Assembly: GCA_020348925.1 (NCBI GenBank)
Contig: CP070758.1
Location: forward strand, 3,053,688-3,117,687
Source of the DNA: Gemmatimonadota bacterium
GTDB taxonomy: Bacteria > JBHIER01 > G020348925
DNA: 64,000 bases
Direction: 5' to 3'
The notes below the pieces were generated by a model. The model was not told the DNA's origin. It did no database searches and saw only the letters and a list, made by a program, of their open reading frames with translations. Shown here piece after piece: positions 1-64,000 of this stretch; within the stretch, counting starts at the first letter, position 1; every line of letters starts with the position of its first letter. Made by a program: the position numbers and the translations under genes.

Positions 1-1
1 C

Positions 2-715
2 ACTGCCCATCAAAAGGACGCTGCAGAGAGAGAGCCCAGTGCAGATCTTGACAGACAGGAAGAGTTCGTATCCCCTCCGGTGACTCAAAAAAGTGAGGGG
101 ACGAAGGGATCTCCACCAGTGACGCTTGAAGCAAAGGAAACCGAAGCACCTCCCCCTGCAGCTCAAGACAGAGGTGCTGAACGCGTCTCGATTTCCCCCT
201 CAGCTCCCAAAGAGGCGGATGAAGCGATACGAACTTATGTTGAGACTCAGAAGTCTTCAAAAAAAATGTATGCAGTGACTGGAGACGAATCACAGTTGGC
301 CTACGAACAGGCTCTCCGGTCCCAAAAACTCGGAGAAAATGAATCGGCTTCTGCACAATTCCAATATATCCTCGATAACTACCCGAAAAGCCCGGTAGCC
401 GACGATGCCCAGTTTCAGCTCAACTTGGCGCAAAGATCCGGCGCATTGGAATCGCAAGACTTAAGTGGCTGGCAGCAACAGCGGGACGCCTGGCGGGATT
501 TTCTTCAGACGTATTCGAACAGCGAGTTGGCGGACGAAGCGTGCCTCAGGTTGGCAGAAAGCTGGTTCCATGTCGCCAACATGACCCTCTCAAAAGAAGA
601 CCTCTCTCAAGCCTTGGAAGTGAATAGAAACTGCCTGATAAAGAGAAAGGGAGAAAGCGTTCTGAAAAAACAGATACAAGATCTGGAGAAGGCCCTGAAG
701 GAACATACAGAATAA
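2..715 (+). CDS. 5'-truncated protein with low-complexity linker and C-terminal TPR/BamD-like helical repeats
   Basis: The frame of ORF 80..715 is open back to base 2. It has TPR-like motifs (QFQYILDNYPKSPVADDAQF; FLQTYSNSELADEACLRLA) and is followed by a terminator. Confidence 0.55.
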   Translation, partial: TAHQKDAAEREPSADLDRQEEFVSPPVTQKSEGTKGSPPVTLEAKETEAPPPAAQDRGAERVSISPSAPKEADEAIRTYVETQKSSKKMYAVTGDESQLAYEQALRSQKLGENESASAQFQYILDNYPKSPVADDAQFQLNLAQRSGALESQDLSGWQQQRDAWRDFLQTYSNSELADEACLRLAESWFHVANMTLSKEDLSQALEVNRNCLIKRKGESVLKKQIQDLEKALKEHTE

Positions 716-741
716 CAGAATAGGCAGTGTCATTCTCACAT

Positions 742-776
742 TCGCCGGGTTTTGAAAATAACTCGGCGATTTTTTT
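742..776 (+). terminator. Intrinsic terminator
   Basis: Stem TCGCCGGGTT/AACTCGGCGA (one G-U pair) followed by a T-run, 27 nt after the stop codon. Confidence 0.7.
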
Positions 777-850
777 ATTTTTGCTTATTCTCCAATTTGG
801 TTGAAGGTTATGGCTCAAATACTATGAGCGTCTTGTAGATAATGACTTCA

Positions 851-893
851 CTTCATTTTCTTTGCTGGCCAAAGAAAATGAAGCAAAAAGAAA
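851..893. repeat. Perfect 14-bp inverted repeat, REP-like intergenic element
   Basis: CTTCATTTTCTTTG-ctggc-CAAAGAAAATGAAG followed by CAAAAAGAAA. Confidence 0.6.
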
Positions 894-1189
894 GGCCAGC
901 CAAGCCTTCGCCGGGACCATCTGCGGCTCAGGTTTCAGGGCATCTGCTCTGTATCCTTCAGCGGAAAGGAGTGTGATCCTAAACGAAACGCCGAAAGGGG
1001 CTTGGTCATCATTATCGATGCTATGATATGTCAGGACTATGTTGGTCTTCAATACAGAGAGTAATGAATTCATCAAAAAAATTGGAGATGATCTTTATTT
1101 TTTTTGGAATATTTCGCCGCCTCGATGGTATGTATGAATAGATGACAGACAGAACCCTTGAACACGTTACCTGAAAGGAGGCGAAAGAA

Positions 1190-3116
1190 ATGAAAAAGGT
1201 TCTGTGTTGTGCAGCACTCATGGTCCTGATGATATCAGGACCGGTTTTGGCCGACGGGTTCATCATTCCCATACGCCCGCCCGATGTCGTCCGAGTACCC
1301 CCCTTATCCATAAAATACCATCGGGTCGAGGTGGACATCACGGACCAGGTGGCCAGAACCCGGATCGATCAGGTCTTCCTCAACGAATTCCACAGAGATC
1401 TGGAAGGAACGTACATCTTCCCCATCCCAGAGGAGGCCAGCATCTCGAAATTCTCCATGTGGGTCGACGGCGAACGCCTCGGCGGGAAACTCCTCGACAA
1501 GGAAGAAGCAAGGCGGATTTACGAGGACATTGTTCGCCGCGAACTGGACCCCGCCCTCCTCGAGTACGTCGGGCGGGATATGTTCAAAGCTCGGGTCTAC
1601 CCTCTCCCCGCCCACGGTGAAAAACGGATCACCCTGGACTACTCGGAGACGCTGCGCATGGATTCCGGTCTGTGCCAGTACCGCTATTCGCTCAACACCG
1701 AATAATTCTCGGCCAAACCTCTTCAGGAGGTATCCGTCACCGTGAAGCTTCACTCACGGCTTCCCCTCAAGACGGTCTATTCTCCGACGCATGATATTGT
1801 CGTGACCAAACAGGACGACCATCGTGCCGAAATCACTTACGTCGAAGAGCATACGAAACCTGACAAAGACTTCATACTCTACTACACCGTCTCCAGGAGC
1901 GATTTCGGTCTGAACCTGTTGACCTACCGCGAATCCGGAGAAGACGGATTCTTTCTGGCCATGATCGCCCCGAATGTCGAGATGAAGCGACACAACGTCA
2001 TGAACAAACAGATCCTCTTTGTTCTCGACACGTCAGGCAGTATGAGCGGTGAGAAGATCGAACAGGCCAAAGATGCTTTGACTTTTTGTCTCAATAATCT
2101 CAACGAGGGTGACCTCTTCAACATCATCTCCTTCGACACGGAGATTGAATCCTTTGTCTCTGAACCGGTACAGGCTACTTCTCAGCGAATCCAAGAAGCG
2201 AGGGATTTTGTAGCACGACTCCATGCCGATGGTGGGACGAACATCAACGATGCCCTTGTGACGGCCTTGAGGCAAATGAACAATGACCATCACCTCAATG
2301 TCATCGTCTTTCTGACCGACGGGCTGCCGACCGTCGGCATCACTGACAATCCTCAGATCTTGAAAAATGTGACCCAAGCAAACGATTCTCAGACCAGGAT
2401 CTTCGTCTTCGGCGTCGGCTACGATGTGAACACCCATTTGCTCGATAAAATGTCCGAGCAGAACGAAGCTGTCTCCGAGTATGTCCGACCCGAAGAGAGC
2501 ATCGAGGTGAAAATCTCCAACTTTTACAGCAAGATTGCACATCCCGTGTTGACCGACGTAGCTCTGGATTTCGGCCGTATTGACGTTTCACAGATCTATC
2601 CCCGGCGATTGCCCGATATGTTCAAGGGATCTCAACTTCTTCTCCTCGGTCGGTACGAAAATGAAGGCCACACGACGATCCGCCTCGCCGGGAAAGCCGG
2701 AGGTGAAAATCAGAAATTCACGTATGAAGGTTCGTTTCCTTCTCGTTCCGAAACGAACGATTTCATCCCCCGCCTGTGGGCTTCCCGAAAAATCGGATAC
2801 CTCATCGATCAAATCCGGCTCCACGGTCAGAACAAGGAGTTGGTCGACGAAGTTGTCAGGCTGAGCAAGAAATACGGCATCATGACCGAATACACATCCT
2901 TTCTCGTCGACATGGATGTCCACGTGGCCATGGAAGAGCTCGAAGACAGGGCCAGGGAGAATTTTGCCAGGGCGAAGAAAGTTGAAAAGGGCGCCTGGGC
3001 TGTGGGCCAGGCCCAAAACGCCAAGAGGTTGAGGGCTCAGGCCATGGCACCGACGAACGAGTTCTTCGACGCCTCAGGTGAAATGCAGCGGATTACAGGA
3101 GTGAGACAGATCGCCA
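1190..3116 (+). pseudogene. Secreted VIT + vWA domain protein (inter-alpha-trypsin inhibitor-like), interrupted by in-frame TAA at 1703-1705 and 3'-truncated by a gap
   Basis: Signal peptide, RBS AGGAGG, VIT domain (LEGTYIFPIPEEASIS) and vWA MIDAS (DTSGSM, GGTNI, FLTDG). ORFs 1190..1705 and 1742.. are in the same frame and read through as LNTE*FSAKPLQEVSVTV. Confidence 0.8.
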
Positions 3117-3216
3117 NNNNNNNNNNNNNNNNNNNNNNNNNNNNNNNNNNNNNNNNNNNNNNNNNNNNNNNNNNNNNNNNNNNNNNNNNNNNNNNNNNNN
3201 NNNNNNNNNNNNNNNN
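3117..3216. other. Assembly gap / contig spacer (100 N)
   Basis: Run of N. Confidence 0.99.
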
Positions 3217-3335
3217 CGAAGTGAAGAGAGATGAGGTGATTATGAGGAACGGACTCTAAGTTGTGAGACAGATTCCTTTCAGTTTCTTATACCTGCTTTC
3301 GATTCTCATGCCATCTGGTGCCCTCAACCGCCTTC

Positions 3336-4883
3336 TCATTCATTGATCCCCATCTTCTTGAGCATCTTGCTCAGTCCTAGGCGGCTGATGCCAAGCTTTT
3401 CAGCGGCTTTGGTTTTGTTTCCGTTGGATTTTTCCAACGCCTTCAGGACCATACGTCGTTTGACCTGATTCAAAGCGTCATTCAGGGTTCCTGTTTCCCC
3501 CGGAATGATGGCGTCGTGCATTTCAAGAAATTGTCCGGGTAAGTGTTCGGGTCTGATCATCTCATCTTCCTCTGCAGCCAGAGCCACCGCCCTCTCCACG
3601 ACGTTTTCAAGTTCTCGGACATTCCCGGGCCAGTTGTACCCTTCCAGCAGATTCATGGCCTCCGAAGTAAAACGGCTGGTCTGTTTCCCGGACGTTTGTC
3701 GAAAATGTGTCAGGAAGTGATAAGCCAACATGGAAATATCCTCTTTTCGGTGACGCAGAGGGGGCATTTCAACAGCAACCACGTTCAGACGGTAGTAAAG
3801 GTCCTCGCGAAATTTCTGTTCCTGAACAAGATTGAGTAGGTCGGAGCTGCTGGCCGAAATAATTCGTACGTCAACCTTCGTGGTGGTTGTCGCCCCTACC
3901 GGTCGGATCTCCTTCTCCTGAAAGGCCCTGAGCAGTTTGCCCTGGACAGGCAAGGCCATGTTTGAAATCTCGTCCAAAAAGAGTGTTCCCCCGTTGGCCT
4001 CCTCGAACAGACCGATCTTGTCTTTGACGGCGCCGGTGAAGGCCCCTTTGATATAACCGAAGAGTTCACTTTCCAGCAGATTTTCCGGAAGCGCCCCGCA
4101 GTCCACGGCCACGAATCGTTTGTCCTTTCGCGGGCCGTTGTAGTGGATAGCCTTGGCCACTAACTCCTTGCCGGTGCCGCTTTGCCCATAGATGATGATA
4201 TTTGCTTCACTTGAGACGATCCGTTCCAAGAGGGTATAGACCTTCTGCATCGGTCCGCTTTGACCGATGAGCTCTCCGAACTGGTAGCGCTTCTCCACCT
4301 CTTTTTTTAAATGGACATTTTCCTGTGACAATTTCTGACATAAACGGGCGTTCTCCAGTACTTGTGCCGACTGTGAAGAAAGGATAGATACGAGCCTGAC
4401 ATCCTCTGGCGAAAAAGTTTTTTCCTGCTTGTGGCTCAAATTAATAGCTCCGATAACCTTATCTTTTGCCACAAGCGGTACACTGAGGGCCGCTTTGACA
4501 GGAAATTCCTTGCCTTTGAATCCCGGGAATCTCTGATCGTCGGTCAGTTTGTCGATGACGAGCGGTTCTTTATTGTGGACAATCCAGCCTGTAAGCTGTG
4601 AATCGATCATGTGGGCGAGGGAGTGATCTTTGGGAGGAATTCCTCTGAGAAGCGTCGTCATGCCCCCGGGGGTCTGGTCATCGACAACAAAAATAGAACC
4701 TTGCTCCGCCCCGGTCAGAGAGATGGCTTCCTCCGCAATAATTTTCAAAATTTTGTTAACATCTCCTGTGGAGGCAATTGCTCGCGAGACCCGGTTCAGG
4801 GCTTCAAGCTCCTTGACCCTACGATTCAGGCGATCGAATTCTTTCTTCACGTCATGGTTTTCACGGATGTTCGTCTTGCGCAT
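3336..4883 (-). CDS. Sigma-54-dependent transcriptional activator (GAF - AAA+ - Fis HTH)
   Basis: GAF domain, Walker A GQSGTGKE, ESELFGY..GAFTGA, Walker B FLDEI, WPGNVRELEN and a C-terminal HTH. Start placed at ATG 4883 to avoid overlap with the kinase gene. Confidence 0.93.
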   Translation of the reverse strand: MRKTNIRENHDVKKEFDRLNRRVKELEALNRVSRAIASTGDVNKILKIIAEEAISLTGAEQGSIFVVDDQTPGGMTTLLRGIPPKDHSLAHMIDSQLTGWIVHNKEPLVIDKLTDDQRFPGFKGKEFPVKAALSVPLVAKDKVIGAINLSHKQEKTFSPEDVRLVSILSSQSAQVLENARLCQKLSQENVHLKKEVEKRYQFGELIGQSGPMQKVYTLLERIVSSEANIIIYGQSGTGKELVAKAIHYNGPRKDKRFVAVDCGALPENLLESELFGYIKGAFTGAVKDKIGLFEEANGGTLFLDEISNMALPVQGKLLRAFQEKEIRPVGATTTTKVDVRIISASSSDLLNLVQEQKFREDLYYRLNVVAVEMPPLRHRKEDISMLAYHFLTHFRQTSGKQTSRFTSEAMNLLEGYNWPGNVRELENVVERAVALAAEEDEMIRPEHLPGQFLEMHDAIIPGETGTLNDALNQVKRRMVLKALEKSNGNKTKAAEKLGISRLGLSKMLKKMGINE

Positions 4884-4956
4884 TTTGTGCCCCCGCTTTT
4901 CATCGTAATTTCTATGGCGTAGTGAGCCGTTGCAACCCTCCAAGTTACGATCACTT

Positions 4957-7953
4957 TCACCGTTCTCCTGACAAGTTCGCCAATCGTTCCTTGGCATCGA
5001 TCAATTCCGGGAGATCCTCGTCCGCATCCTTCCAGATTTCAAGGAACGTCATGTACTGATCGATGGCCTTGTTGAACCAGCCTTTTGCTTCGTACAATTG
5101 AGCCAGCCTGTAGTGGTATTTGGGATGAATGAGAAATTGCTCTTTACTCTTTGGATGAAACGTAATCAATCGTTCGTATTCGGTGATGGCCTTGTCCAAC
5201 TCTCCTTGTTGTCGATAAGCACGTGCCAGTATGTCCCTGAGGAAGGGTGCGTTATAGGGTATTAGATATCGGCTGAGCATATCAGGTGTTTCCCAAGGAG
5301 GTACCTTCTCCCACACGGCGACGGCTTTATCGAGGGAGTCTTCCGCAAGCAAGATCTCTCCTTTTAAGACGTTGTAATAGAATGTTATCCAATCCTTATG
5401 CGATGGATCTATTTCAGGAAGAAGAGATTTCATCTCAGCCAATCTGGACTTTGCAGAATCGGTCTGTCCATCCTTCAAGTCCACCAGCCCAAGGTAGAAG
5501 CTAAACTCTACCGTATAAAATGGTGCGGATGGTGATGCTGTGTATGGAAGGGGGTGCTCTACCATAAAATCATACCAGAGGCTGAAATGTCTTCGGCCAA
5601 GTTCAAGCTCTCCATGATCATAATAAATCCACCCCTTCATCCAGTCCGCAACAACTTTCCTCCACTCATTCCCTACCGCTTGTGCCAGGTCAGAGGCCTC
5701 ATCAAGCGTGGAGAGGGATCTCTCAAGGTTACCGAACCAGTAGTAGTAAAGCCCTTTCCACCAACACCCTTCGGCCCTTATGCCGGGGGATGGGGCAACA
5801 TTAATGTACTGGTCAATCCAGTTCATGGCCTCGGAGTAGTTTCCCTTGAGAGCACAGATGTATCCTATCTTCCAATAAGAACGAAAAAAATCAGGTTTTA
5901 CCTCCAAGGCTTCTTTGTATTTCGCTATCGCTTCTTCAGGCCTTCCCATTTGAAGCAATATGTCAGCCATTGAATCGAACGGATTGGCGTCCCCAGGGGA
6001 GATCGATGCATACCTTTCGAAATATTCGATAGCCTTTTCGAAATTCCCCATGTCAGCATATGCGAAAGCAAGTTGATTAAGGGCAAATCCATATTTGGGA
6101 TCGAGCTCCAGCGCTCTGGTGTACTTTTCTATGGCTTCATAGAACAAGTTTTTGCTGTGGTAATATAAAGCCAAATTGAAGTAAACTCGTTTCTCTCTGG
6201 GGTATTTCTCGGCCATCTGTTGGAAGATACGTAATCCTGTCTCCGGATTGCTCTCCATTGTCCATGCATATGTTGCTTCTATATAAAGTTTCTCTTTGTC
6301 CGTTGCTCTCTGTGAATAGGTCTTCGCTTTCTCAAAGGCCTCGTTTCTCGCTTTCACGTCCCCCAACATGCCATAAGTCCAGGCAAGGTGCAGGTAGGCC
6401 ACAGCAAAGGACGGATCGAGTTGGACAGCTTTTTCAAGGAATTGGCGGGCTTCAGCATAGTAGAGTTTTTCCAAATCTTCTCTCCCTCTCAGAAAATAAT
6501 TATACGCATCCAATGAGGTCGTCGTGACTTCCCGAATCGGCCGTTGCGTTTCTACTATCCGGTGGTCTGATATGCCCACACCGCGAGATATCTCACTGCT
6601 CAACTCGTCAATCTGGCTTCTCAGTATGCTGGCCTCTCCTTTCCCCTTCGTGCTGGCACTCTTCAGAAGTCTCTTCGTTTCGACATCCAAAACTTTCACA
6701 TCAGTCGCAAACATATCCCCTGCTTTGACGAAACTGCCCAGGACAATGGCATCCACACCATCCATGCGACAGAGCTCGATGCCCAGATCCCTGTCAATGA
6801 TCTCCATATCCTCCTTTCCCATTTTCTTGAGAAGATCACGCATCCGTTCCCAGGTGCTTACCTGTAAATATGGCGACTGCTCAAGGCTCGTAATTAAGAG
6901 GTTTGGAATTGCTTTTCGCAGATGGTCGTATGCTTGATCTCCGGTCTGATTCTCGAAGCTTATTACTGCAATGGATGTCGGCTCTGCCACAGACCTCTGT
7001 TGAAAAAGAAGAGATCTGAGTATAAAAAATCCTGGAAAAAGTAAGAAGACTATTATTACTGTTATTGAGATTTTCGTGAGTTGCCTCTTTCTTATTTCTT
7101 GTTCAGCAAGAGTTCGGGAGCGAACCTCACCAGGGATTAATAGCTCATTCCTGAGAACATTCAGATCCTTGTGAAGCTCATCCGCACTCTGGTACCGTTT
7201 CTCCTTGTCCTTCCTCAAAGCTTTTGATGTAATCTGTTCTAATCCGTGAGGTACGTGCGGAGCAACTTTATGAACCGGCTCGGGCTTTTGATGGACAACG
7301 GAATAGAGAACAGCCAAATCATTGTCCCCGGTAAAAGGGAGTCGGCCGGTGAGCATTTCATACAATACAGTACCAAGGGAAAAAATGTCCGAGCGGTGAT
7401 CGGCTTCCTCACAACGAGCCTGTTCCGGGGACATATAGGCCGGTGTACCCATGATTGTTCCCTCTCTGGTCACCAGGCTGCTGTCTTTGAATTTGGCCAG
7501 GCCGAAGTCGGTGATTTTCACCTGGCCTGTTTTCGTGATCATGATGTTCGAGGATTTTATATCCCGGTGAATGATTCCTTTTGAATGGGCGGCGGCAAGG
7601 CCTTCGGTTATCTGGATAGCGAGATTCAGAGTCTCTTCTGTTGGTAGCGGACCGCCCTGGGTCTTTTCTTTCAGGCTGTGCCCTTCGATATAGGCCATAA
7701 CGATGAACCACTCACCGTCGTCCTCTTCGATTTCGTAAATAGTGGCGATGTTGGGATGATCGAGGGCAGAAGCCGCCTGGGCCTCGTGGAAGAAACGATT
7801 CTTGATCTCCGTATCCTTTGTGAGCTGGGCTGGTAGAAACTTGAGGGCGACGATTCGATGCAATCTCTTATCTTCGGCTTTGTAGACAACTCCCATGCCG
7901 CCTTCGCCAATTTTCTCCAGGATGTGGTAGTGAGATATCGTCTTGCCGATCAT
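4957..7953 (-). CDS. Hanks-type Ser/Thr protein kinase with TM helix, TolB-N/CsgG-like domain and TPR repeats
   Basis: GEGGMGVVY, VALK, HRDIKSSN, DFGLA, YMSPE; hydrophobic helix ISITVIIVFLLFPGFFIL; SIAVISFEN domain; many TPRs. Confidence 0.93.
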   Translation of the reverse strand: MIGKTISHYHILEKIGEGGMGVVYKAEDKRLHRIVALKFLPAQLTKDTEIKNRFFHEAQAASALDHPNIATIYEIEEDDGEWFIVMAYIEGHSLKEKTQGGPLPTEETLNLAIQITEGLAAAHSKGIIHRDIKSSNIMITKTGQVKITDFGLAKFKDSSLVTREGTIMGTPAYMSPEQARCEEADHRSDIFSLGTVLYEMLTGRLPFTGDNDLAVLYSVVHQKPEPVHKVAPHVPHGLEQITSKALRKDKEKRYQSADELHKDLNVLRNELLIPGEVRSRTLAEQEIRKRQLTKISITVIIVFLLFPGFFILRSLLFQQRSVAEPTSIAVISFENQTGDQAYDHLRKAIPNLLITSLEQSPYLQVSTWERMRDLLKKMGKEDMEIIDRDLGIELCRMDGVDAIVLGSFVKAGDMFATDVKVLDVETKRLLKSASTKGKGEASILRSQIDELSSEISRGVGISDHRIVETQRPIREVTTTSLDAYNYFLRGREDLEKLYYAEARQFLEKAVQLDPSFAVAYLHLAWTYGMLGDVKARNEAFEKAKTYSQRATDKEKLYIEATYAWTMESNPETGLRIFQQMAEKYPREKRVYFNLALYYHSKNLFYEAIEKYTRALELDPKYGFALNQLAFAYADMGNFEKAIEYFERYASISPGDANPFDSMADILLQMGRPEEAIAKYKEALEVKPDFFRSYWKIGYICALKGNYSEAMNWIDQYINVAPSPGIRAEGCWWKGLYYYWFGNLERSLSTLDEASDLAQAVGNEWRKVVADWMKGWIYYDHGELELGRRHFSLWYDFMVEHPLPYTASPSAPFYTVEFSFYLGLVDLKDGQTDSAKSRLAEMKSLLPEIDPSHKDWITFYYNVLKGEILLAEDSLDKAVAVWEKVPPWETPDMLSRYLIPYNAPFLRDILARAYRQQGELDKAITEYERLITFHPKSKEQFLIHPKYHYRLAQLYEAKGWFNKAIDQYMTFLEIWKDADEDLPELIDAKERLANLSGER

Positions 7954-7988
7954 CGAACAATCCTCGTGTGTGATAAATAATATTTGTA

Positions 7989-8017
7989 AGAATACATAAA
8001 TTCGATTTCAATTTCAA
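7989..8017 (-). promoter_or_regulatory. Putative sigma-70 promoter for the kinase
   Basis: Minus strand TTGAAA-17 nt-TATTCT. Confidence 0.5.
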
Positions 8018-8155
8018 GATTTTTTCACGTCAGGAAATGCAAGATTCCAATTTTGTGACGTACATAAAAGATGAAGTATTTTGACGTACGAAAGGAAAGC
8101 GGACTTTGGAAGGAAAAATATTTCACTGAGATGACAAAAAGGTCGACATTTATTA

Positions 8156-8184
8156 TTGCTTATTTTTTAAAATTTTATTATATT
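8156..8184 (+). promoter_or_regulatory. Putative sigma-70 promoter for the redox cluster
   Basis: TTGCTT-17 nt-TATATT in an AT-rich divergent intergenic region. Confidence 0.5.
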
Positions 8185-8271
8185 TCGAATCTTTTAAACA
8201 ACCGGCTGGACCGCGCGTCTATACTTGAAGAGTAAGGGGATCTTATTGTTAACTTCAACCTCTCGGAAACG

Positions 8272-8748
8272 ATGAACATGGAAACAGAAAAGATCGAGAA
8301 GATTTTGGAGGAGAACGGCTACGATCGGGCAGGTCTCATTCCGATTCTTCAAGATGTGCAGACAGAGTTCAATTATCTGCCCCAGGAAGCACTTTCATAT
8401 GTGGCGGAAAAACTGGAAATCCCGCTTATTGATGTCTACTGTGTGGCTTCATTTTTCAAGTCCTTCAGTTTAAAACCGAGGGGCGAACACCTCGTCACGG
8501 TGTGTCTTGGCACAGCCTGTCATGTCAAAAGAGCATCCTCAGTTCTGGATGAAATCGAGAAGAGACTGGGAATACGGCCTGGGGAGAATACTGAGGATAT
8601 GCAGTTTACACTTGAGACGGTGAACTGCCTCGGGGCGTGCGCCCTGGCTCCTATTGTCGTGGTCGATGGCGATTACTATGGGCAAACAACCACGAAAAAA
8701 ATCGATTCGATACTGAAGACATACAAGAGGGGTGACAAGAAGGAGTAG
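8272..8748 (+). CDS. NuoE/HndA/HydC-like [2Fe-2S] subunit
   Basis: LIPILQDVQ..NYLP, VCLGTACHV, LETVNCLGACALAP. Confidence 0.92.
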   Translation: MNMETEKIEKILEENGYDRAGLIPILQDVQTEFNYLPQEALSYVAEKLEIPLIDVYCVASFFKSFSLKPRGEHLVTVCLGTACHVKRASSVLDEIEKRLGIRPGENTEDMQFTLETVNCLGACALAPIVVVDGDYYGQTTTKKIDSILKTYKRGDKKE

Positions 8749-8753
8749 GAACA

Positions 8754-9146
8754 ATGATCCAGGTCAATGTGGAATGCCCCCGCTGTCGCACCAGCCTTAT
8801 GGATCCCGAACACAAGATCGATGATCATGACAGCATTTTCGTCGTCATCGAGTTTCAGAATAAACGAGGGTGGCTGCGTTTGAGCTCGTTGTATGGCAGT
8901 TATACCATAGAAAGTGAATACGAGATCCCGCCCGACACCGTGACCAGATTCTTCTGTCCCCACTGCCAATCCGAGTTGAAGAGCACCAGAACGTGTGAAG
9001 CGTGCGGTACACCCATGGTCGCGATGCATTTCAAGGACGGCGGCCACGTGCAGATCTGTTCCCGGCGCGGGTGTAGACACCATCTCGTTGAATTCAGGGA
9101 ATTGGAAACAGAGCTCAGAGCGTTTTATGATCGTTATTCCAACTAA
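8754..9146 (+). CDS. Cys-rich zinc-ribbon-like protein
   Basis: CPRC, CPHC, CEAC, CSRRGC..H; tightly linked in the operon with RBS AGGAG. Confidence 0.75.
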   Translation: MIQVNVECPRCRTSLMDPEHKIDDHDSIFVVIEFQNKRGWLRLSSLYGSYTIESEYEIPPDTVTRFFCPHCQSELKSTRTCEACGTPMVAMHFKDGGHVQICSRRGCRHHLVEFRELETELRAFYDRYSN

Positions 9147-9185
9147 TAAAAGCACGGTTAACTTAATGAAGGGATGGAGGGGAAC

Positions 9186-9569
9186 ATGCCAAAACTGAAG
9201 TTAGAGGATTTGAAAAAGATCAGGGAAAAGGTCAAACAAACCACTGTTCTGCGCGAAGGTGGGGGAAGGGCCAAGGTGACGGTTCACATGGGTACATGCG
9301 GCATAGCTGCTGGAGCGCGAGACATTATGGATACTCTGCTGAAAGAAATCGAGGCTCAAGATGTGAAAGACGTTATCGTGACCGCTTCCGGATGCGCAGG
9401 GCTGTGCAGTCGGGAACCCATGGCTACCGTGGAGGTGCTGGGAAAACCGCCCGTGAAATATGTCGATTTGACACGGGAAAAGATCACCCGAATCTTCAAC
9501 GAACATGTTTTGAACGGCAATGTCGTGACTGAGTTTGCGCTTGCCGTCGGCAGTGAGCGGACTGTGTAG
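9186..9569 (+). CDS. Thioredoxin-like [2Fe-2S] ferredoxin (HndB/HydD-like)
   Basis: VHMGTCGIAAGAR, SGCAGLCSREP; RBS GGAGG before ATG 9186. Confidence 0.88.
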   Translation: MPKLKLEDLKKIREKVKQTTVLREGGGRAKVTVHMGTCGIAAGARDIMDTLLKEIEAQDVKDVIVTASGCAGLCSREPMATVEVLGKPPVKYVDLTREKITRIFNEHVLNGNVVTEFALAVGSERTV

Positions 9570-9644
9570 CGTGTGCGTATGATATCCACGGTGAACAGAC
9601 TTTTGAAAAGTGCGTATTTGGAGAAGTAGAATTATTGCCGATAG

Positions 9645-9680
9645 TTCACCCTTGCAGTGGGAAGTGAACGGACTGTATAA
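9645..9680 (+). pseudogene. Relic copy of the 3' end of the preceding HndB-like gene
   Basis: Translates FTLAVGSERTV* versus FALAVGSERTV* at 9534-9569; the other differences are synonymous. Confidence 0.7.
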
Positions 9681-9710
9681 AGGTAATCGGTCTTATCAAG
9701 GGAGATTGAA

Positions 9711-12700
9711 TTGAAAGCCTATCGAACACATTTACTGGTTTGTGCAGGAACGGGCTGCGTCTCGAATCATTCGTTTGATATTAAAGCCGCTCTGGAACAA
9801 GAGATCAAAAAGCAAAAGCTTGAAAACGAGATAGTGGTGATAACGACAGGATGCAACGGATTCTGCGAACGGGGACCGATTGTCTTTGTCCAGCAAGAAG
9901 GAATCTATTATCAGATGTTGAAGCTTGAGGACATACCCTTTTTAGTCGAGGAGCATTTTGTTAAACATCGACCTGTTGAAAAGCTCATGTACATTCCACC
10001 TGATGAGGAAAAACTCATTCCGACAATGAGTGAGATCGATTTCTTCAAACATCAGCGGTTGATCGTGCTGAAAAACAGAGGACGCATCGATCCTGAAAGC
10101 ATTGATGAGTACATCGCCTTCGGTGGATACGAATCCTTGGCCAAGGCGTTGCTGCTTCTGACGCCGGAAGAGATCATTGATGAGATAAAAACATCCGGCC
10201 TGCGGGGTAGGGGAGGTGGGGGGTTTCCTACCGGTATCAAATGGGAATTAACCCGGAAGGCACCGGGAAACATTAAGTACATAATTTGCAATGCAGACGA
10301 AGGCGATCCCGGAGCTTTTATGGATCGAAGTATTCTCGAAGCCGATCCTCACGCCGTCCTGGAAGGCATGGCCATTGGTGCTTATGCCATCGGTGCAACA
10401 AAGGGGTTTGTGTATGTCCGGAATGAATATCCCCTGGCCGTCGATCGAATTAAACTGGCCATTCGGCAGGCCGAGGACTACGGCCTTCTCGGAGAGCGAA
10501 TCTTCGATACGGATTTTAGTTTCAAAGTGAATGTGGTCCGGGGTGCCGGAGCCTTTGTGTGCGGCGAGGAGACGGCCCTCATGGCTTCTGTAGAAGGGAA
10601 AATCGGTCGGCCGAGACAACGCCCCCCCTTTCCCGCTCAAAAAGGTCTGTGGGGAAAGCCGACGAATATCAATAATGTTGAGACCTGGGCCAATGTTCCG
10701 GTTATTATCGACCGGAGCGGAACATGGTTCTCGGAAATAGGCACTGAAAACAGTAAAGGTACCAAGATATTCTCGTTGGTGGGCAAAGTGAATAACACCG
10801 GTTTGGTGGAAGTGCCCATGGGCATTACCCTCCGGCAAATTATTTTCGATATAGGCGGAGGTGTCCAAAAGGAGAAAGCGTTCAAAACAGTACAGATTGG
10901 TGGGCCGTCAGGAGGGTGTATACCCAAAGAGCATCTGGATATGGCCGTCGACTATGATGAGCTCAAGAAGGTGGGGGCCATGATGGGATCAGGTGGTCTT
11001 ATTGTTATGGACGAGGACACCTGTATGGTTGACGTCGCGAAATATTTTACACGTTTTCTGTACGACGAGTCGTGTGGAAAATGTCTGTCCTGCCGCGACG
11101 GATTGAAGCGCATGCAAGAGATTCTGAGGGACATTACGGAGGGCAGGGCAACTGAAGCCGACCTCGGTCTGTTGGAAGATCTCGCTTATGTTGTCAAAGA
11201 TGCGTCCATGTGCGGATTGGGACAGACGGCGGCCAATCCGGTGTTGAGTTCTCTGAGGCATTTCAGAGATGAGTACGAAGCCCACATAAAATACAAAAGA
11301 TGCCCTGCTGCTGTGTGTAAAGAGATCATCTCTTCACCGTGTCAACATATCTGTCCCATAGGAACAGAAGCTCCGATTTATATAGCTCTGATAGCCCATG
11401 GGAAATATGAAGACGCTTTGAATATTATATGGAAGGATAATCCTCTTCCCTCTGTCTGTGGGCGGGTATGCCATCACCCGTGTGAATCAAAATGTCGGGC
11501 TGGTGAGGGAGGCGACCCGATCGCCATACGCACCCTGAAGCGATTCGCAACGGATTATGCCTTAAAAACCGGAATTGAACCCGACATACAACGGCAGCCG
11601 AAAAGGGAAGAAAAAGTGGCCATCGTCGGTTCAGGCCCGGCAGGATTGACGGCCGGCTATTTTCTTGCCTTAAAAGGATATGAAGTTACAATCTTTGAGG
11701 CTCTACCGGTGGCGGGTGGTATGCTTGCAGTGGGCATACCGGAACACAGGTTGCCGAAAGAGATCCTCAAAGCTGATCTTGATCAGATTCAGAAAGCCGG
11801 AGTTCGAATTGAAACAAATGTCGCCTTGGGACGGGACGTCACTTTGGAAGATCTTCACAAACAGGGTTATGCATCCATCTTTCTGGCTACCGGTGCGCAT
11901 AAGAGTTTCAAGCTGGGCATTCCCGGTGAGGAGGCCGACGGGGTCTTCCCTTCCATGCGTTTCTTGACGGACATCAATCTTGGGAGAGACGTTGAGGTCG
12001 GCAAACGGGTTGGTGTTATCGGTGGTGGCAACGCCGCCCTCGACGCTGCCAGAGTTGCTCTGAGGCTCGAAGGGTGCGAGGAAGTCTCCATCATCTATAG
12101 GAGAACACGAGCCGAAATGCCCGCCTATGAAGAAGAGATCGTGAAGGCGATTGAGGAAGGCATCGATATCCAATTTCTCGCTGCTCCGACAAAAGTGCTC
12201 ACTGAAAACGGTCGGCTCGTTGGCATAGAATGTGTTCGCATGGAATTGGGGGCAATGGATGAGAGTGGACGACGAAGACCGATCCCCGTTCAGGGGTCTG
12301 AATTTTCGTTGCAGCTCGATACGCTCATTGCTGCTATTGGGGAACAGCCCGATCTTTCCTTCGCAACTGACAAAGAGAGTTTTGATGTATCACCATGGAA
12401 CACTATCATCGTTGACTCCGAGACCTTGGCAACCAATCAAGAGGGTCTTTGGGCCGGAGGCGATGTGGTTACGGGTCCTGGTACGGTCGTTGAAGCTATC
12501 GCTGTGGGCAAGCGGGCGGCCGATTCCATTGACACATATTTACGGGGGGAACAATTCATACGAACATACACCGTGACGAGACCCTCAGTTTCTGTCACAC
12601 CTGTTGAACTGACGGACGAAGAGATCGCCGAGACCCAACGACCTGAAATGCCCTGTTTGCTCGTTGAAGAAAGGTCTAAAAATTTTAAAGAGGTCGAATT

Positions 12701-12827
12701 GGGATACGGAGAAAAGATGGCAGTGAAGGAGGCACGGCGATGTCTCCGGTGTGATCTCGATGTGAAAACAGAAACTGAAGTAGATCAGGATGGTGAGGTA
12801 TTCGAAAAGGAAAAGGTTCATGCCTAA
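9711..12827 (+). CDS. NuoF/HydB-like flavoprotein fused to a GltD/NfnB-like FAD/NAD(P)H oxidoreductase module
   Basis: N-terminal 2Fe-2S (CAGTGC..GCNGFC), GRGGGGFP, NADEGDPGAFMDR, CGEETAL, GGPSGG, ESCGKCLSC..CGLG; then PCQHICP, CGRVCHHPCESKC, GSGPAG, GGGNAA..YRRT, AGGD and EARRCLRC. TTG start. Confidence 0.92.
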   Translation: MKAYRTHLLVCAGTGCVSNHSFDIKAALEQEIKKQKLENEIVVITTGCNGFCERGPIVFVQQEGIYYQMLKLEDIPFLVEEHFVKHRPVEKLMYIPPDEEKLIPTMSEIDFFKHQRLIVLKNRGRIDPESIDEYIAFGGYESLAKALLLLTPEEIIDEIKTSGLRGRGGGGFPTGIKWELTRKAPGNIKYIICNADEGDPGAFMDRSILEADPHAVLEGMAIGAYAIGATKGFVYVRNEYPLAVDRIKLAIRQAEDYGLLGERIFDTDFSFKVNVVRGAGAFVCGEETALMASVEGKIGRPRQRPPFPAQKGLWGKPTNINNVETWANVPVIIDRSGTWFSEIGTENSKGTKIFSLVGKVNNTGLVEVPMGITLRQIIFDIGGGVQKEKAFKTVQIGGPSGGCIPKEHLDMAVDYDELKKVGAMMGSGGLIVMDEDTCMVDVAKYFTRFLYDESCGKCLSCRDGLKRMQEILRDITEGRATEADLGLLEDLAYVVKDASMCGLGQTAANPVLSSLRHFRDEYEAHIKYKRCPAAVCKEIISSPCQHICPIGTEAPIYIALIAHGKYEDALNIIWKDNPLPSVCGRVCHHPCESKCRAGEGGDPIAIRTLKRFATDYALKTGIEPDIQRQPKREEKVAIVGSGPAGLTAGYFLALKGYEVTIFEALPVAGGMLAVGIPEHRLPKEILKADLDQIQKAGVRIETNVALGRDVTLEDLHKQGYASIFLATGAHKSFKLGIPGEEADGVFPSMRFLTDINLGRDVEVGKRVGVIGGGNAALDAARVALRLEGCEEVSIIYRRTRAEMPAYEEEIVKAIEEGIDIQFLAAPTKVLTENGRLVGIECVRMELGAMDESGRRRPIPVQGSEFSLQLDTLIAAIGEQPDLSFATDKESFDVSPWNTIIVDSETLATNQEGLWAGGDVVTGPGTVVEAIAVGKRAADSIDTYLRGEQFIRTYTVTRPSVSVTPVELTDEEIAETQRPEMPCLLVEERSKNFKEVELGYGEKMAVKEARRCLRCDLDVKTETEVDQDGEVFEKEKVHA

Positions 12828-13536
12828 GGTAACAATCAACGGCTTAGAATTCGAGGCTGAGAAAGGTTCAACCCTCTTGGAAGTGGCGGACTTTTTAGGA
12901 ATTGAAATACCGACTCTGTGTTACCATGAAGGTTTGAGTCCTTACGGGGCCTGTCGGCTGTGCGTTGTCGAGATAGGAGTGGGTGAAAATACTCGGCTTG
13001 TGACTTCCTGTACGTATCCTGTTCAGGAAGGATTGAATATTCGAACACATTCCGAACGAGTTGTGCGAACTCGAAAGATGCTCATAGAGCTCCTCTTGGC
13101 AACCTGTCCGAGTTCCAAAGTCATTCAGGATCTTGCGTCGAAATTCGGCGTGACACAGGTTCGATTCAAACAGGAACATAACGACTGTATTTTATGTGGT
13201 CTGTGCGTACGAATGTGTGCTGAGCAGATGGATGGTAAGGCTATCGGCCTCGTGGGCCGGGGTGATGATTTGAAAATCACGACACCTTTTGATATCAAAT
13301 CGGAGCAGTGTCGCCTGTGCGGCGGGTGTATGTACATCTGTCCGGCCTGTCAGCTTCGATGTCAGGGGCCTGACGTGGAGGAAGCTGTCTGCAATGCCTG
13401 CCTCAACCTGGAACCCCCCTGTCTGGAATCCTGGGACGATGCCATGTGCTACATGGATCCGTGTGTAGCCTGTGAAGTGGAATATTCGAGAAAACCGAAG
13501 GTGAAAAAAGAGAAAACCTCGAAAGAACAATCATAA
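12820..13536 (+). CDS. Short NuoG/HydA-N-terminal-like Fe-S protein with Cys-rich tail
   Basis: IPTLCYH..GACRLC..TSC (2Fe-2S), CILCGLCVRMC and CRLCGGCMYICP (2x 4Fe-4S), plus 8 further Cys. The ATG overlaps the end of the upstream gene. Confidence 0.88.
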   Translation: MPKVTINGLEFEAEKGSTLLEVADFLGIEIPTLCYHEGLSPYGACRLCVVEIGVGENTRLVTSCTYPVQEGLNIRTHSERVVRTRKMLIELLLATCPSSKVIQDLASKFGVTQVRFKQEHNDCILCGLCVRMCAEQMDGKAIGLVGRGDDLKITTPFDIKSEQCRLCGGCMYICPACQLRCQGPDVEEAVCNACLNLEPPCLESWDDAMCYMDPCVACEVEYSRKPKVKKEKTSKEQS

Positions 13537-13577
13537 TACTTTCGACAAGAACAACCTGATTTTCAAGGAGGAACAGA

Positions 13578-15161
13578 ATGTCGTTTACGACGATCAATCG
13601 TTCAGCTGCGACACTGACGAAAAATAGAACCGAGGGTTCCATTAGTCCTTTTTCCGGTATGTGCGTGACCTGTGTTGATGGTTGCGTGGGGATGTGTGAG
13701 ATCGGGAAGTCGGCTTACCGGGGCAGTGAGGTCATTTATCCGCAACCCTTCGGTCTCATCACCACGGCATCGGAGAAAGACTATCCCATCGATTATTCCC
13801 ATTTCACCATTCTTGGGACGGCTGTGGGAGCGGTTGGTGTGGCCCAGGATAGCGATGTGGCTATTTTTCCCAATGTGAGTTTGGAATCGACCTTTGGGAG
13901 TGATAAGGGCATTAAATTTAGACTTCCCATCATGATCCCGGGTCTGGGATCGACCAATGTTGCCAAGAACAATTGGGAGGGGTTGGCCATCGGAACGGCT
14001 CTGGCCGGCACGGGCCTCACGATTGGTGAGAACGTCGTCGGTATGGACCCCGAGTCCGAGATAAAAGGTGGTAAAGTCGTCAAGGCTCCGGATCTGTCCT
14101 GGCGGATAAAACTTTTCAAAGACTGGCAGCGTGATGGATACGGGATGATAGTCGTGCAAGCCAATGTCGAGGATACCCGGCTCGGCGTGCAGGAGTATGC
14201 CATCAGTGAACTCGGCGTGGAGACTGTTGAGCTTAAGTGGGGGCAGGGAGCCAAGGATATCGGCGGTGAGGTCAAGATCAAGAATTTGGAAAAGGCACAG
14301 CTTCTCTATAAACGCGGCTATGTCGTTCTGCCCGATCCCACGAATCCCGACGTGATCAAAGCTTTCGAACATGGAACCTTCAAGGAGTTCGAACGGCATT
14401 CGCGTGTGGGTATGGTGACCGAAGAGGATTTCCTGAAGCGGGTTGAGGAGCTGAGGGCGGCCGGGGCAAAATATGTGTTTTTGAAAACCGGCGCTTACAG
14501 ACCTGCCGATCTGGCCCGCGCAGTGAAGTTCTCGTCGAAAGCCAAGATTGACCTCCTGACCGTTGACGGAGCCGGTGGGGGTACCGGCATGAGCCCCTGG
14601 CGGATGATGAACGAGTGGGGTATTCCCGGGGTAGAGATCCATTCGCTTGCGTATAAGTATACACATCAATTGGCTCAAAAGGGGGAGTATGTCCCGGCGC
14701 TCGCCTTCGCCGGCGGGTTCACTTTCGAGGATCAGATATACAAGGCGATAGCTTTGGGCGCCCCGTACGTAAAACTTGTGGGAATGGCCCGTGGTCCTCT
14801 TGCTGCGGCCATGGTCGGCAAGACCATCGGGAAACGTATCAACGAGGGCCAGCTTCCCGTTTACGTGGAGCGGTTCGGGGATTCGAAGGATGAAGTCTTT
14901 GTCACCTCTGCGGAGTTGCGGAAGGAGCTCGGTCCTGAGAAATTCGAGGAGTTGCCCACAGCGGCCATCGGTCTGTACACGTATTATGAGCGGCTCGCTC
15001 AGGGATTGCAGCAGCTCATGTGCGGCAATCGCAAGTTTGCCCTGGAGTATATCAGCCGGGAAGATATAGCGTCCCTGACGAAAGAGGCCGCCGACGTGAG
15101 CGGTATCACCTACATAACGGACGTCGATCAGAAAGAGGTGGAGAAGATCCTTGCCAGCTAA
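13578..15161 (+). CDS. Stand-alone FMN-binding glutamate synthase family protein
   Basis: ELKWGQGAKDIGGE, TVDGAGGGTG, AGG..KAIALGA..VGMAR (GltB FMN-barrel motifs); N-terminal CVTCVDGCVGMC; no amidotransferase domain. Confidence 0.85.
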   Translation: MSFTTINRSAATLTKNRTEGSISPFSGMCVTCVDGCVGMCEIGKSAYRGSEVIYPQPFGLITTASEKDYPIDYSHFTILGTAVGAVGVAQDSDVAIFPNVSLESTFGSDKGIKFRLPIMIPGLGSTNVAKNNWEGLAIGTALAGTGLTIGENVVGMDPESEIKGGKVVKAPDLSWRIKLFKDWQRDGYGMIVVQANVEDTRLGVQEYAISELGVETVELKWGQGAKDIGGEVKIKNLEKAQLLYKRGYVVLPDPTNPDVIKAFEHGTFKEFERHSRVGMVTEEDFLKRVEELRAAGAKYVFLKTGAYRPADLARAVKFSSKAKIDLLTVDGAGGGTGMSPWRMMNEWGIPGVEIHSLAYKYTHQLAQKGEYVPALAFAGGFTFEDQIYKAIALGAPYVKLVGMARGPLAAAMVGKTIGKRINEGQLPVYVERFGDSKDEVFVTSAELRKELGPEKFEELPTAAIGLYTYYERLAQGLQQLMCGNRKFALEYISREDIASLTKEAADVSGITYITDVDQKEVEKILAS

Positions 15162-15195
15162 TATCACCTGTCAAACGGTATAGAGGGTAGAGGAT

Positions 15196-16440
15196 ATGGA
15201 CAAGACCTCTGTGGCACACATAGCCCGAATGCAGCTTGAAAAGGCGGCTCGGGCTATGAATTTATCTGAGGATCTTGTGACGGTTTTGAAGTGCCCCAAG
15301 CGGATTCTTCAGGTGACCTTTCCCGTCAAGCGGGATGACGGGACGGTCACGTGTTTCACCGGATACCGCTGTCAGTACAATGATGCCAGGGGTCCGACCA
15401 AAGGTGGGGTGCGATACCACCCCAATGTCTCGGCAGACGAGGTCATTGCTCTGGCCGCCTGGATGACGTGGAAATGCGCCCTGGTCGATCTGCCCTATGG
15501 TGGGGCCAAGGGGGGAGTCGTATGCGACCCGACGCACTTGTCCGAAGGGGAGATGGAGCGGTTGACGCGGCGGTATACGACCGAGATCATGCCCATTCTC
15601 GGACCCCATTCCGACATTCCCGCCCCCGATGTCTTCACCACATCCAAAACCATGGCCTGGATGATGGATACCTACAGCATGTTTACAGGCCACACGGAAC
15701 CGAGCGTCGTCACCGGGAAACCGGAGGCGCTCGGAGGTTCCTTGGGGCGGAAGGAGGCCACAGGCAGGGGTGTAGCCATCATTACCCGAGAACTTTTTAC
15801 GAAGCTGAAACGCTCCTTGGAGGGTGCCACTGTGGCCGTTCAGGGGTTCGGAAATGTCGGGGGGTACGCCGCGTTCTTTCTGTCGGAAATGGGGGCGAAA
15901 ATTATCGCAGTGTCCGATTCCTCCGGGGGCTTCGTCAATCCTGATGGGTTCAACGTTCCCGAACTTATGCGCTGTGTCGACGAGCACACGTGTCTGGCTC
16001 CATACCCCGGTGAAAAAATGGATAAGGATGAGGTGCTGTACAAGGACGTCGATGTGCTCATTCCGGCAGCTCTGGAAAACCAGATCCGCGGGGACAACGC
16101 CCCGAGGGTTCAGGCGAAGATCATTGTGGAAGGAGCCAACGGTCCCACGGCACCGGAGGCCGATGAAGTTTTGGAATCAAAGGGTGTCCATGTCGTGCCC
16201 GACATCATGGCCAATTCGGGTGGTGTCATCGTCAGCCATTTGGAATGGGTGCAGGCCATGACTGGGTTGTACATGGGTGAAGATGAGGTCAATGGGCGTT
16301 TAGAGGGTCGACTCGTGCGGAGTTTTGAAGCCGTGTGGCGTAAGGCGCATGAGTTGCGCGTCTCCCTGAGAACGGCGGCATATATCGTGGCGCTGGAGCG
16401 AATTGCCGAAGTCCATCGGTACCGAGGGCTGTTTCCGTAA
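15196..16440 (+). CDS. gdhA: Glu/Leu/Phe/Val dehydrogenase, most likely glutamate dehydrogenase
   Basis: GPTKGGVRYHP, MTWKCA, PYGGAKGG, DIPAPDV, GFGNVG, EGANGPT, PDIMANSGGV. Confidence 0.9.
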   Translation: MDKTSVAHIARMQLEKAARAMNLSEDLVTVLKCPKRILQVTFPVKRDDGTVTCFTGYRCQYNDARGPTKGGVRYHPNVSADEVIALAAWMTWKCALVDLPYGGAKGGVVCDPTHLSEGEMERLTRRYTTEIMPILGPHSDIPAPDVFTTSKTMAWMMDTYSMFTGHTEPSVVTGKPEALGGSLGRKEATGRGVAIITRELFTKLKRSLEGATVAVQGFGNVGGYAAFFLSEMGAKIIAVSDSSGGFVNPDGFNVPELMRCVDEHTCLAPYPGEKMDKDEVLYKDVDVLIPAALENQIRGDNAPRVQAKIIVEGANGPTAPEADEVLESKGVHVVPDIMANSGGVIVSHLEWVQAMTGLYMGEDEVNGRLEGRLVRSFEAVWRKAHELRVSLRTAAYIVALERIAEVHRYRGLFP

Positions 16441-16531
16441 ATGGAACTCTATCGGTCTGGGAGGTTTTTCCCTCAGATAATTGATACGATCCAAACAAAC
16501 GTTTTCACTTTCGAACAAAAGGGAGGAGACA

Positions 16532-17875
16532 GTGGCTGAGAAAAAGATGACCGAAGAAGAATTGCTGGCCAAGGCGTACAAACCGGCCGAGGATGCCATG
16601 CGACTGCACCCTTTTTACCGGGGGAAGATCGAAGTCATTCCGAAGTGCCGCATTCGTGATTTTGACGACTTTGCCATCTGGTATACACCTGGGGTGGCTG
16701 AGCCGTGCAGAGACATCCACGAGCATCCGGAGAGAGTTCTGGAACATACGAGCAAGTGGAATATGGTGGCTGTGATCACCGACGGCACCCGTGTCCTGGG
16801 TTTGGGGGACATCGGGCCTGAAGGTGGCCTGCCCGTCATGGAGGGAAAAGCGCTGCTGTACAAATATCTCGGCGGTGTCGATGCCTTTCCTCTGTGTGTG
16901 GATACGAAAGACCCGGATGAGATAATCGATCTCGTTCTCAAATTACAGCCCAGTTTCGGTGGGATCAATCTTGAGGACATCTCGCACCCGAAATGTTTTT
17001 ACATTTTGGACACGTTGCGGGAGAAGGCCCGCATACCCATCTGGCACGACGACCAGCAGGGGACAGCCGCCGTGACCTGTGCGGGGCTCATCAATGCTCT
17101 GAAATTGACCGATCGCAAGATCGGTGAGGTGAAGGTGGCCATGATCGGGGCTGGCGCTTCCAATATTGCCATTGCCAGAATGATTATTACAATGGGTGTT
17201 GACCCGAAAAAAGTGATCATGTCCGACAGCAGGGGCATACTTCATAAAGGCCGAACCGAGTTACAGGAGAAGTTCAAAGAGAAGTGGCATATGTGCGAGA
17301 TTTCCAACGAGGAGCAGGTTGAAGGTGGACCGGCTGAGGCGATGAAGGGCGCGGATGTGCTGATTGCTCTGTCCACACCGGGGCCGGATACAGTCAAGAA
17401 GGAATGGGTCGCCAGTATGGCCAAAGATCCGATTGTCTTCGTCTGCGCCAATCCCATACCTGAGATATGGCCGTGGGAAGCGAAAGAGGCCGGCGCTGCC
17501 ATCGTCGCCACGGGTCGGTCCGACTTTCCCAATCAGGTCAATAACTCCCTGGGATTCCCCGGCATCTTTCGTGGAACGCTGGATGTCATGGCCACGACGA
17601 TCACCGATGAGATGTGCATCGCGGCGGCGACGGAGTTGGCCAAGGTGGCCGAGGATAAGGGGCTGCGTGAAGATTATCTGGTTCCGACCATGGACGAATG
17701 GGAGGTCTTCCCGAGGGAGGCTGTGGCTGTCGGACAGAAGGCCATTGAACAGGGTGTGGCCCGTCGGAAGCTGTCACCGGAGCAAGCCTTTACTATTGCC
17801 GGGGACATTATTCAGCACTCGCGCGAAGAGATCCAATGCCTGATGAAGGAGGGATTCATCAAGATGGGCGACTGA
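16532..17875 (+). CDS. NAD(P)-dependent malic enzyme (short type)
   Basis: YTPGVA, DGTRVLGLGDIG, PVMEGK, INLEDI, HDDQQGTA, GAGAS, ANPIPEI, ATGRSDFPNQVNN; GTG start after GGAGG. Confidence 0.93.
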   Translation: MAEKKMTEEELLAKAYKPAEDAMRLHPFYRGKIEVIPKCRIRDFDDFAIWYTPGVAEPCRDIHEHPERVLEHTSKWNMVAVITDGTRVLGLGDIGPEGGLPVMEGKALLYKYLGGVDAFPLCVDTKDPDEIIDLVLKLQPSFGGINLEDISHPKCFYILDTLREKARIPIWHDDQQGTAAVTCAGLINALKLTDRKIGEVKVAMIGAGASNIAIARMIITMGVDPKKVIMSDSRGILHKGRTELQEKFKEKWHMCEISNEEQVEGGPAEAMKGADVLIALSTPGPDTVKKEWVASMAKDPIVFVCANPIPEIWPWEAKEAGAAIVATGRSDFPNQVNNSLGFPGIFRGTLDVMATTITDEMCIAAATELAKVAEDKGLREDYLVPTMDEWEVFPREAVAVGQKAIEQGVARRKLSPEQAFTIAGDIIQHSREEIQCLMKEGFIKMGD

Positions 17876-17934
17876 GGGATTCCCAGCAAACTGAGAAATG
17901 TTGTGAAAGAGAATGAGATTTCCAACGAGAGGTC

Positions 17935-17962
17935 TTGACACGGCGTTCGAGAAGACTATATT
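17935..17962 (+). promoter_or_regulatory. Sigma-70 promoter of the rib operon
   Basis: TTGACA-16 nt-TATATT directly upstream of the riboswitch. Confidence 0.7.
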
Positions 17963-17975
17963 GTAGAAAAATTAT

Positions 17976-18095
17976 TGCAACCTTCGGGGTGAGGTGAGAT
18001 TCCTCAACCGGCGGTGAAAGCCCGCGAGCCATACCATATGGCAGAACCAGTGAAATTCTGGTGCCGACGGTACAGTCCGGAAGGGAGAAGGTCCG
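17976..18095 (+). ncRNA. FMN riboswitch (RFN element)
   Basis: Matches the RFN consensus: ACCTTCGGGGTGAGGTGAGATTCC..ACCGGCGGT..AGCCCGCGAG..GCAGAACCAGTGAAATTCTGGTGCCGACGGTACAGTCCGGAAGGGAGAAGGT; lies upstream of ribD. Confidence 0.96.
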
Positions 18096-18119
18096 TTTTA
18101 AAAACGTTTTATCCCATGA

Positions 18120-18150
18120 GCCCCGATAGGTTGTGATCGGGGTTTTTTTT
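18120..18150 (+). terminator. Riboswitch expression-platform terminator
   Basis: GCCCCGAT/ATCGGGGT stem followed by a T-run, immediately before the ribD start. Confidence 0.85.
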
Positions 18151-19245
18151 ATGGTGCGACGGAACGATGCACATTTTATGGAGCGGGCTCTCAAACTGGC
18201 CGACAAAGGCAGGGGTCAGACGAGCCCAAATCCCATGGTGGGGGCGGTGGTTGTCCGGGCGGGTCGCATTGTGGGTGAGGGCTATCATGAAGGGGCGGGC
18301 TTACCGCACGCTGAGGTGCATGCCCTGAACCAGGCTGGGACGAAGGCGAAGGGAGCGACGCTCTATGTGAATCTCGAACCGTGTTGCCATGCGGGTCGGA
18401 CACCACCCTGTACGAAGGCGATTCTGACAGCGGGCATAGAGAGGGTCGTGTGCGCTGTGGAGGATCCGAATCCGATAGTGTCCGGCCGTGGAGTTCAACA
18501 CTTGCGCGGAGCCGGGATAACCGTCGCGGTCGGTTGTCTGGAGCACGAGGCAGAGAGATTGAATGAAATCTATTTCCATTACATGCGTACAGGTGTTCCC
18601 TTTGTGAGTCTGAAGATCGCCCAAACACTTGATGGTCGCATTGCGGCCTCGAATGGGAGTTCGCGGTGGATATCCGGAGAGGCATCGAGACGGTATGGAC
18701 ATGTCTTGCGTGCGCAGCACGATGCCGTATTGGTCGGCGCCAAGACTGTGGTCCAGGACGATCCTGAGTTGACCGTCCGGCACGTCCAGGGGAAAAATCC
18801 GATTCGAATCATACTTGCCCGTACGCTGGGCATACCCCTGGACTCGAGAGTGGTCAACGACGGCGGCGAGGGGCGAACGAGAGTGGTGACGTCCGTCGAT
18901 GGGGATCCTTCGACGATCGAAGCTTTGCAGAGCAAGGGGGTAGGGATTTGGAGTCTTCCCCTGAACGAGGCGGGGCGTTTCGATCTCACAGCGCTGTTGA
19001 AAAAGGCGGCCGAGGAGGACATCACCAGCCTTTTGGTCGAGGGTGGTTGTGAGGTGTTCTCGACGTTCCTGCGAGCCCGGTTGGTTGACAAGGTTTACAT
19101 CTTCGTTGCTCCGACCATCTTGGGTTCAGGGCTTCCATCTATAGGGGATATCGGCATCGGGACGCTCGAGAATGGACTGCATCTTCGAGACGTCGAAGTC
19201 CGGCGCAGCGGTCAGGATGTGCTCATGACCGGTTATTTGAATTGA
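18151..19245 (+). CDS. ribD: Riboflavin biosynthesis deaminase/reductase
   Basis: PNPMVGAV, HAE, LEPCCH..TPPC, TLDGRIA, LLVEGG. Start uncertain (18151 or 18178). Confidence 0.95.
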   Translation: MVRRNDAHFMERALKLADKGRGQTSPNPMVGAVVVRAGRIVGEGYHEGAGLPHAEVHALNQAGTKAKGATLYVNLEPCCHAGRTPPCTKAILTAGIERVVCAVEDPNPIVSGRGVQHLRGAGITVAVGCLEHEAERLNEIYFHYMRTGVPFVSLKIAQTLDGRIAASNGSSRWISGEASRRYGHVLRAQHDAVLVGAKTVVQDDPELTVRHVQGKNPIRIILARTLGIPLDSRVVNDGGEGRTRVVTSVDGDPSTIEALQSKGVGIWSLPLNEAGRFDLTALLKKAAEEDITSLLVEGGCEVFSTFLRARLVDKVYIFVAPTILGSGLPSIGDIGIGTLENGLHLRDVEVRRSGQDVLMTGYLN

Positions 19246-19255
19246 CGGTATCAGG

Positions 19256-19888
19256 ATGTTTACCGGGATTATTGAAGAGTTGGGGATCGTTCAAAAAATC
19301 GTGCGTGGTGGAGGGGGGTTGACACTGACAATTCATGCCTCCCAAATCATCGATGACCTGGCCATCGGCCACAGTCTGTCGGTGAACGGTGTCTGTCTGA
19401 CCGTTACGAGTATTGAGGGTCAGAGTTTCGGCCTTGAAGCGGTTGAGGGGACTGTCCGTACGACGACACTGGGCAAAGCTCGGGTGGGGGACAGGGTGAA
19501 TCTTGAGCGAGCCGTGAGACCTTCGGATCGGATGGGTGGCCATATTGTGACCGGTCATGTGGATGGGATCGGGATCATTCGTTCGAAAGAAGAGAAAGAG
19601 AGGAGTGTCATTTTTACTATCGAAGTTCCAAATGAAATTTCCCGATACATTGTTCTCAAGGGTTCAGTGGCCGTTGACGGGGTGAGTTTGACCGTGACGG
19701 ATAGTCGAGATGCACACATTGTGCTTTCAATTATACCCCACACAGCGAAGGGTACTACTTTTGGTTTCCGAACGGTTGGTCATGAGGTGAATATCGAGGT
19801 GGATCCTATTGGGAAATATGTCGAAAAGTTTCTTGGACCGAGCAGGGGGATCCTTGATGAAACGCGGTTGAAGGAAATGGGCTATTGA
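19256..19888 (+). CDS. ribE: Riboflavin synthase alpha chain
   Basis: MFTGII, GVCLTV, VNLER, GGHIVTGHVDG, GVSLTV, IIPHT. Confidence 0.96.
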   Translation: MFTGIIEELGIVQKIVRGGGGLTLTIHASQIIDDLAIGHSLSVNGVCLTVTSIEGQSFGLEAVEGTVRTTTLGKARVGDRVNLERAVRPSDRMGGHIVTGHVDGIGIIRSKEEKERSVIFTIEVPNEISRYIVLKGSVAVDGVSLTVTDSRDAHIVLSIIPHTAKGTTFGFRTVGHEVNIEVDPIGKYVEKFLGPSRGILDETRLKEMGY

Positions 19889-19897
19889 GGAGATGTT

Positions 19898-21103
19898 ATG
19901 TCGTACTTTCATGTGATTTCTGAGGCGATATCGGATATTCGGGAGGGTAAGATTCTTATTGTCGTCGATGATGAGGATCGGGAGAACGAAGGCGATTTTA
20001 TCATGGCCGCGGAGAAAGTCACGCCGGAGGCGGTGAATTTTATGGCCATGTTCGGGCGCGGTCTTATCTGTGTTCCTATGGAGGGCAGTCGTCTCGATGC
20101 CTTGGATCTGCATCCCATGGTGAACGAGAATACGGCTAAGATGGGAACCATGTTCACTGTGTCCGCTGATGCGGTGGAGAACACGACGACAGGTATTTCG
20201 GCGCACGATCGCGCCGAAACCATTCGAGTTCTCGTGGACCCCCGTTCGCAGCCCGGAGATTTGGCCAGACCCGGCCACGTTTTTCCTCTGAGGGCCATGG
20301 ACGGGGGTGTCTTGCGGCGAGCGGGTCATACTGAGGCCGTGGTCGATTTGGCCAGATTGGCCGGTTTTTCCCCGGCAGGGGTGTTGTGCGAGATTATGGA
20401 TGAGGATGGTACCATGGCCAGAGTGCCGCGGCTTCACCGCATCGCGCAAGAGCATGGTCTCAAGATGATTACGATCGCAGATTTGATTAAATATCGCCGC
20501 CGCACCGAAGTGCTCGTACAGAAGATCGCAGTGACTCGGCTTCCGAGTAAATTCGGACAGTTCGATCTCCATATGTACGAGAGCAAAATTACGGGGAGTC
20601 ACCACATTGCTCTTGTCAAAGGGGATGTGGCTCAGTGCGAGAATGTGCTCGTTCGGGTGCATTCGCAGTGTCTCACAGGCGATGTCTTCCGGTCCATGCG
20701 CTGCGATTGTGGAAGCCAGTTGGAATACGCCCTGAGGAGAATTGAGGAAGAAGGGTGTGGGGTTGTTCTCTACATGCGTCAGGAGGGCAGGGGTATCGGG
20801 TTGGCGAACAAGATCCGGGCCTACGAGCTGCAGGATGAGGGCAAAGATACGGTGGAGGCGAACGAAGCGCTCGGCTTTCCCGCGGACCTGAGAGACTATG
20901 GCATCGGTGCCCAGATTTTAGCCGATCTCGGGTTGTCGACCATTCGCATTATGACCAACAATCCCTACAAAGTTGTCGGATTGGAAGCGTATGGATTGAC
21001 CATCATGGAACGGGTGCCCGTTGAAATTCCCGCCAATGATATGAACAAACGTTATTTGCAGACCAAGAAGGATAAACTGGGTCATCTCCTCTCCCTTGGG
21101 TAG
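19898..21103 (+). CDS. ribBA: Bifunctional DHBP synthase / GTP cyclohydrolase II
   Basis: [40 protein letters not shown]. Confidence 0.97.
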
Positions 21104-21154
21104 GAACGCGGTTCCTGCGGTGTGTGAGATCCTGTTGGTAAAGGAGGTTCGGAA

Positions 21155-21616
21155 ATGAAAGAGATCAAAGGTCAGCTTACTGCGGCAGAGAGAACGTTCG
21201 GAATTGTCGTCAGTCGTTTCAACGAGTTTCTTACCTCACAATTATTGGAAGGGTGTTTGGACTGTTTGAGACGCCACGCAGCGGACGAGAACAAGATTGA
21301 GATCGTTTGGGTACCAGGATCCTTTGAGATACCCTATGCCGCACGGAAAATGGCTGAGAGCGCAAAGTACGATGCCGTCATCTGCTTGGGAGCTGTTGTC
21401 CGGGGCTCAACGCCTCACTTCGAATATATTGCGGCTGAAGTGGCGAAGGGAGTGGCCCAGACGGCCCTTGTCACAGGTGTGCCCACGATATTCGGTGTCG
21501 TAACGGCCGATACCCTGGAACAGGCCATTGAGCGGGCCGGCACGAAGGCCGGCAACAAAGGGTGGGATGCGGCGCTGAGCGCCGTGGAAATGGCCGATCT
21601 TTTCACGCAAATGTGA
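21155..21616 (+). CDS. ribH: 6,7-dimethyl-8-ribityllumazine synthase
   Basis: [31 protein letters not shown]. Confidence 0.97.
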
Positions 21617-21620
21617 GGCC

Positions 21621-21643
21621 GATTCAACCATCGGTTGAGTTTT
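21621..21643 (+). terminator. Possible terminator after ribH
   Basis: TCAACC-atc-GGTTGA hairpin with a short T-run. Confidence 0.4.
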
Positions 21644-21767
21644 CACTTGCTTTTACTGGTGATAAAACCTTTATTTAGAACGAAATGGCGGTGAATGCTC
21701 CATTTTCCGATGTTGAAATGAGCTCGCATGGAGTGGAGGGAGTGTTCGTCTGAGAGGCAGGGGTACT

Positions 21768-22223
21768 ATGGGACACAGACGTATGGCCAGAGAGTTGGCA
21801 CTGCACGCGCTCTATTCGGTCGAAATGACGGGGGATCCAGTGGACACTGTCCTCAAGGATGTTTCCCGGTGGCGGAAATACTCGCGCGAGGCGCTGCTGT
21901 ATGCGACGCGATTGACAACGAATGTTTCCGAGCATCTGACTGAATGTGACCGTCTGATTGAGGAGACGGTGCGACATTGGGAGTTGTCGCGAATTGCTCT
22001 CCTCGATCGCATTATTTTGAGGATGGGAATTTGTGAGCTCCTCTTGGAAGGCGATGTCCCCTCCAGGGTGGCCATTGATGAAGCCATCGAATTGGCCAAA
22101 AAGTACAGTACTGAAAAATCGGGAGGTTTCGTCAACGGAATATTGGATACCATTCACAAGAAACACATGTCTCATGTGTCCCAGGAGAAGAACAAGATTT
22201 CTTCTGAGACAACGTTCACTTAA
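21768..22223 (+). CDS. nusB: Transcription antitermination factor NusB
   Basis: RRMARELALHALY, DRIILR, VAIDEAIELAKKY, FVNGILD; follows ribH. Confidence 0.95.
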   Translation: MGHRRMARELALHALYSVEMTGDPVDTVLKDVSRWRKYSREALLYATRLTTNVSEHLTECDRLIEETVRHWELSRIALLDRIILRMGICELLLEGDVPSRVAIDEAIELAKKYSTEKSGGFVNGILDTIHKKHMSHVSQEKNKISSETTFT

Positions 22224-22225
22224 AG

Positions 22226-22951
22226 ATGCGATACGGAATTATTTCGGATATACACGGGAATCGAGAGGCGTTGGACGTGGCCGTGCGATATCTCGAATCG
22301 GTCGGAGTGGATACGTTTATCTGTGTGGGTGACATCGTAGGCTATGGGGCCGACCCGACGCAATGTCTGGATACAGTGAAAGGATTGACCGATGCCGTGG
22401 TGGCCGGGAACCACGATCATGCTGCGGTGGGGCGGTCGGATATCGAGAATTTCAACCAACATGCAAAAATGGCTGTCTTATGGACATCCGAGCAACTGAG
22501 TGGAGAGAACAAGGACTATCTTGGGTCACTCCCCATGATGCTGCAGCTCGATGATGCCCTCATCGTCCATTCGACGCCCTTCCAACCTGAAAAATGGTAC
22601 TATCTTTTGACCCATTTTCAGTTCGTGGCAGCGTTTCAACAGTTTACGGAGCGAATCTGTTTTATCGGCCATTCCCACCAACCCGTTGTTTTTGAAAAAG
22701 GGAAACAGCACACAGGGCCTTTGCAGGGGGCGACCTTTTCCCTGTCGGATGGGTCGCGATATATCATTAACGTCGGGAGTGTCGGTCAGCCTCGCGACAA
22801 CGATCCCCGTTTGTCCTGCTGCATATACGATAGCAGTGCGATGACTGTTGAATTGATCCGTTTGGAGTACGACGTCACGTTGGCCCAGGACAAGATTCGG
22901 AAAGCGGGCCTGCCTGAATATCTGGCCCAACGGTTGGCTCATGGCGAATAA
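22226..22951 (+). CDS. Calcineurin-like metallophosphoesterase
   Basis: SDIHGN, GDIVGY, GNHD, GHSH, NVGSVGQPRD. Confidence 0.9.
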   Translation: MRYGIISDIHGNREALDVAVRYLESVGVDTFICVGDIVGYGADPTQCLDTVKGLTDAVVAGNHDHAAVGRSDIENFNQHAKMAVLWTSEQLSGENKDYLGSLPMMLQLDDALIVHSTPFQPEKWYYLLTHFQFVAAFQQFTERICFIGHSHQPVVFEKGKQHTGPLQGATFSLSDGSRYIINVGSVGQPRDNDPRLSCCIYDSSAMTVELIRLEYDVTLAQDKIRKAGLPEYLAQRLAHGE

Positions 22952-23002
22952 TCGGTGAGGCGTTCCGGCCGTCTGAGAGCCGGGAGAAGGGAAACGTTCG
23001 GT

Positions 23003-26000
23003 ATGATTGACAGAATTGTCACCAAGATTTTTGGGACGAAGCATCAACGAGACGTGAATAAGATAAAGCCTCTCGTCGAGGAGATTCATGGCCATGTCGA
23101 GAGGTTCAGACATCTCTCCGATGAGGACTTGCGAGGCAAGACCCGTGACTTTCAGAACAGGATCGAGGCTCATGTTGGTCACGTCAGGGCCGAGATCCAG
23201 AGTTTAAAGAACCAACTTCAGAACCTTTCGATTCAAACCGACGAAGAGTTAAACCTTGAAACCATTCGAGGCGAGATTGACCGCCTTGAGGAGGAAGAGC
23301 TCGCTCTGTCAGATGAGATTCTTGATGAACTCCTCCCCGAGGCTTTCGCCACTGTTCAGGAAACCTGTCGGCGTATGATGGGCAAGTCATGGAAGGTCTG
23401 TGATCAAGACATCACATGGGGGATGGTTCCTTTTGATGTCCAGCTGATCGGGGCTATTGTGCTTCATCAGGGAAAAATTGCCGAAATGGCGACCGGCGAA
23501 GGGAAAACCCTGGTGGCGACCATGCCGCTCTATCTGAACGCGTTGACGGGGAGAGGTGTTCATCTCGTCACGGTGAACGACTATCTCGCTCGTCGAGACC
23601 GGGAGTGGATGGGTCCCATATACGAGTTTCTCGGACTGACGGTGGGTTGTATTCAAAACGAAATGAATCCAGAACAGCGCAAGAGAGAGTATGGGTGCGA
23701 CATCACTTACGGCACGAACAATGAATTCGGTTTTGATTATCTTCGGGACAATATGGCCGTTCGAGCGGAGGATCGGGTGCAGAGGGGCCACCACTACGCT
23801 ATTGTCGATGAGGTGGATTCTGTCCTCATCGACGAAGCCCGAACGCCGCTCATTATCTCTGGGCCGGTATCGGAGTCCACCCACCACTTCCGCGAGATGA
23901 AGCCAATGGTCGAAAAACTTGTTCGCAGTCAGAGTCGGCTGGTGAATGAAATTGTGGTCCGGGCCGATAGGCTGCTCAAGGACGGGCAGGAGTACGAAGC
24001 CGGCATTGAGCTTCTTCGGGCTCACAGGGGATCCCCCAAGCATAATCGCCTGACGAAGCTGCTCCACGAGCCCGGCACCAAGAAACTCATGACTCGGGTG
24101 GAGATGGACTATATGAGGGACAAACGGATGGGTGAGATTGATGAGGAACTCTATTACAGCATCGATGAACGGGGCAACACCATTGATCTCACGGAGAAAG
24201 GGCGCGAGACCCTCTCACCCCGCGATCCCGAATTTTTCGTACTCCCAGATTTGGCGGAGGAGCTCTCTCGCATCGAGGGTGACGAGTCACTCTCGTCCGA
24301 GGAACGCGGGAAGCAGCACCAGAACGTTCACAAGATCTACGCCGAGCGAAGCGAAAAAATCCATAATATTCAACAGTTGCTCAAGGCCTATTCCCTCTTT
24401 GAAAAGGATGTCGAGTATGTTGTGGATCAGGGGCGCGTGATGATCGTGGACGAGTTTACCGGACGGCTCATGCCGGGGAGACGTTACTCCGATGGGCTCC
24501 ATGAGGCCATTGAAGCCAAGGAGGGAGTGACCATCGAACGGGAGACTCAAACTCTGGCGACCATCACGCTTCAGAACTATTTTCGTCTCTATGACAAATT
24601 GGCCGGAATGACGGGAACGGCTGAAACCGAGGCACCGGAATTCTATGAGATTTACAAGCTGGATGTGGTTGTCATCCCGACGAATGAATCCATCCGGCGA
24701 CCCGATTATGAGGACAGAATCTTCAGGACGCGACGGGAGAAATACAATGCCGTCGTCAATGAGATCGAGGAATGGCACAGAATCGGTCGCCCCATATTGG
24801 TTGGAACAGTAAGCGTTGAGGTGTCCGAGACCTTGAGCCGGATGTTGAAACGAAAGGGTATTCTTCATTCGGTGTTGAATGCCAAGCATCATCAGAAGGA
24901 GGCCGAAATCATCGCTCACGCCGGAGAACGCGGATCGGTGACACTGGCGACCAATATGGCCGGTCGAGGGACGGATATCAAACTCGGTCCGGGTGTGGTC
25001 AAACATCCCAACTGCGCTCTTGTCGATCCAAACCCCGGGGAGGAGGTCTGCCCGTATCTGAATGAATACCGATGCCACGAGCGCGTGCCGTGCGGCCTTC
25101 ATATCATCGGCACGGAGCGGCACGAAGCGCGCCGGATAGATCGTCAGCTGCGTGGGCGGAGCGGTCGCCAGGGCGATCCGGGATCCTCCCGATTCTACCT
25201 CTCCCTGGAAGATGATCTCATGCGCCTCTTCGGCTCTGAGCGAATCTCCGGAGTGATGGATCGATTGGGCATCGAGGACGGGGATGTTATTACGCATCCT
25301 ATGGTCACGCGGGCCATCGAGCGGGCACAAAAGCGGGTTGAGGCGTATAACTTTGATATCCGGAAACATCTTCTCGAATATGATGATGTCATGAACCAGC
25401 AGCGGACGGTGATTTACGACCTCCGGGGCCACGCTCTCGAAGGTGAGGATCTTCGAGAAGAATATCAGACCATGCTTCGCGACGTCGTGGCTCAAAAAGT
25501 CTTTCAGTACGCGGGTGATGAACATCCCGATCAATGGGATCTCAACGGACTTCGGGAGGATGTCGGTCGAACCCTGCTCGTTACCGTGCCTCTTTCCGGA
25601 GAGGAGCGGTCATCCCTGAAGTCCGAGGATCTCCAAGAGCAAATTGAAACATTGGCACAGGATTATTATACACAGAAGGAAAAGGCCCTTGAGCCTGAGA
25701 TGATGCGACAGTTGGAGCGCATGGCAATGCTGAAGGTGATCGATGAACGGTGGAAGGAACATCTGTATGAGATGGACCAGTTGAAGGAGGGGATAGGACT
25801 TCGTGCCTACGGACAGAAAAATCCTCTCATTGAATATAAGCAGGAGGGATATCGGATGTTCGTCGATCTCTTGGATCGGATTCATGAGGAGGCCGTGAGT
25901 TTGGTCTTCAAGGCCCAGTTGGTTCGGGAGCCGGTGCCGGATTCACGCCTCGGGAGAACGCCACTACGGGCTGTCCACGATACAGGGGAGGGTCTGAGCT

Positions 26001-26158
26001 ACCGAAGATCCCCGGTTCCTGCAGAACTCCACCGGCGAGAAGCCGAAATGCCGAGGATCGGGAAGCGCGAACCGGTTCGGGTTGGCCAGAAAGTGGGGCG
26101 GAATGATCCTTGCCCTTGCGGCAGCGGCAAGAAGTACAAAAAGTGTTGCGGCAGATAG
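23003..26158 (+). CDS. secA: Preprotein translocase ATPase SecA
   Basis: MATGEGKT, DEVDS, ATNMAGRGTDI, QLRGRSGRQGDPG, SEC-C tail GRNDPCPCGSGKKYKKCC. Confidence 0.98.
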   Translation: MIDRIVTKIFGTKHQRDVNKIKPLVEEIHGHVERFRHLSDEDLRGKTRDFQNRIEAHVGHVRAEIQSLKNQLQNLSIQTDEELNLETIRGEIDRLEEEELALSDEILDELLPEAFATVQETCRRMMGKSWKVCDQDITWGMVPFDVQLIGAIVLHQGKIAEMATGEGKTLVATMPLYLNALTGRGVHLVTVNDYLARRDREWMGPIYEFLGLTVGCIQNEMNPEQRKREYGCDITYGTNNEFGFDYLRDNMAVRAEDRVQRGHHYAIVDEVDSVLIDEARTPLIISGPVSESTHHFREMKPMVEKLVRSQSRLVNEIVVRADRLLKDGQEYEAGIELLRAHRGSPKHNRLTKLLHEPGTKKLMTRVEMDYMRDKRMGEIDEELYYSIDERGNTIDLTEKGRETLSPRDPEFFVLPDLAEELSRIEGDESLSSEERGKQHQNVHKIYAERSEKIHNIQQLLKAYSLFEKDVEYVVDQGRVMIVDEFTGRLMPGRRYSDGLHEAIEAKEGVTIERETQTLATITLQNYFRLYDKLAGMTGTAETEAPEFYEIYKLDVVVIPTNESIRRPDYEDRIFRTRREKYNAVVNEIEEWHRIGRPILVGTVSVEVSETLSRMLKRKGILHSVLNAKHHQKEAEIIAHAGERGSVTLATNMAGRGTDIKLGPGVVKHPNCALVDPNPGEEVCPYLNEYRCHERVPCGLHIIGTERHEARRIDRQLRGRSGRQGDPGSSRFYLSLEDDLMRLFGSERISGVMDRLGIEDGDVITHPMVTRAIERAQKRVEAYNFDIRKHLLEYDDVMNQQRTVIYDLRGHALEGEDLREEYQTMLRDVVAQKVFQYAGDEHPDQWDLNGLREDVGRTLLVTVPLSGEERSSLKSEDLQEQIETLAQDYYTQKEKALEPEMMRQLERMAMLKVIDERWKEHLYEMDQLKEGIGLRAYGQKNPLIEYKQEGYRMFVDLLDRIHEEAVSLVFKAQLVREPVPDSRLGRTPLRAVHDTGEGLSYRRSPVPAELHRREAEMPRIGKREPVRVGQKVGRNDPCPCGSGKKYKKCCGR

Positions 26159-26256
26159 CGATACTTTTTTTAAAGACCAAGGGAAATGTGCAGGCCTGGT
26201 CTGACGTGATGAACTGGGATGAGTACACTTCTTGAGAGACGGGACTTTTTTTGTGT

Positions 26257-26805
26257 ATGCCTGAGACGTTGAAATTCAGAGTGGTGTTCAAAATTCTGAA
26301 GCTGTGGCTCAAATTGCAGCACGAGGATCGGATGATCCATGTCAACAAGATCCTTGATGATGCTGAGAGCATCATGGTCTGTTTCCCGGATGGCTTTGAG
26401 GATGGGGTTGGTGCCCATAAAGTTCTGCCCTATATTCGAGAACGGTTCCCGAAGGGGAAGATAACGGTTTTCGTTTCACGCATTAATCTGGAAAAGGTGC
26501 GCAAGAGCCCGTACATCGACAACTTCATCTCTCTCTCAGAAAAGGATTTCAATTTGAGTTCACTACCGGCAAGAGATCTCATAAACAGGGTCAAATGGAT
26601 GGGATTTGATGTGGCCCTCGACTTAAATCACTCCTTTCATCTACCCACTGCGTATCTGTGCTATCGGAGCGGTGCGAAGCTTCGAATTGGGCTCAGCAAT
26701 CGAGACGCGGCTCCGTTTTTCAACTTCGAGATTGTCTCCATGCAAGACGAGAAAGCAAAAAAAGATCCGCTCATCAGTATCATCAGAGTCTTGCAAATAG
26801 TATAA
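26257..26805 (+). CDS. Glycosyltransferase family 9 N-terminal-domain-like protein
   Basis: IRERFPKGKITV, FDVALDL, SGAKLRIG resemble the heptosyltransferase N-domain; there is no C-domain. Confidence 0.55.
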   Translation: MPETLKFRVVFKILKLWLKLQHEDRMIHVNKILDDAESIMVCFPDGFEDGVGAHKVLPYIRERFPKGKITVFVSRINLEKVRKSPYIDNFISLSEKDFNLSSLPARDLINRVKWMGFDVALDLNHSFHLPTAYLCYRSGAKLRIGLSNRDAAPFFNFEIVSMQDEKAKKDPLISIIRVLQIV

Positions 26806-27148
26806 CTGCGGTTATGATAAAAATTCTTGAAACCTGAAGTCTGCCCGGAGCAAAGCGGCAGCTCTTATTCCTGCGGACGCAGAGCCTGCCTCGCAGGTAT
26901 TCCGGAGAATCTCCCCGAGGGGTGCAACAGACGCTCTCGTCAGTTGATTTATGAAGAATCCAAGTGTCAAGACCTGAAAGATATTGCACACTTTTGCCTG
27001 AGTACTCTCTTTCGTGAGTTCGGTGATGTATTTTTATGTGTTCCAGAATGTCTGCAAATAAGAAAGAAGCCCAACCATTCACTGCCGCTGCGAGCGAAGC
27101 GAAGCACTGTCCCTGGTTCTCAAGTGAGATGGCGGAGTCTGGATCATA

Positions 27149-28231
27149 ATGAAGATTACTGTCGTGCGTCTGAGTTCTCTCGGTGATACCGTTTTAATCA
27201 CCCCGATTCTGAGGGCTCTTAAAAATCGATTTCCGGATGCACACATTTCTGTGTTGGTGAAAAAGGAGTACACACCAGTTTTTTTTGAAAGTCCGCACGT
27301 TGATGAGCTGATTGCATTGGATGTTCAGGGTCCGCATCGCGGAGTGGGTGGTCTGCTGCGATTGACAAAAGAGCTCAGAGCGCACGAGTCCGATCTCTTT
27401 CTTGACCTCCATCGGAACCTCCGCAGCCGGTGGATCACAGTCGGGATCAAGGCAAAGAGAAAAATGGCCTACAACAAGAGACACTGGTCGCGCTGGGCAC
27501 TCGTCCATGCGAAATGGTTGCCCATGGAAACCCGTCATACCGTTGATCTTTATTTTGATGCATTGCGTCCACTGGGAATTGAATCGAGACAGAGAGTGCC
27601 CGAAATTTTCCTGAAGGACGAGGAGATCTTCGCAGCCAAGAAAGTATTGGCCAACGCGGGCATCGTCGAGGGGAGGGAGATCATTGGGATACACGTCGGT
27701 GCTCGGAGTGAGGTGAAGCGCTGGCACCCGGTCCGTTTTGCACACATCGCCGATGCGTTCCAGGAGCAAGGGTGGCAGACAGTGCTCTTCGCCGGAGAAG
27801 CTGACCGACAGTTTTTGAAGGAAGTCTGCGCCGCCATGCACGCCAAACCTCCGGTTTTCATTCAACCCTCACTTCGTCGACTGATGGCGCTGATTGACCG
27901 GTGTTCCGTCTTTGTGTGTCACGACTCGGGACCGATGCATCTGGCTGTTGCTCGAAAGGTTCCTGTCGTGGCCCTGTTCGGGCCGACACATCCGAAACTC
28001 GGATTCTGGCCTCTGGGAGAAGGAGACATCGGCTTGACGGCCAATGTGGAATGCAGTCCGTGCAGTCTGCACGGCACGAGGCCGTGCCGAAAAAAACTGA
28101 AGGAATGTATGGAGTATATTTCGGAAGATCGTGTCTGTGAGGCCGTCGTTCATTCATTACGGAATCCAGGGGAGGAGATCCATGTCAGAGCGGAAAGAAG
28201 CCCTGTTCTACAAAAGGCGAGACGACGGTAA
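27149..28231 (+). CDS. LPS heptosyltransferase (GT9, WaaF-like)
   Basis: RLSSLGD, KRW, HDSGPMHLA, ALFGPT, CSPC. Confidence 0.9.
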   Translation: MKITVVRLSSLGDTVLITPILRALKNRFPDAHISVLVKKEYTPVFFESPHVDELIALDVQGPHRGVGGLLRLTKELRAHESDLFLDLHRNLRSRWITVGIKAKRKMAYNKRHWSRWALVHAKWLPMETRHTVDLYFDALRPLGIESRQRVPEIFLKDEEIFAAKKVLANAGIVEGREIIGIHVGARSEVKRWHPVRFAHIADAFQEQGWQTVLFAGEADRQFLKEVCAAMHAKPPVFIQPSLRRLMALIDRCSVFVCHDSGPMHLAVARKVPVVALFGPTHPKLGFWPLGEGDIGLTANVECSPCSLHGTRPCRKKLKECMEYISEDRVCEAVVHSLRNPGEEIHVRAERSPVLQKARRR

Positions 28232-29180
28232 GATAGATTGTCTGCTGTGCCCCCGTGGATGCCGCCTGGCTGAGGGGGAGGTTGGAGCCTGCCTGGGCCG
28301 CAAGCATGAAAACGGAATCCTGTATGCTGACAATTATGCGAGAACGGTCTCCATGGCCGTTGATCCGATTGAAAAAAAGCCCTTGTATCATTTCTACCCC
28401 GGAAAACAAATACTTTCCATTGCGCCCAATGGATGTAATTTCGCTTGCTCCTACTGCCAGAATTGGGAAATATCCCAGACGGTTGTCCCGACGAGAGAGC
28501 TCTCTCCACATCAAGCCGTCGAGGCGGCCCGGAGGGTTCGTTCCGTCGGCATTGCCTATACGTACACGGAGCCCCTGGTGTGGTACGAATACCTCCTCGA
28601 TACGGGTACCCTGATACACAAGGCCGGTATGGTCAACGTCCTTGTGACAAACGGCTATATCAATGAGGAGCCGCTCCTGAAACTGTTACCAATTATTGAT
28701 GCCCTGAACATTGATGTCAAATCCCAGGCGGACTCCTTTTATCGGTCCCACTGTAAGGGTCGGCTCGAACCGGTGCTGAGAACCGCTCGCATCGCAAAGA
28801 GGAGCGGGTGTCATGTCGAAGTGACCAACCTTCTCATTCCCGGATTGAATGATGCCGACGAAGACATCGAGAGCATGGTCGAATGGGTAAGCGATCTGGG
28901 AGTTGATACGCCTCTTCACTTTTCTCGCTATTTTCCCCATTACAAGTGTGATCTCCCTCCTACGTCGGCGGAGACTTTGCAAAAAGCTTACGCCAAGGCG
29001 AAAGAACGACTCCGCTATGTCTACATAGGAAATATTTCTGTGGACGGGGCCAGCAACACCTATTGCTTCAACTGCGGCTCCCTCCTGATTTCTCGGCAAG
29101 GCTATACCGTCCACGCAGCGCATCTGAAAATGGACAGGTGTGCTGTCTGTGGTGCCCACGCTGATTTCAGAGGTGTGTGA
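28182..29180 (+). CDS. amrS: AmmeMemoRadiSam system radical SAM enzyme
   Basis: CLLCPRGC, DPIEKKPLYHF, CNFACSYCQNWEIS, YTYTEP, YVYIGN. Confidence 0.9.
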   Translation: MSERKEALFYKRRDDGKIDCLLCPRGCRLAEGEVGACLGRKHENGILYADNYARTVSMAVDPIEKKPLYHFYPGKQILSIAPNGCNFACSYCQNWEISQTVVPTRELSPHQAVEAARRVRSVGIAYTYTEPLVWYEYLLDTGTLIHKAGMVNVLVTNGYINEEPLLKLLPIIDALNIDVKSQADSFYRSHCKGRLEPVLRTARIAKRSGCHVEVTNLLIPGLNDADEDIESMVEWVSDLGVDTPLHFSRYFPHYKCDLPPTSAETLQKAYAKAKERLRYVYIGNISVDGASNTYCFNCGSLLISRQGYTVHAAHLKMDRCAVCGAHADFRGV

Positions 29181-29186
29181 ATTTCA

Positions 29187-29594
29187 TTGTCCCCCGCAAC
29201 AAACCGTTTGAACAGGAAGACACATATCCTTACGCTCGGGGATAAGCTCCTCATGGGGGCACTCTTGATTTTCGGATTGGTGTGTCTTTTCGTCTTCCCG
29301 GGAAAACGGTCGGTCGGGACATACGGCCTCATTGAATCGGGGGGGAATATGATCCGTCGCGTGGATCTCTCGTTGGACCAGGAAGTGTCGGTGTTCGGAC
29401 CACTGGGTGCAACGGTTGTTGAGGTGAAGAACGGTCAGATTCGGGTGAAACAATCACCGTGTCCTCATCAATTCTGCGTGAACATGGGATTCAAGGAGAA
29501 AGACGGGGATGTTATCGCCTGCATTCCGAATAGGGTCGTCGTGCACGTTGAGGGGAGCCAAAAGGCCGGGACAGTTAACGGAGTGACACGGTAG
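29187..29594 (+). CDS. NusG domain II (DUF1312)-containing membrane-anchored protein
   Basis: N-terminal TM, GPLG..VEV, SPCPHQFCV..G, IACIPNRVVV. Start uncertain. Confidence 0.8.
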   Translation: MSPATNRLNRKTHILTLGDKLLMGALLIFGLVCLFVFPGKRSVGTYGLIESGGNMIRRVDLSLDQEVSVFGPLGATVVEVKNGQIRVKQSPCPHQFCVNMGFKEKDGDVIACIPNRVVVHVEGSQKAGTVNGVTR

Positions 29595-29595
29595 G

Positions 29596-30165
29596 GTGAA
29601 GAAGGATGTGGCCTTGGATGCCAGGAAAATAGTCCGTATCGCCTTTCTTGTAACGGTGGGTTTGGCTCTTTTTGTTCTGGAGACGGCTGTGCCGAGACCA
29701 TTACCCTGGTTGCGAGTGGGCTTGGCCAACAGTGCAACACTCCTGGCTCTCTTTCTCTTGGGGGTCAGAGAAGCCTTCGTTGTTGCCCTGGTGAGGTCCG
29801 TATTGGGTTCGTTCATCGTCGGGGGCCTTTTCAATCCGTCTTTTGTATTCTCCTTCTTTGGAGGCCTGGCAAGCGTGAGCGTCATGGCCATTGTTTACGC
29901 ATATTTCAGGGGGATATTCAGCGTTGTCGGTATCAGCGTTTGGGGAGCCTTCGTTCACAATATCGTCCAGCTTACAATGGCGCTGTTTCTCTTTGTTCGT
30001 CGATGGGAGCTGCTTTTTCTGTTGCCGTATTTCGTTTTTTCCACAGTGGCCACAGGTTTTTTGACGGGGATTCTTATTTTTTTCCTTCTCAAGCGTATCG
30101 CTGGGGCGGAGCATGTTCGTGTCCCCTTCTCAGGTGCAGAAATCGAAGAGGATCAATTTGTTTAA
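29596..30165 (+). CDS. Gx transporter family membrane protein
   Basis: E..VPRPLPWLRVGLAN, SVVGISVWGAFVHNIVQL; multi-TM. Confidence 0.85.
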   Translation: MKKDVALDARKIVRIAFLVTVGLALFVLETAVPRPLPWLRVGLANSATLLALFLLGVREAFVVALVRSVLGSFIVGGLFNPSFVFSFFGGLASVSVMAIVYAYFRGIFSVVGISVWGAFVHNIVQLTMALFLFVRRWELLFLLPYFVFSTVATGFLTGILIFFLLKRIAGAEHVRVPFSGAEIEEDQFV

Positions 30166-30200
30166 GATCTTAAAATCTATAAATTTTATAATAATTTTGG

Positions 30201-30229
30201 TTGACACAAAAAGATTTTTATGTTATTTT
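30201..30229 (+). promoter_or_regulatory. Putative sigma-70 promoter of valS
   Basis: TTGACA-17 nt-TATTTT with extended TG. Confidence 0.6.
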
Positions 30230-30260
30230 GCACTGTGAATATAATTATTGGAGGAGCTCT

Positions 30261-32933
30261 ATGGAGGGCAAAAAGCTGGCCACTCGCTATGACCCGAAAA
30301 ACGTCGAGGAGAAACGATATTCCCTGTGGGAACAACAGGGGCTGTTTCATGCTGAAGTCAACCCGGGAAAAGTTCCTTTTTGTGTAGTCATACCGCCCCC
30401 GAATGTAACGGGAAGTCTGACCATGGGGCATGTCATGGACAATACCCCTCAGGATATCATTGTGAGATGGCGGAGAATGCAAGGTTTTGAGACGCTGTGG
30501 GTTCCTGGGACCGATCATGCTGGCATCGCGACGCAAAATGTGGTCGAAAGACAACTGGCCACAGAGGGTCAATCGAGACATGACCTGGGGCGCGAACAGT
30601 TTTTAGAGCACGTCTGGGCATGGAAAAAGAGTTACGGCGGTCGCATTACCCAACAACTGAAGCGTTTGGGATGTTCCTGTGATTGGCAACGGGAACGCTT
30701 TACCATGGACGAGGGATTGTCCGCCGCCGTCCAGGAGGCCTTCATCCGTCTTTTCGAGAAGGGGCTCATCTACAGGGGCAAGTACATCATCAACTGGTGC
30801 CCTCGGTGTCAAACAGCGCTCTCCGACGAGGAAGTGGAGCATAAGGAGATGCACGGCAATCTGTGGTACATCAGGTATCCGGTGGTGCAAGGCGAAGAAC
30901 ACATCGTGGTCGCCACAACTCGCCCTGAAACCATGTTAGGAGATACGGCCGTCGCTGTCAATCCGAAGGACGACCGGTACCGGCATCTTGGGAGCAGACG
31001 GATCCTTCTTCCGATTGTGAACAGAGAAATTCCGGTCATTCAGGATGATTTCGTCGATCCTGAGTTCGGCACCGGTATCGTGAAAGTGACACCGGCCCAC
31101 GATCCGAATGATTTCGAGTTGGGCAGGAACCACAACCTGGAATCGGTGGTCGTCATGAACGAAAATGGGACGATGAATGAGAATGCGGGTGCGAGATACG
31201 CAGGGATGGACCGGTTCGAATGTCGAGAGGTGCTGGTCGAGGATCTCCAGAAGCAGGAGCTTCTGGAAAAGATTGAAACCCATATCCATTCTGTCGGCCA
31301 TTGCTACCGCTGTCACACGATGGTTGAACCGTATCTCTCGGACCAGTGGTTCGTTAAGATGAAACCCCTGGCCGAGCCGGCCCTACAAGCCGTCCGGGAT
31401 GGTCGTATTCGCTTCTTCCCGTCGCGATGGGCGTCTGTCTACCTTGACTGGATGGAGAACATCCGGGATTGGTGTATCTCGCGCCAAATCTGGTGGGGGC
31501 ATCGTATTCCGGTGTGGTATTGCCAAAAGTGTCCTGAGGTACTGGCCGCACGGGGTGTCCCCCAGAGTTGTCCGCGGTGCGGAGGATCAGATCTGAGACA
31601 GGATGAGGATGTCTTGGACACGTGGTTTTCATCTTGGCTGTGGCCGTTCTCGACATTGGGTTGGCCGGACGACACTCCTGAATTGAAGTACTTCTATCCG
31701 ATCTCTTTTCAAAATTCCGGTTACGATATTATCTTTTTCTGGGTGGCGCGCATGATTATGGCTGGGTTTGAATTTATGGGCCACCTTCCTTTCCCTGAGA
31801 TATACATCCACGGCATGGTCAAGGACGAACGGGGGAGGTGGATGAGCAAATCCCTGGGGAATTCGCCAGATCCTTTAGAAATTATTGAGAAATTCGGAGC
31901 CGATGCCGTCAGGTTCTCCATGGTGCTTATTACGGCTCAAGGACAGGATGCCTTCTTCTCGGAGGAGAAAGTGGTCATCGGTCGGAATTTTGCCAATAAG
32001 ATATGGAACGCCTCCCGTTTGATACTCATGAACTCCGAGGATTTCAAGCCCGACGGCCCGGAACCCGAAGAGTTGTCATTGACATTGTCCGACAGGTGGA
32101 TCCTGAGTCGACTGCACCGAACGGTTGGGAACGTCACAGAGTCCTTGACCCAATACCGATTCAACGAAGCGGCACAAATTCTCTATGACTTCGTCTGGCA
32201 CCAGTATTGTGATTGGTATTTGGAACTCATCAAACCGAGGCTCTACGGGCAGGATGAACAAGAGCGAAGAACCGTTCAGTATATTGCACTTGTTGTGCTT
32301 GACGGATTTTTACGATTACTGCATCCCTTTATGCCCTTCATCACTGAGGAGATCTGGCAGGAGGTGAAGGATCGAGTGAAGCATCAAGGACAAAGCATCG
32401 TCATCGCCCCCTGGCCGCAGGCGGAGGGGCGCCGCCTCGATGCAGCGGTTGAGCGGGAAATGGAAACGGTGCAAAAGGTTGTTGTGGCCATCCGGAATAT
32501 GAGAGGTGACATGAATATTCCTCCGGGTCAACAGGTGCGGATTCTGATCTCCGGTGACGGCCAGAGAGATCTTGAAACCATTGAACACTGCAAGGAGTAC
32601 GTGCTGCATCTGGCCAAGGTGGAGAACCTTGATATCGGCCGCGGGGTGAAGAGACCGAAGAATGCTTGCAGTGCTGTCGTCGGTGAGCTCGAAGTTTTCC
32701 TCCCTCTTGAGGGTGTTATCAATCTGGAAGTGGAGCGGAAACGTCTGGAGCTCGAGATTGACCGAATATCCGGCCAATTGGAAAATGCGGAAAAGAAGTT
32801 GCAGGATGAGAATTTCGTGCACCGGGCGCCGCAGGAGGTTGTCGATCGAGAGCGTCTGAAGCGAGAGGACTACGAGACCAGTCTCAAAAAATTGCACAGA
32901 AATCTGGAGATCCTGACGGTCTCAAAAAACTGA
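30261..32933 (+). CDS. valS: Valine--tRNA ligase
   Basis: PPPNVTG, DHAGIATQ, ATTRPET, DWCISRQIWWGH, DTWFSS, MSKS and C-terminal coiled coil; RBS GGAGG. Confidence 0.98.
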   Translation: MEGKKLATRYDPKNVEEKRYSLWEQQGLFHAEVNPGKVPFCVVIPPPNVTGSLTMGHVMDNTPQDIIVRWRRMQGFETLWVPGTDHAGIATQNVVERQLATEGQSRHDLGREQFLEHVWAWKKSYGGRITQQLKRLGCSCDWQRERFTMDEGLSAAVQEAFIRLFEKGLIYRGKYIINWCPRCQTALSDEEVEHKEMHGNLWYIRYPVVQGEEHIVVATTRPETMLGDTAVAVNPKDDRYRHLGSRRILLPIVNREIPVIQDDFVDPEFGTGIVKVTPAHDPNDFELGRNHNLESVVVMNENGTMNENAGARYAGMDRFECREVLVEDLQKQELLEKIETHIHSVGHCYRCHTMVEPYLSDQWFVKMKPLAEPALQAVRDGRIRFFPSRWASVYLDWMENIRDWCISRQIWWGHRIPVWYCQKCPEVLAARGVPQSCPRCGGSDLRQDEDVLDTWFSSWLWPFSTLGWPDDTPELKYFYPISFQNSGYDIIFFWVARMIMAGFEFMGHLPFPEIYIHGMVKDERGRWMSKSLGNSPDPLEIIEKFGADAVRFSMVLITAQGQDAFFSEEKVVIGRNFANKIWNASRLILMNSEDFKPDGPEPEELSLTLSDRWILSRLHRTVGNVTESLTQYRFNEAAQILYDFVWHQYCDWYLELIKPRLYGQDEQERRTVQYIALVVLDGFLRLLHPFMPFITEEIWQEVKDRVKHQGQSIVIAPWPQAEGRRLDAAVEREMETVQKVVVAIRNMRGDMNIPPGQQVRILISGDGQRDLETIEHCKEYVLHLAKVENLDIGRGVKRPKNACSAVVGELEVFLPLEGVINLEVERKRLELEIDRISGQLENAEKKLQDENFVHRAPQEVVDRERLKREDYETSLKKLHRNLEILTVSKN

Positions 32934-32945
32934 GGAATTGAACCC

Positions 32946-34328
32946 ATGATGAAAAAGATGAAGAACATACAGAGAGCGTCCTGGAGTTTGTGGTTTCTGT
33001 GCGTCGTATTTGCGACCCCTATCTGGGGAGAACCTCAGAGGGATATCGCCGTTACCATATACAATAACAATTTGGCCTTGGTCAGGGATGTCCGACCCCT
33101 TTCGATAGAGAGGGGTATCGTCGAGGTCAAATTTACCGACGTTGCCTCCCAAATAGACCCAACCTCCGTGCACTTTACGTCCCTGACGGCACCGGAGAGC
33201 GTTACGATTTTGGAACAGAATTACGAGTATGATCTTGTGAGTCCCAGCAAGATTTTGGAAAAGTATATCGATAAGAGCATCCGGGTCTTCACTGAAGGCG
33301 ATAAGGTTTTCGAAGGGATATTGCTCAGTTCCCAGGAGACGCATATCGTCCTTTCGGATCCAGATGGCGGGATCAGAACCCTTCAGGGCACATCTGTTCT
33401 GCATATCGAATATCCGGCGCTCCCGGAGGGATTCATCACCCGCCCGACACTGCTTTGGTTGTTACAAAACGATCGGGCGGGTCGGCATCAGACCGAAGTG
33501 AGTTATTTGACGCGCGGAGTAAACTGGCACGCCGAGTATGTCGCTGTTGTCAATCAGAACGACACACAGCTTGACCTGGGGGGGTGGGTATCGATCGAGA
33601 ATACATCAGGGGCGACTTACGAAGATGCGAAGCTGAAACTCATTGCTGGTGATGTTCACAGGGTAGAGGAGAGGAAACCCACGCCCCTCTACCGGGCCAA
33701 AGCCGATCTGGCTGTTTCAGCAGCTCCCCAATTCGAGGAGAAAGCGTTCTTCGAATATCATATGTATACCCTACAACGACGAGCAACCATCAAAGATAAG
33801 CAGATTAAACAGATGTCCCTTTTCCCGAACGCCCGGGTCGAAGTGACCAAGATCTTCACTTACGATGGAAGGCAGGACGACAAGAAGGTTCGGGTCAACT
33901 TGGAATTTCAGAACAGCTCAGAGGCTGGCTTAGGCCTTCCGCTGCCGAAAGGGAAAGTCCGGGTCTACAAGCAGGATGAGGACGAATCGCTTCAGTTCAT
34001 CGGTGAAGATCTCATCGATCACACGCCGAAAGATGAACGGGTCAGGGTTTATCTGGGGAATGCTTTTGATGTCGTCGGAGAGCGAAGTGTTCAAGAGCAC
34101 GAAAGAATCAGTGATCGAGTCCGGGAGGAGGAAGTGGAGGTGAAACTGAGAAACCACAAGGATGATGCTATTACGATTATTGTCGTGGAACATCTCTACG
34201 GTGATTGGAAAATATTGATCAGTTCTCATGAATATCGAAAAAAGGATGCAAGGACCATTGAATTTGATGTCCCTGTTCCCAAAGATTCTGAATCCATTGT
34301 GACATATAGGGTAAGATACACGTGGTAG
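32946..34328 (+). CDS. Secreted DUF4139 domain protein
   Basis: Signal peptide; VTIYNNNLALVRD, EQNYEYDL, SYLT.G..W.A.Y, LIAGDV, LGLPLPKGKVRVY, IDHTP. Confidence 0.85.
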   Translation: MMKKMKNIQRASWSLWFLCVVFATPIWGEPQRDIAVTIYNNNLALVRDVRPLSIERGIVEVKFTDVASQIDPTSVHFTSLTAPESVTILEQNYEYDLVSPSKILEKYIDKSIRVFTEGDKVFEGILLSSQETHIVLSDPDGGIRTLQGTSVLHIEYPALPEGFITRPTLLWLLQNDRAGRHQTEVSYLTRGVNWHAEYVAVVNQNDTQLDLGGWVSIENTSGATYEDAKLKLIAGDVHRVEERKPTPLYRAKADLAVSAAPQFEEKAFFEYHMYTLQRRATIKDKQIKQMSLFPNARVEVTKIFTYDGRQDDKKVRVNLEFQNSSEAGLGLPLPKGKVRVYKQDEDESLQFIGEDLIDHTPKDERVRVYLGNAFDVVGERSVQEHERISDRVREEEVEVKLRNHKDDAITIIVVEHLYGDWKILISSHEYRKKDARTIEFDVPVPKDSESIVTYRVRYTW

Positions 34329-34408
34329 GTATGTGCCCTATGGATTTTTCGAATACTTTTTTGAATCGCTTTTCACTGCTGCAAAAAAGAAAGGAGTTTA
34401 AGAGTATT

Positions 34409-37400
34409 ATGGTACGAAGGATATGTTTCGGGGGTCTCCTCCTTTTGTTTCTCATCCCTTTTCGATCTCTCTGCGCTCAAGAAGCGACGTTGACGGTCCT
34501 GCCCGGATCAGGTGAGCGCGGTACGTCGGGAAATGGGGTTGAGATCGCCTTGGAAAATGACGGAAATCTGCAGCGTATTTTTTTCAATATACAGTTTGAT
34601 CCGAACATTCTCACTGTCACTTCAGCGCAACCAGGTCCGCGCATTGACCTTGAAGTTGGTCTGGGATTTAACTGGAGCAGGCCGGAGTCAGGGACCGTCC
34701 GGGTTGCTCTCACCACTGTTTCCGGGGTGCTCGTACCTCCCGGTGATGGAGTCATTGCGACCGTCTACTTCGAGGTTTCAGAGGATGCTCCTGTTGAACC
34801 CTCTCCGCTGACACTGTCTGGGGTCACGTTGTATGAAAGCGTGAGTCAGCTTGTGCCTGCGACTCTGGTGAACGGGCTCTTTTCGGTCTTCCTGTCCCCT
34901 CATCTTGGTGTGTCAGAAGATGGGCACGATTTCGGGGGTGTCTTAGTCGGTTCCTCAAATACGTGGACCCTGACGGTTTCAAATGCTGGCACTGATACAC
35001 TGTTCGTGGACGGCTTGACGTCGTCCCACTCGGAATTTGACCTTGAGCTTCCGAGCTTTCCACAAGTTCTGATGCCGGACGAGAGTTTTGACGTCATTGT
35101 CACATTTACGCCCACCGAGATGGCCGCGGTGGCCGGATCCCTGCTGATCTTGAGTAACGATCCTGACGACACCGAATTCGCACTGCCTCTTTCGGGTGAA
35201 GGAATTTTACCGGATATCGCCCTGTCACACAGTAGTTACGACTTCGGCAACGTTCCCTTGGCTTCGGCAGTCGAGTGGATATTCACCATTTACAACGAAG
35301 GCACAGCTCCGCTGCTCGTAACGGATGTTTCGACCGATCACCCGGCCTTTTCCGTCCTCTCACCGAACTTCCCTCAGCTTATCGGTGAGGGCGACAGTCT
35401 CGAAGTGACCGTCGCCTTTCAAAGCGAGACAGAGGGAGCGGAATCGGCAACGCTGACTGTGCGCAGCGCGGATCCTGATGAGGGCACACTCAGGATCTCA
35501 CTGTCGGCTGAGGCGGTGAAGATGCCGGATATTGAAGTGGCGGACACAAGCCATGATTTTGGGCAGCTGCTCGTCCAAACTTCCTCCGAGTGGGTGTTGG
35601 GGATCACGAATGCCGGGAGTGAGCAATTGATCATTTCTCGCATTGAGTTCGACAGTGCCGATTTTCTCGTGATCTCACACGCCTTCCCGCAGTTTTTACC
35701 GGCTGGTGAGCGGCTTGATATCACCATCATGTTTACCCCTTCGGTGGTGGGGATCATATCGGCCCAGGCGACGATTGTGAGCGACGATCCTGATGAGGAG
35801 AATGTGATTGTATCCCTCTCCGGAGAAGGTGTTGCTCCAGATATCGCCCTCTCGGCGGCAGGTCATGATTTCGGTGGGGTGATCGTCGGCGACTCCGAAG
35901 AATGGGTTCTGACCATCTCAAACGATGGGAGCGGGCCGTTAACGGTCAATTCGGTATCTTCAGACCATTCGGACTTCAGCGTGACATCGCCTTCATTTCC
36001 CCAGATGGTGGCCATAGGCGAAAACATTGACGTTACGATCACTTTTGAACCGACGGGACAGGGGACAGAATCGGCCACGCTCACGGTCTCCAGTAATGAT
36101 CCCGATGAACCATCAGTGAGGCTTTCACTGGACGGCGAAGCGCTGGTTCCGGATTTGGAGGTATCAGCTCTCAGCTACGATTTTGGGGATGTTCTTATTG
36201 ACAGTCTGTCCGTCTTGACGTTGGTCTTGACAAACGTCGGAACAGGCCCTGTAACGATTGCGGAAGTAGAAACGGGACATCCGGATGTGAGTGTCGCGTC
36301 CCCTTCCTTCCCTCGAACCATTGAGGTTGGGAATTCTGTAAACCTCATACTTCATTACGTCCCAACCAGTCGGGGCTCGTTGGCGACCCAGTTGATCATT
36401 CGCTCGAACGATCCCAGTGAAGGGACGATGACTCTTGAACTCACCGGGATCGGAGCTCCCCCCATAACTCTATTGATCGAAAGGATAACGGGTGAACCCG
36501 GGGAACACAATCTGACGATTCCGATAACTCTGGACAATGTCGTCCCTGTCGCCCACGCTGAATTTTCGATCCACTATGATTCGGCGATTTTGACCGTGAC
36601 GGATGTGACACAATCTGGGCGAGGGGCCGACATGGGAACGTTCAGTTGGAGCGAGATTCATCCTGGCCAGATCGTTGTCCTTCTGTCCGATTTTAGCGGC
36701 CAGGTCATTCCTTATGGGATCGGTCCTATCGCGGAGCTGAGCGTGACGGTGTCGGAGTTGGCTCCACCGCGGACGATTTTTTTCACGTTCGCAGGGTTGG
36801 CATTTTTCGATGCATTCGGTCTGCCCTTCGAATCGAGGGCCCTCGATGGTCTCTTCACAGTCCTGGTCGAAGAGATTGCACTGCCGATCACTGCATATGA
36901 CTTCGGGGAGGTCGGTGTGGCTCTTGCGGAAAGCTGGCCGATGCTGATCCAGAATGTGGGAACTCAGGAGCTCATCATCGACAGCACGATCTCGGACAAT
37001 CCCGATTTCACCGTTACGAGCCCTGTTTTTCCCGTGAGTATCCCTCCCTCTGGGAATATCGCGGTGACGGTCGTTTTCACCCCTTCAACTCTGGGCGAGA
37101 GAGTGGGCCACCTGACCATCGCGAATAGCGATCCGGATGAGGGACAGGCTGTGGTCACGCTGAGGGGTGAAGGAACGGCGGTGGCTGTTCTGGAAGTTGG
37201 CGGTGGGTCGGGGGAGGCAGGGAGCACCGGCAACCTGATCGAAGTTCTTCTTCATAACAAGAGGGACGTCTTCGGATTTGAGTGTGTCCTGACGTTCGAT
37301 GCGGAGAAACTTTCGGTGGCGCAGGTTGTCCCCACCGACCGGTCCGAACCCCTGGGTCTTTTCAGCTGGACAACGCCGACGTCAGGACAGGTACGAATCG

Positions 37401-39760
37401 TGATTACGAGTATCGGTGGCGCTTTCATACCTCCTGGTGATGGATCGGTCGCCGATGTGTCCGTCAGTGTGGCTCAGGGTGCTGTGGTGGGCGAGGTTTC
37501 GATTTTTGTGAGTGGTGTGCAGGCCTTTGACTCGGACGGTGATCCCCTTGTATCATCGGGCATCGGCGGATCGTTCATGATAACCGGTGCGGATATTGAC
37601 CTGAGTGAGATGAGCCATGCCTTCGGGAATGTGGCCGTGGGCGACTCGGGATTGTGGCGGATGCTTCTGTTCAATGTGGGAACGTCCCCCTTAACCCTGA
37701 GTGGTATGACGAGCGACAACCCGGCCTTCACTGTCACTGGACCGGAGTTTCCCCACATCATTCCCGCCGGTGATAGCCTGGGTGTGAATGTTTTCTTTGT
37801 TCCGACCGAGCCGGGAGCGGTGGTGGGGAGTTTGGTCGTGGCCAACAATGATCCCGATGAAAGTATCCTGACCGTTCTTCTCACGGGTACCGGGACCGTC
37901 CCGGATATCTCCGTCCCTGTTCGGGAGTATTCGTTCGGGAGCGTCGGTCTGGGTCAGTCACAGGAATGGCTCTTGACCCTTTTAAATCGGGGTTTGAGCG
38001 ACTTGAGGATTTTTGGAATTTCGACGGACAGATCCGAATTCGAGGTGGCCTGGCCGAGAGATTTTCCTCAGATCGTGATTCCTGGAGGGAGTCTTGGCGC
38101 GATCATCCGTTTTGTTCCGATCGATACAGGTCTGACCACAGGCACGCTGGAGGTGCGAAGCAATGATCCCGATGAACCGTCGTTGCTCATACAGCTCTCC
38201 GGTGAAAGCGAGGCTCTGGTTCCTGATATTGTGATCTCCTCGGGAGATCATGATTTCGGCAGCGTGGCTGTGGGGGGTTCGGCGGACTGGGTTTTTACGA
38301 TTTCCAACGCTGGAATGATGGCTTTAACCGTTCAGTCCGTCGCTCCCAGGACAGCGGAATTCTCAATCGTGTCGCCCCTATTTCCTCGGAGCGTCCAACC
38401 TGGAATGAGTATTTCGGTCGTCGTTCTCTTTTCGCCATCGTCCTTCGGTCCCCAGCAGGATACTCTGACGATCACGAGCGATGATCCCGATGAGGATAGG
38501 ATAACCCTGCCGGTGCGCGGGAGTGGGGTATCGGAGACGATTCCAGAGATCACACTCTCGGCCTACAGCCATGATTTCGGGCGCATAGCTGTCGGGCAGA
38601 CCTTGGATTGGGAGCTGAGTATTTCGAACGAGGGCACGGACGATCTGACCGTCACGTCGGTTCAATCGAGTCTGTCGGAGTTTTCCGTTGTCTCTCCTCC
38701 GTTCCCCCAAACGGTCCCGCCTGGTGGCATGGTCCCAGTGCTCGTTCGGTTTGCACCGCTGTCCGTGGGAGATAAGGACGGAGTCCTTACGATTTCGAGC
38801 AATGACCCGGACGAGGATACGATCACCGTTCACATCAGTGGTGAGGGGCTGCCTGCGACCTCAACGCCCAGCATTGCCGTTTCTGCAACCGAGTATAATT
38901 TCGGACTCGTACGCGTCGGGCAGGAGTCCCGGTGGTCCTTTGAAATTTCCAATCCGGGTCTGGCCGACTTGGTTGTGTCTTCTGCTCAGTCGGATCATGC
39001 GGACTTTCAGGTCATCTCACCCGCTTTTCCTGTCACAATCGTCCCCAGCGGTCAGAGGACAGTGGAGGTTGTCTTTGCCCCCTCATCCGAAGGATTGAAA
39101 GCAGGAGCGCTTGCCATATCGAGCAATGATCCTGACAATCTTAAAATCTATGTTCTTGTGAGTGGCACCGGGCAACGCGTCGTGGGCGTCCAACTCCTCA
39201 GTTTCCTATCGCTCTATGAGAAGGGGCGGGTGATCGTAACCTGGACCACATCTTCTGATGCCGATCAGACCGAATTTCGCCTGTACCGAAAACGGGACGT
39301 CGATCGTCACGCTCAAGAACTGGCAGTGCAGGGAACGATGACCGGGTCGAATCCTTATCGGTACGTGGATCAGGATGTGGAGCATGAAGGTCTCTATGAG
39401 TACCTGCTTGCGTTGGTCGACGATGGAGGAGAGGAATTGCTTCTCGGTCGCACTTCGACGAATATCGATCACCTCGAACCCTGCGGAATGTCACTTGATC
39501 AAAATTATCCCACTCCCTTCAATCCCGAAACGAAAATAGGGTACACGGTAGCCCGTGGGGGATGGGTCACCCTCGCTGTGTACGACGTGCTCGGACGGCG
39601 GGTGAAAACGTTGGTGGCGCAATCCCAGAAGGCGGGGTATTATTCGGTCGCATGGCAGGGCGACGATGATGACGGTCGGACTGTGCACAGCGGGATTTAT
39701 ATCGCACAATTGGAGATCGGAGATCACGTGGAATCGATGAAAATGATGTTTCTCAAGTAA
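34409..39760 (+). CDS. Giant secreted protein: 3 cohesin-like domains, 11 choice-of-anchor D/ASH Ig-like repeats, FN3-like domain, T9SS/FlgD-type C-terminal domain
   Basis: Signal peptide; ~105-aa repeats (HDFG.V...N.G...L...FP...V.F.P...L.I.SNDPD...L.G.G); cohesin-like units (FDP.IL.V...G.IA...F.V...AP); C-terminal QNYPTPFNP.T.I.Y...SGIY...KM. Confidence 0.85.
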   Translation: MVRRICFGGLLLLFLIPFRSLCAQEATLTVLPGSGERGTSGNGVEIALENDGNLQRIFFNIQFDPNILTVTSAQPGPRIDLEVGLGFNWSRPESGTVRVALTTVSGVLVPPGDGVIATVYFEVSEDAPVEPSPLTLSGVTLYESVSQLVPATLVNGLFSVFLSPHLGVSEDGHDFGGVLVGSSNTWTLTVSNAGTDTLFVDGLTSSHSEFDLELPSFPQVLMPDESFDVIVTFTPTEMAAVAGSLLILSNDPDDTEFALPLSGEGILPDIALSHSSYDFGNVPLASAVEWIFTIYNEGTAPLLVTDVSTDHPAFSVLSPNFPQLIGEGDSLEVTVAFQSETEGAESATLTVRSADPDEGTLRISLSAEAVKMPDIEVADTSHDFGQLLVQTSSEWVLGITNAGSEQLIISRIEFDSADFLVISHAFPQFLPAGERLDITIMFTPSVVGIISAQATIVSDDPDEENVIVSLSGEGVAPDIALSAAGHDFGGVIVGDSEEWVLTISNDGSGPLTVNSVSSDHSDFSVTSPSFPQMVAIGENIDVTITFEPTGQGTESATLTVSSNDPDEPSVRLSLDGEALVPDLEVSALSYDFGDVLIDSLSVLTLVLTNVGTGPVTIAEVETGHPDVSVASPSFPRTIEVGNSVNLILHYVPTSRGSLATQLIIRSNDPSEGTMTLELTGIGAPPITLLIERITGEPGEHNLTIPITLDNVVPVAHAEFSIHYDSAILTVTDVTQSGRGADMGTFSWSEIHPGQIVVLLSDFSGQVIPYGIGPIAELSVTVSELAPPRTIFFTFAGLAFFDAFGLPFESRALDGLFTVLVEEIALPITAYDFGEVGVALAESWPMLIQNVGTQELIIDSTISDNPDFTVTSPVFPVSIPPSGNIAVTVVFTPSTLGERVGHLTIANSDPDEGQAVVTLRGEGTAVAVLEVGGGSGEAGSTGNLIEVLLHNKRDVFGFECVLTFDAEKLSVAQVVPTDRSEPLGLFSWTTPTSGQVRIVITSIGGAFIPPGDGSVADVSVSVAQGAVVGEVSIFVSGVQAFDSDGDPLVSSGIGGSFMITGADIDLSEMSHAFGNVAVGDSGLWRMLLFNVGTSPLTLSGMTSDNPAFTVTGPEFPHIIPAGDSLGVNVFFVPTEPGAVVGSLVVANNDPDESILTVLLTGTGTVPDISVPVREYSFGSVGLGQSQEWLLTLLNRGLSDLRIFGISTDRSEFEVAWPRDFPQIVIPGGSLGAIIRFVPIDTGLTTGTLEVRSNDPDEPSLLIQLSGESEALVPDIVISSGDHDFGSVAVGGSADWVFTISNAGMMALTVQSVAPRTAEFSIVSPLFPRSVQPGMSISVVVLFSPSSFGPQQDTLTITSDDPDEDRITLPVRGSGVSETIPEITLSAYSHDFGRIAVGQTLDWELSISNEGTDDLTVTSVQSSLSEFSVVSPPFPQTVPPGGMVPVLVRFAPLSVGDKDGVLTISSNDPDEDTITVHISGEGLPATSTPSIAVSATEYNFGLVRVGQESRWSFEISNPGLADLVVSSAQSDHADFQVISPAFPVTIVPSGQRTVEVVFAPSSEGLKAGALAISSNDPDNLKIYVLVSGTGQRVVGVQLLSFLSLYEKGRVIVTWTTSSDADQTEFRLYRKRDVDRHAQELAVQGTMTGSNPYRYVDQDVEHEGLYEYLLALVDDGGEELLLGRTSTNIDHLEPCGMSLDQNYPTPFNPETKIGYTVARGGWVTLAVYDVLGRRVKTLVAQSQKAGYYSVAWQGDDDDGRTVHSGIYIAQLEIGDHVESMKMMFLK

Positions 39761-39877
39761 GTGATACCGGAAATTTTTTGCCGAAATTTGGACGGGCAGC
39801 CGGACTGTCCGGGTGGAAAAGGGAGGTTCAATCATTCTCAGAGCGAAATGACAAATTAATTTTTTTTCATTTTTCTA

Positions 39878-39906
39878 TTGACAAAGTGCATTAAAAATAG
39901 TAAAAT
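39878..39906 (+). promoter_or_regulatory. Putative sigma-70 promoter
   Basis: TTGACA-17 nt-TAAAAT in AT-rich DNA. Confidence 0.65.
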
Positions 39907-40158
39907 TATAACTTTGTACATATAATGGTATTTTTGTCGCTCACTGTTTTCTAATAATCGACCAGTACACGAATGACGGTATGCTTGAGAGAGAGAAAAC
40001 ATAATGGAACATACGGTCGGAACACAGGGATCAACTTCATGGGAGGTGAGCGTCCCTAGACGGTGTCATTATTGATGAAAAAAATTCGATTTCAGGAAGG
40101 CAATACAGATAAAAAGTGCTTTCTCAATATGAGTTTATAATGTTTCACCCTTCTTAAA

Positions 40159-43100
40159 ATGGGAGTATTCATCATGATACGAAAGAGTACATTGTATCTC
40201 TTCGCACCTCTGTTTTTTATGGTACTATGGGTGGGAATTGGTTACGCTCAGGACCCGACCCCTCTCCCTGAAATCCATATTGTCGAGATGAGCCATGATT
40301 ACGGCTACGCGAAAGTCGGACATATTCAGGAGTGGGTGATGCGTGTCGCAAATCGCGGATTGGGTCAGTTGATCGTTGCCGACATTGTATCGAACAACCC
40401 GGACTTTTTCATCACCGACCCTGAGAGTTTTCCCCAGGATGTGAGCTATTCGGGGGGGAGAAATCCTGATTCTCTGTTTGTGACTGTAGCATTCTCGCCG
40501 TCCCTTTACGGAGCGATTGAGGGTACTCTCACCGTCATCAGTAACGATACTGATGAGGGCACGTTGCACGTAGCCCTCGGCGGTATCGGGGCGAGTCCTG
40601 AGATTGAGGTTTCTCATGTCAGTCACGACTTCGGGGATGTTCTTCTGGGCGATTTTTCATCGTGGATTTTTACCCTGTACAACGGCGGTCCTGTTGATCT
40701 CTATGTCTCGAATGTTTTCTCAAATGATCTTGATTTCATTGTCTCCGATTCCTTTCCAAACACGATTCCCACTGGCGATTCGCTTGACGTGACAGTCATC
40801 TTTGAACCATCGGTTGAGGGAGGCGCCTTCGCAACGTTGACGATTCAAAGTGATGATGTCAATAATCAAATTCTTTTCATAAACGTGGTGGGTGTCGGAA
40901 CGGTCCCACAACCGGATATCGTACTGTCGAGTACCTTTCATAATTACGGCAGTTTTTTGATCGGGGAATCACTCGGATGGCAATTGAACATATCCAACAC
41001 GGGCCTGGCTGCATTGACGGTTCACTCGATCCATTCGGATCACGGCGATTTTTCGATTGTATCACCGGCGTTCCCGCAAACAATACTCTCTGGAGGAGAC
41101 ATGGATGTCGAGGTCTCCTTTACCCCTTCCACGGTAGGAGCAATTGTGGGGACGTTGGATGTGAGCAGTAATGATCCGGATGAGGGGTTGCTCGAAATTG
41201 TCGTGGTGGGAAGTGGTATTGCCGGGCCTTCGCCTGATATCGAAGTGTCTCTGCCCAGCTATAATTTTGGGTCCGTCGTTGTCGGAAGCACTCGCGTCGT
41301 GGAGGTCTGCGTGTCCAATCTGGGGACGGCGTATCTTGTTGTCGACAGTATCGTCTCCAACATGCCTGCTTTTTCGGCTGACCCGACGCTGTTTACTGTG
41401 AGTCCGGGGGGCTCGGATTGTTTTTCGATGAGATTTACACCGAACGCTTTGGGTATTATCTCAGGGATTGTCACCATCCACAGTAACGATCCTGATGAAA
41501 GTCAAGTGAACATATTTGTGAACGGCACTGGGGTCCCTGTATCTGAGCCTGATATTCAACTCTCTGCCGGCAGTCACCAGTACGGGGAAGTTCTGGTTGG
41601 AACATCTTCACTCTGGACGCTCACTATAACCAACGTGGGTATTCTCGATCTGACCGTTTTCTCAATCACCTCGAATCACGCGAATTTCACGGTCATTTCA
41701 CCCGTTTTTCCCCAGACAGTATCGTCGGGTCAGGATCTCAATGTGACGGTCGCTTTTCAGCCAACGTCCGAGGGTCCAAAATCGGCCACGCTGACGATTT
41801 ACACCAATGATTCTGATGAAGAGATTCTGACCGTACCCCTGAATGGCAACGGCGTTCTGATTGCTGAGGCGGATATCGAGCTGTCCGAAGACAGCCATGG
41901 TTTCGGCAATGTGGAAGTGGGCAGTTCTGCCAACTGGACCCTGACGATTACGAATGTGGGTGCCATGCCTCTGACCGTCAACTCGGTCGTTTCGGATCGG
42001 AATGATTTTACGGTTGTTTCCCCTGCGTTTCCTCAAATACTGGGGGCAGGCGGTCACGTCGATGTTGTAATAAACTTCTCACCGTTGAGTGTGGGGGCAA
42101 AGCCCGGAGTGCTGACCATCACGAGCGATGATCCTGATGAAGGCACTCGCACGGTTCTCCTGAGCGGAACGGGTCTGCCGATATCAGGCGAAGGCCCTGA
42201 TATTTCAATTTCGGCCAACAGCTACGATTACGGAACCGTCGTGATGGGCACGTCGGAGGACTGGATTGTGCAGATATACAACATGGGCGTGGCCGATTTG
42301 GTGGTGAGTTCAATTACGTCGAATAATGCTGATTTTGATGTGGTCTATCCACCCTTTCCTCAGACCATTCCTCCCTCCGGACACGTGGGTGTTGTTCTAT
42401 CCTTCTCCCCATCGTCAGCGACCTACATCACAGGTACCCTGACCATATTTTCCAACGATCCTGATGAGGGGACCGTTTCTGTCTATTTGAGCGGGTCGGG
42501 CATACCGGGGGAGGGGCCTGACATTGAGCTCCTGACGGTCTTGGATTTTGGTGGGGTCATCCTCGGAAATACGGCCGATAGAACGTTGACGGTGTGCAAT
42601 GTGGGAAGCGATCCACTCGTCCTGTTCTCAATGGATGCTGACTTAGGCGTATTTGGCATTGCTTTGCCGACTTTCCCCGATACCATCCCCGCGACAGGAT
42701 GTGTTGAGGTGACGGTCACATTCACACCGGACAGCCCTGAACCCGTTCTCGGCCATCTGACGATTTCCAGCAACGATCCGGATGAGGGTGTCCTGTCCGT
42801 GACGCTCACCGGTCGGGGTATTTCGGAGGGTGTCGGGGATATCCAGTTGTCGGCCTTACAACACGATTACCGTTTTGTCATGTTGGAGAGTTCGGCGGAT
42901 TGGGTGTTGGATATTGAGAACATGGGCTCGACAACCTTAACCATCCAGTCGATCACTTCGGACAACAGCGATTTTGTGATCACAACCCCGGCTTCCTTCC
43001 CACAGCTTGTTTCTCCGGGACATCATCTGATCGTTGTGGTCACGTTTACCCCCTCATCTCTCGGTGCCATCACCGGGATGTTGTCCGTTCAGAGCAATGA

Positions 43101-46100
43101 TCCTGACGAAAGCCTCATTGAAGTTGCTCTCAGTGGTCGAGGCGTCATCGCGCCACTTCCGGATATTGAGGTGTCGGAGTCGACGTATGATTTTGGAGAG
43201 GTTATCGTGGGCACCACCACCGAATGGTCTATGCTCATTTACAATCGGGGCAGCGATTCTTTAATCGTCTATTCGGCGACCCCGGGACATTCTGATTTCA
43301 ATGTTCTTTCTCCCATATTTCCCCAGAAGATCGCCCCCGACGATTCATTGACCGTTACAGTTGCCTTCACACCCTCTTCCGCAGGGGTGGTGATCGGCAA
43401 CCTCGTCATCGTGAATGATGATCCTGATGAGGACGAATGGACGCTATCGGTTGCAGTGCGTGGCACGGGAATTCTTGTTCCTGATATATCCTTGTCCAAG
43501 ATCCGGCATGACTTCGGTGATGTTTCCATCGGCCACTTCGGCGACTGGGAACTCCTGATTTACAACTTCGGCTCTGTGAATCTCAGCGTCGATGACGTCT
43601 CTTCGAATCACGGCGATTTCACCGTCACGTTTCCAACATTTCCCCAGGAGATACCACCGGGAGAACACCTTCATGTCGTGGTCACATTTGTGCCGACATC
43701 CGAGGGCTTGATTACCGGAACATTGACGGTGCACAATGACGATCCGGATGAGAGCCTCTTAACGGTGACACTTCTGGGAACCGGAATCGTGGTTCCCACG
43801 CCTGACATAAATTTCTCCACAATCACGGTCGATTTTGGGAGCATTGCCATCGGCGAATCGACTGAGAGAACATTTACCATATACAACGTGGGTACGGCCG
43901 ATCTGACACTCTTCGCCGTTGTCTCGGAGCATCAGGACTTTACGATCACGGAGCCAGCATTTCCCGTTGTGCTTGGGCCTTCGCACAGTCTTGAGGTTAC
44001 TGTGGGCTTTGCTCCCCTGGCAGAGGGAATGAAAAACGGCAGTCTCACCGTGAACAGCAGTGATCCGGATGAGGGAAGCGTATCGGTCTTTGTTTCGGGT
44101 GTGGCCCTGCCGCTGGGAACGTGGTCGTTGGCCCTCACTCTTCAGAGCAGCAATATTGTTGTTGCCCCGGTGACTTTAGGTGTCGGAGCTCATCCGGACG
44201 GTTCGATCTGCTTCAATCCCGATCTTGATACGCCCAGTCCACCCCCAGCACCCAGCACTCCTTTCGATGCATATATCCCGTGCATCGGCCTGTTCACCCG
44301 GCTGGCGACGGATATCCAGAGTTCTGACAGCACAACGCTGGTGTGGACCATCAATACCCACGGAACGGGAGGCGTGATCAGCTGGAATCCGCAAAATTTG
44401 CCCTCAGGCGGTATCTTCACTCTCAATAATGTTGTCGATATGAGATACCGCACTTCCATGGACTTCTTCAGCGGCGCACAACTGACACTTGTCTATACAA
44501 GATTGGAACCGGGGGTGAATGTCTCTGTGACCGACCACGACTTTGGAGAGGTGAAGCTGGGCAAGTCACGGGATTGGGTGTTTACTGTCCGAAGCGTTGG
44601 AGATGTTTCGCTGGTGCTCAGTGATGTCCTTTCCGACAACCAAGATTTTGAGGTTTCCTATCCGCTCCAGTTCCCTCAAGCCGTTTCGATGGGGGAGAGT
44701 TTGGATGTTGTCGTCACATTTCGACCGTCTGTTGTTGGGCCGAGATCGGGCGTCTTAACCCTGGTCACGAACGACCTTGGCGAACCCATGGTTCCCCTGA
44801 CCGTTATCGGCACCGGTGTCTATCCCGGTGCGTGGCAGATTCCGCTGATTCTGCAGAGCACCAATCTGGGCATTGCGCCGACAACCCTCGTCTGTGGTGT
44901 CGACCCCGAGGCGGGCAACGACTTCGATTCGCAGGTGGATCAGCCGAGTCCTCCCCCTGTGCCAGGAGTGGAATTCGAGGCCTATTTTCCGGCAACCGGA
45001 CTCTTCCCGCGCTTATCCACGGATATTCGGAGTTCGTATGATCTCATCGTGACATGGCACATCGTCACGGCCGGGACCGGTGGAACGATCACCTGGAATC
45101 CTCTCACCTTGCCCCCTGACGGCAGCTTCACTATGAACGAGACCATGAACATGAGATTCGTTAATTCCCTCACGTTTCAGAGCAGTGATACCCTGACCAT
45201 TGTCTATCGGGTCGAGGCCATTCCGGAAATGACCTGCTCGGTTCTGTTGCAAGGCTATTACACCATGGGAAACCGGGACAGCGTCGTCATCGAGCTCAGG
45301 GATTCCAGAATTTCTATCGCCCACAGCTTCAAGGTGTTCCCGGATCAAGAGGGGTTGGTCCAGCTGCCGGTTCCTGAGGGAAGCTACTATGTCCTCGTGG
45401 ACCACCGCAACCATTTGCCGGTCATGACCAATGCCCGCTATTCTTTTGCGCCGGGTATGGTCACCATCGACTTTACGTCACCGGGAGTCGCCTACAAACC
45501 AGAGCCCGGTTCGCCGGATCCTGTCTATACAGAGAACGATGGCAGAAGATCGTTACGAGGAGGGGATGCCAACGGTGATGGTGTGGTCAATATACTCGAT
45601 TTCGCCCTTTTCGCCAGAGCGAATGGAAGCACCGAGAGCCCCCCGTCGTCCAATTGGGACAGGAGAGCCGATTTCGATGGAACCAGAGTCATCAACATCT
45701 TCGATTTTCAAGTCTTCGGACTGAATAATGGGATGGTGACCTACGTCCCCTACTGGTCACCACCCTCGAGTAGGGGAACAGCCTATCCCGGTCCTTCAGC
45801 GAAAGCCACGGACGAAGACCCTGTGGATTTTTCCTTCAGTGCGAACACCAATAATCCGAGCCAAGGGGATGCCATCGCGGTCGATGTCGTCCTGACTCCG
45901 ACCAGCGAGCTTACGATTTTTGGGATTGACGCCTATGTGCAGTACGACCCGGATGTTTTTGAGATCCCCGTTATCGAGGACTATCTCACGCCCGCGGCCA
46001 CTTACGGCTGGGCTTTTGAACACGTCAACATGAAATATGATACGAGTGCGGTTATCGAGACGCTCTACGCCGTGCAATACAGCAAGGGGACGACCTCAGG

Positions 46101-46593
46101 TCCGGGCTGGCTTCTCAACATGGAAGGTGTGCCGTACCGCCTGACATTACGGGTCAAGGACGATGCGCCGGGTGGTGAGACCGAAATATCCTTCCGGCCG
46201 CAATTTGCCAATGTGCTGGATGATCAACTGCAACCAATTCCTGTGAATGTAAGCAGCTATACTTTTACGATCACTGTGACAGGTGTCTTCGATCCGTCTT
46301 CTCCGGTTCTCCCCTCGGAGTATACCTTGTCTCAGAACTATCCCAATCCTTTCAATCCTGAGACGGAGATTCAGTACGCCTTGCCTGAGGCTGGATTTGT
46401 GCGATTGGATGTTTACAATATTTTGGGTCAGAAAATCGTGACACTCGTGGAGGAGGAGCAGGAGGCCGGATATAAGTCTGTCACGTGGAGCGGTCAGGAT
46501 GAGAGGAACCTTGACCTCTCAAGCGGCATCTACTTTTACACCTTGAGGGTTGGCCGTTTCACGGATACAAGGAAAATGATTCTGACAAAATAG
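40159..46593 (+). CDS. Giant secreted protein: 13 choice-of-anchor D/ASH repeats, two Pro-rich modules, dockerin, cohesin-like domain, T9SS/FlgD-type C-terminal domain
   Basis: Signal peptide; SNDPDE repeats; paired Ca-loops GDANGDGVVNILDF / ADFDGTRVINIFDF; cohesin-like GIDAYVQYDPDVFE..LRVKDDAP; LSQNYPNPFNPET..SSGIYFY..RKMIL. Start 40159 or 40174. Confidence 0.87.
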   Translation: MGVFIMIRKSTLYLFAPLFFMVLWVGIGYAQDPTPLPEIHIVEMSHDYGYAKVGHIQEWVMRVANRGLGQLIVADIVSNNPDFFITDPESFPQDVSYSGGRNPDSLFVTVAFSPSLYGAIEGTLTVISNDTDEGTLHVALGGIGASPEIEVSHVSHDFGDVLLGDFSSWIFTLYNGGPVDLYVSNVFSNDLDFIVSDSFPNTIPTGDSLDVTVIFEPSVEGGAFATLTIQSDDVNNQILFINVVGVGTVPQPDIVLSSTFHNYGSFLIGESLGWQLNISNTGLAALTVHSIHSDHGDFSIVSPAFPQTILSGGDMDVEVSFTPSTVGAIVGTLDVSSNDPDEGLLEIVVVGSGIAGPSPDIEVSLPSYNFGSVVVGSTRVVEVCVSNLGTAYLVVDSIVSNMPAFSADPTLFTVSPGGSDCFSMRFTPNALGIISGIVTIHSNDPDESQVNIFVNGTGVPVSEPDIQLSAGSHQYGEVLVGTSSLWTLTITNVGILDLTVFSITSNHANFTVISPVFPQTVSSGQDLNVTVAFQPTSEGPKSATLTIYTNDSDEEILTVPLNGNGVLIAEADIELSEDSHGFGNVEVGSSANWTLTITNVGAMPLTVNSVVSDRNDFTVVSPAFPQILGAGGHVDVVINFSPLSVGAKPGVLTITSDDPDEGTRTVLLSGTGLPISGEGPDISISANSYDYGTVVMGTSEDWIVQIYNMGVADLVVSSITSNNADFDVVYPPFPQTIPPSGHVGVVLSFSPSSATYITGTLTIFSNDPDEGTVSVYLSGSGIPGEGPDIELLTVLDFGGVILGNTADRTLTVCNVGSDPLVLFSMDADLGVFGIALPTFPDTIPATGCVEVTVTFTPDSPEPVLGHLTISSNDPDEGVLSVTLTGRGISEGVGDIQLSALQHDYRFVMLESSADWVLDIENMGSTTLTIQSITSDNSDFVITTPASFPQLVSPGHHLIVVVTFTPSSLGAITGMLSVQSNDPDESLIEVALSGRGVIAPLPDIEVSESTYDFGEVIVGTTTEWSMLIYNRGSDSLIVYSATPGHSDFNVLSPIFPQKIAPDDSLTVTVAFTPSSAGVVIGNLVIVNDDPDEDEWTLSVAVRGTGILVPDISLSKIRHDFGDVSIGHFGDWELLIYNFGSVNLSVDDVSSNHGDFTVTFPTFPQEIPPGEHLHVVVTFVPTSEGLITGTLTVHNDDPDESLLTVTLLGTGIVVPTPDINFSTITVDFGSIAIGESTERTFTIYNVGTADLTLFAVVSEHQDFTITEPAFPVVLGPSHSLEVTVGFAPLAEGMKNGSLTVNSSDPDEGSVSVFVSGVALPLGTWSLALTLQSSNIVVAPVTLGVGAHPDGSICFNPDLDTPSPPPAPSTPFDAYIPCIGLFTRLATDIQSSDSTTLVWTINTHGTGGVISWNPQNLPSGGIFTLNNVVDMRYRTSMDFFSGAQLTLVYTRLEPGVNVSVTDHDFGEVKLGKSRDWVFTVRSVGDVSLVLSDVLSDNQDFEVSYPLQFPQAVSMGESLDVVVTFRPSVVGPRSGVLTLVTNDLGEPMVPLTVIGTGVYPGAWQIPLILQSTNLGIAPTTLVCGVDPEAGNDFDSQVDQPSPPPVPGVEFEAYFPATGLFPRLSTDIRSSYDLIVTWHIVTAGTGGTITWNPLTLPPDGSFTMNETMNMRFVNSLTFQSSDTLTIVYRVEAIPEMTCSVLLQGYYTMGNRDSVVIELRDSRISIAHSFKVFPDQEGLVQLPVPEGSYYVLVDHRNHLPVMTNARYSFAPGMVTIDFTSPGVAYKPEPGSPDPVYTENDGRRSLRGGDANGDGVVNILDFALFARANGSTESPPSSNWDRRADFDGTRVINIFDFQVFGLNNGMVTYVPYWSPPSSRGTAYPGPSAKATDEDPVDFSFSANTNNPSQGDAIAVDVVLTPTSELTIFGIDAYVQYDPDVFEIPVIEDYLTPAATYGWAFEHVNMKYDTSAVIETLYAVQYSKGTTSGPGWLLNMEGVPYRLTLRVKDDAPGGETEISFRPQFANVLDDQLQPIPVNVSSYTFTITVTGVFDPSSPVLPSEYTLSQNYPNPFNPETEIQYALPEAGFVRLDVYNILGQKIVTLVEEEQEAGYKSVTWSGQDERNLDLSSGIYFYTLRVGRFTDTRKMILTK

Positions 46594-46622
46594 GTAGGAA
46601 AGAGGTATAGAGAGAATCCCAT

Positions 46623-46645
46623 GGATACTCTCGGGTATCCTTTTT
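46623..46645 (+). terminator. Intrinsic terminator
   Basis: GGATAC/GTATCC stem followed by T5. Confidence 0.6.
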
Positions 46646-46841
46646 GTCAAATGTATTCATGTTGAAACACCGGAGGTACTGGGCTTCAATTCGATGCTGA
46701 CGAAATAATTGCTGAGAGGGGCAAATTATTTCAAAAACATGGGTATCACGAGAACCGCTCTTTCACACGTTGAGCCGGCGGTGATTCGTACGTGTGTAAT
46801 AATTGTGTCATATAATAGCGATTATATGACGGAGGTATAAT

Positions 46842-49800
46842 ATGAGACAACTGCGCGCTGACAATCAGAGAAAAGTATTATTCTTTCTTCTGGGTATCGG
46901 TATATTCATTGGAGGTTTCGTTTCTTCCTCTCCGGCCAATGATGCTGTCATTGGTGTGAGCAAAGAGATAAGTCCAGGTCAAATCTATGAAGAAGCGTGT
47001 TACGAAATTCCGAACGTTGCAACGGTTACCCTCGATCTTGAGGGAATTTGTCCGAGGGGCAAACCTGCGGATATTATGCTCGTGATCGACATCTCGTCAA
47101 CGATGCTGAACGACTCCCGTATTGACAGTGCGAGATCTGCCGCGAAAGCATTTGTCGATTTGATGAGGGATGTGGATTGGGCAGGTTTGGTGGCGTTCGG
47201 CGACAATGCTACCCTGGAATTGGGTCTGACCGCCATGGATGGAGCCGGAAAAACTCTCCTGAAGGGGGCTATCGACGGGCTTTTGGTCGGGGGGTTCACC
47301 AATATTGGGGATGCCATACGTGTTGCCAATCATGAGATAGCCGATATCGGAAGAGGGGGGGATACACTGGGGGTCCAGATTCTCCTTTCCGACGGATTGC
47401 CCAACAGACCGCTCGGTCTTCCCAATCCTCCGGGGCCTCAAGGATATGCAATTATGGCGGCAGACAGTGCTCGAATGTTGGGGATTCAGATCGAGACAAT
47501 CGGTTTGGCCCTGGAAAGTTTTCCTTTCGGGATACAATTGCTTCAAGATATTGCCGACACGACCGGAGGGCACTATCACGACTCGCCGACACCTGACTCC
47601 CTGCGCAGTATTTTTATCAATATCGCCCAACCGGAAGACTGCAATCCACTAACAAATATAACGATTACGGATGTTCTTCAGCCCCATATTCATTTTGAGG
47701 GGAATTCTTCGATCGCGCCCAATGCCATTATCCCCAATTCTGAGGACGGAACGACAAGGTTGGTATGGGCTCTTGCGACACTGGATGTGGAGGAGACGTG
47801 GACCGTCTCTTTCGATGTGAGCTCCGAAATGGTTGGTACGAACATATTGTCGAATGTAACGGAGAGCTCAAAGGTCTCGTACTCGACCAACGGCAGCATA
47901 CGGGATACCCTCTTCCCAGTTGTGACGTTGAACGTGGATCCCTGCCCTCTGCCCTTCATCGAGGTGACGAAAACCGATGAGGATGTCAATGGTGATATTT
48001 TGGAGCCTGGAGACGCCCTTCTCTATACGATCGTCCTGTCCAACACGGGTACTCTCGATCAAGGGGATAACGACGGAAACGAGTTTGAGGATGTACTGCC
48101 AGCCCATACCATCTATGACGGGACCTATGTGCCGACCGCATCCTCAGGAGTGGTCTCTTACAATGCAGGAATGAATCGCATAGACTGGAACGGTACGGTG
48201 CCCGCCGGCGGGAGCGTGACCATCACCTTCCGAGTTCTGCTGGATTCTCCCTTGGACAACGGGACGATCATCTCGAATCAGGGGACTGCATACTGGGACA
48301 GCGACGGCAATGAAGTCAATGATGCCGAGGAGCCCTCCGATGATCCGGACACACCGGAGGATGACGATCCGACGGAGGCAGAAGTGGTATCCGCTCCGCT
48401 GCTCAACATCACAAAGACGAGTTCCCCGGATCCTGTGGAAGCGGGAGGGACATTGACGTACACCATAACGGTGGAGAATGTGGGCAACGCGGCTGCGACA
48501 GGGGTGACGGTGGTGGATAATTATGATGAGAGTAAGTTTATGGTGACGGATGCGGATGGGGGAGCCGTAGGAGGCGGTCAGATTGTGTGGGATGGAGGTC
48601 TGGTGATTCCGGCCGGGGGAAAGCTTGAGTTTACGGTCATTGGGGAGGTGGCCTCGCCGTTGCCGGATGGGACGGAGATAGGAAATGCGGTGAGTGTGGT
48701 CCACGACGGGGGAGAGGTACCACCTGTGGAGATCCGCACGGAGGTGGAGAGTGCGCCGGAGCTGGTCATCACCAAGGTGGATGCGCCTGACCCTGTTGAG
48801 GCGGGTGGTACGTTGACCTACACGATACGGGTGGAGAATGTGGGCAACGCGGATGCGACGGGTGTGACAGTGACGGACGATTATGATGAGAGTGTTTTTA
48901 GCGTGACCGATCCTGATGGAGGGGTTGTGGGGAGCGGAGAGATTGTGTGGGATGGGGGGTTGGTGATACCGGCGGGCGGATTTTTGGAGTTTACGGTGGT
49001 GGGCGATGTGGCCTCGCCGCTGGCGGACGGGACGACGTTTGACAACACGGTGAGTGTGACCTACAGCGAGGGGACGGTGCCGCCGGAGACGATCAGTACG
49101 GAGGTGGAGAGTGCGCCGGCGCTGGTCATCACGAAGGAGGACGATCCAGATCCGGTGGATGCTGGCGGCGTGTTGACCTACACGATAACGATAGAGAACA
49201 CCGGCAACGCTGATGCGACGGGAGTGACGCTGACAGATGATTATGATGAGAGTGTTTTTAGCGTGACCGATCCTGATGGAGGGGTTGTGGGGAGCGGGGA
49301 GATTGTGTGGGATGGCGGATTGACAATACCTGCGGGAGGGTCGATCTCCTTTACGGTGGTAGGCGATGTGGCCTGGCCGCTGGAGAACGGAACGACGTTT
49401 GACAACACGGTGAGCCTGACCTACAACGAGGGGACGGTGCCGCCGGAGACGATCAATACGACGGTCACCAGCGCACCAATAATTACTGCGACGAAAACAG
49501 ATATAGATGTCAATGGTGGCGATTTGGAGCCCGGAGATGATCTGGACTATAAGGTGACGATCAAGAACACAGGCAATGAAAAGGCAGAGGGACTGACGTA
49601 TATTGATGAGATCCCTGCCCATACACATGACCTCTCGTTTGCATTCGGGGTTTTGCCGGATCTGGGAACGACGAACGAATCCACCCCGGAGGAAGTCATC
49701 ATCTCCGGGATAACGGTGAATGTCGAGGATTCCGTCATCATTGTCTTCAGGGTGACAGTGGACGATACTGTCGGGGCGGATGTGGATGAAATATCGAATC

Positions 49801-52238
49801 AAGGGGTGGTCACGAATATTCCCCGTGCCGAGGATGAGCTCACGGACGATCCTGACGTCCCGGGTGCCCACGATCCCACCGTGACCCCTTTGGTTGCAAG
49901 TGCATTTATTGAGGCCTACATGGAAGTTGAAGTTGTTGGCGGTGGCGATCTTGTGCCAGGAGGTCTCCTGAGATATACGATCACCATTGTGAACATTGGC
50001 AATCGGGGTGCTGCGAATCTCGATTACACCAATCCTATACCTGAGTACACGAGCTATGTCGATGGCAGCCTGGTGGCAAGCGCAGGGACTCTTACGGCAG
50101 GCGATCCGATTCGGGTCGTAGGTTTTTACAGTCAGCCCGGTGTCGACATCGAGATCGCTTATGAGGTGGTGGTGGACAGTCAGGTCCCCGCGGGTGTCGA
50201 TGAGATTGTGAACCAGGGTCTGGTGGAAAATGTTCCCAATCCAGGTACTGAACCGACCGATTATCCGGTCACGCCTGACGACGATGATCCGACGATCGTC
50301 CCGTTGATGGCAGCTCCCCTTATCGAGGTGACTAAGGTCGATGTTGACGTCAACGGCGGCCTCTTCGTCCAAGGAGATGTTCTTCAATATGTGGTGACAA
50401 TTACCAATGATGGCAATCAGCATGCTGGAGATCTGACCTTCCTTGATCAGAGGCCGGAACACACGCACAGTTTGACGATATTGAGTTATCCTCCGGATGC
50501 TTCGGATGCCTTCTCAGGACCGGATGAGGTGATTATTTCCGGAATCGATGTCGCTGCCGGAGATTTTGTGACCATCGTCTTTCAGGTTACCCTGGACGAT
50601 GTTATCCCGGTGGGTGTGATGGAGATTGCGAACCAGGGTTTTGTGGAGAATATTGTCTCTGACGACGCAGGACCTGTTGATGAGCCGACAGACGACCCTG
50701 CGACACCGCTTCGGGACGATGATCCGACCATCACCCCAATCGGGGCTCACATATTCTGTATTGATTACACCGACGGCACGCCTGAAGATTTTCTCATGGG
50801 TGATCCGAGAGATCCGGACCCGTCGAACGATCTCTATGCCGTGGGATTTTACAATCCTTTTGCTGCCGCGAGGCTGGTCTCAGTCGCCTTTCAGTGGTAT
50901 GATCCCGGCAGTGTCGTTTTGCGGGTCTACCTGGGTTCTGAGGAAACCTGTCCTGAGTGCGGCTCCTTGGCACCTGGGGTGAACCCACTGGGCGACCTTA
51001 TTCGTGAGATCGGGGGCGGTGATTTTGTCGGGAACTGGCAGTGGGAGGAGGTGGATATTGAAGAGTGTGTTATTATACCGCCCAAACGCTGCTTCTATCT
51101 GGTGTGGCAGATCCAATCGAGCGGAAAGCCCAGAATACTGGGTGATGCCGGTCACACCGAGTCCCATTCGTGGTACTATAACTTTGAGCGTGGTGAATGG
51201 AAATGCTTTCCCGGCTATGAGTATATGGCCAGAGTGTGCCTCGACTATATGCCGGACTGTGTGGAGATCCGTGAACCGGATATCACCTGGTCGCATCCGT
51301 ACCGGGATGGGTATCCGTGTGTGTGCGATGACTACACGGTCGAGGCGGTCTTTCACAATGATTGTCCTGAGGACAGGTCCCTGAGTGTCTCCTTTTTCGA
51401 GGCACCCTGGGGTCTCTTTATGGCACCGCCTATTGGCATGGGCGCCTATTGTATAAAGGATGTGGCCGTACCGGGCCGAGGTTCGGGAACGGCTTTATGC
51501 GAATGTGAGTATCATCACGATCCAGATCTGCACAATTGGTGGGCCCGCAATATTGTAGTGGCCTGGAGTGGTAAGGAGTGGGATGAGGTGGGGGAGTTCT
51601 GCCTGGGGGATGTGACGCGATTCGCTCGACGGTGCCGGATGACAATCTGGCCGGACGGGCCGTGGGACAAGGAGCCTGTCAGATGGGGGCTGGCGCCCAT
51701 CACCATACCTGTGCACAACGAGCATACCGAGGAGATGCGGTTCGAGCTTTCGGTCGTCGATCTGCCGGACTATTGGCGAGCCTTTTTAAGTTGGACGCAG
51801 GGGACGTTGTCTCCGGCTGAAACGCGAAATGTGTATTTAACAGTATTTCCCGATGGCCCGGAGCCGACTGAGCCCGTTGTTCTTACGGTGAAGGCGTTCA
51901 AGTGCAACGGGGAGTGGGGTGAGGTCGAGATCGAGTTCATGCCGTATCCGAAGCACTTCTACCTCGGACCTGATGATCGGCCTGTCCAACCGGTGCATGT
52001 GGAGCGGCTGCAGTGGAGCCCGCGGTATCCGTGCGAGAACATGCCGTACGATGTTTGGGTGACGGTGGTCAACGACGGGCCCAACAGCGCCTATCCCAAG
52101 ATCAGCTTCGGTCTGGCGGAGTGGGGTTTCTTCTTCCCGTCCATTGAGGGTTCTGTGTACGACACGGTCCTGTGGGGCGGCATCGGAGGGTTTGCCCGTC
52201 AGGTGGTGGCCCCGTATCATTACCAGACGCCGTGGTTC
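46842..52238 (+). CDS. Large secreted adhesin-like protein: vWA, 7 DUF11-like repeats, Cys/Trp-rich region; 3'-truncated by a gap
   Basis: RBS GGAGG, signal peptide, MIDAS DISST..TNI..LSDG; repeats I.K...PG..L.YTI...N.G...D.....N. Confidence 0.85.
48390..49469 (+). repeat. Three tandem 360-bp repeats (DUF11 units)
   Basis: Units start at 48390, 48750 and 49110 (SAP.L.ITK...DPV.AGG); units 2 and 3 share long identical nucleotide stretches. Confidence 0.9.
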
Positions 52239-52338
52239 NNNNNNNNNNNNNNNNNNNNNNNNNNNNNNNNNNNNNNNNNNNNNNNNNNNNNNNNNNNNNN
52301 NNNNNNNNNNNNNNNNNNNNNNNNNNNNNNNNNNNNNN
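52239..52338. other. Assembly gap / contig spacer (100 N)
   Basis: Run of N. Confidence 0.99.
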
Positions 52339-53721
52339 GCCACGAATCCGGTCACCGGAAAACGGGAGTTCATGCTTATGAGCGAATCCCAGGAAATACA
52401 ACTTGGCCGTGAAACCGATCCTCAAATTATAGCCTCTTACGGATTGTACCAGGACGATGCGCTCACCCGCTATATCGACGATCTCGGTCAGAGGATGGCC
52501 GTAATCTCCCATCGCCCACAGCTCCAGTTTACCTTCCGGGTTCTCGACAGCCCTGTGGTGAATGCCTTCGCTGTACCCGGAGGATACGTCTACGTTACTC
52601 GCGGCATTCTATCCTTTATGAACAACGAGGCCGAGCTGGCCGCGGTACTCGCTCACGAGATCGGTCATATCACGGCCAGGCACACGGCTCAACAATACAG
52701 CAAGGCTCAGCTGGCCGGTCTCGGACTGGGCGTGGGTCAGATACTCTCCGAGAATTTTCGAAAATACGCCGGCTACGCCGAATTCGGCGTCGGGCTCCTC
52801 TTCCTGCGGTTCAGCCGGGACAACGAGCGCCAGGCCGATCAGCTCGGTGTCGAATACTCATCGAAAGTCGGCTACGATGCCACTAAAATGGCGGATTTCT
52901 TCACAAGCCTGGAACGACTGGCCGGGGGTGCGGAGCAGGGTGGTTTGCCGGGCTGGTTCTCAACCCATCCGAATCCCGCCGACAGGGTCGCCGCGACTCG
53001 AAGAATGGCTAGAGAATGGCAGGGGAAACTGGCCACTGGCGAGTGGAACGTGAACAGGGATCAGTATTTCGATACAATAGACGGACTCGTTTACGGTGAA
53101 GACCCGAGACAGGGTTTTGTCGAAAAGAACACTTTTTACCACCCCAGCCTCCGTTTCCAATTCCCCGTTCCTGAAGGCTGGAACGTCACCAATCTGCCGA
53201 CACAAGTCCAGATCGCACCCGAGGCCCAGGATGCGATCATCATGCTGACCCTTGAAGAGGGCACAAATCCCGGAATCGCAGCCCAGAAATTCGCGGAAAA
53301 GACAGGAGCGACAATCCATTCTTCCCAGGAGGTAACGGTCAATGGCCTTCAGGCACACTCTCTTCTCTCGAACGTCCAATCCGGCGAGACCAACCTGAAC
53401 CTTCTCTCCTACTTCATCGCCAAAGACAACCACATCTTTATCCTCCACGGCTTGAGCACACCGGACCGCTTTGCCGCGCATAGAAACACTTTCTCCCACA
53501 CGATGACAAACTTCTCGACCCTCGATGAGCCCCACATTGTGAACGTCGAGCCGAACAGAATACAAATTGTAAGAGTAAAGGAAACAGCATCTTTCAGGAC
53601 AATCCTGAATGCCTTCACCCAGGACGAGGACCGGCAAAAAGATCTGGCATTGCTGAATGGGGTCACGTTGGATGAAACCACCACCACCGGGACTCCATTT
53701 AAAATAACCACTTCAAAATAG
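52339..53721 (+). CDS. M48 family zinc metalloprotease (BepA/YfgC-like), 5'-truncated
   Basis: ATNPVTG, VNAFAVPGG, HEIGH, FSRDNERQAD, STHP. Confidence 0.9.
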   Translation, partial: ATNPVTGKREFMLMSESQEIQLGRETDPQIIASYGLYQDDALTRYIDDLGQRMAVISHRPQLQFTFRVLDSPVVNAFAVPGGYVYVTRGILSFMNNEAELAAVLAHEIGHITARHTAQQYSKAQLAGLGLGVGQILSENFRKYAGYAEFGVGLLFLRFSRDNERQADQLGVEYSSKVGYDATKMADFFTSLERLAGGAEQGGLPGWFSTHPNPADRVAATRRMAREWQGKLATGEWNVNRDQYFDTIDGLVYGEDPRQGFVEKNTFYHPSLRFQFPVPEGWNVTNLPTQVQIAPEAQDAIIMLTLEEGTNPGIAAQKFAEKTGATIHSSQEVTVNGLQAHSLLSNVQSGETNLNLLSYFIAKDNHIFILHGLSTPDRFAAHRNTFSHTMTNFSTLDEPHIVNVEPNRIQIVRVKETASFRTILNAFTQDEDRQKDLALLNGVTLDETTTTGTPFKITTSK

Positions 53722-53971
53722 AGTCTGATGAGACGGCGAGCCACGATGCCCGCGGCGGCGCGGCCCGTTGTGTCATTCTGTGCATCTTTGTGGCTTTGTA
53801 TAATTTTTCGTGCATCCTTGCGGAGAGAGAACCGTACCGACGAAACGGACCTTACAAGCTCTCCCGTGATCCCCGTAAAAAGAGTTGATTGTCACCCTCG
53901 GTACTCTTATCTTTATGCACTAAGTGCATGAAGTATATAGTATCTGTAGCATCAAAGGGGAGTCTGTCCTG

Positions 53972-54634
53972 ATGGTGGAGTTTGACCGTGTTTTTTTAAA
54001 ATATACAAATTGGAATATTCTTGAGAACGTCTCATTTCGGATTGAGCGAGGCGAGTTTGTTTTTCTCACAGGTCCCTGCGGAGTGGGAAAAAGTACGATC
54101 CTTCGTCTCATCTACATGGCCGATTTTCCCACTCAGGGTCGTGTACGAGTCGACACCTTCCATTCAGATTCCGTTGGGCGCAAGGAGATACCTCTGCTAC
54201 GGCGCAAACTCGGGATCGTTTTTCAGGACTTCAAACTGCTCACCGACAGAAGCGTCCTCCAAAACGTGGCCTTTGCTTTACGAGTGACAGGCACGAAAAA
54301 GAGCGAGATAAAAAAGAGGGCTCTGCACGCCCTCACATCAGTTGGACTGCACCATAAACGCAATGCCATGCCCTTGGAGCTGTCCGGAGGAGAACAACAG
54401 CGAGTGGTCATTGCCAGAGCCATAGTCAACGAGCCCTTTCTCCTTCTTGCCGATGAGCCGACCGGAAATCTTGACGGTCAAGCGGCATCTGATATTCTTG
54501 ACTTACTGGAAACGATCAATGCTCGTGGAACTGCCGTCTTAGTGGCAACGCACAACGATCATGACATTGAAAGCCATCGCCATCGTACCCTCCGCCTTGT
54601 GGACGGGAGATTGAGTGAATTGGGGGCGGTTTGA
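53972..54634 (+). CDS. ftsE: Cell division ATP-binding protein FtsE
   Basis: [34 protein letters not shown]; upstream of ftsX. Confidence 0.93.
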
Positions 54635-54761
54635 AGAAATCTTGACATTCATGCCTACCGAACCGAATGAAATCAAACCTTGCCTTCAATCGGAGAAGCG
54701 CATGGAAATTTGAGAGACAACTTTTCACAGATATTTTCATAAATTCCGACCGGTTTTCCAT

Positions 54762-55616
54762 ATGGGATATATTTTCAAGGAAGCTCTTCGAGGTCTGAAA
54801 CAGTCGGGTGGAACCGCCGCCCTGTGCGTATCGTCCATCGGGCTGTCACTTCTCATATTCGGACTTTTCTTAATGGTCACGGTGAACGTGCGAGAAACCG
54901 TCCAACGTCTCCGCGAAAAGGTAGAAATCGAGATTTTCCTAAAGGATACGGTAACGATCGAAGAAGCGCATACCTTTCTCGAAAAGATCAGAGGGCAGGA
55001 AGGTGTTATGGAAGCCGTTTACATTTCAAAAGAAGCGGCACTGCGCGATGCCCCTATCGACAGCGTCTACATCAATGCTGTGGGATCAAACCCGTTACCG
55101 GCATCAATTCGGGTACGACTGATGGAGGATTACCGATCGTCACATGGAATCGCACGCGTCGTCGGAAATATTGAAAATGCACCCGGTATCGAGGAAATTG
55201 CTTCCGGAAGCCAGTGGACTCAACAACTGGACCGATACATTCTTATACTCTCTGTGGCAACCATTATTGTCGGTCTTATCTTCGGACTGGCTTCAACGCT
55301 CGTTATCTCCAACACTGTCCAATTGACTATTTTTTCCCGCCGGGAGATCATTTCCATCATGCAGCTTATTGGTGCAAAGGACGGCTTTATCCGAGGTCCT
55401 TTCGTTGTCGAGGGAACAGTGGCAGGCGTTCTGGGCGGGATGTTCTCCGTGGGAGGGCTCACTGCTCTCCACTGGGCAGCCCAACAGAAGCTGAATCTGC
55501 TTCTCCCTCTCGGTCCATATACTCTATTGATGCTCATTCTTCTCGGCGGTCTCTTGGGAGCTCTGGGCAGCAATTATTCGGTCGGTAAATTCTTGAAGAC
55601 CTACAGGACTCCATAA
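54762..55616 (+). CDS. ftsX: Cell division permease FtsX
   Basis: ISKEAAL, NPLPAS, ISNTVQL...RREI.IMQLIGA...FI..PF..EG. Confidence 0.92.
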   Translation: MGYIFKEALRGLKQSGGTAALCVSSIGLSLLIFGLFLMVTVNVRETVQRLREKVEIEIFLKDTVTIEEAHTFLEKIRGQEGVMEAVYISKEAALRDAPIDSVYINAVGSNPLPASIRVRLMEDYRSSHGIARVVGNIENAPGIEEIASGSQWTQQLDRYILILSVATIIVGLIFGLASTLVISNTVQLTIFSRREIISIMQLIGAKDGFIRGPFVVEGTVAGVLGGMFSVGGLTALHWAAQQKLNLLLPLGPYTLLMLILLGGLLGALGSNYSVGKFLKTYRTP

Positions 55617-55625
55617 GGTGTTCCC

Positions 55626-56828
55626 ATGATCCGCATGCAAAGAAAATTATTATGGTCATCTCTCCTGCATGTATCGTTCGCCTGTGCACTTCTCGCACAA
55701 CAGGCAGACATCGATGAGAAGATCACCCGTAAGGAGGGAAGCTTGAAGGAGATTCGTGCGCAAATTGAAGCGTGCAGACAGGAATTGGATCAGCTGCACG
55801 GCGTTGAAATGGGTATTTTGGATTCTCTGCAAATCGCCGAACAGGAGCTCACGTTAGTCCGGACGTTTCTTTCACGGTTGAACTCGCGTCAAAAAGAACT
55901 GAAAAAAGAGATTGATCTGGTGCAAACGGATTTCGCAGCGACACAAGAGCGCCTTGAAATCCTTCGTCGGAAGCTCGCCCTGAGGCTCCGCGACATATAC
56001 AAACGTCGCCGAGGAGAACACCCGTTGGAGACTCTCATGACGGCCGCTTCGCCTGTCACTCTCTTCCGGCAGTATAAATACTTACACGCGGCGGCGGAGA
56101 CCGACAAAACGATTCTACTCGAAGTGGAACGTGACCAAGTTCGGTTGGAGAAAATCCAGGTTGAACTCGAAACAAAACACTCTGAGAACAGAAAGCTCCT
56201 TCTCGAAAAGGAGCAGGAGGAGAAGAGGGTCAAAATACTTCAATCGCAGCGACGTCGCCACCTGGAGGTGGTCAGAACGCAAGTCAGCGTATCGACACAA
56301 GCCATGAAGGAACTGGAGGAGGAGGCCAAACTCATGGCGACCATCATCGCGAGGCTGGAGAAAGAACGACGCCGCATCCTTGCCCAAAAGCAGGCTGAGG
56401 GGATAGAAGTGGTCTCAGGAGATTTTGCCCAGTATCGGGGGCAACTTCCCTGGCCCACAAAAGGTCACATCCTTTCTACCTTTGGACCCCATCGTCATCC
56501 CATCTTTAAAACGACAACCCTCAACAAAGGTATCGATATTCAAGCCCCTTACGGATCTCACATTTTCGCCGTGGCGTCAGGCAACGTCATCATGATCGAC
56601 TGGCTCAGAGGATATGGAAAATTTCTCATTATCGATCATCAGTGCGGCTATTACACGCTCTATGCTCACGCTTCGGAAATTTTCGTAGAGGAGAACGATC
56701 ACGTTATGGGTGGTGAAATCATCGCCAAGGTAGGTGATACGGGTTCCCTCCAGGGTGCCATGCTCCACTTTGAAATCAGAGAGGGGAAAAACGAAGTCGA
56801 TCCCATGCTGTGGCTGAGGAAGGAGTGA
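55626..56828 (+). CDS. envC: Murein hydrolase activator EnvC-like (coiled coil + degenerate M23)
   Basis: Signal peptide, long coiled coil, LPWP..G, NKGIDI (no catalytic His), YAH, LHFEIR; follows ftsEX. Confidence 0.85.
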   Translation: MIRMQRKLLWSSLLHVSFACALLAQQADIDEKITRKEGSLKEIRAQIEACRQELDQLHGVEMGILDSLQIAEQELTLVRTFLSRLNSRQKELKKEIDLVQTDFAATQERLEILRRKLALRLRDIYKRRRGEHPLETLMTAASPVTLFRQYKYLHAAAETDKTILLEVERDQVRLEKIQVELETKHSENRKLLLEKEQEEKRVKILQSQRRRHLEVVRTQVSVSTQAMKELEEEAKLMATIIARLEKERRRILAQKQAEGIEVVSGDFAQYRGQLPWPTKGHILSTFGPHRHPIFKTTTLNKGIDIQAPYGSHIFAVASGNVIMIDWLRGYGKFLIIDHQCGYYTLYAHASEIFVEENDHVMGGEIIAKVGDTGSLQGAMLHFEIREGKNEVDPMLWLRKE

Positions 56829-56830
56829 AC

Positions 56831-57895
56831 GTGGCTTTTGAGGAGATCATCGGGCAAAAGAGAGTGAAAGAAATCCTTGCAGCGTCGGCTCACAAGAATC
56901 GTATTCCCCATGCTTTCCTGTTCTATGGTCCTGAAGGAGTGGGAAAGGATGCCATGGCATGTGCTCTGGCCAAGCACCTCAACTGTTCCGATCCTCCATG
57001 TCACACATGTTCGTCCTGTCTCAAGATATCGAAAGGCCAGCACCCTGATGTGAAGATGTTGTTTCCCCATCCATCCTCTTTAAAGCCGGAGGAGATTGGG
57101 GCACTCATCCGTGAAAAAGCCCAGCAACCTTACGGGAAGGCGACCTTCACCAAGCAAGCCTCGATATCCATCGAGACGGTCAGGGAACTGCAGAGGACAC
57201 TCCCCTACAGACCTTACGAAGGCACATACAAAGTGGTGATCATGAGTGACGCCGATAAAATGACGATCGAGGCCGCCAATGCACTTCTCAAGACTCTGGA
57301 AGAACCGCCAGCAGCGACACTCCTCATTTTGACGACGGGCCGGCCTCACGCGCTTCTGCCGACCATTGTCTCCCGCTGTCAGAAGGTTCGTTTTGATCCG
57401 TTGAAGGATGAGGAGGTCGAAAAAGTCCTGATTGAAAAACACGAGGCAGATCCGGCCAAAGCGCGTTTCGCCTCCCGCTTGGCAGCGGGGAACTACTGGA
57501 AAGCCCAGGAGTTTTTAAATGAAGACATTCATCGCCTCAGGGACGAGGCGCTCAACATATTCGTCACCGCAATGTCAGGGGGGATAGCACAGATCGTGGA
57601 GACGGCCGCAGGCATAACGAACCGTTTTTACGGTGACGAATTGAAGGACGTGTTGCGTATTGCCCTCCTGTGGTCTCGGGATCTTCTCCTGCTCCATGAA
57701 AAGAAGGAGGACAGGGAGATTGTCAATATCGACCGTATCACAGCCCTGCGGAAATACATTGAGCAATATTCGTCCTCCGAGATCCACAATTGGATCGATG
57801 AGCTCAAAGAAACGCTCGAGTTGATTGATAGGAATGTCAATCAACATCTGGCTCTCATCGGATTGATGCTGCAATTGGAAAAGAGAAAAATCTGA
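56831..57895 (+). CDS. holB: DNA polymerase III subunit delta'
   Basis: HAFLFYGPEGVGK, C..C..C..C, HPD, AANALLKTLEEPP, TIVSRCQ. Confidence 0.93.
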   Translation: MAFEEIIGQKRVKEILAASAHKNRIPHAFLFYGPEGVGKDAMACALAKHLNCSDPPCHTCSSCLKISKGQHPDVKMLFPHPSSLKPEEIGALIREKAQQPYGKATFTKQASISIETVRELQRTLPYRPYEGTYKVVIMSDADKMTIEAANALLKTLEEPPAATLLILTTGRPHALLPTIVSRCQKVRFDPLKDEEVEKVLIEKHEADPAKARFASRLAAGNYWKAQEFLNEDIHRLRDEALNIFVTAMSGGIAQIVETAAGITNRFYGDELKDVLRIALLWSRDLLLLHEKKEDREIVNIDRITALRKYIEQYSSSEIHNWIDELKETLELIDRNVNQHLALIGLMLQLEKRKI

Positions 57896-57910
57896 GATAA
57901 AATCTTCGAA

Positions 57911-58762
57911 ATGGAGAACAAGAGCATGATTGAAATATTGGAAGTGGCATTCAAACGAGAACGCAAAGAGTACTATCTAAATAACCTCAATATCCCCTTC
58001 ACTATAGGTGACTACGCTATTGTCTCTGCTGAGAGGGGAGAAGATATGGGTCGTGTTTTTCAAAAGGGAAGACTCCCCCAGCCGAAAAAGGGACGGGAGC
58101 CGTTAGAGAACGTTCTCCGTAAGGCAACGGAAGAGGATCAAAACAAATTGCTGGAATTGAGAAATAAAGAGGGAGGCATTTTTCGAACGTGCAAAGCGAA
58201 GATCGAAGAGCACGGGCTGGCCATGAAGCTCGTCGACGTCGAATATCGTTTTGATGCTCATAAAATCACTTTTTATTTCACAGCGGACAAGAGAATCGAC
58301 TTTCGAGCCCTGGTGAAAGATTTGGCCGCAATTTATCGCACCCGTATTGAGATGCACCAGATTGGCGTCAGAGAGGAAGCTCGCCGCGTCGGGGGATACG
58401 GATGCTGCGGATTGAAACTGTGTTGCACGACCGTCATTGAGGATTTCGACCCTGTGACGACGCAAATGGCCAAGGATCAAAATCTCATTCTGACACCGTC
58501 AAAACTTTCCGGAGTATGCGGCCGCCTCATGTGTTGCCTGGCCTATGAATGGAATCTGTATAAAGCCGAGATGGAGCGATTCCCCCAAGTCGGGAAAAAA
58601 ATTACGACGGAGAAGGGAAAAGGGAAAATTGAACGGGCCGACATCTTTCGAAATCTGATTTACATCAGCTACGAAAGCGGAGGGGAGGAGAAAATAACCT
58701 TGGAAAAATACGAAAATCTCAAAAAGAAAAAGAAAGGTGCCCCCGAACAAGCGAAGACATGA
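57911..58762 (+). CDS. ricT: PSP1-domain protein (RicT/YaaT family)
   Basis: FYFTADKRIDFRALVKDLA, GCCGLKLCC, KLSGVCGRLMCCLAYE. Confidence 0.9.
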   Translation: MENKSMIEILEVAFKRERKEYYLNNLNIPFTIGDYAIVSAERGEDMGRVFQKGRLPQPKKGREPLENVLRKATEEDQNKLLELRNKEGGIFRTCKAKIEEHGLAMKLVDVEYRFDAHKITFYFTADKRIDFRALVKDLAAIYRTRIEMHQIGVREEARRVGGYGCCGLKLCCTTVIEDFDPVTTQMAKDQNLILTPSKLSGVCGRLMCCLAYEWNLYKAEMERFPQVGKKITTEKGKGKIERADIFRNLIYISYESGGEEKITLEKYENLKKKKKGAPEQAKT

Positions 58763-58895
58763 CACCCGGACGGCTCACGAACCTTATCTCGTTCGACGGT
58801 TTGCCAAGCGGCCCAGAAAAGGCTTGCCGTCACTCTCTATCTGCCATATTTTTAAAGTGTTCAAAGAATAGTCAGGACTCTCCAAAGGAGCGTTT

Positions 58896-60800
58896 ATGAA
58901 GGAGAAATTCTATATCACCACCGCTATCGATTACGTCAATTCGCTTCCCCATATTGGCACGGCCTACGAGAAAATCGGGGCCGATTGCATCGCCCGATTC
59001 AAGCGGATGGACGGCTTCGATGTTCACTTTCTCATGGGCAACGACGAGCACAGCATCAACGTCAAAAAAGCGGCGGTGGAACAGGGTCTGACACCTGAAG
59101 CGTACTGCGATCGGATGGCCGAACAGTTTCAGCGGATCTGGAGAAAGCTCGATATCTCCTACGACGATTTTATTCGGACCACCGAAGAGAGGCATTGTGC
59201 CGCAGTCCAGAAGCTGTTCTTGAAAATCCATGAGAACGGTGATATTTACAAGGACAGCTACGAAGGCTGGTACTGCGAATCCTGCGAGGCTTTTCTCCAG
59301 GAGAAGGACCTGGCCGACGGGAAATGTCCCAACCACGGTTCGCAGCCCAAGTGGATAGAGGAGGAGAACCATTTCTTCGCCCTGTCGAAATACGGCGACA
59401 GATTGCTCCGACACATCGAGGCCAACCCGCGCTTCATCTTGCCTGAAATCCGGCGGAACGAAATCGTCAACGTCATCAAAGGTGGCCTGGAGGACATCAG
59501 CATTTCCCGCTCAAGTTTTGACTGGGGCATTCCGCTGCCTATCGATCCATCCCACGTGGTTTACGTTTGGTTCGATGCCCTCATCAATTACATTTCAGCC
59601 GCGGGATACGGCAGTGACGAGGACCTGTTTTCCCGCAGATGGCCGGCCGACGCTCACGTCATCGGTAAGGACATCACCCGCTTTCACTGCATCATCTGGC
59701 CCTCGATGCTCATGGCCGCCGGCGTTCCCTTGCCCAGGACCGTCTTCGGCCACGGCTTCGTCTATCTCAAAGGAGCAAAGATGAGCAAATCCTTGGGCCA
59801 CGTCGTGGAGCCTCTGGACGTCGTTGATACGTACGGCGCCGATCCCCTGCGATACTACCTGCTGCGAGAGGGCAGTTTCGGACGGGACGGCGATTTCACC
59901 TGGGAGAATTTCATCGACCGTTACAACAGCGACCTGGCCAACGATCTGGGAAATCTTCTCAATCGAACCCTGAGCATGATCGTCCGATATCAGGAGGGTG
60001 TTGTGCGCGCGCCGTCCGGGTGTGAGGCGGTGGATGAAGCGCTTCAAGCATCCGGCATCGGGGCTCTCGCTCACATTCGGCATTCTTTTTCAGAAGTCGC
60101 CGACGATATCGAATTTCACACCGCCTTGACTCACATATGGAACATCGTCGGGCGTGCCAATAAATATATCGACGAAACAGCCCCCTGGACCCTCAACAAA
60201 CAGGGGAAAAAAGAGCGCCTCGCCACCGTCCTCTACAATACGGTTGAAACGTTGCGCATTACGACTCTCCTGATTGCCCCTTTTATGCCCAACACGGCAC
60301 GTACGATGTGGACCCAGCTGGGACTCGAGAGCACACCCTTCGAGGATCAGACCTTTGACAATATTGAACCGTGGGGCCAGATTCCGGAGGGAACAGAGGT
60401 CCATGTGTCCGCACCCCTCTTTCCGAGAATCGAACGCACAGAAAAGGAGGAGACAACAATGGAACAGCCCGAGGAGCACCTGATCGACTTTAATGAGTTT
60501 CAAAAAATGGATCTTCGCATTGCCGATATCCTCTCCGCAGAAAGGGTCGAAGGAGCCAACAAGCTGGTGAAGATGGAAATCGATATTGGGGAGGAACATC
60601 GTCAGATTGTGGCCGGTATCGCCGAACACTATGCTCCCGAAGATCTCGTGGGGAAAAAAATAGTTGTCGTCGTCAATTTAAAACCGGCGGTGATTCGAGG
60701 TGTCGAGTCTCGGGGAATGCTCCTGGCAGCCGAAGAGGGCAACACACTTGCCCTCGTGACCTTGGATAGGGACGTCGGAGCCGGTGCCAAGGTGCGATAA
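58896..60800 (+). CDS. metG: Methionine--tRNA ligase with C-terminal tRNA-binding domain
   Basis: HIGT (HIGH), YVWFDAL, GKDI.RFH, KMSKS, C-terminal OB fold (NLKP..RGVES.GM). Confidence 0.97.
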   Translation: MKEKFYITTAIDYVNSLPHIGTAYEKIGADCIARFKRMDGFDVHFLMGNDEHSINVKKAAVEQGLTPEAYCDRMAEQFQRIWRKLDISYDDFIRTTEERHCAAVQKLFLKIHENGDIYKDSYEGWYCESCEAFLQEKDLADGKCPNHGSQPKWIEEENHFFALSKYGDRLLRHIEANPRFILPEIRRNEIVNVIKGGLEDISISRSSFDWGIPLPIDPSHVVYVWFDALINYISAAGYGSDEDLFSRRWPADAHVIGKDITRFHCIIWPSMLMAAGVPLPRTVFGHGFVYLKGAKMSKSLGHVVEPLDVVDTYGADPLRYYLLREGSFGRDGDFTWENFIDRYNSDLANDLGNLLNRTLSMIVRYQEGVVRAPSGCEAVDEALQASGIGALAHIRHSFSEVADDIEFHTALTHIWNIVGRANKYIDETAPWTLNKQGKKERLATVLYNTVETLRITTLLIAPFMPNTARTMWTQLGLESTPFEDQTFDNIEPWGQIPEGTEVHVSAPLFPRIERTEKEETTMEQPEEHLIDFNEFQKMDLRIADILSAERVEGANKLVKMEIDIGEEHRQIVAGIAEHYAPEDLVGKKIVVVVNLKPAVIRGVESRGMLLAAEEGNTLALVTLDRDVGAGAKVR

Positions 60801-60823
60801 GCCATATATGAATTATTGTTCTC

Positions 60824-61600
60824 ATGGTCATTGATACCCACGCCCATCTCGACTTTCGGCACTACGACAGTGACAGGCCTCAGGTCATCGAGCGTGCCTT
60901 TCAAAACGGCCTCTCGGCCATAATCAACGTCGGCGTCGACCTTGAAAGCAGCAAGGCCTGTCTCCGCCTGTCCGAGGAACATCAGGATTTGTACACAGTG
61001 GTCGGATTCCACCCGCACCACGCCGAGCAGGTCAACAGCTCGACCCTGACCCAGCTGACGGCCCTGGCGCGGCTCGAAAAAGTGGTGGCCATCGGGGAGA
61101 TCGGTCTCGATTATTACCGGAACTACGCACCGCATTCGACCCAGAAGGACGCCTTCCGACGTCAGATCCGTCTGGCCAGAAAGCTGAAACTCCCCATCGT
61201 CGTCCACATCCGCCAGGCCTACGAGGACGCCATGACGATCATCGAGGAGGAAGGCGCCTCCGAAACAGGGGGGGTTCTCCACTGCTTCTCCGGCGACGAT
61301 GCCGAGGCCCGGTGGGCCATCGACCGTGGATTCCATCTCTCCTTCCCCGGTGTCGTCACCTTCCCCCGAAGCCGTGCCCTGGATATCGCAGCCTCAGTCC
61401 CGCCTGATCGGCTTCTTTTAGAGACGGACTGTCCTTTTCTCGCCCCACATCCCTACCGGGGAAAGCGAAACGAACCTTCGTACGTCAAACTCGTTGCACA
61501 ATCAATCGCCCGTGCTCGCGGCACAACGTTCGAAAAACTTGCCCAAGAAACAACCGATAATGCCAAAAAGGTGTTTCGACTTTCTAACACAAAGTATTGA
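60824..61600 (+). CDS. tatD: TatD family hydrolase
   Basis: DTHAH, GFHPH, GEIGLDY, HCFSG, LETDCPFLAP. Confidence 0.95.
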   Translation: MVIDTHAHLDFRHYDSDRPQVIERAFQNGLSAIINVGVDLESSKACLRLSEEHQDLYTVVGFHPHHAEQVNSSTLTQLTALARLEKVVAIGEIGLDYYRNYAPHSTQKDAFRRQIRLARKLKLPIVVHIRQAYEDAMTIIEEEGASETGGVLHCFSGDDAEARWAIDRGFHLSFPGVVTFPRSRALDIAASVPPDRLLLETDCPFLAPHPYRGKRNEPSYVKLVAQSIARARGTTFEKLAQETTDNAKKVFRLSNTKY

Positions 61601-61672
61601 ACGTCCTTCGACTCCTGCAGACTTCGCACCATTCGATCGAACAGTATTCTACCAGAGGACGGTGAGACGGAT

Positions 61673-62530
61673 ATGAAGGGGAACAGCGAAATTTTTCGAA
61701 AATATGCCATCAGGCCCAAGAAGCGCCTGGGCCAGCATTTTCTAAAGGATCGAAACATCGCCCGGAGGATCGTGGATGCCCTCTCACCGGAGGCCGGCGA
61801 CACCGTGCTCGAGATCGGTCCAGGGCTGGGCGTGCTCACCCGCCATCTCCTCGACATCGCTGGAACCGTCATCGCCGTCGAGATCGACGATAAAGTGAGC
61901 GATCTCCTTGAGGACACCTTCGGCCGTCACGCTCACTTTCATCTCATCCGCAGCGACATCCTGAAAACGTCCCTCCGGGAGATATGCTCGCAACACAATA
62001 ACGATACACTGAAGGTGGTCGGCAATCTCCCCTATTCAATCACCACACCGGTACTCTTTTTCCTCCTTCAATGGAAATCCGAGATCGAGAGCATCGTCAT
62101 CACGATTCAAAAGGAGGTCGCTCGGCGGATCGTCTCTCCCCCCGGGACGAAGGATTACGGCGCGCTGTCAGTGGCCGTCCAGTACCACACCACCCCGGAA
62201 CGGGTCTTCGACATTCCGGCGGCCGCCTTTTCACCCAAACCGAAGGTCGACTCCACCGTTCTCAGACTGGGCATCCGAGAATCTCCCGCCGTCGCAGTGC
62301 AAGATGAGGACTTCTATTTCCGGGTGGTGCGAGCCGCCTTCGGGCAGAGAAGGAAGATGCTCCGCAACGCCCTCTCCGGGATCTTCCACCTCTCATCGCA
62401 GCAATATAAAACCATTTCAGATCACTCGGGGATTGACATGAAACGGAGAGGAGAAACCCTCAGCCTGGTGGAGTTCGCCAGGCTCTCCGACTCGGTGCTG
62501 AAATTTGCTGAAGACTATTCCGACGAATAG
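61673..62530 (+). CDS. rsmA: 16S rRNA m6,2A dimethyltransferase
   Basis: KRLGQHFL, EIGPGLG, GNLPYSIT, F.P.PKVDS, QRRKMLRN. Confidence 0.97.
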   Translation: MKGNSEIFRKYAIRPKKRLGQHFLKDRNIARRIVDALSPEAGDTVLEIGPGLGVLTRHLLDIAGTVIAVEIDDKVSDLLEDTFGRHAHFHLIRSDILKTSLREICSQHNNDTLKVVGNLPYSITTPVLFFLLQWKSEIESIVITIQKEVARRIVSPPGTKDYGALSVAVQYHTTPERVFDIPAAAFSPKPKVDSTVLRLGIRESPAVAVQDEDFYFRVVRAAFGQRRKMLRNALSGIFHLSSQQYKTISDHSGIDMKRRGETLSLVEFARLSDSVLKFAEDYSDE

Positions 62531-62826
62531 GTATGACCTGTCCGAGATGTAAAACAAAAATGGTGGAAGAGAAACGATCCTTCCACAAGCAGCGGAAATG
62601 GATCTGTCCGAACTGTGGGAAAGTCGGTTTTCAAAAGGCAGGAAAGACGCGCGGGCAAAAAAGAACGGGAAATTCGTCTGTACGTTGAGACTCGTGACGC
62701 CGGTCGATGGGTGATGGGACTGGCGCATTGCTGTTTGAAGCGTGATGTCCAAAGTCTGTAATTTTTTTATCCGTGTAGTCGCCTCACAAGCCTCAAGAAA
62801 CCAGTATCAGGATTCGATATGCAATA

Positions 62827-63864
62827 TTACGTGATCCTCGTCACCTTCCCCCCCTCCCCTTCGCTCCCCTCCACCTCAAACTTGACGGGCAGGAACTGCT
62901 CCACGACCCAAATACAGGTGAGCAGATGCTGTGTGATGCGAGACGTCACGATAGAGGACTGTCCCTGGGCCAGGGCCATGTAGATGACGAGCTGATCGGC
63001 CAGATGCTCGTCAACGGCGGCTCCGGAATCCATGAACTCGAGAAACTGGCGAACCGTGCTCCCGGCGACCTCCTCCGCGGGACGACCCCGCCGTCCCAAG
63101 GTGCTGAAACCGGCCCGGCTGTTTTCGAATTCAGCCCAGAGAAAAAATATCGTTCCGGGACAGGAGGCGGGAGTTTCGAACATCCTGATCTGAGCGTCGT
63201 ATCCTGCCTCCCGAAGAAGTTGATCGCCCTTCCGCCTCTGGCGTTTCGAAATCATCATCGGCAATTTCGAAGAGACGGATAATCCCCGCAAAGCCTCCAG
63301 CGCACCGCGCTGTTCGAGGTGCACCGGAATGAGCTCCTGCAGCGGTTCGACATCAATAGTCACCGTTCCCTTTCCTTTGGGATACCATCCCCAACGGGTG
63401 AGATTCATGCTTCCATGAGCACCCATCTTCAGCACGGTAGGAAGAAAGACATGAAGGAGATAGTGAACCGGGGGGCTCCACTCCACGTGCGTCCCTCCGC
63501 GGATCATGACACGTGATCTTTCAGGTCCATAGAGAAGCGGAGGCAAAAGGGCTTGAAGTATCAGTGTCACCGAACCCGCACTCGACTTAAGATCGGCCAC
63601 ATTAAAGGAGAACTCACCGGAGCGAAGTGTTTTCGGCTCAAAGACAACTTCCATGGAATTGATCTTTCCGCCGACAACAGATGCATTCGTCAAAGCGGCT
63701 AAAGCCTGAACACACATAACATGCTGAGGCTTCAGTCCTGGATTCTTCCTGTTCGCACGAATGTTGACAACACGTACAGGAACCTTGAGTATGCTTGCCA
63801 GGGCCAATCCTGTGCGTAAAATCTGGCCACCGCCCTCTCCGTATGCTCCATCCAACTCAACCAT
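62827..63864 (-). CDS. rtcA: RNA 3'-terminal phosphate cyclase
   Basis: DG..GEGGGQILR, PGL.PQH, GGTHV..SP, G.YPKG.G, VDEHLADQL, HLLT. Confidence 0.95.
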   Translation of the reverse strand: MVELDGAYGEGGGQILRTGLALASILKVPVRVVNIRANRKNPGLKPQHVMCVQALAALTNASVVGGKINSMEVVFEPKTLRSGEFSFNVADLKSSAGSVTLILQALLPPLLYGPERSRVMIRGGTHVEWSPPVHYLLHVFLPTVLKMGAHGSMNLTRWGWYPKGKGTVTIDVEPLQELIPVHLEQRGALEALRGLSVSSKLPMMISKRQRRKGDQLLREAGYDAQIRMFETPASCPGTIFFLWAEFENSRAGFSTLGRRGRPAEEVAGSTVRQFLEFMDSGAAVDEHLADQLVIYMALAQGQSSIVTSRITQHLLTCIWVVEQFLPVKFEVEGSEGEGGKVTRIT

Positions 63865-63885
63865 GTTCACCGCACCTGTTTCCGT

Positions 63886-63999
63886 TTATGATTCCTCAAC
63901 GCCATCATCCCTTCGCTTCTCCCTGGCAATAAGCATCTCGGCACACATAAGAAGAAAAGCCACCAGCAGAAACTGTTTCCACAGCTCACGACCGTATCT
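63886..63999 (-). CDS. 3' end of a membrane-anchored protein (BatA/vWA-associated-type C-terminus), truncated by the window edge
   Basis: Reads RYGRELWKQFLLVAFLLMCAEMLIAREKRRDDGVEES*, i.e. ELW + TM + E + basic tail. Confidence 0.55.
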   Translation of the reverse strand, partial: RYGRELWKQFLLVAFLLMCAEMLIAREKRRDDGVEES

Positions 64000-64000
64000 C

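Follow-up and report, generated by a model that had tools for sequence, protein, structure and literature searches.

A conserved operon of uncultured anaerobes encoding a bifurcase-type NADH/Fe-S core and a glutamate-synthase-like flavoprotein

INTRODUCTION

The tungsten aldehyde oxidoreductase-Bfu WorABCSL of Acetomicrobium mobile (PDB 9MQX) is described in passages of PMC12318220 as a 'Type 2' Bfu enzyme, in which a BfuBC core is combined with a short BfuA (~247 aa) that has no catalytic domain. WorA instead passes electrons to the separate catalytic subunits WorS/WorL through a metal-binding C-terminal element. In the Nfn-Bfu transhydrogenase NfnABC/StnABC (PDB 9N5U), according to the sections of Schut et al. 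(PMC9304861) drawn on here, the BfuBC core is found with a GltD/NfnB-like FAD, 2×[4Fe-4S] NADP(H) module that forms the catalytic end of BfuA. The same sections describe a conserved histidine in an H-x5-C-x4-C motif of BfuB that non-bifurcating homologues lack. Further relatives are the hydrogenases NiFe-HydABCSL and FeFe-HydABC (PDB 7T2R and 7Q4V), and the NADPH-dependent glutamate synthase (GltB/GltD, alpha-beta GOGAT), in which a GltD-type reductase serves a PF01645 FMN barrel.

Here we describe a conserved operon of many uncultured anaerobes in which an NADH/Fe-S core like that of hydrogenase-type bifurcating enzymes occurs with a free-standing flavoprotein that is a distant relative of glutamate synthase. 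Full-text literature searches found no description of the operon or of its reaction.

RESULTS

The gene cluster

The cluster lies in a window of 64,000 nucleotides, the whole stretch of Gemmatimonadota DNA that was analyzed (Table 1). An ORF check with Pfam and NCBIfam confirmed eight co-oriented ORFs at 8272-17875 of the + strand, in the positions and with the domains that a preliminary description of this DNA had assigned. That description had also noted the lack of an H-cluster, NiFe or molybdopterin domain, and Pfam indeed finds Fe_hyd_lg_C, NiFeSe_Hases and Molybdopterin in none of the eight gene products. From g1 to g8 the intergenic gaps are 5, 27 and 141 nt, an overlap (g4/g5), then 41, 34 and 40 nt, with no convincing terminator found within the cluster. 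A riboflavin operon of its own starts after g8, at a promoter-like site and FMN riboswitch (17976-18096). The cluster was compared with 80 orthologous loci from many phyla; counts out of fewer than 80 use the loci with enough flanking sequence.

Table 1. Position and domain evidence of the genes in the window
Feature	Coordinates	Strand	Evidence
GAF-domain sigma-54 activator	3336..4997	-	GAF, Sigma54_activat, HTH_8
g1, BfuC/NuoE/HydC-like [2Fe-2S] subunit, 158 aa	8272..8748	+	PF01257 173 bits, full length
g2, Zn-ribbon protein, 130 aa	8754..9146	+	only sub-threshold DZR and MetRS zinc-knuckle matches
g3, HndB-like thioredoxin-type [2Fe-2S] ferredoxin, 131 aa	9174..9569	+	PF01257 partial, 23 bits, sub-cut-off; NF041612 5.8e-11
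g4, BfuB/HydB-type NuoF-GltD fusion, 1038 aa	9711..12827	+	Pfam
g5, short BfuA (NuoG/HoxU N-terminal type)	12790..13536	+	Fer2_4 14-88, Fer4_7 133-186
g6, Fe-S/FMN TIM-barrel, GltB FMN-domain family, 527 aa	13578..15161	+	PF01645 62 bits
g7, glutamate dehydrogenase (GDH), 414 aa	15196..16440	+	ELFV_dehydrog_N, ELFV_dehydrog; 34 nt 3′ of g6
g8, malic enzyme, 464 aa	16481..17875	+	malic, Malic_M; 40 nt 3′ of g7

The Bfu-type core

The nearest NCBIfam models of g1 are HoxE and NuoE, and 45-46 of the 46 homologues retain its cluster cysteines (78, 83, 119 and 123). All 46 aligned homologues of g2 share eight cysteines (8, 11, 68, 71, 81, 84, 102 and 107) and His 110; these eight cysteines probably form two 4-Cys metal sites. 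In the window g2 is a separate gene, while at ~50 of the 80 loci its homologue is the C-terminal half of a fused NuoE-Zn-ribbon ORF of ~282 aa. A BfuC that carries, or precedes, an 8-Cys Zn-ribbon is a difference from WorABCSL. Separate homologues of g3 (at least 50% identity) occur at only 4/56 loci, those in L008, L038, L058 and L071 being 63-76% identical, and g3 is an extra, lineage-specific accessory.

The fusion protein g4 comprises a NuoF part (residues 1-541) and a GltD/NfnB-type FAD, 2×[4Fe-4S] NAD(P)H module (about 542-1015). Its Pfam domains are 2Fe-2S_thioredx (5-79), Complex1_51K (159-330), SLBB (353-409) and NADH_4Fe-4S (441-525), followed by Fer4_20 (523-621) and Pyr_redox_2 (635-931) of the GltD part. 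Besides FMN and NADH motifs, g4 has the Bfu-specific H525-x5-C531-x4-C536, which is also retained in 46/47 GltD-fused and 17/17 unfused homologues. The nearest solved chain is NiFe-HydB (7t2r_B, E 4.7e-233), which aligns residue for residue (3-541 on 3-541) including H525, C531 and C536; 7q4v_B, 9mqx_B and 9n5u_B follow, WorB matching residues 1-543 (E 2.4e-200). The GltD half is nearest to 9bov_A, 9n5u_A (NfnA, residues 105-594, E 5.6e-115) and 5jca_L (NfnI). Where WorABCSL has the B3/B4 ferredoxin domain, g4 has GltD, and unlike Nfn-Bfu it bears this module on the C-terminus of BfuB.

The short BfuA g5 carries a [2Fe-2S] and 2×[4Fe-4S], with invariant cysteines 44/55/58/74, 133/136/139/143 and 174/177/180/184, and a conserved Cys-rich tail (187, 191, 201, 204, 211, 220 and 228). 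Since its homologues begin at residue 11, the true start is probably at 12820. Among solved structures it comes closest to WorA (9mqx_A, E 8.8e-38, residues 14-200 on 7-194), which it resembles in having no catalytic domain of its own; where WorA has a Zn finger and helix, g5 has a tail with seven to eight conserved cysteines. Compared with the Hyd enzymes, BfuA stops short after the ferredoxin-like clusters, and the genes encode no hydrogenase domain or subunit. The nearest solved relatives of g4 (HydB/WorB/NfnB) and g5 all belong to bifurcating enzymes, which together with the Bfu motif of g4 supports the earlier assignment of a HydABC/Bfu-type module.

The FMN barrel

NCBIfam has no model for g6, and its PF01645 Glu_synthase match covers residues 279-400 (profile positions 185-303 of 369). 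Its relation to GltB is distant: hhalign gives a probability of 33% (E 4.6e-4), and neither the protein nor its profile found GltB among solved chains. The QGAK-x-x-GG and DG(x)GGTG(x)SP motifs of canonical GltB are nevertheless aligned in the same order and with similar spacing. In Synechocystis GltS, 2-oxoglutarate is bound by K972 of QGAK and by R992 (K+20); the counterparts in g6 are K226 and R246, likewise K+20. The alignment shows that the GltB 3Fe-4S cysteines are absent, and in their stead there is a conserved N-terminal C29-x2-C32-x3-C36-x3-C40 motif. FMN TIM barrels match the AF2 model (pLDDT 85.4, pTM 0.87) with Z scores of 25-27, among them IDI-2 (26.8), HAO1 (26.1) and flavocytochrome b2 (26.0), and in Foldseek GOGAT is one among many matches (E 1e-9 to 1e-8). 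The fit of the model to IDI-2, glycolate/lactate oxidases and flavocytochrome b2 is at least as good as that to GOGAT, so a different 2-oxo, hydroxy or imino acid is just as compatible.

Conservation of the operon

Of all the operon's proteins the barrel is the best conserved: its orthologues share 73-79% identity across phyla, against 48-57% for most NuoF-GltD homologues. Carriers include KSB1, Zixibacteria, Planctomycetota, Acidobacteriota, Ignavibacteria, Latescibacteria, Dethiobacter and Scalindua, among others. A short BfuA lies directly 5′ of the barrel gene in 72/74 loci, and NuoF is present in 61/61, fused to GltD in 44 and without GltD in 17; the unfused proteins have a ferredoxin-type 2×[4Fe-4S] domain at that end. 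Given at least 5.2 kb of upstream flank, NuoE homologues are found in 53/56 loci; a Zn-ribbon homologue occurs in 50/56. The linkage is specific to the g6 orthologue group; eight diverged g6 paralogues (41-50% identity) have no NuoEFG neighbours. The preliminary description had linked a stand-alone FMN barrel to a NuoE/NuoF/NuoG-like module and proposed a neighbourhood search; in these 80 loci the barrel, NuoF and Cys-tail BfuA do co-occur across phyla, so that the barrel is a conserved partner.

GDH is found in 12/80 loci where ~0.74 would be expected by chance (~16-fold enrichment), at two operon positions, either immediately 3′ of the FMN gene or close upstream of NuoE. The glutamate link drawn earlier holds to this extent, although GDH is absent from the other 68, and g7 is an accessory, loosely but recurrently linked. 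Malic enzyme, also linked to the cluster earlier, has no homologue in any of the 80 loci and is a local neighbour only. The conserved unit is g1-g6, not all eight genes. As a whole, the earlier interpretation stands for the partnership of the barrel and the Bfu type, in part for GDH, and not for malic enzyme.

The genome contains three glutamine synthetase and three GDH genes; the GATase_2, Glu_syn_central and GXGXG domains of canonical GltB were found in neither operon nor genome. A further difference from GltB/GltD is the NuoE/NuoF/NuoG-type module interposed here. In an Ignavibacteria-like class canonical GOGAT occurs in 0/121 genomes, only 33 of which carry g6. In a Phycisphaerae-like class GltB is present in 4/12 carriers against 96/139 others, a weak contrast because kin are not independent. 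The absence of GOGAT is not specific to g6 carriers.

DISCUSSION

A candidate complex and its alternatives

We propose that g1-g6 form one soluble BfuABC (HydABC-like) complex whose working end, g6, performs synthase-site chemistry without glutamine, and we give this roughly an even chance of being right. The single complex, its substrate, direction and energy coupling are inferred from gene content, motifs, synteny, fusion and family relations. In such a complex g1 (with g2) would be BfuC, and g4 would be BfuB, oxidizing or reducing NAD(H) at its FMN. As short BfuA, g5 would be wired through its Cys-rich tail to g6, a separate FMN TIM barrel with its own N-terminal 4-Cys cluster that would act as catalytic partner where WorABCSL has WorS/WorL. 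The reaction would be 2-oxoglutarate + NH3 + 2e- <-> L-glutamate, or that of a closely similar 2-oxo/2-imino acid, with GDH as a recurrent counter-enzyme or partner. The low-potential branch of the BfuBC core would end in the ferredoxin-type domain of the unfused form or, as in the window, in the fused GltD, and in the latter NADP(H) therefore probably takes the place of ferredoxin. The enrichment of GDH and the three glutamine synthetase genes in a genome without the GltB domains speak for this proposal. Several points count against it, among them the distance of g6 from GltB, its generic structural fit, its lack of the 3Fe-4S cysteines and the absence of GOGAT from non-carriers as well. The 2-oxoglutarate/glutamate couple has a high potential, ~-0.1 V, a poor match for the third substrates of proven Bfu enzymes, which are of mid potential; a glutamate synthase that uses NH3 looks redundant beside GDH; and the B3/B4 domain is replaced in g4 of the window. 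The 'B2' site, moreover, is reported in part of PMC12318220 to hold Zn and no cluster in three of the four family members with a solved structure.

The same complex may instead have a different substrate, either a small compound of the 2-oxo, 2-hydroxy, imino or enoate kind or an inorganic acceptor. The Pfam label would then reflect no more than shared FMN-barrel ancestry, and the GDH neighbours shared NAD(P)H or nitrogen regulation. We consider this possible, if somewhat doubtful. The generic structural matches of g6, its marginal similarity to GltB and the loci without GDH are all consistent with it, but both GltB signature motifs are kept and GDH has been recruited at two positions. GltD is, furthermore, the natural reductase partner of GltB-type barrels, as in NADPH-GOGAT. 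Alternatively, the cluster could encode an Nfn/Stn-like transhydrogenase of NADH (at NuoF), NADPH (at GltD) and ferredoxin that recycles NADPH from GDH and malic enzyme, with the barrel as an electron-transfer, regulatory or ferredoxin/flavodoxin-docking subunit without a substrate site. The likeness of the GltD half to NfnA and NfnI points this way, as do the two NAD(P)H-producing dehydrogenases directly downstream, and the passages of PMC9304861 drawn on here describe NfnABC/Stn, which has a GltD-like domain, as a proven Bfu enzyme. That domain is on BfuA there, however, not on BfuB; BfuA here would lead to a further flavoprotein, which is retained in the 17/61 operons without any GltD and is the most conserved protein, and malic enzyme is missing from all 80 related loci. 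On this evidence a transhydrogenase is improbable.

It is very improbable that the NuoE/NuoF/short-NuoG module serves a distant hydrogenase, formate dehydrogenase (FDH) or 11-subunit complex I, with g6 merely a co-regulated neighbour. Part of PMC6338057 reads NuoEFG-like sets in relatives of Ignavibacteria as a soluble bifurcating hydrogenase, and two FeFe-hydrogenase-like genes are present in this genome along with several molybdopterin enzymes. The latter are all at least 0.9 Mb from the cluster, however. The FeFe-like genes, more than 1.1 Mb away, are of sensory or short type, one being a HydS-type histidine-kinase fusion and the other a 430-aa form without BfuA-like N-terminus. No NiFe hydrogenase was found in the genome. 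Its other NuoF genes lie apart, at 4.22 and 4.96 Mb, and at 1.38 Mb there is a paralogous set of HydBC-like genes. The earlier statement that the cluster lacks a hydrogenase or FDH catalytic subunit agrees with this, none with a BfuA-like N-terminus being nearby, and the position of the barrel gene directly after short BfuA in 72/74 loci across phyla also argues against this reading.

Possible regulation

A scan of 7954-8271 for sigma-54 promoters, allowing up to 3 mismatches to the consensus, found none. The GAF-domain sigma-54 activator, divergent and two genes upstream of the cluster, is a possible regulator, though weakly linked. Related loci have, upstream and in the same orientation, a histidine kinase (31/80) and a sigma-54 response regulator (35/80).

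The conserved operon

Eight co-oriented genes were placed at 8272-17875 by the preliminary description, and these plus-strand open reading frames and the domains ascribed to them are borne out by Pfam and NCBIfam (table). No H-cluster, NiFe or molybdopterin domain is found by Pfam in any of the eight cluster proteins. The intergenic gaps are small except for one of 141 nt ahead of g4, the fourth gene, which itself overlaps g5, and there is no convincing terminator within the cluster. The sequencing runs containing the locus are labelled sediment metagenome, and only DNA is listed for them.

Genes of the cluster and associated features. The genes g1 to g8 lie in this order at 8272-17875. Plain coordinates refer to the window, G000:C1 is the contig of the window's own genome, and L numbers are loci from individual genomes.
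Feature	Location	Strand	Description
g1		+	NuoE/HoxE-type [2Fe-2S] protein (BfuC); Pfam, NCBIfam
g2		+	130-aa Cys-rich Zn-ribbon; sub-threshold matches only
g3		+	HndB-like thioredoxin-type [2Fe-2S] ferredoxin; Pfam, NCBIfam
g4		+	NuoF-GltD fusion (BfuB), 1038 aa: N-terminal 2Fe-2S, NuoF FMN/NADH, SLBB, 4Fe-4S, complete GltD (Fer4_20 + Pyr_redox_2)
g5		+	Short BfuA, 248 aa: NuoG/HoxU 2Fe-2S + 2x[4Fe-4S] part, Cys-rich tail
g6		+	FMN barrel, 527 aa; partial PF01645 (Glu_synthase) match
g7		+	Glutamate dehydrogenase (GDH)
g8		+	Malic enzyme
FMN riboswitch RF00050	17976-18096		104 bits; 3′ of g8
Promoter-like site	within 17935-18145		TTGACA-16-TATATT; 5′ of the riboswitch, which lies in the same interval
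Terminator-like hairpin	18118-18145		3′ of the riboswitch
ribD, ribE, ribBA	18133-21103		Riboflavin operon after the riboswitch
Hydrogenase-kinase fusion	G000:C1:1925452-1926126 (L083 337-2397)	-	686 aa: Fer4 + FeFe-hydrogenase large subunit + FeS + HisKA/HATPase_c
Paralogous set	G000:C1:1374613-1378036 (L089 10614-14037)	-	NuoE/HydB/short NuoG
Small 8-Cys protein	L007 4727-5182; L009 4848-5183; L048; 17 further loci		Directly upstream of NuoE

How widespread is this arrangement? A search with g6 over one genome per species yielded at least 591 confirmed relatives, and synteny was analyzed in the best 80 of these, 73-79% identical to g6, by tblastn with the eight window proteins. By the phylum names that the genomes carry, the 80 loci span KSB1, Zixibacteria, Planctomycetota, Acidobacteriota and Ignavibacteria, and they also include Latescibacteria, Marinimicrobia, Eisenbacteria, Dethiobacter, Scalindua and others. 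The barrel gene is directly preceded by a short BfuA in 72 of the 74 loci whose flank reaches 800 nt or more; in the two exceptions, L008 and L038, the short BfuA lies a few hundred bases further away. A NuoF homologue is present in every one of the 61 loci whose flank is 4.2 kb or longer, fused to GltD in 44 and unfused in 17. NuoE and the Zn-ribbon are found in 53 and 50 of 56 loci, respectively. A separate g3-like gene occurs in four loci only, and tblastn with g8 finds malic enzyme in none of the 80.

NuoE is joined to the Zn-ribbon in a single open reading frame of ∼282 aa in about 50 loci, and thus g2 is tied to g1; eight cysteines and one histidine of g2 are invariant in all 46 aligned sequences. 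Of the proteins encoded in these loci the barrel is the best conserved: it is 73-79% identical to that of the window, compared with 57-70% for g5 and 48-57% for the majority of g4 homologues. Eight more distant g6 paralogues (41-50% identity) have no NuoEFG neighbours, so that the association with NuoEFG defines the orthologue group of g6.

A small protein of ∼110 aa with eight cysteines is encoded directly upstream of NuoE in 20 of the 80 loci, and is not found in the window. It has no Pfam match, and contains two Cys-motif repeats, GLCxTCN...C...CE.FD and GLCxxC..R..C...GG.WHCEEY. A PPDK_N protein of ∼750 aa (ATP-grasp, PEP-utilising enzyme N-terminal) follows the barrel gene in nine of the 80 loci (L048 11630-13882 and eight more), L017 having two copies. 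The Dethiobacter MAG locus L024 has two barrel genes (4147-5709 and 10001-11575, 60 and 76% identical to g6), one upstream and the other downstream of its NuoE, NuoF and short NuoG genes.

The Bfu-type core

The electron-bifurcating Bfu (BfuABC, HydABC-like) family has been classified by Schut et al. (PMC9304861), who count among its defining traits that a third substrate reduces NAD+ and ferredoxin in tight coupling. Its signatures IPR011538, IPR019554 and IPR019575 were checked through their Pfam equivalents PF01512, PF10531/PF22461 and PF10589. All are matched by g4, PF10531/PF22461 below cut-off, and the FMN and NADH motifs are present. PF01257 covers residues 5-79 of g4, corresponding to the N-terminal [2Fe-2S] domain of BfuB (B5), and the whole of g1 (BfuC, C1), in which the cluster cysteines are conserved, while Fer2_4 and Fer4_7 in g5 correspond to the 2Fe-2S and ferredoxin-type 4Fe-4S domains required of BfuA. 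The text of PMC9304861 gives H525, C531 and C536 as the B2-site ligands in NiFe-HydB, and says of the histidine that virtually all BfuB conserve it and that non-bifurcating homologues lack it. The motif H525-x5-C531-x4-C536 occurs in g4, and is kept by 46 of 47 fused and all 17 unfused homologues. A passage of PMC12318220 states that Zn occupies this site in three of the four family members of known structure.

Comparison with solved structures leads to the same family. Residues 3-541 of g4 align residue for residue with HydB of the bifurcating hydrogenase NiFe-HydABCSL (7t2r_B, E 4.7e-233), followed by FeFe-HydB, WorB and NfnB. The best solved relative of g5 is WorA, the 247-aa BfuA of WorABCSL (E 8.8e-38). 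WorA plugs into separate catalytic subunits through a C-terminal Zn finger and helix, according to a passage of PMC12318220, whereas the tail of g5 is of another type, in which seven to eight cysteines are conserved. Thus its kinship with HydB, WorB, NfnB and WorA, together with the Bfu motifs, marks the g1-g5 module as a Bfu-type core whose BfuA is short, the type that works for an additional catalytic subunit.

The C-terminus of g4 is built differently from that of the unfused homologues, which close with the usual ferredoxin-type dicluster domain. A ferredoxin-type 2x[4Fe-4S] domain in this part of BfuB (IPR017896, clusters B3/B4) is the proposed ferredoxin site in the text of PMC9304861, and its CxxCxxCxxxCP motif is present in 16 of the 17 unfused homologues. 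The window's g4 lacks the motif; the Fer4_20 dicluster domain of GltD occupies its place, and the GltD FAD/NAD(P)H domains also stand at the B3/B4 position. In Nfn-Bfu (NfnABC/StnABC), by contrast, a GltD/NfnB-like NADP(H) domain is carried on BfuA as the third-substrate site. Here GltD is on BfuB (g4 residues 523-931) and is absent from the BfuA g5.

The FMN barrel

By sequence g6 comes closest to PF01645. That model scores 62.4 bits against a cut-off of 20.4, covering only 119 of 369 profile positions, and when the profile of g6 is compared with that of five canonical GltB FMN domains the probability is only 33% (E 4.6e-4, 295 columns). Yet the QGAK and GGTG motifs of g6 align with those of GltB, its ELKWGQGAKDIGGE and VDGAGGGTGMSP matching GltB QIKMAQGAKPGEGGQ and ISGxDGGTGASP. 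The canonical GltB sequences used for comparison have a conserved arginine 20 residues after the QGAK lysine, and K226 and R246 of g6 have the same spacing. The corresponding residues of Synechocystis GltS, K972 (of QGAK) and R992, bind 2-oxoglutarate.

The N-terminal amidotransferase of GltB/Fd-GltS (PF00310) is absent from g6 and from the operon, and the central PF04898 and GXGXG PF01493 domains are absent from g6. GltB/Fd-GltS carries its [3Fe-4S] cysteines after the FMN-binding strands, and its LGCxxLRKCHxGxC segment aligns with a Cys-free stretch of g6; g6 has instead a conserved N-terminal C-x2-C-x3-C-x3-C motif.

The AF2 model of g6 is an FMN TIM barrel (pLDDT 85.4) that resembles IDI-2, glycolate and lactate oxidases, flavocytochrome b2, IMPDH and GOGAT to a similar extent. 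Among solved structures GltB is matched by neither the sequence nor the profile of g6, the profile finding designed TIM barrels only. Matches in the ESM Atlas bear only the automatic name ‘glutamate synthase’, and the only annotation given to the family is ‘FMN-binding glutamate synthase family protein’. The family is compact and abundant: it has 1106 matches among 50%-identity representatives, of which only about a dozen are full-length clusters, and at least 8000 clusters at 90% identity, with generic names throughout. A prediction of the g5-g6 complex scored 0.00 in a run without controls, which is no verdict either way.

Links to glutamate metabolism

GDH is encoded in 12 of the 80 loci. 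The seven complete carrier chromosomes (those of genomes encoding a g6 relative) contain 15 ELFV-family matches in 25.5 Mb, a density at which the 1.25 Mb of loci would hold ∼0.74 GDH by chance. The gene directly follows the barrel gene in the window and in L001, L011, L018, L058 and L067, and in L009, L059 and L069 it is flanked by the small Cys protein and NuoE.

The window's genome (one contig, 5.04 Mb, 96.3% complete) has three glutamine synthetase and three GDH genes, and within that degree of completeness no GATase_2 (PF00310), Glu_syn_central (PF04898) or GXGXG (PF01493) domain. Two of the glutamine synthetase matches, G000:C1:3501879-3502889 and 653025-654035, both score 417.8 bits in a 446-aa open reading frame; this agreement suggests a duplicated region of the genome.

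Canonical GltB is matched in nine of 50 carriers, strongly in seven, and in none of the seven complete chromosomes. Two classes served as background for co-occurrence, the window's phylum having only two genomes in the collection. In the Phycisphaerae-like class, the only one to show a contrast, GltB is present in 4 of 12 carriers versus 96 of 139 others (Fisher 0.02, with kin that are not independent). In the Ignavibacteria-like class none of 121 genomes has GltB, though only 33 carry g6. The absence of GltB is therefore not specific to carriers, and the co-occurrence argument that the complex replaces GOGAT is suggestive only.

Proposed function and significance

The architecture is well supported, and we read g1-g6 as a single Bfu-type complex that probably has the Fe-S/FMN barrel as its head; its substrate, direction and energy coupling we infer. 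The chemistry of g6 would most likely be, or closely resemble, the reaction that glutamate synthase carries out at its synthase site, here independent of glutamine, and in the fused form NADP(H) would stand in ferredoxin's place. The main rival accepts the same complex and leaves its substrate open. The more specific proposal, an energy-coupling glutamate:NAD+/ferredoxin (or NADP+) oxidoreductase that works without glutamine, we consider rather unlikely as it stands. Were it correct, the Bfu-type core would link the high-potential 2-oxoglutarate + NH4+/glutamate couple with NADH and with a carrier of low potential. Operating one way, the complex would use reduced ferredoxin or NADPH to drive the oxidation of glutamate with NAD+, which is otherwise unfavourable, by analogy with confurcating lactate dehydrogenase/Etf; operating the other way, it would meet the cost of ferredoxin reduction by reductive amination. 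Such a reaction would be new as a class, to the Bfu family as well as to glutamate metabolism, and present in at least 591 species, mostly uncultured anaerobes.

Bfu enzymes are a major means for anaerobes to keep NADH and ferredoxin in balance. Table 1 of PMC9304861 lists H2, formate, NADP, F420, aldehydes, CO, pyruvate, quinone and H2O2 as third substrates, and in that table neither an FMN-barrel head nor anything connected with amino-acid or nitrogen metabolism appears. Full-text literature searches, together with look-ups of terms in PMC9304861 and PMC11406978, gave no account of a NuoEF/Bfu module that has a GltB-like FMN subunit. Supplementary Table 1 of PMC9304861 comprises all 1558 BfuB and 17 unassigned clades, and the unfused BfuB form may be among its entries. 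The operon is common, with a relative of g6 in the genomes of at least 591 species. Once worked out, this reaction would close a gap in the metabolic modelling of sediment phyla such as Zixibacteria, KSB1, Planctomycetota, Ignavibacteria and Aminicenantes, canonical GOGAT being absent from many of these, and it could reveal a new coupling of glutamate with the NAD(P)H and ferredoxin pools.

Other redox genes and the surroundings of the cluster

There are two FeFe-hydrogenase-like genes in the window's genome. One is a histidine-kinase fusion that by its domains looks like a sensory hydrogenase-kinase, and the other encodes 430 aa without a BfuA-like N-terminus. No NiFe hydrogenase was found in the genome, and its molybdopterin enzymes are at least 0.9 Mb from the cluster. 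In the paralogous set the HydB-type NuoF (603 aa) is 69% identical to residues 1-551 of g4, with a ferredoxin-type C-terminus and no GltD, and the 221-aa short NuoG lacks the Cys tail. Next after the set comes an odd open reading frame of 1109 aa, which has a Pyr_redox_2 start and DUF11 repeats.

The riboflavin operon downstream of g8 is a unit separate from the cluster, and its position next to a flavoenzyme cluster is probably coincidence. On the upstream side the window encodes a Ser/Thr kinase and, divergently oriented, a GAF-sigma-54 activator; upstream of the related loci there is a histidine kinase in 31 and a sigma-54 response regulator in 35 of the 80. Matches to sigma-54 promoters number 222 in the window against 225 expected, with none in 7954-8271. 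By eye, TGACGTAC is seen twice at 8050-8095, 26 nt apart and in a similar T-rich context, both copies falling in the 318-nt region upstream of g1. The pair may be a binding site for the divergent activator or another regulator. Further downstream, at 34322-52412, are three very large consecutive plus-strand open reading frames of 1812, 2144 and 1856 aa.
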